Shown: positions 1-64,000 of the stretch, piece after piece
Numbering within the stretch: the stretch's first letter is position 1
How the letters are laid out: each line of letters starts with the position of its first letter
Source: Geosiphon pyriformis uo1
Lineage: Eukaryota; Fungi; Glomeromycota
NCBI GenBank assembly: GCA_016748015.1
Contig: JAAOMT010000657.1
Span: 124,001-188,000 of the forward strand
Direction of reading: 5' to 3'
Length of the DNA: 64,000 nucleotides
Made by a program: the position numbers and the translations under genes
The notes under the pieces: generated by a model
Told to the model about the DNA's origin: nothing
Database searches by the model: none
Seen by the model: the letters and a program-made list of their open reading frames with translations, nothing else

Positions 1-2883
1 CTGGTAGTAACAGATCACCAAGCTTTGGTTTGGTTACACAACAAAAAGAAGCTGGAACATAAAAGAATAACTCACTGAATACTCCACTTGGATGAATTTG
101 ACTATGATATTCAACATTGCAAAAGAGCACATCATCAAAACACTGATGCTCTCTCTAGACTTACCATTCAGTGACAATACAACTACCTCAAACCAAACCA
201 ACCTAATTATTAGTAATTCTCTCACAACCAAACACGATAATGGACTTGGACAACTACTCTGTCTTAATAGAATTTTTGGGTAAAGGACAATACCCACCAG
301 AATACAATTGACAGCAAAGAAAACATTTGTGCAAACAATCAAATTTCTATTTGATGCACCAAAACTAACTATACAAAAGAAACAGAAAAGATTTTGACCA
401 CCCCCAGAGAGTCATAAGATTTGAAGAAAGAAAAATTGTGATCTACAATATGCACACTGATCCATTAGCTGGACACTTTGGAAAAACAAAAACAATTCAG
501 AAAACCTTAGCTCGCTATTATTGGCTGAGTACATCAAAACTTGTGATATCTGCCAAAGAAGAGGAAAACCCAATTGCAAAGAAAACATCCATCCAATCTC
601 TGTTGGCCAACCCTTTGACAGAATTGGTATAGATGTTGTTGGACCATTAACAATAACTTCTGATGGCAACAGATACATTATCACAGCTACTGACTATCTT
701 ACAAAGTGGGTAGAAGCAAGAGCCACCCCAGATCAAACAGCAGTTTCCATTGCTAATTTCATTTATGAAGATATCATTTGTTGCCATGGCTGCCCCAAAA
801 AACTTTTATCTGATAGAGGAAGAGCTTTTCTCAGTACACTGGTTGAAGAACTTTGTAGAAAAATGGGAATATGTCACAAACTTTTCTCCCCTTATCACCT
901 CCAAACAAATGGCCTAGTGAAACGTTTTAATAGAACACTGTGAAACCTTAGCCAAAACAAGTGAAGAAACAAACTTATGGAACAAAGTACTGCCTTCAGC
1001 TTTGTTTGCTTATAGAACTGTAAATCATAACATAACAAGTTATGATTCTTTTTATCTGCTCTATGGACGAATGACAACACTACCAATAGAAATTGGTATT
1101 GAGACAATACCCTTTGAAGAGATCACAATAGGAAATTACAAAGACATTTTGCAAAGGAGACTTGGTACCATTCTTGACTTATTTGTAGAAGCATGAATAA
1201 TTGTCTTTGAAAAGGTAAAACAGTTCCAAGAAAAGCTTAAAAAGAAGAAAACTTATAAAACACTTTCTTTAAGTGTTGGTGACTTAGTTTTGGAATACTG
1301 CTCAGACAGAGACAATGTCTATGGTGATAAATTCTCTAGCCGGTGGAAAGGTCTCTTTATAGTCAACAAAGTTTTGAAAAATGGTTCTTATATTCTTCAA
1401 GATCAATCCGGAACAATCTTTAATGATCATTCTGTTCATGGCACGTGACTTAAGAAATATCACAAATGACCTGATTGGTTACCAGTTGTGGTAATACCAA
1501 CCCAAATGATTAGCAAAAACCAAGTATAAATAAATGCACCATTTCCAAAACAGGGGTATCTTCAATCAACATAAACAATTATTTTCTGGATTAAAACATT
1601 CAAAATGCTTTCTATATTCTTCATAAGTATTGGATTAAAAACTATTCAAATGCTACTCTGACCATTAGAAAACAAATTACAATAACTGACAACAGTGGAA
1701 CACATACTGTTATCAGACCAAAGAAAACAACTACCAGAAGAGAAAGAATTGGTAGCAAAATGGATAAGTATCTGTTGGAAAGCATAACAGCAGCAATACT
1801 TGTATCTTCCACCACAATTGGAAAAATGATTAAAGAAATCTTGCCCATAGACAAAAACTTGTCATATGGAAGACAACTAGAGCTCTATGGTTGCCTTAGT
1901 GAAATCATAGAAGACATGAAGCTCATAAAGAAAACAACTTCTGAGATACAAGTGGAAATTTTGGGCATTATACAGTTGGATGTCCCAAAAGTTTTGACCA
2001 TTGCCAGAAGAGCCAAAACTTTTATACAAAGGTTTGGTTTTTTGAATACAAAGCTCATTTTGCCTCAAGTACTATACACTTTATCCACAAAAGACTTTAA
2101 CAAACTAGTTAGTTTTGAGTTAGATAAAACCCTTCAATTAGAATATCTCATAAATAGTTTGATTTCACCAGAGCTCAATCTCTTTGGAGAGGATGATATT
2201 ATGGTTGAAACTCATAGTTTTTATTAGTTATCACATAAATTAGCCACTGATGTTATATAATTAGCCAACCTATTTTTAGATAGTAATCATTGACCTGATC
2301 AATGATCTGACCGTTGACCTGATCATTGACCTGATCATTGACCTGGTTGTTGACCATTTTTTAAAGCTATATAAGCAATGAGTCTCTTAGCTGTAGAAAT
2401 GTATGTTCCCAACAATCAAAGAAATATAATAAAACAACTTTCATCTCAAACATTCTCTTATTGCTAAATTTTTTTTTCTCTACCTTCAAGTATCTGAACA
2501 TTTTTTGAATAAAAGATCTCTTGTTGGTGTTTATCTACCTTTTCCTGAAATGATTAAACAAAGTATTTGAATATTATTGAATAAACGTGACTGAAGAGCA
2601 CATCTGATACTTGATATTGAATTCTAAGAGCACCAACATGAGACATAGAATTATACCAAGTGTGATCATTTGTTGACAGTACAGACTATCCCTCTACCTT
2701 TAGATCCTCTGGTTACCTTTGAAAAGTATAGTGACTGAAATATTTTATGAGACTGATCTCACACATTGAATCCATACTCATTCAATTTGCTCTTTAAAGT
2801 TGAATTCCCCTTTGATTATTTCCATCACCCTACAATCCTGTTCTCTCTTGCTATCCGTTAGCTTGTTACTCCAACCCATAACA
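1..2883 (+). mobile_element. Ty3/Gypsy LTR retrotransposon Gy1 copy A (3' part: RNase H end, integrase, extra ORF3, PPT, 3' LTR); 5' part outside window
   Basis: Integrase motifs HTDPLAGH..CDIC, GIDVVGP, LLSDRG, TNGLV(K)RFN (ORFs 438-632, 521-943); PPT GGAGAGGATGA directly before the LTR at 2197; stops and frameshifts. Confidence 0.95.
2197..2883 (+). repeat. Gy1 3' LTR (copy A)
   Basis: Begins T(G>A)TTATGGTTGAAAC, ends CCAACCCATAACA; homologous to LTRs at 11829, 19533, 22449, 41246, 48222; 12-bp tandem array then GCTATATAAG. Confidence 0.95.
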
Positions 2884-3089
2884 GCATTATAGATAAAATG
2901 TATGAGTTCGATATGTTCAATACATTAGGTAGCAAAGGTAATACTAGCATGTAGTTAGAGCTTTCCACTTGTGGTTAGCTGCATCTTGTGATTTTGTATT
3001 ATTGGGTGAGCTGGCTTTATGAAACCACCACATTACTGTGGACTTAACTAATAAATGACCAGCATGGCTACACATTAACAAAAAAAAAA
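2884..3089 (+). mobile_element. 3' end of an ORF1-only non-LTR element (H1 type) with poly(A), interrupted by Gy1 copy A
   Basis: Encodes ..KMYEFDMFNTLGSKGNTSM*, matching the C-terminus of the H1 ORF; then the same 3' UTR as H1 (4774-4896) and A10 at 3080-3089. Confidence 0.85.
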
Positions 3090-3750
3090 GTTATTGTTAA
3101 AGATCCAACAACATCTATACCAATTCTGTTAAATAGTTAACCAACAGAAATTGAATGGATATTTTCTTTGTGATTGGATTTACCTCTTTTTTAACAGATG
3201 TTACAGGTTTTAATGTATTCAGCAATGTCTTTTCTCAAGGTAGGCCAATAATAGTGAGCTAAAGTTTTCTGAATTGTTTTTGTTTTTCCAAAGTGTCCAG
3301 CTAATGGGTCAGTGTGTATGTTGTATATTACAATTTTTCTTTCTTCAAATCTGATAACTCTTTGGGAGCAGTTAGAATCTTTTTTGTTTCTTTTATATAA
3401 CTTGTTTTGGTGGATCAAATAGAAATTTGATTGTTTGCACAAATGTTCCCTTTGCTGTCAAGTGTATTCTGGTGGGTATTGTTCTTTACCCAAAAATTTC
3501 ATTAAGGCAAAATTGTTTTCCAAGTCCATTATCATGTTTGTCAAAAAGGGAGTTACTAATAATTAAGTTGGTTTGGTTTGAGAAACTTGTACTATTACTG
3601 GATAGTAAGTCTAAAGAGAGTGTTGGCATTTTGATGATTTGCTCCTTTGTAGTGTTGAATATTATAGTCAAATTTGTCCAAATGGTGTATCCAGTAAGTT
3701 ATTCATTTGTTTTCTAGCTTTTTTTTATTGCACAGCCAAATCAAGGCTTG
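3090..3750 (-). pseudogene. Gy1 pol fragment (RNase H end to integrase start), minus strand; host of LINE-A; continues at 22047-22448
   Basis: ORF 3191-3442 HTDPLAGHFGKTKT..CNIC; reading VTDH|QALIW is restored across the LINE-A TSD. Confidence 0.9.
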
Positions 3751-4753
3751 TTTTTTTTTTTTGTTAATGTGTAGCCACACTGGTCTTTTATTAGTTTAGC
3801 CACACTTAAAAAGCATGACCTTTTCATAAAGCCAACTCACCCAATAATCTAAATTACAAGATGTGGCTAACCACTAAGTGGTTATGCCTAACTACATGCT
3901 AATATAACCAAAAAATCTATGGGGTATCACACTATTACACAAAGTACTCCTACCACAAAAAACATTAGTCAGTATACCATTACACTGTATAAAAACATTA
4001 TCTATTTTGACTATGAGTTTGCTGTTATCTTTACCACTATTCCTTGAAGTGCTATGTATACTGGAACCACCAGTTGGATTTCTCTTGACCCTATTATCAA
4101 TATCCATTGTTTTTTCCCATTCAGTTTGCAATTTGCAATGTTCTCCCCACAATCTATTCCTTGCTTGAGTAACTGTCCATTTACACACCTTAATTAATAC
4201 ATTATTGCTAGTTCTTAGGTCAATGTCAGAAAAAGCATTGATCCTTCCAAATTGCTTATTGATCAGTCTTTTACATAGCAGATCTATGTTAAATGTTTAC
4301 ATGATGTATTCATTAGACAGTACAATCTTCTCATCAGTATTATGGGCTTCACGTCCCCTTCTTACAGCCTCTAAAAGACATTGTATCCACTTATCTTTTA
4401 CATCATCAATCAGTGTCTTGCCCTCTTGGGTATTCAGAGAGCATTTCCAAAAGTGCCAATTGGTTTCCACTTCCCTGTGACATGTTTTGCAAAAATTATT
4501 CAGGTATACATGGAAACGTCTGTTGTATAGCACCTCTGCTATTGGCAGCATGTTGTGAAATGATTTCATAATAAATGTGTGCATTGCTGAAGAACCAGCT
4601 GAGGTGAAGCCAGATGACATCTTTCTATCCCAGTTCCAAATCTTAGTTGTGCATATCCAGTCTATATCTTGGTCTAAAGATCCTATTGTCTCTTGAACTT
4701 TGTTGTTGCCTATCCAGTCTAAAGCTGATTGTAGACTAGCCTGTTTGTTCCAA

Positions 4754-7195
4754 TTTTTTTTTTTTTTTTTTTTGTTAACATGTAGCCACGCCAGTCATTT
4801 ATTAGTTATTCCACAGTAATGTGGTAGTTTCATAAAGCCAGCTCACCCAATAATACATATTACAAGATGTGGCTAACCACAAGCAGAAAGCCCTAACTAC
4901 ACATTAGTACTACTTTTGCTACCTAATGTATTAAACATATCTAATTCATACATCTTACCCATAATGCATACCAGTTCATGATTACTTTTAACAAGACTGC
5001 TCATCTACTTAGTTGTCTGATCTGGATCGGACTTGATATTAGAGAATTGAACCTCCCATAACTCCATCATCACATCAAATGTATCATCATAGACCAAAAA
5101 ATCTTTAGCATCACCATCATCATCATCATCATCATCATCCATGTCTTCATCATCAGATATGTTATAGTGTACCTTTCCACTCCTCAACTTGAGAGCCCCT
5201 ACTTCCTTTTGCAGCACAGAAGCCACAGCACAAACAGCCTTAATTTGGTTTCCCAATCCAATTACACTTTCCTTCATTGCCTCAGCCATAACTGGTGGAG
5301 TAGACAATAATGTAATAACCAATGCAACCAAAGAACCCACAGGCTCAACTATAGATTTGATCAACAAAGACAGTTCACTAAGTTGGGTTTCCAGAGAAGC
5401 CAATCTAGCATTAACAGCAACATCTAAACCAGAGGAGGCAACTGGCAACAGCGGCTCCACAACTCTGGGGGATGTACTGAAAGCCAGACCCATATCAGTA
5501 ACAGCAGCAACAGGAGGAACCACAGAGGTGGCAGCTTTGGCGTAGGATTTAGCTCCAACAAGAGATGACTTGAGAAAGATGGGACCACCAGCAGAATTAG
5601 AAGAGATTTTGGGAGGGAGAGGTGACAACACCTTGCAGTCCACAGCCAAATGCTCCAAACTTTGATATCTATAGCAGCAACGACATCCAGGAGTTTCCCA
5701 CCAGATGCAGCAGCCACATAAGGTACCAGTTTTTGAAACAGCAGCATTTAAAGATTCCAAGGAATCAAAGATCACCACAGCAAAGCATTGACGTTGATAG
5801 GAATCAGAGGAGCAGGGAATGAAGCATGTACGGCCACCAACTTGGGAGACCAGATCACTTATCTCAAATGCAGTACAGCCAACTGGAAGATTAACCAGCT
5901 TAGCTTTGAAAGCATCTCTTGAGGAGATAACCTCCTTTTGGTTGACAATGAGAAGAATCCTAACACTATCTTTTCTGACCAACACAAACCAGTTAGAGAG
6001 AGCAGCAGCAGCAGAAGAAATGTCCTTAAAGTTAACCACAGCATATTGCCATAAGCCAGCAGGCTTCAACTTAACAGAAGTGACAACACCAAAAACGCCA
6101 AGAGCAGATTTGATCTTATCAGAAGAAGTACCCAAGGGTACATCACACAGTGCAACTGACACAGAAGGGGAAGAAACAGAGGTCACTCCTGAAGACTGTG
6201 CAATCTTAAGAGTGGTCAAAAAAACTTCATCACCAATGGCCACTTTGGTAGCACCATTTAGACACTTCTGAGATGCAAATTCCACACAGAACAACTTGAC
6301 AGCATCTTGTGAAACAGATTTAAGCCCAATACAACCAGGCAGCAGCTGAAACAAAGAACTGAGCAAAGCCATCTTGATCTTAAACGTAGTACCAGGTACA
6401 AGATTGAAGGCCACCCAACCAGAGAACCTTTGACATCCACTCACATTCACCCAAGTACCAGCATCAGATGCACCAGAAACTGGGGGGACAGTTGATTCCA
6501 TTTCCATTTGATCAGTCTAATCTTTGAGATCATCTGGATTGATGGACTGTTTTGCTACTGGGATTGGCGATGATCTGCCGGAGAGTACCACATCAGACAA
6601 CACAGCCAGTGGTTGATCTTGGCCCATCTTGGGAGATGTGCCGCTGCTGTTGCCATCCATATCAGGAATAGGGCTGGCTGCTGCTGTGGAGATCTTACTG
6701 AAGATCTCATCTGGAACCACAAAGAGGTTCAGTGTGACCATAGCAGTTGTGACTGCCTGCTGCTGTTTTTTGGAATTTTTGGCTTTCATGGCCATTTGTG
6801 AAGCAGTAGTAGTAGAAGTAATAGTGGGAGTAGTGAGAGCAGAAAAGACCAACTTGTTGACTGGCCTGTTATTAAAAATCTTTGGGCTTTTTGAAGTAGT
6901 GGAGACAACACTGGGACTAACCCAAGTGTGTCTTTTTGAAGGAACTTTGACTGGGGAAGAACTACCAGCCAAAGGTGAAAAAAATGAACCAGAAGCCACT
7001 AAAGGCAGCTTATTACTATTATTTTTTAAAGGAAATGTTGCCAGAACGTTTTGTCTAGCTGCTTCAATAACAGAAAGACCCTCTCGTGTTGAAACTTTAT
7101 TAGTTACTATAGGAAAAGTAATGTTTGCAACTTTTTTACTCTTAGCTCTATTCATGGTCATGAAATTTAGGAGAGAAAGAGTTTTTAAAATTCCT
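4754..7195 (-). mobile_element. ORF1-only non-autonomous non-LTR retroelement H1 (HAL1-like) with a LINE-A-type 3' tail
   Basis: Short 5' leader, single ORF1-like frame, no ORF2, ~120-bp 3' UTR matching LINE-A, T20 at 4754-4773; inserted in LINE-A ORF2; 5' boundary approximate. Confidence 0.85.
4897..7161 (-). pseudogene. H1 ORF (~754 codons): ORF1p-like protein with RRM-like domains, degenerate CCHC knuckle, coiled coil, acidic tract and C-terminal extension
   Basis: ORFs 6517-7398 and 5005-6507 are in one frame from ATG 7161 to TAG 4897, with two premature TAG stops (likely TGG>TAG); motifs FGVVTSVKL..WQYAVVNF, AKLVNLP, CYRYQSLEHLAVDC; homologous to LINE-A and LINE-B ORF1. Confidence 0.85.
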
Positions 7196-10100
7196 TTTAG
7201 ATCCAATTCAACTCCTTCACAAATGGAAATGTATGCAGTCTCCTTAGCATTGTTGGCCCATCTTATTGTATCAAGAGTAGTAGATTCTTTGGCTAGTTTG
7301 TTAGCTTTCTCATTTTCTAATATACCAGCATGTGCTGCCACTTTGTTTATGTTGAGATCAATTCTCTTTTCCCTATTATTGCTCTGATTACATTCCATGT
7401 GTGCCAGTTTGAAGTTTTGAGCTGATTTCTAATAGACAGGAGAGAATTTTTGGACAACCATCTTTGAGCCATTGCCATCACCGCTTGATTATCTGTGTTT
7501 ATTGTTAGTTTGCATTTGTAAGGCACTGCTTCCAAAGCTAGCAATACAGCCTTTGCCTCTGCTTTTGTTAATGATAATGTTCCATCAATTGCTATACCAA
7601 ATTCGGCCTCTATTCCATGTGTTATGAAAGCAGCTGTTTCTTTTGCTTCTTCAGAACCAGCTCTTACCAGTGAGCCATCTGTTGATATTTCTATTTTTTT
7701 CCTGAGTCTTAACTTCTCTTGTACACACTTCTATTGTGGTAGTAAAGTGTCAGGGATATGGATATAAATAGTATCTCTTTGCATTGTTTCTAAATCATCT
7801 GGTATTTGATTAGTCAGTATGTGCATACCCAATGTCTCACATTGTGCTACATCAATGTTTCTGTACTCATCCATAATGATTGTAGATTCTAAAATCTTGA
7901 ACCATTTGGAAATTCTACCACTATTGCTTTGTCTGTACTTCCTTGTGAAGTCCATTCATGTCATCAATGACTCATTTTTGTTCTGTATCTAATGCAAGTA
8001 CAATATGTTTTTCTTTCTTAGTAAGCTTTTAACTTTAATGTAAGTTTTACTTAAAGGTAAGATAGACTCAATTAAATATGTCTGTGGTCTTGAAGATTCA
8101 GGTACCCCATGTGTGTTACCATTGCTCTTGAATAAGATGCCTCTTTTTTCCATCATCTGTATAATGTTTGCTATAAGATTAACCCCTGGCTTAGATCGTT
8201 CATTAGTGAGATATTCAAGTATACTATGAGCTGACCATCTTTGTGCCTACAAGTTGGCTAGTCTAATTTTTGTAGCCATTCCAACAATATCAGCACTGTT
8301 CAATCTAACTAACAAATCTGTAATCTTGCTTTTCACTTGTATATCATTAATTTTGAACAAGTTATACAAGGATGAGTGATACATGGCACTGGCTGGGAAA
8401 TCTACTGAAAGTTTTGCTTTTTTCTTCACAGTGGCTGAAATCTTTAAAGTACATTTTCTAGCCCAGCTATTAGGAATATGAGTCAACTGAGATCTAAATT
8501 CAATAGCTGGACTGAGTACACTGTTAAAAATGTAAATGGCCTGTTTCTCAGTTATGTGTTTTTTCCTGATGACTGTACACACTGCTTCAATGTCAGATCC
8601 TATCATTTTTAGAACAGTCTCATTTTTCCCATCTGCTCTGATTCATACCCCCAAATATTGGGTACATGTAGATAGATCCAACAATTTCAAGATTTGTTTG
8701 TCTGGACCAAATTTTAGTGGCTCAACCATTAAAGATCTCCCTTTGGAGAGTCTGACCACCATTGTCTCAGTCTTATCTAAGTTGATTTCAATATCCACTA
8801 TTCTAAAAAAGGAGCTGGTTGTGTCCAAAATACTTTGCATTCCTTGTCTTGAGTTAGCTATCCACACTGTGTCATTAATGAAGGCAAGATGATTCACTGA
8901 CACCAACAGAGATTGTGTATCTGATTGATTATCCCACTTTTTCCATGCCGCTGTCAGTTTGTATCCCTGACTATAATTGGCTTGTTTTACTTTGCACAGT
9001 AAGGGGTCATAAAAAATTCTCCACATAATAGGTGAGCTTGTTTCTCCCTGATCCAGTCCATCTTGTACTTGATATTTGTCACTTAACCCAAATTCAGTTA
9101 TGATCCTGTTGCTTCTATTGTTGTGCATCAAGCCAAACAGCTCAGTAAACCTATTGTTCATCTTAATTCTTTTTAGTGCAGCTTCCATGGATTTCCATCC
9201 CACTGAATCATATGCCTTTTTCATGTCCTAAAATGTAAACCAAGCCTCCTTATCAAATTCTCTTGCATGTTTAGTTACAGCATTAATCACATGAATAGGC
9301 ACTGCTGTGGAGGTATTCTTTAATACAGAGGTATTGTACCCTTTTAGGACATTGTGGAGTTCACATGCTTTTGATATTCTAGCAGTTAGAATCTTTGTTA
9401 AAATTTTTCTGGTGCTTTCAATGAGTGTGATTGGCCTGGTGATGTCAATATTGCCATCCCATTCTTTTGGCTTTGGAATCAGTATAACTTGTGCTACTCT
9501 CCACTCTTCAGGCATGTTTGCTGCTTTAATGCAAGCGTTGAGCAATGTTTTCAGTTTAGACTTGGTATTAGGCCCAGCCTTCCTCCAAAGTTCAGCTTGA
9601 ATGCCTGATGGGCCAGGAGCTTTGTTATGGGGTGTGTGGCTCAATATGTGTTCAAATTCCTCATTTGTTAATTCATTTATTACACCATCAAAGACATAGT
9701 CTGGAATGCTTTTAATTGGCTCAAATCTGTGTTTCCAACTTTTCTATAGGTCAGGCTCAATGCTTCTTGTTTTGGTCCACTTTTGGACTTTTCTGTTTAC
9801 TAGCTTTTTAATTTCATCAGGATTATCATGAAATTTGTCTTCTTCAATTACATGGTCTAGGACAATTCTTTGTCTTTTTTTGTTCATGATGCTTTTGATC
9901 ATAGCTCCTTTGTTTAGATCAAAGTTTTGTTGTCTCTTAATAATATTGTCCACTATCTGTCTCTGCTGTTGTAGCCTAATCCTAGCTCACAGTGTTGATC
10001 TGTATTCTTTCTTAATATTGAGTAATTCTATGATTAGCTTATTCTTTGGGAGAGTCATCAAATATGCATTAACTGCCTCAGGTTTCAACTGTTTCCATTT

Positions 10101-11917
10101 GGCCAACAACTGCATAATATTATTATCATGCATATTTGCATTGTTTACTCTTATTAGTTTGATTATATCAGTAACAATCTTAACAAGCTTGTAATCTATG
10201 CATTCTTTCTTTGTGTGTGCAAATTGGGCTCCCACTTTCTTTTTTGGTAGGCACTTAGCAGCTTGTAACACAGTCTCCTTGATTGTAAGCCACATCTGGT
10301 TTAAATCATCATTGCTGTTATTTATTGATTTTCTTTGTGCTTCATCTGTTAGTCAATCAGTTTCTCTAGCATAGATTTCCCATTGGACTTCAGATGCCTT
10401 TTTAACATCAATCATAGTTGTGCTATACTTCTTTCTTCCAGATCTAGATTTTTTAATGCCTGCCAAGATTCTATCAGATCAGATGATTGTTATTACTGCT
10501 TTGTGATCTGTGCTAAAAGATTCATTAACATCAATCATCCCAATGTTTGCGACCAGTGAGGCTGTAACTGCATCAGTAAACACATAGTCCAATCTTCTTT
10601 GTACATCATTTAATGCCCATGTCTTTTCTGGATTGTTTGTTGCATATGCCCCATGTGTATCTACTAAATTCATATGTTGTAATATTGCAGCAGTTGAACA
10701 AGCTTTGGCTTTATTTGTAGCATATGTTTCCTCAAGTGACATGGATGACAGATCTTCATTCAAATTGCCTGCAACTATAATAATCTCTTTGTTCTGTACA
10801 ATGTCTCCCAAAAGTTTCTTGATTTTTTTAGCTACTGCTCTCTCAGTAGGCAATTTGGAAGCAGGCATATACAGTCCTACTATGTGTACACTGACTCTTC
10901 CTCTAAATTTTAACCCCAAATACAATAACCTCTCATGAAACTTCTTGATTGTTTCTACATGGTATATCCAACATTTTTTGACCAGTATACCAACACCAGT
11001 TCCCATTTGTTTCTCTGTACTTGATTCCCAAAAGACATGATATTCATCAAAACCAAAAAATACACTCTTTTCTTTTGTTGGAGTCATTTTAGTTTCTGTA
11101 ACAATCACAAAGTCAAATTGTTCTTCAATAATCCAACATAGCACCTCTTCAGCTTTACCAGAATTATTAAGCCCTCTAACATTAACAGTACCAATTTTCC
11201 AAGTGTCATTATTGGAGTAGTTCTGTTCTATGTTGGAATCAAGTGTGCTATACATTATTTGTTTTCATAGATTTAGATTTTCCAGCAGTAGAACTGCTCC
11301 AGCTACTCTGTTTTTTTACTTGCTTCAGTAACTTCAGAATGGGTTCCAAAGTTTTTTTAATTTCTTTGATTTCCAATTCTGGATTGTATGCCTCTTTTTT
11401 TTCTGCTGGGGTAGATTTTAATGTAGTATTTTGGCTTGGTAATCCAATTTCTACCACTTTTTTTTCTTCTGAGGTGTTACTTGGCTGTTGAGTAACTATT
11501 ACTTTTTTACCTTTCTCTATTGTCACTCCAAGTTTGACACCAACTGCATTCAGCAGTTTTGCCATTTCATTAACCTGCTGTTTTAGTTCATCAATTTCAC
11601 TCTTCTATGGTTGGTTAATTCTTTTTTTTGATTGTTCTTCCCTATTGTTTACTTGTGGACCAGGTTTCTGAGTATTGTTTGGATTGGTGTTGTTTTGGTT
11701 ATAGAGCAGTCTGAGCGCAGCCATATCAGCATATGATCTTCCACCAAAGGCCTTGATGTTTTCCTCTGGAACATTCCTCTTAACATACAGTTTTGCCAAC
11801 CTAATATTGTTGGTAACTTTCTTGGTATTGTTATGGTTGAAACTCATAGTTTTTATTAGTTATCACATGTATTAGCCACTGATATCATATAATTAGCCAA
11901 CTTATTTTTAGATAGTA

Positions 11918-12036
11918 ATCATTGACCTGATCAATAACCTGATCATTGACCTGATCATTGAGCTGATCATTGACTTGATCAATAACCTGACCATTGACCT
12001 GATCATTAATCTGATTATTGACCTGGTCATTGACCA
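11918..12036 (+). repeat. Tandem 12-bp array (ATCATTGACCTG)x10 in LTR U3, upstream of a TATA-like GCTATATAAG
   Basis: Units counted directly; array present in all Gy1 LTRs with about 1-10 units. Confidence 0.9.
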
Positions 12037-12568
12037 CTTTTCATAGCTATATAAGCAATAAGTCTCTTAGCTGTAGAAATGTATGTTTCCAACAATCAAA
12101 GAAATATAATAAAACAACTTTCATCTCAAATATTCTCTTATCGCTAATTTCCCTTTCCCTACCTTCAAGTATCTGAACATCTTTTGGATAAAAGATCTCT
12201 TGTTGGTGTTTATCTGCCTTTTCCTGAAATGATTAAATGAAGTATTTGAAGATTATTAAATAAACGTGACTGAAGAGCACATCTGATACTTGATATTGAA
12301 TTCTAAGAGCACTGATGTGAGGCATAGAATTATACCAAGTGTGATCATTTGTTGACAGTACAGACTATCCCTCTATCTTCAAATTCCCCAGTTACCTTTG
12401 AAAAGTATAGTGACTGAGATATTTTATGAGACTGATCTCACACATTGAATCCATACTCATTCAATTTGCTTTTTAAAGTTGAATTCCCCTTTGATTATTT
12501 CCATCACCCTACAATCCTGTTCTCCCTTGCTATCCATTAGCTTGTTACTCCAATCCATAACATAAAAG

Positions 12569-12587
12569 TGGTGCTCCCTGTAAGGTT
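12569..12587 (+). promoter_or_regulatory. Primer binding site of Gy1 (TGGTGCTCCCTGT[A/G]AGGTT)
   Basis: 6 nt after the 5' LTR in copies B, C, D and E (also 23146, 28723, 41921); reverse complement AACCTCACAGGGAGCACCA looks like a tRNA 3' end (T-stem, acceptor stem, CCA). Confidence 0.85.
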
Positions 12588-13620
12588 GTCAAAATTTACT
12601 TATTTCCTCATTGTATGGGTGATTATTCATATCTGCCACAGCAATCAGAAGAACACTTTGCAGTACACAACAGAAATGATCTAGACTTTATTGAACTCAA
12701 TCCCTTGCCCTTCTGCTTGATCTGCTTTCCCCTTGAAGAACAATCTAGTAGACAATTCCAAGACTTTTGAAACTGGTTCCTGAATGAGCATATACAACTT
12801 ATTACTTTAACCAAGCTTATTTTGAAGACAACTTTGAAGAAAGAAATAAAAGCATCAATCAACTTTTATACTCCACAACTTTTACACAACAGCCCTCTGA
12901 TTTCGAATATCTGAATTACCAAATACACATTTGGGTTGTTACTCACCAATCAACTATAACTCCTCTTAAAACAGAAGAAGAAAGTTACCAAACTACTCCT
13001 ATTTTTGATCTCTTTTTAAGTGAATCAGAACATTCCACTCAAACAGTAACCCCTGAACCAATGGCCCAAGACCCCATACAAGTAAACATTCTGGCTGCCC
13101 TCCAAAGCATACAAACTGCTTTGGGGCGAAGAAACAACATCTCATTACCCCTATTCAGAGGTAATGCCCAAGATCCAATTGAATAATTGGATAATTTTGA
13201 AAGAGCAGCCACTGTAAACCAGTATGATGATGAATACAAGTTCCAAATTATTGGTGGCTACCTTCAAGGCTCCCCTGTTACCTGGTTTTCACAAGAAACC
13301 AATGCTGGTGCTCAACAAAAAATTGTTAGATGGACTCCAGCAAATATTGGAGAAAACAATACCTCTTTCACTACCTGGTTTGAAAACAAATTCAGAACCC
13401 CCATCTTAATATCCAAATGGCATATGAAATTAGAAAAAAGAACCCAAGGTTCTGGTAAAGTTGTGACCAAATATGCCAAAGCAATCAGAAAACTCATCAA
13501 GTGTGTAGACTCTGGTAGAAATTGGACTGAAAAGCAAAAGATCCACTCCTTCACAAAAGGATTGAGAACTAATTTATCATATGCTCTTTGGCCTTTCTTG
13601 GCTTTAGAAAATAATCCCAC

Positions 13621-14286
13621 TGTTACGGGTTGAAGTAACAAGCTAACAAATAGCAAGAGAGAACAGTATTGTATGGTGATGGAAATAAACAAAGAGAGAA
13701 TTACAAAAAGGGAGTGAATTGAATGGGTAAGGATTCAATATGTGTGATCAGTCTCATAAAAATCACAGTCACTAATTTTTTCTTAAATCTGAAGGTAGAG
13801 GAATTGTCCATGATTGTCAACAAGATAACACCGCTGCTATTATTCTATGCCTCAACTCGGCAATTTTTAGAATCAATAACAAGTATTGTTGTACATTTCA
13901 ATCATTTCTTTATTCAATGAATTACAAGAGCAAGTAATCACTTCTCAGGCTAATTCTAACAAATACAAATCAAGAAGGGAAAAAGATAAGGTATGTGGAT
14001 GCCAACAAGTAGATACTTGAAGGTAAGGAAAAGGGAATAAGCGATTATGAGAGGAAGTAATTGATATTGTTTATTTCATTACTTTTGATCATATCTTTCT
14101 ATGGCTAAGGGAATCATCGCTTATATAGCTATCTAAAGTGGTCACTGATCAGGTCAATGATCAGATCAACAGTCAAGTCATTGATCAGGTCAATGATCAC
14201 TATCTAAAAATAGGGTGGCTAATTATATGACATTAATGGCTAATACATGTGATAACTAATAAAAACTATGGGTTTCAATCGTAACA
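13621..14286 (-). repeat. Solo LTR of a Gy1-related subfamily, inverted, inserted in the gag of copy B
   Basis: TGTTACGGG..GTAACA ends; TSD CCAC at 13617-13620 and 14287-14290; removal restores gag NNPT|MNMAIE. Confidence 0.93.
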
Positions 14287-17200
14287 CCACCATGAATATG
14301 GCCATTGAACTCGCCCAAAGAATTGAAGACAATCAAAGAATGCATTTGGGATCCACACTTCCAGTTTTTGCTCCTGCTCCTGTTATGGCTCCTATTCCTC
14401 AAATGGCTGCTACTTTTTTTGCTGCCCAGACACAAGATCCAAATGAACAATTAATAGATAGACTTACAGCAAATTTTGCTTGGCTATTAGAACCATTAGC
14501 TCAAGCAGTCAGAGATAACTAGCAACCACAAAGACCCAGATTTAAAAACCGTTTTAATTAGCCTCAGCAACCCCCTTACCAAAGACAGCAAAATTGTGGC
14601 CCTCCTGTGTGTTATAGATGTGAATTAACTGAACATTTCTCAAGAGATTGCAACAATCTTCCTTTGCTTCCTCCAGTTCCTAAAAACAATAACAACCAGA
14701 ACAACAGAATCAATAACAACAATGCCCCCAATTAAAAACCCAATCATGCCAACATCAATTTCTTTGGAAAGGATCCCCTAGTTGAAGCCACTGTTTATCA
14801 ACTTTTAAACTGGTAGGCACACCTTCAAAGGATGAGAGTACAAGCCAACCAGAAAAAAACCCCTTTTACGCTTTTAACTTAACTGATGATGACCATGACA
14901 TGGATAAACTAGCAATCCACACCTCAGAACCAACCAGAAAGAAGAAGAAAGCCAAGGTTGATTTCATTCTAGACCCCAACAAAGCCTCAACTTCTGCTGC
15001 TGATAACAATAAGCCACCAAAGACTAAAGTTTTTAAGAATCCTCCAAAGCTAGAACCCCCAGAAATAGTACAAAAATCTGGTCCTTATTCTGTTGTTAAA
15101 GATCTCATAGAAACTCCTGCACACATTACCTTTGGCCAACTAATGACCCATCTACAATTCAGAAAAGATCTCTGCAAATCTCTAATTCCCAAGAAAAAAA
15201 CACCAAAAACCAATAAACACTTTTGCCAAACTGAACTTGCTGACAACAGCAATGTCATCTCATTAATTTGCAAAGCCCAAGTGGCTGGCTATTTTATTGA
15301 CTTGATCCTGAACAGTAAATCATCTATTAGCATTATTGCCAAACACTTTTTGGAAGCAATTGGGAGAAAAATTGATGAACCTTCTACCCAACCAATAACC
15401 AATATACATGGTGACAAGAAAAAAGGCCTGGGCATAGCCAAAGCTGTTCCTGTTCATATCAATGGCATCAGCATTGAAACTGATATGGAAGTTTCTGAAG
15501 TCAAAAAATACACTATTATTGTTGGAAATAAATGGCTCAAGAAAGCCAAAGCATTACTTGACTATGAACTTTGTGAGCTAATAATCAGATATGGTAAGAA
15601 GCCCATTGTGGTTAAGTGTTACCACTGGACAACCCCTCCAACACCAAAACAGAATCAGGAAGAAGAACAATTAGAGGAATTAGATGATGAAGAAAGTAAT
15701 GATGAAAAAGAACAAGAAGAACAAGAAGAAACTGCTGAACTTGTCTATACCATCTTCACCAGCAATAACAAGCCATTGGACAATATTAAAGCTGACAGAA
15801 AAGGAATCATTGTAAATGGCAAGCTGATCTGCTGGCCCTACTATGATATTCTAAGAAGAACTTTTGACAAGAAGCTTAGCAAGAAAGCCAAGTACTATTA
15901 TTGGTGGCATGGTCCTTGTGCCTGGTGTTAGTGCAATCAACCCTTGTATTCTCCAAGTGATGAATGCAAATCATGCTTGATCTATTACAAAGATTGGGAA
16001 CCAATCAGTTTAATACCTAGAGAAAAATTGAAAAAAATCCAAAAGTCTTTTGAAAATGAACCACCTTAGATCCAATTACTAGTTATAGAACAAAGAAAAC
16101 TCTCTCCAGAAGAAAGAAAAATAGACATTGAAAATCTGCTGGCTAAAAACAGCCCAGTTATCTCAAAAGAAGATGATACCCCTGGATGAACTCATGTAAT
16201 ACAACACACCATTACTACCAGAGAAACTTGCCCCATCTATTTGAAGCCATATCAATCCAATTGGCGCAATAATGAGTTCATCAAAAAAGAGATAAACTGG
16301 ATGAAAAAACTTGGATTCATACAAGAAACCAAGAGTAAATGGGCTTTTTCAGTTATAGTGGTATTCAAGAAAGATGGAACCCTACACTTCTGTGTTGATT
16401 ACCACCAATTAAATGCCATTATTGAAAGAGACATGTACCCACTTCCCAAGATTGATACAATGCTGGACCAATTCAAAGATGCTGTTTTCTTTTCAACTAT
16501 TGATCTAACTGCTGGATTTTGGCAAGTAGAGATGGATCCAGAAAGCTGGAAGAAAACTGTCTTTATCACCAAGTATGGCACCTATGAATTCACAGTTATG
16601 TCTTTTGGTCTTACCAATGCTCCTCCCACCTTTCAACACTTAATGGATAAAGTATTTGAATCAGTGAAAGAAAACTTTGTTTTGGTCTATCTGGACGATA
16701 TAATAGTGTACTCAAAAACCTGGAATGAACATCTTGTACATTTGCAAAAGGTTTTTGATCTTCTCAGAAATGCAGGTCTCAAGATCAACCCAATCAAATC
16801 TTTTTTTGAAAGACAATCCACCCAATTTTTTGGTCATCTTATCACAAAAGATAGAATTTTTCCTGACCCAGCTAAGGTTGAAAAAGTTCAGAACATTAGA
16901 CAACCAATGAATGTTCATAAACTATGCTCTTTCCTTGGTTTGACTTCCTATTATTGCAAATTTGTCAAGAATTTCTCCGAAATAGCTGCTCTACTTAATC
17001 AGCTACTCAGGAAAAACATCAACTACTATTGGGGCACACACCAACAAAAAGCTTTTGAAACTTTAAAGGAAAAACTAGTCACTGAACCAATTCTGAAGCA
17101 ACCTAATCTAGATCAACCTTTCATTCTTCACACTAATGCATCTGGCTATAGACTTAAAGCTGTTCTATCCCAGAAAAATGAAGATGGCAAAGAATATGTC

Positions 17201-20200
17201 ATAGCATATGCCAGTAAAACTCTCTTATCAGTAGAGCAGAACTACTCAGTGACTGAACAAGAATGCCTGGCAGCAGTATGGACTACTAGTTATTGGAACA
17301 AATATCTTCTTGGTGCCAAATTCCTGGTAGTAACAGATCACCAAGCTTTGGTTTGGTTATGCAACAAAAAGAAGCTGGAACATAAAAAAATAACTTGCTA
17401 GATACTCCACTTGGATGAATTCGACTATGATATTCAACATTGCAAAGAAGCAAATCATCAAAATGCTGACACTCTTTCTAGACTTACCATCCAGTGACAG
17501 TACAACTACCTCAAACCAAATCAATCTAATTATTAGTAATTCTCTCACAACCAAACACGATAATGGACTTGGACAACTATTCTGCCTTAATAGAATTTTT
17601 GGATAAAGGACAATACCCACTGGAATACAATCGACAGCAAAAAGAACATTTGCACAAACAATCAAAATTCTATTTGATCCGCCAGAACTAACTATACAAA
17701 AGAAACAGAAAAGATTCTGACTGCCCTCAAAGAGTCATAAGATTTAAAGAAAGAGAAATTGTGATCTACAATATGCACACTAATCCATTAGCTAAACACT
17801 TTGAAAAAACAAAAACAATTCAGAAAATCTTAGCTTGCTATTATTGGCCTATCTTGGAAAAAGATATTGCTGAATACATTAAAACCTGCAATATCTGCCA
17901 AAGAAGAAGAAAACCCAATTGCAAAGAAGATATCCATCCAATCTCTGTTGGTCAACTATTTAACAGAATTGGTATAGATGTTGTTAGACCTTTAACAGTA
18001 ACTCCTAATGGCAACAGATACATCATTACAGCTACCAACTATCTTACAAAGTGGGTAGAAGCAAGAGCCACCCCAGATCAAACAGCAGTTTTAATAGCCA
18101 ATTTCATTTATAAAGATATCATTTGTCACCATGGCTGCTCCAAAGAACTATTATCTGATAGAGGAAGAGCTTTTCTTAGTACACTGGTTGAAGAACTTTG
18201 TAGAAAAATGGGAATATGTCACAAACTTTCTTCCCTTTATTACCCCCAAACAAATGGCCTAGTAGAACATTTCAATAGAACACTGTGTAAAACCCTAACC
18301 AAAACAAATGAAGAAACAAACTTATGGGACAAAGTACTGCTTTCAGCTTTGTTTGCTTATAGAACTGTGAATCATGACATAACAAGTTATGAATCTTTTT
18401 ATCTGCTCTATGGACAAATGGCAACACTACCAATAGAAACTGATATTGAGACAATACCCTTTGAAAAGATCACAATAGAGAATTACAAAGACATTTTGCA
18501 AAGAAAACTTGGTACCATTCTTGACTCACTTGTAGAAGCATAAATAATTGCCTTTGAAAAGATAAAACAGTTCCAAGAAAAGCTTAAAAAGAAGAAAACT
18601 TATAAAACACTTTCTTTAAGTATTAGTAACTTAGTTTTGAAATACTGCTTAGACAAAGACAATGTCTATGGTGATAAATTCTCTAGCCAGTGGAAAGGTC
18701 TCTTTATAGTCAACAAAGTTTTGAACAATAATTCTTATATTCTTCAAGATCAATTTGGAACAATTTTTAATGATCATCTTGTTCATAACATGCAATTCAA
18801 GAAATATCACAAATGACCTGATTGGTTACCAGTTGTGGTAATACCGACCCAAATAATCAGCAAAAACCAAGTATAAATAAATGCACCATTCCCAAAACAG
18901 AAGTATCTTCAATCAACATAAACAATTATTTTCTGGATCAAAACATTCAAAACACTTTCTATACTCTTCATGAGTATTGAATTAAAAACTACTCTGACCA
19001 TTGGAAAACAAACTACAATAACTGACAATAGTGGAACACATACTGTTATCAAACCAAAAAAAACAACTACCAGAAGAGAAAGAATTGGTAGCAAAATGGA
19101 TAAGTATCTGTTGGAAAGCATAACAGCAGCAATATTTGTATCTTCCACCACAATTGTAAAAACGATTAAAGAAATCTTACCCATTGACAAAAACTTGTCA
19201 TATGAAAGACAACTAAAGGTCTATGGTCGCCTTAGTGAAATCATAGAAGACATAAAGCTCATGAAGAAAACAACTTCTGAAATACAAGTGGAAATTTTGG
19301 GCATTATATGGTTGGATGTCTCAAGAGTTTTGACCATTGCCAGAAGAGCCAAAACTTTTATACAAAGATTTGGTTTCTTGAATACAAAGCTCATTTTGCC
19401 TCAAGTACTATACATTTTATCCACAAAAAACTTTAACAAACTAGTTAGTTTTGAGTTAGATAAAACTCTTCAATTAAAATATCTCATAAATAGTTTGATT
19501 TCACTGGAGCTCAATCTCTTTGGAGAGGATGATGTTATGGTTGAAACTCATAGTTTTTATTAGTTATCACATGTATTAGCCACTAATATTATATAATTAG
19601 CCAATCTATTTTTAGATAGTAATCATTGATCTGACTGTTGACCTGATCATTAACCTGATTATTGATCTGATCAATGACCTGACCATTGACTTGATCATTG
19701 ACCTGATCATTGACCTGGTTGTTAACTACTTTTCATAGCTATATAAGCAATGAGTGTTTTAGCTGTAGAAAAGTATGTTCCCAACAATCAAAGAAATATA
19801 ATAAAACAACTTTCATCTCAAACATTTTCTTATTGTTAATTTTCCTTTTTCTACCTTCAAGTATCTAAACATCTTTTGGATAAAAGATCTTTTGTTGGTG
19901 TTTATCTGCCTTTTCCTGAAACAATTAAACAAAGTATTTGAAGATTATTGAATAAAACATGACTGAAGAGCACATCTGATACTTGATATTGAATTCTAAA
20001 AGCACCAATGTGAGACATAGAATTATACCAAGTGTGATCATTTGTTGACAGTACAGACTATCCCTCTATCTTCAAATTCCCCGGTTACCTTTGAAAAGTA
20101 TAGTGACTGAAATATTTTATGAAACTGATCTCACACATTAAATTCATACTTATTCAATTTGCTCTTTGAAGTTGAATTCTTCTTTGATTATTTCTATTAC

Positions 20201-22046
20201 CCTACAATCCTGTTCTCCTTTGCTATCCGTTAGCTTGTTACTCCAACTTGTAATAGTATTCCCTTCTTTTTTCTTATGCAGGATTGGACATTTTGAGACC
20301 AAATGTCCTACCTGATAACAGAAGTGACACTTTTTAGCATCAGTAAGCACCCAATAGACCAGTGTGTTACCAATTACCAAGGACTTTTTAGTAGTATTGT
20401 TGCGGTTAGCTTCACTGTCAAATCTTACGTAAGCGCAGTCCATTTTTGTGTAATTTTTACTAGTTCTTGGGATGAAGCAAGATCAGGCTCTGATTTGATC
20501 CAAAGTAGTGCTCAAATAGTAAACAGTACAGTTCTGTGGTAGGTTTACCAATTTAGCTTCCCAGGTTTTTTTCTGCTCAATAATCTTTTGGGTTCCAATT
20601 ATTGGGTAAATTCTAACTGCATTTTTTCTGACTATGGTTGACCATTGATCTACAGTTCTTGTTGCTTTTTTTTGGTTGTTATATTCAACTACAGCTGATT
20701 GCCATTTGCCAGCCACTCTGATTTGGATTTTTTTGACCTTACCAAATTCTTTCATAGCAGCCCCCACCTCTCTGTTAGAAATGCCCAAGGGGATATTTCT
20801 TACCAGAACTTTTTTTTAATTCAATTTCATTATTTGCCAGAATTTTTCTGGCTTGATCTCTTCCAGCCACTTGAGAAAAATCCACTCTAATTTCTTGGTT
20901 TCTAGCCATTACAGCCTCCAAAAGGTACCTGACATCTCCCAAGAGATTATAGATCCACCCTACTTTCTTTTCCATGATTTTTTCAGATATATCTAATGCT
21001 TATACAAAAAGTACATATCTTTTGGTCTCATGAACCACCGTTCTCTATCTTTTCTTCTGGTTTGCTTTCATAAGCATGGGTTTTTTGCCAAGTAATCTAC
21101 TACTGTATTGTCCTGAATTTGGACTAGCCATTCTGCTTGATAGACTTGATTCAGAGTCTTCTATGTCTTTTGTGATATTATCTGCATTAGGCTTATCTCT
21201 GTTTGTATCAAATGGATTGTCCATTTGTTTTTCATTCTCTAATGCAGACTTTCCTCTGTTGATTCTGTCCAAAATATCAGGATTGCACTTTTTCAGAGCT
21301 GCTTCTATTTGTGCAGCTCTGTCTCTGTCTTCTTTAGGCGCTTTGAATGGTCCATTTATTTTTCTCAGAGACTTTGAGGCTTCTTTTTCATCAGTCCAAG
21401 CTTTCATTTGAAATTTGTTACTATTTCCTCCTTTGTTGAACATTGGCTACAAGACAAAGTTATCAGTTCAAACAGATGTGGTTTTAGATAAGTCTTCTTC
21501 AGATATTTGGATGAATTTCTCAATTAGCCCTTTTATGTTTAATTTTCCAATGTGTCTGTATTTTTTGTTGGTCTTTTCTTCTAATCTGTTAGCTGTTATT
21601 GGAGAAAAGTCTGCTGTTCTCTTATGTAGAACTGTTTTTTTCAATGTGTTGGCTATTCTAAAAAGTGTATCATCTCTACTACTTGTGTTTACACTTCTAA
21701 ATGGCCTATTAGTAGTTTCAAATTTAAATGGAAATGTAATAGGTTTGGCTGTTTCTACAGTTGATAAATTTCGTAAATTAGTATTGATGTCTTCTCCTTC
21801 AGCAGTGGAAGTAATATTTCTTTCCACTTGGTATTTACTATCAATAGTCTCTACACTTGTACTTCTTTGTGTGACTGTTGTCACTTCACTGTTGACATTG
21901 TTATCAGACACTTTTAAGTCTGTTGTGATAGTAATAATAATATATTTTAGTTAAAGGTTTCTTTGCAAAAACTTATTTTTCAAATTTGAGGCATAGTAAA
22001 TTGTGTGGTAGCAGTCAAAGAGAGAAAAAAAGTTTTTTTATAATTT

Positions 22047-22448
22047 CAAATCAAGGCTTGATGATCTGTTACCACTAAGAATTTTACACCAAGAAGATAT
22101 TGATCCCAGTAACTAGTAGCCCAAACTACTGTTAAACATTCTTGTTCAGTTATTGAATACTTCTTTTCTGCTGATGTGAAAGATCTACTGGCATATGTTA
22201 TAGCATGTTCCTTGCTATCTTTATTATTTTGTGAGAGAACAGCACCAAATCTATAGCCAAATGTATCAGTATAGAGAATAAAAGTTGGTTCAGATCAGGT
22301 TGCTTAAGGATTGGTTTAGTAACAAGTTTTTTCTTTAGAATTTCAAAAGCTTTTTGTTGATAAGTGCTCTAGTGGTAATTGACATTTTTTTTGAGTAGCT
22401 GATTGAGAGAAAAGATGATTTTGAAGAAATTTTTAATAAATTTGCAAG
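22047..22448 (-). pseudogene. Gy1 RT-end/RNase H fragment, minus strand (continuation of 3090-3750)
   Basis: Reverse complement reads ..PTFILYTDTFGYRFGAVL..YLLGVKFLVVTDH. Confidence 0.85.
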
Positions 22449-24525
22449 TGTTATGGTTGAAATCCATACTTTTTATTAGTTATTACATGTATTAGCCACT
22501 GATATTATATAATTAGTCACCCTATTTTTAGATAATAATCATTGACCTGATCAATGACCTAACTGTTGACCTGATCATTGACCTAGTTGTTGACCTGATC
22601 ATTGACCACTTTTGATAGTTATATAAGTAATGAATCTTTTAGCTGTAGAAAAGCATGTAAGAATCAAAGAAAGAAAAGAAATAAAATAACAACTTTCATT
22701 TCAATTTTTCTCTTATTGCTAATTTTTTTTTCCTTACCTTTAAGTATCTGAACATCTTGGGATAAAAAATTACTTGTTGGCATTTACTTACTCTTTTCCT
22801 AACTTATATAGTTGTAGCTTTTAAAGATTATTAAATAAAATGTAACTGAAGAGTACATCTGATACCTGATATTGAATTTTAAGAGCACCAATATGAGGCA
22901 TAGAATTATATCAGTGTGTGATTATTTGTTGACAGTATGAACTATCCCTCTACCTTCAGATTCTCTGGTTATTTTTTGAAAAGTATAGTGATTGAGATAT
23001 TTTATAAGACTAATCTTACACATTGAATCCATACTCATTTAATTTGTTCTTTAAAGTTGAATTTTCTTTGATTCCTTTTATTACACTACAATCTTGTTCT
23101 CCTTTGCTATTCATTAGCTTATTACTCTAATCTGTAACATAAAAGTGGTGCTTTCTGTGAGGTTGTCAAAATCCACTTTGTTTCCTATTGTATGGGTGAT
23201 TATTTATATCTGCCACAACAATCAGAAGAACACTTTAAAGCACACAACAAAAATAATCTAGACTTTATTGAACTTAATATTTTGCCTTTCTGCTTGATTT
23301 GCTTCCCCATTAAAGAACAATTCAATAGACAATTCCAAAACTTTTGGAACTGGTTCCTGAATGAGCATTCAGCTGAAACTTACACAGATTATACAACCTA
23401 TTACTTTGATCAAGCTTATTTTGAAGACAACTTTGAAGAAAGAAACAACAGTATCAATTAACTCTTATATTCCACAACCTTTATGAATACCTAAATCACC
23501 AAATTCACATTTGGATTGCTGCCCATTAGTTAGCTAAAACATCATTTGAAACAAAAAAAGAAAGCTATTAAACTGCTCCTGTTTTTGATATTTTCTCAAG
23601 TAAATCAGAACACTCTACACAAACAGCTACTCCTGAACTAATGGCTAATAACCTCCTGCAACAAAACATTCTGATCGCCCTTCAAGGCATACAAACTGCT
23701 TTAGGGCAAAAAAATAATATCCCATTACCTTTATTTAGAGGTAATGCACAAGATCCAATTGAATGATTGAATGATTTTGAAAGAGCTACTACAGCCAACC
23801 AATATGATAATGAATACAAGTTTCAAATTGTTGGTGGCTACCTCCAAGGCTCTTTTGCAACTTGGTTCTCACAAGAAACTAATGCTAGTGCTTACCAAAA
23901 AATTATTAAATAGACACCAACAAATGCTGGAGAAGAAAACACCTCTTTTACAACTCAGATTGAAATTAAATTTAAAACTCCTATCTTAATCTCAAAATAG
24001 CATATGGAATTAAAAAAAAGAACTCAAGACCCTGGTAAAGTTGTGACTGAATATGCCAAAGCCATTAGAAAACTAATTAAATAAGTAGACTCTGAAAAAA
24101 ACTGAACAAAAAAACAGAAAATTTACTCCTTTACAAAAGAATTAAGAACTGATCTCTCATATGCTCTTTGAACCCTTTTGGCCCTGAAAGACAATCTTAC
24201 AATGAACATGGCCATTGAACTTGCCCAATGAATTGAAGACAACCAAAGAATATACTTGGAATTCACATTACCAGTTTTTGCTCTTGCTTCTGTTATAACT
24301 CCTGCTCCTTAAATGGCTGCTATTTCTTTTACTACTCAAACTCCAGATCTTAATAAATAATTGATAGATAAACTTACAGCCAATCTTGCCTGGTTATTAA
24401 AATCCTTAGCCCTAGCAGTTAGAAAAAATTAACAACCCCAAAAACACAGATTTGAACCCTGTTTTAATCAGCCCCAGCAATTCCCTTATCAAAGACAACA
24501 AAATTGTGGTCCACCTGTGTGTTAT
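22449..24525 (+). mobile_element. Gy1 copy C: 5' LTR (22449-23139), PBS and gag, truncated at the zinc knuckle by the Gy2 insertion
   Basis: LTR ends TGTAACA; PBS at 23146; gag ATG 23192 (MGDYLYLPQQSEEH..); breaks at GPPVCY. Confidence 0.9.
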
Positions 24526-27441
24526 TGTTATCTTTAAATCAATAGCTGTTAACTCTATACAAAAAAATATTCTGGTCATTGTTATGAGTAAACTTGGTAA
24601 AGTATTTTGGTAACATTTGGTGCTCTAAATTTGGATAATAAGAGCTTGAAAGTTTTGATTCTAAATACTTAAAGTGAGTTAATAATATTAATTTCTAAAG
24701 GTTTTTGCTAATTTTATTTGTAAAGTTCTTTAGTTATAAGGCACATAAAGATGTTTGGCTGTTTGTAACTTATATATATGAGCTATTTTCTCTGAACTAG
24801 TTAAGTGCAATTGCTAGAATTTGGCAGTGTCTTTTTACTCTTCTGATAAGTTAACAAGATAATATTAATATCTAATTCTAAAGGAAGCTTCTTTCTTTTA
24901 CCAGACTATCATAAAATCTATTTTCAGACAATCAATTTTCCAATATTGCTGTTCTACAAGATAATAAAAAAATAAAATAAAATAAATTAGTATTATCAAT
25001 TGTCATAATTAAGAATGATTGATCTGAGTTGTTATTGTTTAAAACAATTTTATGTTAAAAGCATCTGGCCAAAAATGAAAGTAAATTAATGATTAGTTTA
25101 GGTTAAACATAAAAATCAGAAATTATGTATAAGTAAATTTAAATTTTGAATATTTTTTTTATTTAAGTGATATAAATATATAAATAAAATAGATCTAACA
25201 GATATAAGTAAAAAAGATGTATTTTCTATCTATTTCTGTCTGGTTTTTTTCTTTATTATTAAAACTACTTATTTTTTATATATATTTCTAGTTTTATAAG
25301 ATTGCTTTTAATTACTTGTTATTACTAACTATTGTTTGCTATTTTTGTTGTGCTTTATTTTTTTATATTATAATTAATTATTCTATATTATAACTAATTT
25401 TTTCATATTATTGTGTATTATCTTATGTTATTTTGAATTATAATACATTATTCTGTGTTATTTTATATTATTACATTTTTTTAAATTATCACATTTTTAA
25501 TTACGTTTTTTCTAATATTTTTTGGTTTGGTTTTTTTACTTAGATAATATTATCTTTTTTTTTTAGAATTAAGCTTCTGCAAAATTATATGCATCTGTAA
25601 AAATTGTTTCCATAATATAATGTTCAATTGTTGTATTGAGTATTGCTTTTTGTAGATTTTCAAACTATGTTATTTATCCTATGCTGTTAACTATAATAGT
25701 TTTTAGTGTATTATCTAGCAGTATGACTAAACAGTATTTAAAGACTACATATAATCAGTAAATTGTTTTATAATGTAGTATTAAGTTGTTTTTTTTACAA
25801 ATTTTTTTACTTGTTTAAGAGCTTTTTTGTTAAAGATTTGTCTGTTAAGATCTTTGTATAGTGTCTTTAATTTTATTTGTTTATTAATTCTAAAAAACTA
25901 GTAGACTAGTAAAAGTTTTTATTTTTACTTTTTGGCATTTTTTAGTGTCTATTCTTCTGTTACTGATTTCAAGTTTAGCCTGCTTAAAGCTTTTCTAATT
26001 TTTTTAAGCTTTGTTCAACACATATTTTTTAGTTAAACTCTTACTCACTCTTTTTTGTGTAAATTTCTGTATTATATCTCTTTCCTATTAATTGTAGTTT
26101 CAATTAGTGTTGTGAATTGTTAAATTGTTTCAAATAGTTATTTTGAAAGTTTTAGAATTTGATCTAAAAAATTCATGTTGAGAGTTTTATTATTTATTTT
26201 TTTGCTGTTTTGGTTCTTATATATACTTAAATTTTCCAATTTAAATTATTACACTTAACTATAATTTAATAATAATAATTGGTTCTAAATTTTGTGATAT
26301 ATTTTTTAGTTTGATTAATAAAATTTGTGTTTTTAATTGAAGTATAAATAATGATGATTTTTGGTTAATATAATAAATTTTTAGATAATTTTCATGTATT
26401 ATTTTCTTTAAAATTTTTTCTTCCAATTGTAATTTGTAAGCTTCATTGCTTAAAACTTTGTGTATATGAATTGGTCTGTTCTATTTTGGGTCAAACTTTT
26501 TACTTTACTGTTTTTTAGCTTTAGTATAATATAATAATACTTTGTCTTCAATCTTGAATTCAATTGGTTGGTCAAATAAACAATTGTTATGTCTTTCTTT
26601 TTGTTATTTTTGAGCATTATTAATATTGTCAGCTGCTGTTCTGTGATTGTTTTTTAATGTTTCTATTAGCTAATATGTTTTTTAATACAAAGTAGCTTTA
26701 AAATTTTCTTTAGTAATTGTTTCTGTTGGAAAAAAAAATATTTTTTATTTAATAAATAGAGTGGTTTTTCTTTAGTGTTCAATATGTAAATAATACAGAA
26801 GATATGAATAAATTCTATTCTTGTGCATTTTTGTAATTTATTTTTGCTAATGATTTATATAATATTAAGTTAAATTGTATTATTAATTTGTTTGTTTGTG
26901 AATAATATAGTAATAATAATGGTTGTTTTATTCTAAATTATTAGCTTAATTTAATTAATGTACTATTGACAAAATAAATTTTTTGGTCAAATAATAATTT
27001 TTTTGGGCATTTATGTTGGCAAATCAGATTTTGATACACAAATTTGGCTATTGTTTTAGCATCAGCCAATAAAATAGTTCTGATTTCAGGCTATTTAGTA
27101 AGGTATTTTATAGCTACAGCAATATAACAATTTTTTTTGAATGTAATTGAGAGAGAACAATTTTAATTCTATCAAATAAATTTCCAACTAAAATAAGTTA
27201 AAGTGGTTTTATGGTTTTGACTCCTTTTTTTTATTGGCATAAATCACAGTTAATAATGTATTCAAAAATATTTTTATATATTATTGGCCAATAGTATAAA
27301 TTTATCATTTTTTTTAAAGTAGTGTTTTTGTTAAAGTGTTCTATAGTTGGATTAGAATGTATGTTATGCATAATAGTTTTTTTCTTATTGTTTTTTATAA
27401 CTTATTGTAGAATAATACAGTTTTGGCATTTTTAATGGTTT
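24526..27441 (-). mobile_element. Second Gypsy family Gy2, degenerate: integrase, post-integrase region, putative 3' LTR (24526-25549)
   Basis: Reverse complement reads YIAVAIKYLTK*PE..AKFVYQNLICQHKCP and QKERH..FKIEDKVLLY..KFDPK*NRPIHIHKVLSNEAYKL; LTR ends T(G>A)TTATCT..AGATAACA; LTR segment 24783-25083 recurs at 35675-35994. Confidence 0.75.
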
Positions 27442-30400
27442 TGTTACAGTTGAAATCCATAGTGTTACGGATTGGAGTAACAAGCTAATGGATAGCAAAG
27501 GAGAACAAAATTGTAGGGTGATAGAAATAATCAAAGGGAAATTCAACTTTAAAGAGTGAATTGAATGAGTATGGATTCAATGTGAGAGATTAGTCTCATA
27601 AAATATCTCAGTCGCTATTTTTTTCAAAGGTAACTGGGAATCTGAAGGTAGAGGGATAGTCCATACTGTCAACAATTGATCACCACTGATATAATTCTAT
27701 GCCTTATATCAGCACTCTTAGAATTCAATATTAGGTATCAACTTGTGCTTTTCAGTCATGTTTATTCAAATAATCTTCAAATGCTACAATTATATACATC
27801 AGAAAAAAGCCAACAAGTAATCTTTTATCCTAAGATGTTCGGATACTTGAAGGTAGGAAAAAGGAAATTAGCGATAAAAGAGTGATTAAGATGAAAGTTG
27901 TTATTTTTATTTATTTGATTCTTGTCTAAGAGATGATTTTCTACAGCTAAGAGACTCATTACTTATATATCTATTGAAAGTGGTCAATAATCACTATCTA
28001 AAAATAAAGTGGCTAATTATATGACATCAGTGATTAATACATGTGATAACTAATAAAAATTATGGGTTTCAACTGTAACAATAGTTTTTATTAGTTATCA
28101 CATATATTAGCCACTAATATTATATAATTAGCCATCTTATTTTTAGATAGTAATCATTGACTTAATTAATAACTTAATTATTGATTTAATTGTTAACTAT
28201 TTTTAATAGCTATATAAGTGATAAGTCTCTCAAATATAGCAAAGCATATAGCAATTAATTAAAAATAAATAAAATAATAACTATTATCTCAATCTTTTTC
28301 CTATTACTTATTCTCTTTTTTTTTACCTTTAAGTATCCAAACATCTTGAAATAAAAGATTATTTGTTAGCATTCACATATTTTTTTCTGACTTGTATAAT
28401 TGTAGCATTTGAAGATTATTAAATAAAATATAACTAAAGAGTATATCTGATATTTGATATTAAATTTTAAGAGTGCTAACATAAGACATAAAATTATATT
28501 AGTGTGTTATTATTTGTTGACAATATGAATTATCTCTTTACCTTCAAATTTTTTGGTTAACTTTTGAAAAGAGATATTTTATGAGACTAATCTCACATAT
28601 TGAATTTATACTTATTCAATTCACTTTTTAAAATTGAATTTTTTTTGATTAATTCTATTACCTTACAATTTTGTTCTCTCTTGTAATCTTTTAACTTGTT
28701 ACTCCAACCCATAACATAAAAGTGGTGCTTCTTGTAAGGTTGTCAACATTTATTTGTTTTTTATTGTATAAGTAATTATTTATATCTGCCACAACAATCA
28801 GAAAAATACTTTAAAATACATAACAAAAACGACCTAGATTTTATTGCATTCAATTTTTTGCCTTTCTGCTTGATCTGCTTCTCTCTTAAAAAACAATTTA
28901 GTAAACAATTCCAAAACTTTTGAAACTGGTTCTTGAAAAAATATATTTACACAGCCTATTTAACTTATTTTTTTAATCAAGTTTACTTTGAAAAAACTTC
29001 TAAAAAAAGAAACAACAGCATCAATTAGCTTTTATACTCAATAACTTTTAAACAACAGCCTTCTAATTTCGAATATCTAAACTATCAAATCCACTTTTGG
29101 CTTGCTGTCTATTAATTAGCTAAAACCTTTTTTAAAACAGAAAAAAAAAGCTATTAAACCACTTCTGTTTTTTATCTTTTTTTAAATAAATTAGATTATT
29201 CTATATAAACAGCTACTTCTGAACCAATAGTTATTAATCCCATGCAAGCAAACATCCTGGCTGCCTTCTAAGATATACAAACTGCTCTAGAGTGAAGAAA
29301 CAACATCCTATTACTATTATTCAGAGATAATACACAAAATTCAATTAAATAATTGGATAACTTTAAGAGAGCTGTTACAACCAACCAATATGATAATAAA
29401 TATAAGTTTTAAATTATTGGTGGCTACCTTCAAGGCTCTTTTGCTACTTGGTTTTTACAAAAAACTGATGCTGGTGCCCTTTAAAAGATTATTAAATAGA
29501 CACCAACTAATGCTGAAAAAAACAACACTTTTTTTACTATTCAATTTGAAAATAAATTTAGAACTTCAATCTTAATATTTAAGTGGTATATGGAATTAAA
29601 AAAAAAACTTAAGATCCTAGTGAAATTGTAATTAAATATGCCAAAGCAATCAGAAAACTTATCAAATTAGTAGAATCTAAAAAAAACTAGACAAAAGAGC
29701 AAAAGATTCATTTCTTTACAAAAGGATTAAAAACTAATTTTTTATATGCTCTTTGGTTCTATTTAGCTTTAAAAAATAACCTCACCATGAATATGACTAT
29801 TAAACTTGCTTAAAAAATAGAAAACAACCAAAGAATGCACTTGAAATCTACACTTCTAGTTTTTGCTTTTGCTTTTGTTATGGTTTTTGTTTTCCAAATA
29901 GCTGCTGTCTTTTTTGCTGCTCAAATTTAAGACCCAAATAAACAATTAATAGATAGACTTACAGTCAATCTTGCTTAATTACTAGAATCTCTAACTTAAG
30001 CAGTTAAAAAAACTTAACAACCACAAAAATTTAAATTTAAACTATGCTTTAATTAGCTTTAGCAATCATTATATTAAAAACAACAAAATTGTGACCTACC
30101 AATATGTTATTGCTGTAGATTAACTAGACATTTTTTAAGAAATTACAACAATCCAATTTTGTTCCTTCCAGCTTTTAAAAACAATAATATTTAAAACAAT
30201 AAATCCAACAATTACAATATCTTTAATCAAAGACTTAATCATGCTAATATCAATTTTTTTGGAGAAAATCCCTTAGTTGAAGTCACTGTTTACCAGTTTT
30301 TAAACTAATAAGTATATTTTTAAAAAGTAAAAGTATAAGCAAACTAAAAAAAAACCTCTTTTACATTTTTAATTTAACTGATAATAACCATAATATAGAT

Positions 30401-33400
30401 AAACTGGCTATTAACTTCTCTGACTTAACAAGAAAAAAAAAAGCAAAGATTGATTTTACCTTGAACTCTAATAAAACTTTTACATCAACTGCTGATAATA
30501 ATAAGCCACCAAAAACATAAATTTTCAAGAATTTTCTAAAGCTAAAACCCCCAAAAATTATACAAAAATTTGGTTCTTATTCTATTATCAAAAATTTTAT
30601 GAAAACACCAGCTTATATTACCTTTGGCCAGTTAATAACTCATCTATAGTTTAGAAAAAATCTTTATAAATTTTTGATCCCAAAAAAAAAGACATTAAAA
30701 ACTAATAAATGCTCTTACCAAGCTAAACTTGTTAACAATAACAATATTATTCATTTGATTTACAAAGCACAAATGACTAGTTACTTTATTAATCTGATCT
30801 TAAACAGTGGGTTGTTTGTTAATATTATTGCCAAATACTTTTTTAAAGCAATTAACAAAAAAATTGATGAACTTTCTACTTGACTAATAATCAATATATA
30901 TGGTAACAAGAAGAAAAATCTGAATATGTCTTTGTTCACATTAATAATATTAGTATTAAAATTAACATGAAAGTTTTTGAAGCCAAAGAATACATCATTA
31001 TTGTTGGCAATAAATGGTTTAAGAAAGCAAAAGCATTACTTAATTATAAACTGTGTGAATTAGTTATTAGATATAGTAAAAAACCCATTGTAATTAAGTG
31101 CTGCTATTAGACAACTCCTTCAACAATCAAGCAGAACCAAAAAAAAGAACAAATCCAATGAATTAGATGATAAAAAAGCAATAAAGAAGAAAAAAAAAAA
31201 AACTGCTAAACTTGTCTATACCATTTTTACCAGCAATAACAAACTATTAGATAATATTAAAGCAGACAAAAAAAAAATTATTGTAAATAGCAAAATAATT
31301 TGTTGGTCTTATTATAATATGCTCAAAAAAACTTTTAACCAAAAATTTGGCAAAAAAGCTAAATACAGCTATTGATGACATGGTTTTTGTGTTTAGTATT
31401 GGTGTGATAAATTTCTGTATTTTTCTAGCAATGAATGCAAATCTTGCCTAATTTATTACAAAAATTGAGAATTTATTAGCTTAATACCAAAGAAAAAGAT
31501 AAAAAAAATACTAAAGTTTTTTGAAAATAAACCACCAGAAATACAGTTATTAATAATAAAGCAAAAAAACTCTCTTTAGAAAAAAAAAGATAGACATTAA
31601 AAATTAATTGGCTAGAAACAGCCCAGTTATCTCAAAAAAAGATGATACCTCTAAACATATTCATGTAATACAACATACTATTACCATCAGAAAAACTTGT
31701 CTTATTTATCTGAAGTTATATTAGTTTAATTAACACAATAATAAATTTATTAAGAAAAAAATAAACCAGATAAAAAATCTTGGATTCATACAAGAAACCA
31801 AAAATGAATGAGCTTTTTTAGTAGTAATAATATTCAAAAAAGATGGAATTCTATGCTTCTGTGTTGACTACCAATAATTAAATATTATTATTAAAAAAAA
31901 CATATACTCATTTCCCAAAATTAATGCAATACTAGACAAATTTAATAGTGCTGCTTTTTTTTTAACTATTGACTTAACTGCTGAATTCTGGCAAGTAAAA
32001 ATAGATCCAAAAAGCAAAAAGAAAACTGTTTTCATCACTAAGTATGGCATTTATAAATTCACAGTTATGCTTTTTGGTCTTACCAATGCTTTTTTTACTT
32101 TTTAATACTTAATGGACAAAGTATTTAAATCAATAAAAGAAAACTTTGTTTTGGTCTATTTAGACGACATAATAGTATACTCAAATTTCTGAAATAAACA
32201 CTTTGAATATTTACAAAAAAATTTTGATCTCCTTAGAAATGCTGGTCTCAAGATTAACTCAATTAAATTTTTTATTGAACATCAATTCATTCAGTTTCTT
32301 GGTTATTTTATTATAAAAAATAGAATCTTTTCTAATTTAGCCAAAGTTGAAAAAGTCCAGAATATTAAACAACCAATGAATGTTTATAAACTATGCTTTT
32401 TCCTTGAATTGGCCTTTTATTATTATAAATTCATTAAAAATTTCTCCAAAATCAGCTTTTTTTTTAATTAACTACTTAAGAAAACTGTCAATTATTACTG
32501 GAATACATATTAACAAAAAACATTTAAAACTTTAAAGAAAAAATTGGATCAATTTTTTATTCTCCATATTAATATATCTGGCCATAAACTTGGTGCTGTC
32601 TTCTTACAAAAAAATAAAAATAGCAAAGAATATACTATAGTATATACAAGTAGAACAATCTTACCAGCAAAACAGAACTATTTAATTACTAAGCAAAAAT
32701 GTTTATTTGTAGTTTAAACTACTAGTTATTAGAATAAATATCTTCTTGATGTAAAATTCTTAGTGATAACAAATTATCAAGTCTTGGTTTGGTTATACAA
32801 CAAAAAAAAGCTGAAACACAAAAAAATAACTTGCTGGATACTCTATATAAATAAATTTAACTATAATATTCAATATTACAAAGGAGCAAATTATCAAAAT
32901 ACTGATACTTTTTCTAAACTTACTATCTAGTAACAATAAAATTTTTCAACCAAACCAATTTAATTATTAGTATCTTTTTCTTCAACAAACATGATAATAG
33001 ACCTAAATAACTATTCTTCCTTAATAGAATTTTTGGATAAAAAATAATATTCACTGGACTACATATAATAGCAAAAAAAACATTTGTGCAAACAATCAAA
33101 TTTTTATTTGATCTGCCAAAACCAACTTTACAAAAAAAATAGAAAAGATTTTGACTGCCTCCAAAAAATCACCAAATTGAAGAAAGAAAAATTGTAATCT
33201 ATAACATATATACTGATTCATTAGCTGAATACTTTAAAAAAACAAAAACAATTCAGAAAACTTTAACTTACTATTATTGACCTATCTTAGGAAAAAACAT
33301 TGTTAAATACATCAAAATCTGTAATACTTGCCAAAAAAAAGGAAAATCCAATTATAAAGAAAATATATATTCTATTTTTGTTGACCAACTATTTAACAGA

Positions 33401-35674
33401 ATTGGTATAGATGTTATTAAATCTTTAACAATAACTCTTAATAACAACAGTTATATTATTACAGCTACTGATTATTTTACAAAGTAGGTAAAAGCAAAAG
33501 CCACTTCAAATTAAACAATAGTCTCTATAACCAATTTTATTTATAAAAATATTATTTGTTGCCATGACTATACTAAAAAACTTTTATCTGATAAAAAAAA
33601 AGTTTTTTTTAGTACATTGGTTAAAAAATTTTGTAAAAAAATGAGAATACATTATAAACTTTCTTCTTTTTATTATTTTTAAACAAATAGTTTAGTAAAA
33701 TATTTCAACAGAACATTATATAAAACATTAGCCAAAACCAGTAAAAAAACAAACTTATGAAACAAAGTGCTGTCTTTAATCTTGTTTACTTATAGAACTA
33801 TAAATTATAACATAACAAGTTATGAACTTTTTATCTGCTCTATAAATAAATGGTGATTTTATTAATAAAAACTGATATTGAGACAATACTTTTTGAAAAA
33901 ATTACAATAGGGAATTACAAAAATATTTTGCAAAGAAGACTTAATACTATTTTTAATTTCTTAGTAAAAGCATAAATAATTGTCTTTAAAAAAATAAAAC
34001 AGTTCCAAAAAAAGCTTAAGAAAAGGAAAACCTATAAAATATTTTCCTTAAATATTGGTAACTTAGTTTTAAAATATTGCTCAAACAGAAACAATGTTTA
34101 TAATAATAAGTTTCTAGTTAAGAAAAGACTCTTTATAGTCAATAAAGGTTTGAACAATAGTTTTTATATTTTACAAGATCAATATAAAACAATCTTTAAT
34201 GATTACTTTGTTTATGATACACAACTCAAAAAATATTACAAACGACCTGATTGGTTATCTGTTGTAATAATACCAACCCAAATAATCAGCAAAAATCAGA
34301 TATAAATAAATGTACTATTTTCAAAACAGAGATATCTTTAATTAACATGAACAATTATTTCCTAGATCAAAACATTCAAAATGTTTTTTATACTCTTTAT
34401 AAATATTGGATCAAAAATTATTCAAATATTACTTTGATTATTGAAAAACAAACCACCATAATTGATAACAATAAAACACATACTGTTATTAGACCAAAAA
34501 AAATTACTACCAAAAGAAAAAAAATTGTTAACAAAATAAATAAATACCTGCTAAAAAGTATAATAACAGTAATACTTTCACCTTCTATTACAATTGGAAA
34601 AATAATTAAAAAAATCTTGTCTATAGACAAAAACTTGTTATATAGAAGACAACTAGAACTTTATAATTATCTTGGTAAAATTACAGAAGATATAAAGCTC
34701 TTAAAAAAAAAAAACTTCAGAGATACAAATGAAAATTTTGGGCATTATATGGTTAAATGTTCCAAGAGGTTGATTATTGCTAAAAAAACCAAAACTTTTA
34801 TATAAAGATTTGGTTTTTTGTATACAAAACTTATTTTATTTCAGATACTATATATCTTATTTACAAAAAACTTTAATAAACTAATTAGCTTTGAGTTAGA
34901 TAAAACTTTTCAAATAGAATACCCCATAAATAATTTGATTTTGTTAGAGCTTAATTTCTTTGGAAAAAATAATATTATAATTGAAACTTATATATTCTAT
35001 TAATTATTACATGTATTAACTACTAATATTATATAATTAGCTATTCTATTTTTAAATAATAATCATTAATCTGATTAATAACCTAATTGTTAACCTAATT
35101 ATTAACCTGATCATTGACCTAGTCATTGATTTGGTTATTAATTATTTTTAATAGCTATATAAGCAATAAATCTCTTAACTGTAGAAAAATATGTAAAAAA
35201 TTAAAAAAAGCAAAGAAATAAAATAACAACTTTATCTTAATCCTTCTTTTTTCACTAAGTTTTCTTTCCTTATCTTTAAATATTTGAACATCTTGAAATA
35301 AAAGATTACTTGTTGGTATTTACTTACCCTTTTTTTGATTTGTATAATTGTAGCATTTAAAAATTATTAAATAAAATATAACTAAAGAGTATATCTAATA
35401 CCTAATATTAAATTTTAAGAATGCTGACATAAGGCATAATATTATACCAGTGTGTTATTATTTGTTGACAGTACAAACTATATCTCTACTTTTAGATTTC
35501 CTGGTTATTTTTTGAAAAAAATAGCAACTAAGATATTTTATGAGACTAATCTTATATATTGAATTTATACTTATTCAATTTGCTCTTTGAAGTTGAATCC
35601 TTTTTGATTAATTCTATCACCTACAATCTTGTTTTCTTTTGCTATTTATTAGATTGTTATTTCAACTCATAACA
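27442..35674 (+). mobile_element. Gy1 copy D, full-length but heavily mutated (LTRs 27442-28716 and 34973-35674)
   Basis: All Gy1 modules collinear with B and E (PBS 28723, gag, TTTAAAC 30299, PR, RT YLDD ~32157, IN, ORF3 34251-35003); flanks differ (GTTT vs CTAT). Confidence 0.92.
27463..28080 (-). repeat. Inverted Gy1 solo LTR inserted 21 bp into the 5' LTR of copy D
   Basis: TGTTACGG..GTAACA ends; TSD ATAG at 27459-27462 and 28081-28084. Confidence 0.93.
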
Positions 35675-35994
35675 CTATTTTCTTTGAGATAATCAAGTAT
35701 AGTCACTAGGATTTAGTAGTATCTTTTTATTTTTTTGGTAAGCTAATAAGATAATATTAATATTCAATTCTAGAAAAAGCTTCCTTTTTTTTACCAGGCT
35801 ATTACAAAGTCTATTTTTAGACACTTAATTTTACAATGTTGGCACTTCACAAAAAAAAAATAAATAAATAAAAAATAAAATAAAAATAAAAATAAATTAA
35901 TTTTATTAATTATCATAATCAAGAGTGATTGATCCAAGTTGTTATTTGTTCAAGATAGTTTTATGCTAAGAGCATCTAGCCAGGAATAAAAGTA
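35675..35994 (-). repeat. Fragment of Gy2 LTR
   Basis: Collinear with 24783-25083 (e.g. AAGATAATATTAATA, GAGTTGTTATT/AAGTTGTTATT, GCATCT[GA]GCCA). Confidence 0.8.
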
Positions 35995-36552
35995 TTTTTG
36001 GTCAGTTAATAATTCATCTACAGTTCAGAAAAAATCTTTACAAATTATTGATTCTAAAGAAAAAGACACCAAAAACCAACAAATATTCTTGTCAAGCTAA
36101 ACTTTTTAACAATAGTAATATTATTTCTCTAATTTGCAAAGTCCAAGTGGCTGGTTATTTTATTGACTTGATTATAAATAGTAAATCAATTATAAGTGTT
36201 ATTGCTAAACATTTTTTAGAAGTTTTTAGTAAAAAAATTAATAAATTCTTTACTAGATTTATGATCAATATATATGATAACAAAAAGAAAAAACTTGGTA
36301 TTATTAAAGCTATTTTTGTTTACATCAATAGCATAAACATTGAAATTAACATAAAAGTTTCTGAAACTAAAAGATACACTATTATTGTTGACAATAAATG
36401 GCTTAAGAAAGCCAAAGCTTTGCTTAATTATAAGCTGTATAAATTAATTATTAGATATAATAAAAAGCTTATTGTAATTAAGTATTGTCATTGAGCAACT
36501 TTTTCAATAACCAAGCTGAACCAAGAAAAAAAACAATCAAATGAATCAGATA

Positions 36553-36622
<70 letters not shown>

Positions 36623-39600
36623 AAAAAGAAACTGCTAAATTTACTTACATTACTTTTACTAACAATAGCAAACCACTAGACAATATTAAAGCTGACAAAA
36701 AAAAATTATCATAAATGGCAAGCTAATCTGTTGGCCTTACTATAATATACTTAAAAAAAGCTTTAACAAAAAACTTAATAAGAAAGCCAAATACAATTAT
36801 TGGTAGTATAATTCTTATGCTTAATACTAATACAATAAATTATTGTATTCTCTTAATAATAAATAAATATCTTGCCTAATCTATTATAAAGATTAGAAAC
36901 TTATTAGCCTAATATCAAAATAAAAAATAAAAAAATTGCAAAACTACTTTGAAAATAAACCACTTGAAATTCAATTACTATCTGTAAACAAAAAAACCTT
37001 TCTTTTAAAGAAAGAAAAATAGACATTAAAAACCTACTGGCTAAAAACAGCCCAATTATATTAAAAGAAAGTGATACTTTTAGACATACTTATGTAATAC
37101 AACATATTATTACCATCAGAAAAACTTGCTCTATTTACTTAAAATCTTACTAATTTAATTGCCATAATTATGAGTTCATTAAGAAAAAAATAAACCAAAT
37201 AAAAAACCTTAAATTTATACAAAAAATTAAGAGCAAATAAATATTCTTAATTATAATAATATTCAAAAAAGATTGAATTCTACACTTTTGTGTTAACTAC
37301 CACCAATTAAATATTATTATTGAAAGAAACATGTATCTACTTCTTAAGATTAATACAATATTAGATTAATTTAATAGTACTGTTTTTTTCTTAATTATTA
37401 ACCTAACTGCTGGATTTTGGTAAGTAAAAATAGATCCAGAAAGTCCAAAAAAAACTGCTTTTATTATCAAGTATAGTATATATGAATTTACAGTCATGTC
37501 TTTTGGTTTTATTAATACTTTTTTTATCTTTTAATATTTAATAGATAAAATATTTGAATCAGTAAAAAAAACTTTGTTTTAGTTTACTTAAATAACATAA
37601 TAGTATATTCAAAAATCTTAGATGAACACCTTAAATATTTGTGAAAAGTTTTTGATCTTTTCAGAAATACTGGTCTTAAAATCAACCCAATCAATTTTTT
37701 TTAGATAATAATTTACCCAATTTCTTGGTTATTTTATTACAAAAAATGGAATTTTTTCTGATCCAGCCAAAGTTAAAAAAATCCAAAATATTAAATAACC
37801 AATAAACATTTATAAACTATGCTTTTTTTTGGTTTGGCATTTTATTATCAAAAGTTTGTCAAAAATTTCTCCAAAATTGTCTTTTTTTTTAACCAGTTAC
37901 TTAAAAAAACTGTCAATTATTATTGAAACACACATTAACAAAAAGTCTTTAAAATTTTAAAAAAAAAATTAATTATTAAACCAATTTTTATGTAATCTGA
38001 TTTGAATCAATCTTTTATTCTTTACACTAATGCATTTGGCTTTAAACTTAATGCTGTTTTCTTTCAGAAAAATAAAAATAGCAAAGAACATATTATAGCT
38101 TATGCCAGCTGATTATTTTTCTCAGCAGAACAAAACTATTTAATTACTAAACAGGAATGTCTGAAAGTAGTATGGACTATTAATTATTGAAATAAATATT
38201 TTCTTGATGCCAAATTCTTGGTAATAACAGATTATCAAGTTTTGATTTAGCTATGCAAAAAAAAAAGCTGAAACACAAATAAATAATCTGCTGAATATTT
38301 TACTTGGATAAATTTAATTATAACATATATCATCATAAAAAAGCAAATTATCAAAATACTAATGCTTTTTCTAAATTTACTATTCAGTGATAGTACAACT
38401 TTTACAAACCAAAACAACTTAATTATTAGTAACTTTTTTTTAACTAAATACAATAATGAACTTGGACAACTATTCTGCTTTAATAAAATTTTTGGATAAA
38501 AGACAATATCCATCAGACAATACTTAATAACAAAAAAAACAATTACAAAAACAATTAAATTTTTATTTAATCTACCAGAACCAATTATACAAAAAAAATA
38601 AAAAAGATTCTGATTGTTTTTAGAGTTATCAAATTTGAAAAAAAATTGTAATCTACAATACACACACTGATCTATTAGCTGAACACTTTGAAAAAACTAA
38701 AATAATTTAGAAAACTCTAGCTTGTTATTGCTAGTTTATTTTGAAAAAAGACATTACTAATTATATTAAAACCTGTAATATTTGCCAAATAAAAAAAAAC
38801 CCAATTACAAAGAAGATATTCATTCAATTTCTATTGGTTAATCATTTAACAGAATTGGTATAAATATTATTGAATCTTTAATAATAACTCTTGATAACAA
38901 CAAATATATTATTATAGTTATTAATTATTTTATAAAATAAGTAAAAACAAAAACCACTCTAGATCAAATAACAGTTTTCATAGCCAATTTCATATATGAA
39001 AATATTATTTGTTGTCATGGCTGCCTAAAAAAACTTTTATCTAATAGAAAAAAACTTTTCTTAATACATTGGTTAAAAAACTTTGTAAAAAATAGGAATA
39101 TATTATAAACTCTCTTTTTTTTATTATTTTTAAACAAATAACTTAGTAAAACATTTTAATAAAACATTATGTGAAATCTTAGCCAAAACCAGTAAAAAAA
39201 CAAATCTATAAAACAAAATACTGCCTTTAGTTTTGTTTGTTTATAGAACTGTAAATCATAATATAACAAGTTATAAATCTTTTATTTGCTCTATGAACAA
39301 ATAGCAACTCTATTAATAGAAACCAACATTAAAACAATACTCTTTAAAAAAATCACAATAGGAAATTATAAAAACATTTTGCAAAGAAGATTTGATATCA
39401 TTCTTAACTTATTAGTAAAAGCACAAATAATTGTTTTTGAAAAAATAAAACAGTTCCAAAAGAAGCTTAAGAAAAAAAAAACTTATAAAACACTTTTTTT
39501 AAGTGTTGGTAACTTAGTTTTGGAATATTATTTAGACAAAAACAATGTTTATAATAATAAATTCTCTAGCTGATAGAAAAAACTCTTTATAATTAATAAA

Positions 39601-41022
39601 GTTTTAAATAATAGTTTTTATATCTTACAAAATCAATATAAAACAATTTTTATTGATCATTTTGTTCATGATATACAACTCAAAAAATATTACAAATAAT
39701 CTGATTGGTTATTTGTTGTGATAATACTAATCCAAATAATCAGCAAAAATCCAATATAAATAAATACACTATTTTTAAAACAGAAGTATTTTTAATTGAC
39801 ATAAATAATTATTTTCTGGATCAAAACATTCAAAACATTTTCTATACTTTTTATGAGTATTGGACTAAAAATTATCCAAATACTATTTTGATCATTGAAA
39901 AACAAACAATTATAATTAATAATAACAGAATATATACTGTTATTAAACCAAAGAAAACTATTATCAGAAGAGAAAAAATTGATAGTAATATGAATAGATA
40001 TTTGCTAAAAACATAACAGCAGCAATATTTTTATCTTTTATTACAACTGAAAAAACAATCCAAGAAATTCTGTATATAAACAAAAACTTGTCATATGGAA
40101 AACAACTAAAACTCTATGATTAATTTAGTAAAATTATAAAAAACATAAAGCTTATAAAGAAAACACTTTTTAAAATATAAGCAAAAATTTTGGGCATTAT
40201 ACAAAGATTTGGTTTCTTGAATACTAAACTTATTTTATTTTAAGTATTATATACTTTATTTACAAAAAACTTCAACAAACTAGTTAGTTTTGAGTTAAAT
40301 AAAATCTTTAAAATAGAATATCTCATAAATAGTTTGATTTTACTAGAGCTCAATCTTTTTATAAAAGATAATATTATAATTAAAACTTATAGTTTTTATT
40401 AATTATTACATGTATTAATTACTAATGTCATATAATTAGTCACTTTAATTTTAAATAGTAATTAATAACCTGACTGTTGACCATTTTTAATAGCTATATA
40501 AACAATAAGTCTCTTAACTATAGAAAAACATATACCAATAACATATATTAATAATCAAAAATAAAATAAAATAACAATTATTATCTCAATTTTTTTATAT
40601 TACTTATTTCTTTTTTCTTATCTTTAAGTATTTAAATATCTTAAAATAAAAAATTATTTATTGGCATTTACTTACTTTTTTTTGATTTATATAATTGTAG
40701 TATTTGAAAATTATTAAATAAAATATAACTAAAAAGCATATTTAATATCTAATATCAAATTCTAAAAATGCTAACATAAAACATAAAATTATATCAGTGT
40801 ATTATTATTTATTGACAGTATAAACTATTTCTTTATTTTTAAATTCTTTAATTATCTTTTGAAAAAAATAGCAACCAAGATATTTTATGAAATTAATCTT
40901 ATATATTAAATTCATACTTATTTAATTTGCTTTTTGAATTTGAATTCTCTTTGATCTATTCTATTACTCTATAATTTTGTTTTTTTTTGCTATTTATTGA
41001 CTTATTATTCTAATTTATAACA
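35995..41022 (+). mobile_element. Gy1 copy C' (PR-RT-RH-IN-ORF3-3' LTR 40372-41022), very heavily mutated, 5'-truncated; possibly the remainder of copy C
   Basis: ORF 36048-36494 protease remnant; collinear RT, IN and ORF3 remnants (39286-39573, 39705-40016); LTR ends TATAACA. Confidence 0.88.
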
Positions 41023-41966
41023 ATATCTATAACTATATTTTTTTTAATTTGGCTTTTTATTATCATAAATTTATTAAAAATTTCTCCAAAATTTTTTTTT
41101 TTAAATTAATTATTCAAAAAAATGTTAATTACTATTAAAATACATATTAGCAAAAAGTTTTTGAAATTTTAAAGAAAAAACTGATCATAAAATTCATATT
41201 TAAGTAATTTAATCTAAATTAATCTTTTATTTTTTACATTAATATTGTTACGGTTAAAACCCATAATTTTTATTAGTTATTACATATATTAGCCACTGAT
41301 GTCACATAAGTAGCCACTCTTTTTTTAGATAGTAATCATTGACCTGATCAATGACCTGACCATTGACTTGATCATTGACTTGATCATTGACCACTTTCAA
41401 TAGCTATATAAGCAATGAGTTTCTTAGTTGTAGAAAATCATCTTTTAGACAAGAATCAAATAAATAAAAATAACAACTTTCATCTCAATTACTTTCTTAT
41501 CGCTAATTTTTCTTTTCCTACCTTCAAGTATCCGAACATCTTAGGATAAAAAATTACTTGTTGGCCTTTTCCTGATGTATATAATTGTAACATTTGAAGA
41601 CTATTTGTATAAATGTGACTGAAAAGCACAAGTTGATATCTGATATTGAATTCTAAGAGCACCGACGTAAAGGCATAGAATTAATACCAGCAGTAATCAA
41701 TTGTTGACAGTATGGACTATTCCTCTACCTTCAGATTCCCTTGTTATCTTTTGAAAAGAATAGTGACTGAGATATTTTATGAGACTGATCTCACACATTG
41801 AATCCATACTTATTCAATTCACTCATTGAAGTTGAATCCCCTTTGATTATTTCCATTACCCTACAATTTTGTTCTCCCTTGCTATCCATTAGCTTGTTAT
41901 TCCAACCTGTAACATAAAAGTGGTGCTCCCTGTAAGGTTGTTAAAATCTACTTGTTTCCTTATTGT

Positions 41967-43507
41967 ATGGGTGATTATTCATACCTATGACAACAATCAG
42001 CAGAACACTTTGAAGCACACAACAGAAATGATCTAGACTTTATTAAACTCAATCTTTTGCTATTCTGCTTGATCTGCTTTCCCATTGAATAACAATCCAG
42101 CAGACAATTCCAAGACTTTTGAAACTGGTTCCTAAATGAGCATTCAGCTGAAACCTACACAATTTATACAACCTATTACTTTGATCAAGCTTATTTTGAA
42201 GATAACTTTAAAGAAAAAAACAACAGTATCAATCAGCTCTTATATTCTACAACTTTTAAACAACAGCTCTCTGATTTCGAATATCTGAATCATCAAATCC
42301 ACATTTGGATTGCTGCCCATTAATTAACAGTAACTCCCCTTGAAACAGAAGAAAAAAGCTACCAAACAGCCTCTATTTTTGATTTTTTCTTAAATAAATC
42401 AGAATACTCTACACAAACAGTAACTTCTGAACCAATGGCCCAAAATCCAATACAAGTAAACATCCTGGCCGCCCTCCAAGGCATACAAACTACTTTAAGA
42501 CGAAGAAACAACACCCCACTACCCCTATTCAGAGGTAATGCCCAAGATCCAATTGAATGGTTAGATGATTTTGAAAGAGCAGCCACTGCAAACCAGTATG
42601 ATGATGAATACAAGTTCCAAATCATTGATGACTATCTTTAAGGCTCTCATGCTATCTGGTTTTCACAAGAAACCAATGCTGGTGTTCAACAAAGAATTGT
42701 TAGATGGACCCCAGCAAATATTGGAGAAAACAACACCTCTTTCACTACCCAATTTGAAAACAAATTCAGAACTCCCATCTTAATATCCAAATGGCATATA
42801 GAATTAGAAAGAAGAACCCAAAGTCTTGGTGAAATTGTGACCAAATATGCCAAAGCAATCAGAAAACTCATCAAGCATGTAGACTCTGGTAGAAACTGGA
42901 CTGAAGAGCAAAAGATCCACTCCTTTACAAAAGGATTGAGAACTGATTTATTGTATGCTCTTTGGCCTCTCTTGGCTTTAAAAAATAATCCCACCATAAA
43001 TATGGCCATTGAACTTGCCCAAATAATTGAAGACAATCAAAAAATGCATTTGGGATTTACACTTCCAGTTTTTGCTCCTGTTTCTGTTATGGCTTCTACT
43101 TCTCAAATGGTCACTACTTCTTTTGCTGCCCAGACACAAGATCCAAATAAACAATTAATAGATAGACTTATAGCAAATCTTGTTCGGCTATTAGAATCAT
43201 TAGCCCAAGCAGTCAGAGATAACCAGCAATCACAAAGACCCAGATTTGAAAACCGTTTTAATCAGCCCAGCAACCCTCTTACCAAAGACAGCAAAATTGT
43301 GGCCCTCCTGTATGTTATAGATGTGAATTAACTGAATATTTCTCCAAAAATTACAATAATCCTCTACTGCCTTCTCTAGCTCCCAGAAATAATGACAACC
43401 AAAACAACAACAATGTCTCCAATCAAAGACCCAATCATGCCAACATCAATTTCTTTGGAGAGGATCCCCTAGTTGAAGCCATTGTTTATCAGCCTTTAAA
43501 CTGGTAG
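41967..43507 (+). pseudogene. gag: Gy1 gag (N-terminal extension, capsid domain, CCHC knuckle), copy E
   Basis: LPLFRGNAQDPIEWLDDFERAA..Y, capsid-like TQ..GE.VT.YAKAIRKL, SFTKGLR; ends YQPLNW*; premature stops and a frameshift. Confidence 0.9.
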
Positions 43508-43525
43508 GCACACCTCCAAAAGGTG
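43495..43525 (+). promoter_or_regulatory. Putative -1 programmed ribosomal frameshift signal (U_UUA_AAC + downstream hairpin) at the gag/pol junction
   Basis: gag frame CCT TTA AAC TGG TAG; -1 frame continues LVGTPPKGE..KKKKAKIDF into pol; CACCT/AGGTG stem 9 nt downstream; heptamer also at 14804 and 30299. Confidence 0.8.
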
Positions 43526-46500
43526 AGAATATAAGCCAACCAGAAGAAAATCCCTTTTACGCTTTTAACTTAACTGATGATGACCATGACATAGATGAAC
43601 TAGCAATCAACATCTCAAAACCAACCAGAAAGAAGAAAAAAGCCAAGATTGATTTCGTTTTAGACCCCAACAAAGCCTCAACTTCTGCCGCTGATAACAA
43701 TGAGCCACTAAAAGCTAAAGTTTTTAAGAATCCTTCAAAGTTGGAACCCCCAGAAATTGTACAAAAATCTGGACCCTATTCTGTTGTTAAAGATCTCATG
43801 GAAACCCCAACACATATTACCTTTAGCCAGTTCACAGTTCAGAAAGGATCTTTGCAAATTCTTGATTCCAAAGAAGAAGACATCAAAAACCAACAAACGT
43901 TCTTGCCAAGTTAGACTTGTTGACAACAGCAATGTCACTCCTCTGATTTGTAAAGCCCAAGTGGCTGAATACTTCATTGACTTAATTCTGGACAGTGGAT
44001 CATCTGTTAGTGTCATTGCCAAACACTTCTTGGAAGCAATTGGTAGAAAGATTGATGAACCTTCCATCAGACCAATGACCAACATACATGGTGACAAAAA
44101 GAAAGGACTGAGTATTGCCAAAGCTGTTTCTGTTCGCATCAATGGAATTAGCATTGAAACTGACATGGAAGTTTCTGAAGTCAAAGAATACACCATCATT
44201 GTTGGCAATGAATGGCTCAAGAAAGCAAAAGCTTTGCTTAATTATGAACTTTGTAAATTAACCATCAGATGTGGTAAAAAATCCATTGTGGTTAAGTGTT
44301 ACCATTGGACAACTCCCCCAGTACTCAAACAAAACCAAGAAGAAAAACAATCAGATGAATCAGATGATGAAGAGAGCAATGAAGAAGAAGAACAAAAAGA
44401 GCAAAAAGAAACTGCTGAACTCGCCTATACCACCTTCACCAGCAATGGCAAACCACTGGACAATATTAAAGCAGACAAAGAAGGAATTATTGTAAATGAC
44501 AAGCTAATCTGCTGGCCTTATTATGATATTCTTAGAAAAACCTTTGAAAGAAAACCTGACAAGAAGACCAAATACAGTTTTTGGTGGCATGGTCCTTGTG
44601 CTCAGTGTTGGTGCAACAAACCCTTGTATTCTCCAAGTGATAAATGCAAATCATGCCTGATCTATTACAGAGATTGTGAACCAATTAGTTTGATATTTAG
44701 AGAAGAATTAAAAGAAGTACAGAAGTCTTTTAAAAATGAACCACTTGAGATTCAATTACTGGTTGTAGAACAAAAAGAACCCTCCCCAGAAAAAAGAAAA
44801 ATAGACATTGAAAATTTGCTGGCTAGAAATATCCCAGTTATCTCCAAAAAAGATGATATCCCTGGACGTACCCATGTGATACAACACACCATCACCACCA
44901 GAGAAACTTGACCTATCTATTTGAAGCCTTATTAATCCAATTAGCACAATGATGAATTTATCAAGAAAGAGATAAACTGAATGAAAGAACTTGGATTCAT
45001 ACAAGAAACCAAGAATGAATGGGCTTTCCCAGTTCTAGTAGTATCTAAGAAAGATAGAACACTACACTTCTGTGTCAACTATTGCCAATTAAATGCCATC
45101 ACTAAAAGAGACATGTACCCACTTTCCAAGATTGATGGAATGTTAGACCAATTCAAAGATGCTGCTTTCTTTTCAACCATTGACTTAACTGCTAGATTCT
45201 GGCAAGTAGAAATGGATTCAGAAAGCAGAAAAAAAACTGCTTTCATTACCAAGTATGGCACCTATGAATTCACAGTCATGCCTTTTGGTCTCACCAACAC
45301 CCCTTCCATCTTTCAACGCTTAATGGATAAAATATTTGAATCAGTTAAGAAAAACTTTGTTCTAGTTTATTTGGATGACATAATAGTATACTCAAAAACC
45401 TGGGATGAACACCTGGAACATTTGCAAAAGGTTTTTGACCTTCTCAGAAATGCTGGCCTTAAAATCAACCCAATCAAATCTTTCTTTGGAAGACAATCCA
45501 CCCAGTTCCTTGGTCATTTTATCACAAAAAATGGAATCTTTTCTGACCCAACCAAAGTTGAAAAAGTCCAAAACATCAAACAACCAATGAACATTCATGA
45601 ACTACACTCTTTTCTTGATTTGGCCTCTTATTATCGCAAATTTGTCAAGGATTTCTCCAAAATTGCCTCACCTCTCAATTAGCCACTCAAGAAAAATGTC
45701 AATTACCATTGGAGAACACATCAGCAAAAAGCCTTTGAAACTTTAAAGAAAAAACTGGTTACAGAACCCATCCTCAAGCAACCTGATCTAGATCAACTCT
45801 TTATTCTCCACACTGATACATCTGGCTTTGGACTTGGTGCTGTTCTCTTCCAGAAAGATGAAGATGGCAAAGAACATCCATAGCCTATGTCAGTAGAATC
45901 TTTTCCCCAGCAGAACAGAACTATTCAGTCACTAAACAAAAATGCTTAGCAGTAGTATGATCTACCAGTTATTGGAGTAAGTATCTTCTTGGTGTGAAGT
46001 TTTTGGTGTTAACAAATCACCAAGCTTTGGTTTGACTGCACAACAAAAAGAGACTAAAACACAAACAGATAACTCACTGAATACTCCACTTGGATGAATT
46101 TGACTATGATATTCAACATTACAAAGGAGCTAATCATCAAAACGCCAATGCTTTCTCCAGACTTACCATTTAGTGACAGAACAACCCTCTCAAACCAAAC
46201 CAACTTAATTATTAGTAATTCCTTCTTTTTGACAAACACAATAATGGACTTGGACAACTACTCTGCCTTAATGAAATTTTTGGGTAAAGGACAATACTCA
46301 CTGAAATACACATGACAACAAAGAGAATATTTGCGCAAACAATCAAATTTCTATTTAATTTACCAGAACCAACTTTATAAAAGAAATAGAAAAGATTCTG
46401 ACCACCCCCAAAGAGTCATCAAATTTGAAGAAAAAAAAATTGTGATCTACAATATGCACACTGATTCATTAGCTGGACACTTTGAAAAAACAAAAACAAT

Positions 46501-47554
46501 TCAAAAAACTCTAGCTTACTATTATTGGCTTACCTTGGGAAAAGACATTGCTAAATACATCAAAACCTGTGATATCTGCCAAAGAAGAGGAAAACCCAAT
46601 TGCAAAGAAGATATCCATCCAATCTCTGTTGGTCAACCCTTTGACAGAATTGATATAGATGTTGTTGGACCTTTAACAATAACTCCTGATAGCAACAGAT
46701 ACATTATCACAGCTACTGACTATCTTACAAAGTGGATAGAAGCAAGAGCCACTCCAGACCAAACAGCAGTCTCAATAACCAATTTCATTTATGAAAATAT
46801 TATTTGTTACCATGGCTGCCCCAAAGAACTTTTATCTGACAAAGGAAGAGCTTTTCTCAGTATACTTGTTGAAAAACTTTGCAGAAAAATGAGAATACAT
46901 TACAAACTTTCTTTTTCTTATCACCCCCAAACAAATGGCCTAGTGAAACGTTTTAATAGAACACTATGTGAAACCCTAGCCAAAACCAGCAAAGAAACAA
47001 ACTTATGAGACAAAGTACTGCCTTCAGCCTTGTTTGCCTATAAAACTGTAAATTATGACATAATAAGTTATGAACTCTTTTATCTACTCTATGAACGAAT
47101 GGCAACCCTACCAATAGAAACTGACATTGAGACAATACCTTTTGAACAAATAACAATAGGAAATTACAAAAACATTTTGCAAAGAAAACTTGGTACTATT
47201 CTTGATTCATTAGTAGAAGCACGGATAATTGCCTTTAAAAAGATAAAACAATTCCAAGAGAAGCTTAAGAAAAAAACATATAAAACACTTTCCTTAAGTG
47301 TTGGTGACTTAGTTTTAGAATATCATTCAGACAAAGACAATGTCTATGGTAATAAATTCTTTAGCCAGTGGAAAGAACCCTTTATAGTCAACAAAGTTTT
47401 GAACAATGGTTCTTATATCTTACAAGATCAATATAGAACAATCTTCAATGATTACCCTGTTCATGGCACATGACTCAAGAAATATCACAAACAACCTGAT
47501 TGGTTACCTGTTGTGATAATACTGACCCAAATAATCAACAAAAATCAGATATAA
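43501..47554 (+). pseudogene. pol: Gy1 pol: aspartic protease - Cys-rich spacer - RT - RNase H - integrase (no chromodomain seen), copy E
   Basis: DSG at 43991; MPFGLTN, YLDD 45368-45379; HTDTSGFGLGAVL; H-H-C-C and D-D-(E) integrase; Ty3/Gypsy domain order; multiple stops and frameshifts. Confidence 0.95.
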
Positions 47555-47595
47555 ATAAATGCACTATTCTCAAAACAGAAGTATCTTCAATTGAC

Positions 47596-48252
47596 ATGAA
47601 CAATTATTTTCTAGATCAAAACATTCAAAATGCTTTCTACACTCTCCATAAGTACTGGATCAAAAATTATCCAAATGCTATTCTGACCATTGGAAAACAA
47701 ACCACCATAACTGATAACAGTGGAACACATACTGTTATTAGACCAAAGAAAACCACTACCAGAAGAGAAAGAATTGGTAGCAAAATGGATAAGTATTTGT
47801 TGGAAAACATAACAGCAGCAATACTTACACCTTCCATGACAATTGGAAAAATGATTAAGGAAATCTTGCCCATAGACAAAAACTTGTCATATGGAAAACA
47901 ACTAAAACTCTATGGTCGTCTTGGTGAAATCATAAAAGAAATGAAGCTCATGAAGAAAACAACTTCAGAGATACAAGTGGAAATTTTGGGCATTATATAT
48001 TTAGATGTCCCAAGAGTTTTGACCATTGCAAGAAGAGCCAAAACTCTTATACAAAAATTTGGTTTCTTAGATACAAAGCTTATTTTGCCTCAAGTATTAT
48101 ACACTCTATCCACAAAAAACTTTAACAAACTAGTTAGTTTTGAGTTAGACAAAACCCTTCAATTAGAATACTCTATAAATAGCTTGATTTTGCTGAAGCT
48201 CAATTTCTTTGAAAAAGATAATGTTATGGTTGAAACCCATAATTTTTATTAG
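47596..48252 (+). CDS. Gy1 ORF3, ~218-aa protein of unknown function between integrase and the 3' LTR
   Basis: Frame open from 47500 to 48252 (first ATG 47596); homologous frames in copies A (1760-2227), B (18970-19563), D and C'; crosses the PPT and stops ~30 nt inside the LTR. Confidence 0.7.
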   Translation: MNNYFLDQNIQNAFYTLHKYWIKNYPNAILTIGKQTTITDNSGTHTVIRPKKTTTRRERIGSKMDKYLLENITAAILTPSMTIGKMIKEILPIDKNLSYGKQLKLYGRLGEIIKEMKLMKKTTSEIQVEILGIIYLDVPRVLTIARRAKTLIQKFGFLDTKLILPQVLYTLSTKNFNKLVSFELDKTLQLEYSINSLILLKLNFFEKDNVMVETHNFY

Positions 48253-50309
48253 TTATCACATGTATTAGCCACTGATGTCACATAAGTAACCATTCTATTT
48301 TTAGATAATGATCATTGACCTAATCAATGACTTGTCTGTTGACCTGATCATTGATCTGATCAATGACCTGATTGTTGACCTGATTATTGACCTGATCATT
48401 AACCTAGTCATTGACTTGGTCGTTGACCACTTTCAATAGCTATATAAGCGATGAGTCTATTAGCTGTAGAAAATCATCTCTCAGACAAAAATCAAATAAA
48501 TAAAAATAACAACTTTCATCTTAATTACTCTCTTATCACTAATTTTTTTTTCCTACCTTCAAGTATCCAAACATCTTAGGATAAAAGATTACTTGTTGGT
48601 CTTTTCTTATTTGAATAATTGTAGTATTTGAAAACTATTTGTATAAACGTGACTGAAGAACACAAGTTGATACCTGATATTGAATTCTAAGAGTGCTGAT
48701 GTGAAGGCATAGAATTAATACCAGTGGTAATCAATTGTTGACAGTACAGACTATCTCTCTATCTTCAAATTCTCTTGTTACTTTTTAAAAAGAATAGCAA
48801 CTAAGATATTTTATGAAACTGATCTCGCACATTGAATCCATACTCATTCAATTTGCTTATTGAAGTTGAATCCTCTTTGATTATTTCTATTACCCTACAA
48901 TCCTGTTCTCCTTTGCTATCTATTAGCTTGTTATTCCAACCCATAACAATATATCTGATTTTAAACTTAATACTGTTTTTTTTCAAAAAAATAAAAATAA
49001 CAAAAACATATAATAATTTATATTAATAAATCTTTTTTTAATAGAATAGAATACTTAATAATAGTTTAGTTTATTAATTATTAATACAAGTATTTTGACT
49101 ATACAACAAAAAAAATTAGAACATAAATAATTTACTTATTAAATACTTTATTTAGATAAATCTAATAATATTATAAAAAAGCTAATTATTAAAATATTAA
49201 TATTTTTTTTAAACTTATTACCAAATAATAATACAATTATCAATATCAAAATCAACTTAATTATTAGTATGTTTGTTTTAACCAAACATAATAAAAAATT
49301 TGAACAATTATTTTGTATTAACAAAATTTTTGAATAAAAAACAATATTTATTAAATTATATTTAACAACAAAAAAAACATTTGCAAAAACAATTAAATTT
49401 TTATTTGATTTATTAGAATTAATTATATAAAAAAAATAAGAAATTTTTGATTACTTAAAAAAATTATAAAATTTGTAAAAAAAATTATATATATACTAAT
49501 TTATTAACTAAAAACTTTAAAAAATTTAAAAAACTTTAACTTGCTATTATTATTTTATTTTAAAAAAATATTATTAAGTATATTAAAACTTGTAATATTT
49601 ATTAAAAAAAAACTCTTTCAATAAAAAAAAATATTTATTCAAACTTAGGTATCCAATTATTTAATAAAATTAATATTAATATTGTTAAATTTTTAACAAT
49701 AATTTTTAATAATAACATATACATAAAAGCAAAAGTTATTTTTAATTAAACAGTAATTTTTATTGTCATTTTTATTTATAAAAATATTATATATTATTAT
49801 AACTGTTTTAAAAAAAATTTATTTAATAAAAAAAAAGCTCTTTGTCTTTTTAATTTTATGACCACAACCAGAGTAAAAAGTAAAAAAGCTGTATCTGATA
49901 TTTTTTCTAAGATATCTAATAAAATTTTAACCAGAAAAGCTCTTTTTGTGGTAGAAGCAACTAGGCAGAACGTTTTAGAAGTCTTTTCTTTACTTAGTAA
50001 TTGTAAAAAGCTGTCTTTGTAAGCTACTAAAGCAACTTCTTTATCTTTGGCTGGTTTTTCACTAATTAAAGTTCTCTCAAAAAGACACACTTAGGTTAGT
50101 TCTAGTGTTGCCTCTATTTCTACTATGATGCAAACCATTTATAATTATCAAAAATATAGATCAGTCCGAAATTTTAAATGATGATTTTCATGTGTTTTTA
50201 TTTATATAATTAAATTTTATTGGTTAATATACATGTGTTTTTAATATATTATTTATAATAAAAAATAAAATTTTATTAAATTTTATATAATATAAAACCA
50301 AATACAATA

Positions 50310-52459
50310 TTACAAAGTTTGAATATTATATAATTTGTCTAATTCTTCAAAAATATTATCTGGAATTTTTCTATGAGATTTATACTTTTTTATAGCATAT
50401 TCTACTAATTTTCTACTAAGACTTTTTCTATAAAGATTCATATAACACCAACATTTTCTTGAAAATTGTCTAATAGTTATTAAAAATACTGATTCAAAAC
50501 TTTTAGGCACTGTTTTTTGTAATTTTTTCCATGAATAATCGCATTTGTTACATGCATATCTTTTAGCAACTCCCTAATATCTTTCAATAAAATTTAATTT
50601 GCAATGAAATTTTGGAAAAAAAATGCACTTATGTCCCATACTTTCAATTAATTCTTCAATTGCATTTTTTTGAGCAAGAAAATTGAATTCCAAAGATATT
50701 ACTTGATGTGCACAACAAAAAACTCTTGAAGAATCTTTGATTTTTTCTTTGCATTTTTGGCATTCTAATACTAATCCTTTTGATGGCCATTTTCCTTATT
50801 CTATTAATACTTGTTTAATTCTTTTAGGCAATCCTTGAAGTTTTTTGTCTGAATATGTTTCTGAGAAAATCATCAATTGTAATTGATTATCTAATCCAAA
50901 AGAAGTATCTTGCATCAATAATTGCTTTTCACCTGGACTTAAATTCATTCTGTTTGCAATTAAAGCATCTTTACTAAATACTGCATGATTAGAGCTATTA
51001 TCAAAAGCAAATACAGCTGTACAGTTCGGATATAATTTCTCAAAAATTGGAATTGCTTTATATTTAATTTGTTTAAGAAGATGGTCTACTGTCCAATAAC
51101 CATCTTGATTTATACCAAGTTGCAAATAGCATCATGCCTTTTCCAGTATATTAAAATTGTTTTCTATATCATTTTGTTGTAAATGTAAATGTCCATCAAT
51201 TTCAGTTAGAAATTCACTGATCATGATTGATCTTCTATTTTCTTTTTTTCTTAGTAGCAAATTTCCATGTTCAGCCCATATACCATGCTTGCCATCATTT
51301 AAATAAAAAATGCATTCATCATGGATTACAAAAACTCTTTTTTTCTTTCTATTAAGTAAGTTAGGACATATTCGATCCATAAATTCATCTTCATACTTTA
51401 ACATATATTTTTCATGCTCAAATATTTTTTCTAAAAATTCTTTTCGAGATTGCAAAACATCATTTCTTTCATGTCCATTATAATATAAGCCTTGATGATG
51501 TTGTTGGAATAAATAACCAAGAATTTTGAGCCATCTTATTGTAGTTATAAGACTAATAGTTTTTTCTTTCATTATTCCAATATTAGGAAACAATTCATGC
51601 TTGATGAATTTTTTAAATGTGGCTGAAGTGGCATTGAAGTTTTGGTTTCTAATCCAAATATGACATCTTTCCGCAATGTTTTCATCATCAATTATTCTAA
51701 TCATTTTTTGGTGTTTTCCATGTTTTGATGTTGGAAACTTATTATTAAGCAACCAATACTTTGCAAAATATCGAATTCTTCATGCTTTCCATATACTATC
51801 ATCAATAAAAATCTTCTGGGCAATTTTCAAACTGGCATTAATTTTTCCATGTCCATTATTATCATTTAACAAGGTAAGATATTCAAAAATAGTTCTTTTT
51901 TGATTATATTCAAAGACAGTTAACTAAGCATATTGTTTTTCTAAATGTTCTTTTAACTCTTGCCCTTTTTTTATTTGATTAGCATATGGATCAACCTTAC
52001 TTTCTGAATTGTTTAAAGATTCATTAGATTCAGACCATTGTAAGTCTGTAGTTTGAGCATCACTAATATTAAAAAAAGTGGTAATTTTTTTAGTTCCAGC
52101 TGTTGCTTTGGTGAATAAACCATTTAGTCCATATTTACCATAATAGGTTGACTTTGGTATCTTTTTTGTCATGTAAGAGCCTCACTTCTTTTTTTTAGAT
52201 AATTGTTGTTTTTCTATACTAAACTGAGTTTTTTTAATTTTGTATTTATTCTAATTGTGGCTTCCATATCTTCTGTATTATCTCATCCACTGTTATTATC
52301 GTCACTTCACTCTTTATTACTAACATCCAGTCTGTTAAATTTATTTACTTCAATATTATAATCATTTATTGAAGTGGTATGATGTGTTTTTTTATATGAT
52401 TCTTTTGCATTTCTAACTTGATCTTTAGCTTTTCTTTTTCTTTTAGAATAAAGTGGCAT
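50310..52459 (-). pseudogene. DDE transposase of IS630/Tc1 type (fungal long-spacer form)
   Basis: Motifs YYNGHERNDV, VIHDECIF, DGYW, FAFDNSSNH, GHKCIFFPKFHCKLNFIERY(W); putative ATG 52459 (MPLYSKRKRK); several stops and a frameshift. Confidence 0.88.
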
Positions 52460-52849
52460 TTTTTTATGTGATGTGATATTAATTTAGTGTGTAATTGGAA
52501 TTAAAGAATTTGAACCATGTAATGTTGTACAACAAAATTGTATCACAATAGAAATGGGGTTTTTAACTCAGGTATATATCTATTCTTTAAATCTCTTTGG
52601 TTCCAATTTAAACTTTAATTTCTATTTTGTAGTTCTGGATAAGAAGCAATCAAAAAAAGCTCCTTTGGCATTCATCAAAAAAAATTTTTTATTGGGATTG
52701 GGGAGATCATCTGAGCCGAAAATTCAGGTAACATTAATAAAAATAGTTATCACAAAAACCTCTTTAATTTATGACAAGAAATTTGGGCAAAAAAGTCTAA
52801 TATTGACAATTAAACAACCAACTCAAAAGAAACCCGATTTTCAAATTGA

Positions 52850-54595
52850 AGCCAATTTTTCAGAGCTGATGAAAGATTTATTGCAAATGATTGTTGATCA
52901 AAAGATAGTAGGTAAAGATATTTGAGATAGATTTTAATTTTAGTATTACAGCCTAGTTGTGACCTCTCATTTTCATATTCAGTGATTGACAATATGCCAA
53001 ATTATTTATGGATTTACTGTCTAAAGAAAAATATCCAGAATATTATAATGTGATTAAAAAGCCAAGATCCTTAAACATAATTGAAGTTGGTACTATGCAT
53101 TTCTTTTCCATTGGTCACTTAATACTTGACATATGTTTTCTATATCACATTAGTGGAAAATTTGAAAAGAATATCATCCATTTATGAATTTAATTAGGAC
53201 TTGCAATTGATTTCGAAAATGTCATGTATTTTAATAATGATTCACACATTTTCAAAAATGCCAAATTCTTACAAGTGAGAAGTTTATTAGGTCTTTACAA
53301 AAAAATCTGGGTTTTATCTACTTGAACTAATATGTTTCATACATTTTTTGCATCAAAACAAACTTGTTAAAAAATGTACAACACTAACAAAAAAGAACTA
53401 TTCAAAATTATGGGCTTTAAGACAACTTCAGTTTTCCCAATTAAGGTAAAGCCAAAGATCTTTCAATTCCAATCTGATTCCCCTAAATTAACACCAACTG
53501 ATATAAGTTTTTTGATTACTGTAATAAGCTATTATATATCACATTCTAATAAGTTGTTGAAATATTTAACAATTGAAATTCTTTTTACAGCCTAAGAAAC
53601 CAATTCTAAAACTAGATCATGATTCAGTCGAATACATGATAGGTATTTTAGTTATTATATTTCTCTTTGGTATAATTCATCATTCAAATATTAAATTTAA
53701 CCAGAAATCTTTATTACAGAGGATTTCATATATCTCTTAGATCCAAGCAATTCTTTGAAACACAACATTATAGTTATTGAAAAGTTATTTGTGAATTCAA
53801 AGTAAGTATTCACATTATAATAAAAATAATACTGGTCAAAATTTTCAAAGTTGCTTACTGTTTTTTACCTCTCATAGATTGCAAAAATGATTTGTGGGTT
53901 CTTTTTTTTTCAGATCTGATCAAGTTAATTTTTAATTATGAATACTACTCTTATGCTTTACATTTTTAAGCTTTTAATCATTTTTTTCATCAGATGGAAC
54001 ACAATTTATTCTTAAAATTTTATGAAAAAGAAGTGTTCAAAACATCAGTCATTGAAGAACATATGTTATGTATATGATGCTACAAAAAAAAATAAGCCAT
54101 CTATAATTTACCACAGAGTCTATTTATTAAAAAATTAATTGCATTAATTTTTTTTATAAATTTTGAGCTGCACTCTTGCTTCAAGGTATAGGAGTTGGGG
54201 CAAGTGATCAATCTTTTGCAATGTCTCTTAATACTAAACATTTTGCCCACAGTATTACTCTTGGGCTGACAGCCAATTACATCACAGTCATTCTAATTCT
54301 TGCCTCAAATCTGCTGCTCCCAGCACCAAAGCCAGTTGTTCTTAATGTTTATTGAGAAAGACGCAAGGTCACAAATAGAGCACGAATAACATTCCCAAAT
54401 TCTTTGACAATCACTCATAGTACTTTTATGATTTCTTTGATGCCTAGTGTGAACAATATTGATATCTGGGTTTCTGTCCCAATAATAACAACCGAATATG
54501 GTGGTGGTGTGAATGAAATATTCATGGTTAATGGTGCCATGTCACCAGTAGAAGACATGCAGACTAAAAGATACTATATCTTTATAAAAAAGTGA
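52850..54595 (+). pseudogene. Intron-containing remnant of a bromodomain + BAH chromatin-reader gene (Rsc1/Rsc2/polybromo-like) inside the transposon
   Basis: Exon translations: YAKLFMDLLSKEKYPEYYNVIKKPRSLNIIE (52993-53085), FENVMYFNNDSHIFKNAKFLQ (to 53274), EDFIYLLDPSNSLKHNIIVIEKLFVNS, QK*FVGSFFFRSDQ, MEHNLFLKFYEKEVFKTS; GT-AG introns, e.g. 53802-53877; last exon ..LMPSVNNIDIWV..QTKRYYIFIKK*. Confidence 0.75.
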
Positions 54596-57489
54596 CCATC
54601 TAAAAATTAATATTAATATTAATTGAAAACCTTTCTGAAAATGATAATACTTTGATGATTTATCACGTGGTAATGTGACTTTAATGATTGCTAATTGGCT
54701 AAAATCTGATTGATCAGCATCTGAAAATTAAAGATTAATAATAAAAGTGGCTAATTTTAAACTTTAATAACTTTATAAAATATATTATAATTCAAAAAAT
54801 TAAACTGTAAATGTGAAATAAAAAAACTTAATCTATCATATTTACAGTTTAGTTTTTTAATATTATTAAAATTGGAAGACTAGATACAATTTAAAATTAT
54901 ATAAATTGTTTGATGACTATAAATGATCTGTACCATAAAAGCCCAAAAGTATTTAATAATAGGCCAGTTAACAAGCTGGTATTTTTCTCTATAGCTTCAA
55001 TATCTGGTGTTTCTAGCATTTTCTCTTTAAAAAAAATAGTTAAAAAGACCAAAAGTTTAGAAAAGTAAGAACAATTACTTGCCTTTGCTATTGTTACACC
55101 AAACTTTTTTGTGGTTCCAAATAAGATCTTAAATAAGATCTCTGTTACATTATCTAATATGTTATCTAAGATGAGCCAAGATTAACCACTGGTTGTGTTG
55201 TCAAATGTGATGTCTTTTGGCAGATCATCACCAGTTTTAGAAGCAAAACAATCATTTCCTGTGGTGTTATCTGTGCTTGAGAACTGGGCTGACCAAATAG
55301 AAACTGAATCATCATCTTCTTTGGTTTCTGGTGCTGCCATTGGTGGTGCTTAAGAAACTATTACTAGTTGTCAAAGATTTGCTAAGTAAATAGTCTTTAC
55401 TCTAGTGTCTGGTGCTACTTTCAAGATTAAATTGGCTTATGTTAAGACTGTTTTTTAGTCTATACATGGTTTTTTGGGTGCAAAATCTGTTTCTAAGAAT
55501 AATGTGAAATTTTTTTATATTGAGTTTGTCTCTCAAAGTTCTTTGGATACTGCATTTTTGGTTGAACTTACAAGCTTTGTTTGTTTTGCCACTTTTAAAA
55601 TTGTCAAGTCTTTAGTAGTTTCTGAGTTTGGTTCTTTTTTTGCTGCTATTGCACTATGTAATGTGCTTTTGAGTGTGTCTGCTGCTGATATTAAGTCAGT
55701 TTTTGGGATTTTTGGTGAAGTTTCTCATGTTATGCTGAAGCCTATTGGTGTTTGGCAATATATGATTGTTTATTTTAAAGAATTGAATGCTGCTGCTTCT
55801 GCTCTTACTCACTGGTCAATTTTGGTGGGCAAAGATAGTGTTCATATTCTTCTCATTATTAATCAAAATGAGACAATTTTGTTTCATAATTGGTTCAAGA
55901 CCAAGTTGGTCAATCTTTTTTCTGGCTGTACTGTCTTTGAGATTAGTAATATAATCTCTCAGGTTGGTGGCCAGACTTGTTTTATTCTTTGTTCACCTGA
56001 TTCTGGTTGTCATTTCCAGTTTGCTTTGGTTACATTTGGTTTCCAAGTTAATTTGAACTCTGCAGTTGTCAAAACTGGTATCTTGAAGAAATGCTGCATT
56101 TGATAAGAAACTTCTGGCTATTGGCACTGCTTTAGGTGTCAAAAAGTAGGCCATTTGGCTGTAAACTGCAAAGTTACTTCACTTTCACTTTTCAAGGCTT
56201 TCAAAGTGTTTAAACCATATTTTGTGAGTGGTATTTTTTATGCAAAGGCTTTTGCTTTTCTGGTTTCTTCTAAGTTTTCTCTCTTAACAGCTTCTATTTC
56301 TCTTTCTATGATTATTGGTAATTTCTTGATGTCTTCTCAATTGACTTCTTTGAAGTCTGATTTGGTCAAGCTTTCTGTTTTGGTTAAGTCTATTGTTAAA
56401 CCAATTGGTTCTTTAGCCAAATTGTTCAAACAGTTTATTAATAAAAATTTGGTCTCAAGCAGTAAGCTTGACCTTAAAGTCAATAAAGTTATAGTACATA
56501 TAGGTTTCTTTAGTAAAATTGTTAGTAAGTTGGAGAGAGAAGTGGTTTTTTTAAAAAAAAAAGTGCTGCATGAAGGATATTGATATGTCTAATAATTCAG
56601 AGCACTCAGTTGGTTTGAATAATGAGGTGTTTTTTAACTTGATGTCCCTTTGGAAACATGAATCTATTGATGTTAAAGCTAATGCCTTGAAGACAGCCAA
56701 ATGGCTAGTTAAATTAGTTTCTTGTAGTACTACTTTGTTTTTTGTCATTTAAAAGATATCATCTTTGGATAAGTTTTTTTTTGGTGCATCAATATAATAT
56801 AGTCTGAGTTGGCTCAAGTAATTAGTTATATGTAGAAAGTGCATGAGCCATATCTAATTTAAGACTCTATGTGGTCATATTGTATTAGTTAATGATTGAA
56901 TCTTGTTTGTTAAACTTAAAAAAATTAAAAATTAAAAAACTTTGTAAAAAGTTGTAAGTATATTATAAATTTTTTTTTTATATTGCTTTTAAATAAATAG
57001 CTTAGTAAAATATTTAAATAGAAAACTAAATAAAACTCTAACCAAAACCAGTAAAAAAACAAATTTATAAAACAAAATACTATTTTTAGCTTTGTTTATT
57101 TATAAAACTGTAAATTATAACATAACAAATTATAACTTTTTTTATTTGTTCTATAAAAAAATAATAATTATATTAATAAAAATTAATATTAAAACAATAT
57201 TATTTAAAAAACAACAAAAAAAATACAAAAATATCTTATAAAAAAAACTTGATATAATTTTTAAATTTCTTAATAAAAACACAAATAATTGTTTTTAAAA
57301 AGATAAAACAGTTTTAAAAATAATTTAAGAAAAAAAAACATATTAAACTTTTATTTTTTATTATTATTATTATTTAACGAATGAGATCTAAACACTACCT
57401 AGAACTATACATCAAAGAAATGATCTAAACTAGGCATGAATTATGCATTTTCTACACGTGACCAGCGACTCGAGCCAGTCAGGACAACA

Positions 57490-60400
57490 CTACACAATTA
57501 TATTAACTAAAACTGGGTTACCAATATCTGAAAAAAAAGAACAAGATTTGCGAAAACCAAAACGGACGCCAAAAGCTTCAGTAACACCAAGCAGCTTAAC
57601 CATGTCATCCGAGAATCTTGATGCCAAACCAGAAAGTGAGATGGGAACCGAGCCATCCACCAGGATCAGGTCATTCTTTTCCATGTATGCATGATGCTTA
57701 GCATGGACCAACCAAATGTCATCCCTGAAAGCAACACAAATAGAGTGCACAAAATCAGCAGTTTTAATGCCAGCAATTTTGGGATCACAGAAGATGGAAA
57801 CAGCCTCCTAAAGCCATCCTTTGAAAACAAAATTCTTGCAAAGAGCCGAGAACACCAGAAAATCCAAAGCACAGGTCGACAGCAGCTGTAAAATGCTTGA
57901 AGAAGAGAAAGAGAGACCAGAAAGCACCATCCAAAAAGACATACAGGATTCCAAAACCTGACGACAAGCTGCATCATCAATTATACAAGAAAACACGTGA
58001 TCAGACACCTCCACCTCACCACAATACAGACATAAAACACTAGAGTAACATTTATCATAAATGCGCTTTTGAACAGCCACGGGAAGCCGACGGTGCAAAG
58101 CCTTCATGAGGTAAGTACAAATATCAGCAGTGTGCCTGCTGGTGAAACCAGTTGCCATATGCAAATCAGGGTGCCAAACTCTGGAAAAGGCAAGCCAATT
58201 GACATTCGAGTGCAAATCACCAGCTAGAAACCCAGAACTGGAACCGACCTTCCAGCGTGCCCAACAGACAGCACAAAAAACATCTCAAACAAAATGTCTA
58301 GAATTACCAAAAACAATACCACCGTCTGCCAACAAAAAATGTTCATCCACACGAGAAGGGAAAAGCCAAACAAAGAAAGCTGTAGTATCAGCGAAGCTAT
58401 TGGCACAATCATTTCCCAACACACCAGAGTGGCCTTTAATCTTGTGCCAGCTAACCCTCAAATTTTTCCTATGGATAATATTCCTAATATGCCAGTGCTC
58501 AACCCAACACCAATTACGAAAGTCAAGATACATCAAGTTCACTTCCGACTTGCAAGCATCTAAAGCTGCCTGGCTATCTGAAAACAGGCAAACAGAACAA
58601 TCTACAGGCATGCACTTCAGAGCCAACACTACAGCTTGCAACTCTACCAAAATAAATGACATCAAACCCTGAACACAGACACCCAAACCCAAGTTAATGT
58701 CCTCAAAAAAGGCAGCAGCCCCAGCCCTACAACCAGCCATGCCCAAATTTTTCACTGACCCATCTGTATACACAGACAAACTATCAGTGCTAACCCGAAA
58801 AAGATAATCACATACAGACACAAAATCATCAGAACCACAAATATCCATAGGGCCAACACCACCTGAAGCCAAAGAAAAGGAAGACGCACCATTGAGAAAT
58901 ACAACAGAGCGCTTAAACCACTTAGGAACTGGGCCACAAGGATCCAGTTTCTTCTACCACTTAAAGGTGTACCAATCAAAGATACCCCCACGATAATCCC
59001 GAAGCTGATCTACAAAGGCAATGCCATAATGCTGGAGAGAAGGCAAGTACTTGAAAAACAAGGATTTACTCAGAACAGCAGATATGGACACCCCATCACG
59101 AAACCAAAAAGAGCTAGCCAAAGAGCCACCTAAAGACAAATTGCACCTAAGAAGAATGCGTACCATTCCTGACAAAAAATTATTGGAAACACTAACACGG
59201 ATACAAGCTGATGAACTCAATGGATGAACGGGGTGCCAACACAGAACTTGCAAGTCATAAGACCTGTGACTAAACAATTAACCCAGAACCCTGCAAGAGT
59301 TTGCAAAACTAATAAGTAAAGCAACCTTGCTTTCAGACTGACATTGTGAGAAGGACTTCAAACCATAAAAAGAAGAATGATGAATCATGTCACTAGGAAA
59401 ATTGAGAGGAAGACCAGATTTAAGTTTCAAACTCTTACAAATCAGAGCATTCCACTTGTTGCACACACTAACAAGGATAAAGCTGAACTGCGTTCTGTAG
59501 CTGACTATAGGATGGAGAACTGCCAACACCAGATACAAGAACTGCTTATCTGAAACCATTTTTTTTAGAACCAAATTGCTGAAAAAATGAACATCCGAAT
59601 GTGCCTTAGCCAAACTAGGCTTAGAAAGACCATCAGATGAGAGAAAGATACCAAGATACTGATGAGATTTGCCTTTTTTGGCTATAAAAATGGGTGAACC
59701 ACTGATAAAAAGAGATGAATTGCTGATCCTGCTATTAATAGGAATGACCACAGTTTTGTCATTGTTGATTGAAATGTCATTAATTTGTAAAAATTCACTA
59801 GCAACATTGAGAATATGTTGAGTAGCAGTCTGACTGCTGCCAACTTAAAGTGTGTTATCAACAAAGGCCCCAGCAGCGAAAAAAGTAGAAAACCCAGCTC
59901 AAGATTCAGCACAACCATTCCTAGAGACAAAATGAGAATTGAGTCTATACCCGCACACACTCTTCTGATACTTGATCTCACACAAAAGAGGATCATAAAA
60001 TATGTGCCAAAGAAGAAGGGAAAAAACTTCTCCTTGGTTCAACCCATTATGTACACTATAACCATTAGTTAAACTGAAATTCATCATAACCCGATTGGTC
60101 CGATTTCTATGAATATTACCGAAAAAATGAATAAACTTGCTACACATTTTGATCCTGACCAAACACTTCTCGAGATGCTCTCATTTAACAGAGTCATACG
60201 TTTTTCACATATCTTGCAGTACCAGCCAGAGCTTCCAGTTCTTCTCCAAAGCATTCTCAACAACTAAACCAATAGCAAAAATAGGAGTTTGGGTAGTCGT
60301 ACTCTTCAAAACTGAAAAATTATCTCCATGAAGAATGTTATGAGCACTGCACGCCAGTAATATCCTGTTAGAGAGAATCTTGGAGAGAATCTTGTGAGCC

Positions 60401-62165
60401 GTCTCGATCAAGGCTATAGGTCTGGTATTTGTGAGAACACCTTCCCATTCATATGGTTTAGAGATCATCAAAATTCAAGCTTCCCTCCAAAAACCAGACA
60501 CAGACTCATGAGACAGACAAAAATTCAGAAGCACCAAGAGCATATCCAGAACAGACCTATTACTATGCATCCACAGCTCATTTGAAATACCCAAAAGACC
60601 AGCAGCTTTGCCAACAGGCAAATCAGAAACCACGCCAAACAATTCCAAAAACTCAATTGGCTGCATTATACCAGAAAAAGCCTCATCAAAAATGTAATCC
60701 AATGGCCAATACTGATGGTGCCACACATCAGGGACATTGGGAACCACCCTATGCTTCCTAGTCCATCCTTCTATGATTTCATCCACCCTTGATCTCACAA
60801 GACTAAGTTCTATAACCAGCTTATTGTCCACAACTAAGTGATCTAAGACGACCTTATGGGAAGAGCACTTCAGAATGCTCCGAATAGTGTGACTTTTGTT
60901 CAGCTTAAAACTTTCCATCCTCTTATAGATTGCTTGATTTGAGATTCCTCTACATGCTTCAATTCTGCCATTTTAAGTAAGCAATAAGTTTTTCTGATTT
61001 TAGAAAGAGCTGACCAAACAGTATTAAGAGGTGAGCTGGAAAGAAAAAGAGACCTGACCACAGAAGTGTTATCATTATCAAGAAAACCCCAGACCTCCAA
61101 CAGTGAAATGAATTCATCATGACAAATTGACCAAAAAGCTTTAACCAGCTTTGATATCAAAAGTTCTAACTTATGAAATTTGGATGATTCCTTAGTGAAG
61201 ACACTATCATAGTCCTTAAACTATTTTTTCTTGAACACCTTATTAGCTAAAAGAACCATTATCTTGCAAACAATGTTCCACATTGCATCCAAATCTGAAA
61301 ATTGCTGGGAGGCAATAAAATCATCAAAGAACATGATGGCATTAGCTGTTATAGCACCCTTAAACTTGTTCCATTTCACATCATCAGCATCCTTAAAATT
61401 AAACTTCCAATGATTTCTATTCACCTGTTTGTGAAAAGAGTTCAATTGCATGTCCAATAAACCACCTAAACCCAAAGACACAGAAACAGCCTGATGGTCC
61501 GTTTCGAAATGTTCACCAACATTTAAGACACTGCGGTGTACTATCACATTAACTAAATTTGAAGAAACTAACATGTAGTCAATTGTTTTTTTAATACTCC
61601 TAGAGTTTGCCCAAGTAGGCAATTTCACAGCCAGGCTTTCTACCAAAGAATTTGCCAAACCCAAATCAAAGCACTTCCTAAAACTTGCACATTTATGAAA
61701 ACCATCTTCATTGAAATCGCCACCAAGAACAATAAAAAAAGATTCATTGACAGTTTTTGCAATGAGAGAGTTGATCTCACCAGCCTAAGAGAACCAAACC
61801 ACTGGAGAAGCACCAGCATAAAGCCCCAGAATTGACACAGAAAGTTTATTTTTGAAAAGTAATTTAACAGACAAAAGCCAACCAGGCACTTCAGAAACTT
61901 TGCATACATGATGAGCCAAAGAAATGTTCATGATAACAGCAATATCCACACCCAAGTGACCAAAGTCTGAACCAGAAGTAAACACTCAGACATCATTAAA
62001 CTTATCTGCAATTCACGGACAAATCTTACTCCTTAATTTTGTTTCAGTAACAATAGAGACCAAATTGTTCATTTCCTTATGCCACCTAATAACGTCCTCC
62101 TACTTAGCAGGATTGTTCATGTCTCTAACATTGCACGTAGCAACTTTCCAGACCAAACTGCTTAT
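57490..62165 (-). pseudogene. LINE-B ORF2: APE - RT - RNase H - zinc finger
   Basis: KVATCNVR, TETKL, KTIDYMLV, ETDH; GKAAGLLGI, TRPIAL, LQDM, GLNQGEVFS, YLGIF; VYTDGS, ELQAVVLAL, FSDSQA, KIKGHSGVLGNDCAN; CLYCGEVEVSDHVFSC. Confidence 0.93.
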
Positions 62166-63997
62166 TGAGTGAGGGGTAGAGACACTGAGTGGACACCTAT
62201 ACTATCCACTTTGGCCAAAAGGCCCAGAACCATTTCCATTAGACATCTCATGCTGTCTTCCAGCTTAGACACTGAAGACATATTGAAAGACACCACTCCT
62301 ATAACAGTCCCACCACTAGTAGACACACCTGAGCTCTCACTCATTACTACATCCGCCCCTTGATCCTGTGATAAAGGGGTCACCAATGGCTGACATCCAG
62401 GACTAGGCTGGAGAACCATTGGCCCAAGTGCATCTAACCTCTTAGCCAGCTTACCAACTTGCTCTGCAAGGCAGACAAGACTGCACTCAAGAGCGGCGAA
62501 CCTATTGTTGACCTCCATCGTAACCAGCAGGGATGGCTTTATCTCCAAAGAGAAGCCATTGTCTACCAAAACCTTCTAACTAGAGAGGGGGAGCAAAGAA
62601 GACCCGTGAGCAATCTTTGCCCAAGAGAAACCACCAAAAGAGACTGGACGAGCAATTAAAGCCGAGTGTTTGGCATAAATGGCTGCCAGCCTGCTTTTAT
62701 CCATGTCCGAGAAAGCCCTACGCAGCGAATTACCAGAAGAAAACTTCCCACCAACCACACAACTCAATAACGTATGACCCAACTTCTCATACTTGGCGCA
62801 TTTAGCAGAGATGAGACGAGACCAGTGGAAATTGGTGTTTCTAAGTACTGGTGTGGTTCTCACGCCAGCATCCAATGATTCAGCAGAGTCGAAGCAAACA
62901 ACAGCACACCTGGCCCAAGCATACGTAACAGAATGACAATCAATGACATATGTTTTCCCACCCACAGATTTAACAAAATCCCAGATATCATGAGCATTAG
63001 TCCCCATTGGCAATGTGTAGAGTAGCGCCCTATGTCAATTCCTTGCATCCCATGCCTCTTTGTCTGAATCAGCCCTGGCCACACGTACAGTATCTTTTCC
63101 AATTAGAATAGACTACTCAGCTGCGACCAAATCAGTCTGATCTGGTTGCTCAAATTCTACCACTGCCTTCTGCCATAGCCCAATTAACTGCATCTTGATC
63201 GCCTTAATAACTCCAAACTTGGATAGTGCAGTGTGCACAGCCTCAGCCGATATTTCAATTGGAATTTTTTTTATGACCACAGCTTGATCTGATCGCTCAG
63301 ATGATTTTTTGAGATCGGTGTTTACTAGGATCTTTGTACTTGTAGCCTTATCAGTAGCTTTCATTAGACTCGATTCAGAAGTAAACATTATTCTGATGAT
63401 CCCTGAGAATTTTGAGGGGGTAGACACCCCCCCAAAACCATTGATTCCAAAAAATAATTTCCTTACTACCACAAGCTTTTCCTGAGAAGAATTGCTGGCC
63501 ACCTTATCTAAGCCAATATCTAATGCAAATGACTTCCTGACTAAAACATTGACCAAGTTTTTCAAAGGAGAGGGGAGCTCAAGAGGAGCATCCGAGAGAA
63601 TACTATTATCATCACTCTTCTTTGAAAAATCAATCTTTCTTAACGGCTTGCCCAATGCCTTCTTGGTTTTGACTTTTAAACTTGTGGGTGTTTGATCATG
63701 ATTCCCACCAGCCAGAGCACTACCTTTACCAAAATCAAAGCTGGTCTCTTCTACCAGACACTCCTTTTCCATATCAATACTCTTAGACTCAGTAGTGTTC
63801 CCAGTTTCTGAACTCCATGAATGGCTCTCTTGGACTTTAGAAGCCACTTTTTTGCCACTGGAACCATCTTCCAAAACACCACTCCTCCTCTTCTTTCTTG
63901 ACAAGACTGTCTCAAAACCATCACCAGAACTAGAACTCTTAACAGCTTTCTTCATGATAGCAGTATATGGGCCAACGGTGGCCTTGTAATCGAACAT
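62162..63997 (-). pseudogene. LINE-B ORF1 (RRM-like domains, CCHC knuckle, coiled coil)
   Basis: FGVIKAIKMQLIGLWQKAVVEF, RALLYTLPMG..VGGKT..CAVVCFDS, CAKYEKLGHTLLSC; ORFs 63113-63997, 62576-63013 and 62162-62569 separated by premature stops. Confidence 0.88.
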
Positions 63998-64000
63998 AAA

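Follow-up and report, generated by a model that had tools for sequence, protein, structure and literature searches.

Two related ORF1-only non-LTR elements, H1 and H2, lie in one stretch of the genome of the fungus Geosiphon pyriformis (Glomeromycotina; the window, 64,000 nucleotides) and raise the question of how homologous coding bodies came to carry the 3' ends of two different LINEs. H1 and H2 probably belong to one non-autonomous non-LTR superfamily with modular tails, which borrows a helper LINE and has replaced its tail at least once. H2 and LINE-B are arranged in the window as follows.

49837-56931, plus strand: whole H2 copy, containing a nested Tc1/mariner.
49837..50125, plus strand: H2 5' segment, a ~20-nt 5' UTR (CTCTTTGTCT..TTAATTTT) and the ORF1 start MTTTR..; the Gypsy flank ends at 49836.
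50126..54935, unstranded: nested Tc1/mariner-type insertion splitting H2.
54936..56794, plus strand: remaining H2 ORF1, decayed, with RRM, zinc-knuckle, coiled-coil-like part and conserved C-terminus (blastx).
56795..56914, plus strand: H2 tail of stop codon and 117 further nt, with homology to the entire LINE-B-type 3' UTR.
56915..56931, plus strand: H2 A-rich 3' terminus; Gypsy flank again from 56932.
57373..57492, minus strand: LINE-B 3' UTR, with stop TAG at 57492-57490, followed by a (TAA)n/A-rich end at 57356-57372.
57493..64000, minus strand: LINE-B body, ORF1 and ORF2 (Pfam RNase_H, open reading frames), extending beyond the window.

The H2 family is an ORF1-only non-LTR element of 2.29 kb with at least 40 scored copies (761 candidates). 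About 13 copies are full length and about 15 are 5'-truncated at varied points, while the 3' end is common to all. The 5' end of the window copy is homologous to those of H1 and other H copies, and its start base is that of full-length copies elsewhere. Only three of nine H2 copies have clear target-site duplications (9-12 bp), because the flanks are A+T-rich. The Tc1/mariner insertion was rejected as a component of the family, since the two H2 segments are contiguous in the ~13 full-length copies. What remains of the window ORF1 matches the intact 690-aa proteins P0112 and P0108 at 55-63% (blastx) and ends in the conserved C-terminus ..KISSLDKFFFGAS. The window ORF1 is broken, and the protein end had to be corrected with respect to the first-pass annotation: an in-frame stop at 56750 precedes the true one, which occupies 56795-56797. 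The true stop reads TAA, and family copies have TAG, after ..GAST*. In all scored H copies the ORF1 end and the tail are contiguous, with no endonuclease or reverse transcriptase (RT) between the ORF1 stop and the 3' end. A fixed 3' end, an A-rich tail, 5' truncations, target-site duplications and many dispersed copies identify H elements as retrotransposition units. They are not SINEs, being 2.3-2.4 kb long with a ~700-aa ORF that begins ~20 nt from the 5' end.

LINE-B has at least 40 colinear copies in the genome. Its ORF1 is of the RRM type (63997-62162, broken), and its ORF2, which ends ..NIIV* in family copies, contains endonuclease, RT, RNase H and zinc finger. LINE-A is another autonomous LINE, distinct from LINE-B (ORF2 ~37% identical, tails unrelated). 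The second pair, H1 and LINE-A, occupies the other end of the window.

2884..3089, plus strand: 5'-truncated H1-like copy, the final ~66 nt of ORF1 and a LINE-A-type tail.
3748..4753, minus strand: LINE-A 3' part past the H1 insertion, with zinc-finger ORF, ORF2 stop TAG at 3894-3892, 3' UTR at 3894-3760, and poly(A).
4754..7186, minus strand: H1, a full-length 2.43 kb ORF1-only element nested in LINE-A, with a sharp 5' end in more than 35 copies and 3' end in more than 30.
Within H1, minus strand: ORF1 7161-4900 (tblastn of P0006 onto 7161-4900), stop TAG 4899-4897, tail 4899-4775, poly(A) 4774-4754.
7187..11828, minus strand: LINE-A 5' part, with short ORF1, endonuclease, RT and the start of RNase H (Pfam Exo_endo_phos, RVT_1).

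H1 is a younger relative of H2. Its ORF1 contains a Pfam RRM_1 domain (E 1.3e-8) and carries a premature stop in the window copy. The H1-like copy at 2884..3089 is 87% identical to H1 4764-4967, with an H1-type C-terminus. LINE-A begins at 11828 in more than 25 copies and ends at the same base in at least 40. Its ORF1 is at most 190 aa long, lacks the RRM and zinc-knuckle parts and gives no significant match to H1 ORF1; the remnant resembles LINE-B ORF1 (E 8e-5), not H1 ORF1. A third H family, H3, ends at a TAG stop in at least 90 places and has open frames of up to 729 aa. Intact ORFs of 690-729 aa are kept in several H1, H2 and H3 copies despite ~55% protein divergence between the clades.

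Comparison of the two bodies reveals homology along their whole length. H1 and H2 DNA can be aligned from base 1 of both, the 5' UTRs are homologous, and the ORF1 proteins (~700 aa) are 42-46% identical end to end with the C-termini aligned to the final residues, which bears out the first-pass claim of an alignment from N- to C-terminus. LINE-B-type LINEs and the metagenomic autonomous LINE L061 likewise have an ORF1 homologous to that of H; identity to LINE-B-type ORF1s does not exceed 28% when the entire ORF1 is compared, and reaches 37% at most in the RRM core. In ORF1 trees, H1, H2 and H3 form one clade (100/100), and the Geosiphon LINE-B-type ORF1s form a separate one (100/100). The phylogeny proposed as a check therefore unites H1 with H2, and places neither H1 with LINE-A nor H2 with LINE-B. 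As the LINE-A ORF1 is so short and has no detectable similarity to H1, H1 is not a deletion derivative of LINE-A. Descent by internal deletion from the tail-matching LINE disagrees with both pairs: H1 and LINE-A are unrelated in 5' end and ORF1, and the ORF1s of H2 and LINE-B fall in separate clades.

A different form of descent by deletion, which we regard as unlikely, would have ORF2 lost independently from two unseen LINEs that possessed an H-type 5' end and ORF1, one with a LINE-A-type and the other with a LINE-B-type ORF2 and tail; the recombination would then have been an ORF1 module exchange between LINEs and not an event of the ORF1-only lineage. ORF1-only elements do usually arise from ORF2 loss, as in HAL1, HeT-A and Ag-Sponge (PMC5786205), and ORF2 was lost repeatedly in Drosophila telomeric elements (10.1101/2025.06.09.658640). 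P0152, a 52%-related LINE-A-like element, has an apparent RRM-like stretch upstream of its ORF1 remnant, and LINE-A ancestors would therefore have had a longer ORF1. However, this stretch is only 26% identical to H, the LINE-A remnant is itself LINE-B-like, and the search turned up no LINE carrying an ORF1 of the H type. The long gene models in which H-like parts occur (P0129, P0165 and P0152) represent an H copy plus an adjoining LINE; the P0129 locus has a 320-bp gap, and P0165 also has its own LINE-B-type ORF1. Moreover, the junction falls exactly at the stop codon in both pairs, which random deletion would not give twice.

Genomic location links H1 to LINE-A. For 24 of 40 H1 copies a listed LINE-A copy is found within 50 kb; for none of the 40 is LINE-B or H2 that close. 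The clusters shared by H1 and LINE-A are discrete, number a few dozen and mostly occur singly on a contig; they may mark a specialised chromosomal niche such as centromeres; the co-location could instead reflect a common chromatin-niche preference or segmental duplication. The clustering, the many intact H1 ORF1s and the reduced LINE-A ORF1 would also fit mutual dependence, with LINE-A needing the H1 ORF1 protein and H1 the LINE-A ORF2, as in HeT-A/TART. This is improbable: the case is circumstantial, autonomous LINEs also have short ORF1s, and the H1 and LINE-A ORF1 proteins have no similarity that would suggest co-assembly. Among ~60 scored LINE-A copies there is no intact ORF2 and no open frame longer than 949 aa, so the presumed helper of H1 may no longer be active. 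Equally doubtful is a two-part retrotransposon in place of parasite and host, in which LINE-A, after losing the RRM and zinc-knuckle part of its ORF1, would provide only endonuclease and RT; H1 would provide the full RNA-binding ORF1 protein and would have adopted the LINE-A 3' UTR so as to be copied.

The preferred reading, tail replacement within one superfamily, turns on the 3' ends. In the window, the H2 tail (56795-56914) can be aligned gap-free with 57373-57492 in reverse complement, with 74/120 positions identical (62%); 32 of the 46 differences are transitions, and 23 of these are G/C in LINE-B and A/T in H2. This pair alone is weak (local score z 5.8), but better-kept copies (L021 vs L033) reach z 27.6, and the cross pairs, H1 vs H2 and LINE-A vs LINE-B tails, are at chance (z 0-2). 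A set of 30 H2 and 30 LINE-B tails shares 120 common columns with three indel columns, and the majority states agree at 83/120 (69%). In family copies, the alignment opens with a TAG triplet that is the stop codon of H2 ORF1 as well as of LINE-B ORF2. The H1 and LINE-A tails in the window are 78-79% identical over the entire LINE-A 3' UTR, from (A/G)TG-TAG, and four H1 tails from a genome search match LINE-A at 72-79%. The claim that the H2 tail is the LINE-B 3' UTR from the stop codon onwards, and is unrelated to that of H1, is hereby confirmed for the whole 3' UTR and family-wide; tails group H1 with LINE-A and H2 with LINE-B.

The association between C-terminus and tail holds beyond the window. 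Within a survey covering ~294 kb, H1-type C-termini were followed by a LINE-A-type tail in 2/2 cases and H2-type C-termini by a LINE-B-type tail in 31/31, as was the H3 copy, the single copy from which an H3 tail is known. Two of four divergent H-like C-termini had a LINE-B-type tail, and the remaining two a short partial match or none. In all 39 other scored H2 copies (39/39), the ORF1 end and tail run to the same 3' end; the tail is therefore not a chance adjacent LINE-B fragment unique to the window copy.

Tails of LINE-B type are also carried by several LINE families (L008, L058, L019, L016, L013) that share only 30-55% identity in the ORF2 C-terminus, and the closest sampled LINE tails are about 70% identical to the H2 tail, none higher. 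With ~69% tail identity and several LINE-B-like families carrying related tails, 'LINE-B superfamily/H2' is a better description of the pair than 'LINE-B/H2'. LINE-B itself may not be the actual H2 helper, since related families exist; given 31% divergence of the H2 tail and no closer sampled LINE tail, the true helper may be extinct. Homology alone gives no direction, and the tails might have come from H elements or a third party and been captured by LINE-A, LINE-B or both. This is very improbable, as the spread of LINE-B-type tails across LINE families follows a pattern of vertical descent within LINEs, and the tail of each of the two LINEs starts at the stop codon of that LINE, with whose 3' end it closes a stem.

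The H2/LINE-B tail has a five-helix RNA structure maintained by compensatory changes. Its 33 pairs are formed in 95% of cells, compared with 30-40% when partners are slid, and 18 pairs are changed on both sides, compared with 2-8 in the slid controls. The H2 and LINE-B majority states differ at 11 pairs, and pairing is kept at every one (11/11), at seven of them through double changes. Four of the seven compensatory changes are GC-to-AU, as the genome's strong bias towards GC-to-AT mutation would favour; among the double changes are also two AU-to-GC and one UA-to-AU, for which GC-to-AT decay offers no explanation. When each tail is folded as a single sequence, its energy is only modestly better than that of shuffles (z -0.3 to -2.9). 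For the LINE-A-type tail, structure was derived from three sequences. That the H2 tail is an adjacent 5'-truncated LINE-B insertion or A+T-rich noise, as the 62% identity of the window pair in A+T-rich DNA taken alone might suggest, has a negligible chance of being correct in view of its presence in every scored H2 copy, the score of the better-kept copies, the nearly indel-free columns and this covariation.

The proposed helper switch by tail replacement stands as regards tail chimerism, its family-wide occurrence and the ORF1 trees: the lineage changed its 3' tail at least once, and probably its helper LINE. It is to be qualified in that the H2 partner is the LINE-B superfamily, the direction of the swap follows from parsimony, and helper dependence is deduced from anatomy, tail structure and co-location. 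An H element comprises ~2.3-2.4 kb, with a ~20-nt 5' UTR, presumably an internal promoter, and one ORF of ~690-725 aa encoding a predicted RNA-binding protein of the LINE ORF1 type (RRM, zinc-knuckle, coiled-coil-like part). A structured 3' UTR of ~120-135 nt follows from the exact stop codon, and then an A-rich end. The body is homologous across the superfamily and the 3' UTR a swappable module, of LINE-A type in the H1 clade and of LINE-B type in H2, one H3 copy and more distant H-like copies. The H transcript would be coated by its own ORF1 protein and would use the RT and endonuclease of the LINE that its tail mimics, whose ORF2 protein would recognise the tail structure to begin target-primed reverse transcription. 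Insertion in the manner of a LINE would explain why the 3' end is constant, why 5' ends are truncated and why target sites are duplicated. The swap itself may have come from read-through into a LINE 3' end, or from RT switching templates onto one, with selection keeping only chimeras of an intact ORF1 and a complete tail structure. By parsimony, the LINE-B-type tail is likely ancestral and H1 gained the LINE-A tail. The H superfamily may swap tails repeatedly, tracking the active LINE, as hinted by the H3 and H2 tails.

H elements encode a LINE ORF1 homologue, lack endonuclease and RT and retrotranspose as units, in common with ORF1-only LINEs; mobilisation would be in trans by a helper ORF2 protein. 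That they do not descend by deletion from the tail-matching LINE sets them apart from this class but does not speak against their working in the same way. HAL1 (half-L1, mammals) and Ag-Sponge (Anopheles) are ORF1-present non-autonomous LINEs (Kojima 2018, PMC5786205, with reference to Bao and Jurka 2010 and to Biedler and Tu 2003). Like H elements, they are multi-copy, keep a LINE ORF1 and a LINE 3' end without ORF2, and presumably use a helper ORF2 protein. Unlike H elements, in which ORF1 and tail have different histories, they are described as deletion derivatives of the LINE supplying the tail; the H host is fungal, and the H tail is a structured LINE-specific 3' UTR, not plain poly(A). 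HeT-A/TART and the ORF1-only telomeric Jockey elements of Drosophila (10.1101/2025.06.09.658640) resemble H elements as long-lived ORF1-only lineages using the ORF2 of another family, with new ORF1-only families arising and residence beside the helper in particular genomic places. H copies, in contrast to HeT-A/TART, lie in mixed orientations, not in head-to-tail terminal arrays, and have no known host function; exact 3' UTR replacement at the stop codon is not mentioned for the telomeric Jockey elements in the searched passages of that preprint. In Blumeria graminis, EKA (AVRk1/AVRa10) likewise comprises many ORF1-derived coding copies in a fungal genome (Amselem 2015, PMC4641428); according to its abstract, these are effectors co-opted from truncated or degenerate copies of LINEs and do not form a defined ORF1-plus-tail retrotransposition unit, and tail exchange is not mentioned there.

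Tail exchange is established for SINEs, among them CORE-SINEs and Ceph-SINEs (Kojima 2018, PMC5786205), and that review cites Ohshima 1996 and Kajikawa and Okada 2002 for 'stringent' LINE/SINE tail recognition. H elements share with LINE-tail-sharing elements of this stringent type a helper-type 3' UTR homology and a conserved tail structure, and with tail-exchanging SINEs a conserved body joined to tails from different LINEs, the tail being a LINE 3' UTR whose structure is thought to be recognised by RT. The H body, however, is a protein-coding ORF1 unit of 2.2 kb, presumably transcribed by pol II, whereas the SINE head is a pol III small RNA, and the H junction is constrained to the stop codon. 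ORF1-only elements are known and SINE tail exchange is known; their combination is new.

This combination extends tail exchange from SINEs to ORF1-encoding non-autonomous LINEs, and it shows that an ORF1-only element is not necessarily a mere deletion product of its helper. It amounts to a natural swap experiment on LINE RT recognition, in which the same coding cargo has been joined to either of two structured but unrelated 3' UTRs; the cut lies precisely at the stop codon in both, and each corresponds to its own autonomous LINE in the same genome. It also defines H/LINE pairs for trans-mobilisation assays. In the G. pyriformis annotation, H elements also explain ~300 'hypothetical proteins' as well as several chimeric gene models.

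The H elements of Geosiphon pyriformis are related ORF1-only, non-autonomous LINE families that share a common body, made up of the 5' end and ORF1, and differ in the tail, the 3' UTR from the stop codon onward. In H1 this tail is of the type carried by LINE-A, and in H2 of the type carried by LINE-B, the two autonomous LINEs of the window. The window itself consists of nested Gypsy, LINE and DNA-transposon copies in an assembly of 128 Mb. H2, on the plus strand, is a self-contained insertion: its flanking sequences (49724-49836 and 56932-57000) are joined directly in two further Gypsy copies within the window. The other elements are arranged as follows:

7186-4754, minus strand: H1, inserted within LINE-A
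above 7187, minus strand: RNase H part of LINE-A
4753-3748, minus strand: zinc-finger part, ORF2 stop and tail of LINE-A
64000-57373, minus strand: LINE-B
about 50126-54935: Tc1/mariner-type insertion nested in H2

None of the other full-length H2 copies examined has this Tc1/mariner-type element, so it is a later insertion private to the window copy.

The common body is evident at both the DNA and the protein level. H1 and H2 DNA can be aligned from the first bases (7186-6902 against 49833-50114, 71%) and over a second block (6630-5630 against 55168-56174, 65%), and their 5' UTRs of ∼20 nt are homologous. Annotated intact H ORF1s reach 690-725 residues and end in one of three C-terminus types, alignable to the last residues:

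H1 type: ..KMYELDMFNTLGSKGSTSM*
H2 type: ..KMSSLGKFSSGAST*
H3 type: ..RICGLGLFSPTFDSA*

The first-pass annotation had stated that the H1 and H2 proteins align from N- to C-terminus, and H1- and H2-type proteins do so over their full length, last residues included, at 42-46% identity. Its expectation that H1 and H2 form one ORF1 clade apart from the LINE-B type is likewise borne out: in both a full-length tree (LG+G4) and a core-domain tree (careful search), all H proteins fall into a single clade (100/100) that divides into H1 and H2+H3, and the Geosiphon LINE-B-type ORF1s, including that of the window, form a separate one (100/100). Identity between LINE-B-type ORF1s and H proteins is at most 28% when the entire ORF1 is compared and rises to as much as 37% within the RRM core. 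About 300 G. pyriformis 'hypothetical proteins', P0001-P0120 among them, are H-element ORF1s, and all 120 of the listed protein matches (best 120 of 299) are G9A89_* entries. Outside Geosiphon, the protein most closely related to the H ORF1 is a 668-aa ORF1 on a metagenome contig (L061, ERZ27267609:k141_105778). An endonuclease ORF overlaps its downstream end, and the end of an ORF2 with RNase H lies upstream of it, an arrangement that indicates putative tandem autonomous LINEs of an organism in the metagenome.

The tails follow a different grouping. Intact H1 copies have an ORF1 extending to window position 4900, with the stop TAG at 4899-4897. H1 matches the end of the LINE-A ORF2 and the whole LINE-A 3' UTR (3897-3760) from the sequence (A/G)TG-TAG, at 78-79%, and both end in poly(A). 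Four H1 tails from the genome search are 72-79% identical to the LINE-A tail, from 2-10 nt before the LINE-A stop codon to its end. The stop codon of the H2 ORF1, which reads TAG in family copies and TAA in the window copy, lines up with the LINE-B ORF2 TAG, and the 117 nt that follow form an almost gap-free alignment. Identity between H2 and LINE-B tails is 62% (74/120) for the window pair, 56-73% for copies of the two families and 69% (83/120) for the family majority states; tails are 83% identical within H2 and 88% within LINE-B. Local-alignment z-scores are 27.6 for H2/LINE-B and 37.5 for H1/LINE-A, and all cross pairs (H1 versus H2, LINE-A versus LINE-B) fall at 0-2, so that two further statements of the first-pass annotation hold, namely that the H2 tail is unrelated to that of H1 and that it corresponds to the LINE-B 3' UTR from the stop codon.

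The association of C-terminus and tail is consistent across ∼294 kb of sequence, in which an H1-type C-terminus is followed by a LINE-A-type tail in 2/2 cases and an H2-type C-terminus by a LINE-B-type tail in 31/31. The single H3 copy in this sequence also has a LINE-B-type tail. Of four H-like C-termini that are more divergent, two are followed by such a tail, and the remaining two have only a short partial tail match or none.

A chance LINE-B fragment lying next to H2 is excluded as the source of its tail, which is family-wide: when the genome was searched with the final 832 bases of H2, 761 candidates were obtained, and all 40 scored places cover the ORF1 end plus the tail to the last bases of the query. 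In the 30 loci retrieved, ∼13 copies are full length at 2.29 kb and begin exactly where the window copy does, ∼15 carry 5' truncations with scattered break points, and all copies share one common 3' base. Target-site duplications of 9-12 bp are clear in three of nine full-length copies. A fixed 3' end combined with 5' truncations and target-site duplications is the pattern that target-primed reverse transcription leaves behind. H1 is represented by 388 candidates in the genome, with more than 30 scored copies 88-93% identical across the ORF1 end and tail; more than 35 copies start within a few bases of window 7186 regardless of the upstream sequence, and the LINE-A junction of the window H1 recurs at only one other place among the scored copies. 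H3 is a numerous third family, with at least 90 places stopping at TAG and open frames of up to 729 aa. For LINE-B, both ORF1 and the 3' end occur in at least 40 colinear copies, and an open frame of 1521 aa is present in a copy of the LINE-B type.

LINE-A cannot be the parent of H1, because its 5' end is fixed and its ORF1 of at most 190 aa (11248-11828, minus strand) has no significant match to the H1 ORF1. The element is 5.65 kb long, with sharp 5' and 3' ends at 11828 and 3748. Its ORF1 keeps only the post-zinc-knuckle motif (RLAKLY..FGGRSYADMA) and a coiled-coil-like stretch, and this remnant resembles the post-zinc-knuckle part of the LINE-B ORF1 (E 8e-5). Since the gene model P0152 contains a LINE 52%-related to LINE-A with an RRM-like stretch upstream, LINE-A looks like an ORF1-truncated lineage, as judged from sequence comparison. 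The ORF2s of LINE-A and LINE-B share ∼37% identity, and in the ∼60 LINE-A copies scored, no open frame exceeds 949 aa and no ORF2 is intact.

Some gene models join an H copy to an adjoining LINE through predicted introns. Three annotated proteins (P0129, P0165 and P0152) were considered as possible autonomous LINEs carrying an H-type ORF1 and rejected, each being an H copy merged with a neighboring LINE: the H3 stop of the P0129 locus lies 320 bp away from a 5'-truncated LINE, and P0165 contains a complete LINE-B-type ORF1 besides its H-like part. P0121 was also rejected as a parent LINE, consisting only of repeated H1-like ORF1 segments without ORF2.

The interpretation of the first-pass annotation, in which the tail was swapped between LINE types on an ORF1-only H lineage, is supported. 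The window LINE-B is a candidate helper of H2; several LINE-B-like families have tails related to that of H2, none closer than about 70%. In a tail tree of 120 columns, with long branches and skewed composition, the single H3 tail clusters with that of LINE-B proper, and the H2 tails cluster with those of further LINE-B-like families (tails named: L024:3313-3426, minus; L058:3471-3591, minus; L013:1266-1386, plus; L003:2764-2875, minus). This hints that H2 and H3 tails may belong to different LINE-B-type subgroups; if the grouping is real, tails would have been exchanged within the LINE-B superfamily as well.

The LINE-B-type tail looks functional from its pattern of substitution. RNAalifold predicts five helices from 26 tails of LINEs and H elements; in helix 1, bases at and after the stop codon pair with the 3' end, and the inclusion of the stop codon would explain why the shared module starts exactly there. 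In these tails 95% of cells pair, versus 30-40% with the partners slid, and 18 pairs have changed on both sides, versus 2-8 in the slid controls. Of the 34 differences between H2 and LINE-B majority states, 18 lie in paired columns, and all 11 affected pairs still pair. Seven of these are double changes, among them two AU-to-GC and one UA-to-AU that the GC-to-AT bias of the genome cannot produce. Single-sequence tail stabilities are unremarkable. The LINE-A-type tail fold has an analogous closing stem (three sequences only).

Non-autonomous LINEs with an ORF1 are known (HeT-A, HAL1 and Ag-Sponge), as is occasional tail exchange in SINEs (PMC5786205). Drosophila ORF1-only telomeric elements are described as arising repeatedly and as able to found new ORF1-only lineages (10.1101/2025.06.09.658640), and ORF1-derived gene families are described for Blumeria (PMC4641428). 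A transposable element survey of arbuscular mycorrhizal fungi that includes G. pyriformis makes no mention of ORF1 or non-autonomous LINEs (PMC11952901), and a literature search of limited scope turned up no account of a non-autonomous LINE that encodes ORF1 and has an exchanged LINE-specific 3' UTR.

G-to-A and C-to-T changes make up 70-75% of substitutions in the H2 and LINE-B 3' regions (L001-L060), and this decay has left the window H2 A+T-rich and stop-ridden. A RIP-type CpA bias was rejected as its cause: the C-to-T rate is much the same whether A, C or T follows, and it is tripled at CpG. LINE-B shows an approximately threefold higher mutability at CpG than at other C sites and no preference for CpA. 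The spectrum points away from classical RIP and towards probable deamination of methylated cytosine.

At 5 of 30 LINE-B loci (L040, L047, L045, L048 and L053), the 3' end of LINE-B is followed, after 190-690 bp, by the start of an H2/H3-type element in the same orientation, ∼10-fold above a rough chance estimate. The spacers are unrelated and very high in A+T; L040 and L047 are duplicates of each other, 92% identical throughout. From such tandems, and from the P0129 arrangement, read-through could attach a new tail. Among the best 40 copies per family, H2 and LINE-B are dispersed. Of the 40 H1 copies, 24 have a listed LINE-A copy within 50 kb, 31 have another H1 within that distance and none has a LINE-B or H2 copy. 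A common target preference, or a special niche on the chromosomes, may underlie this co-clustering. The H1 and LINE-A clusters are discrete, mostly one per contig and of mixed orientations (C615, C733, C699, C439, C647, C594, C490, C540, C404, C631, C651, C660, C710 and others).
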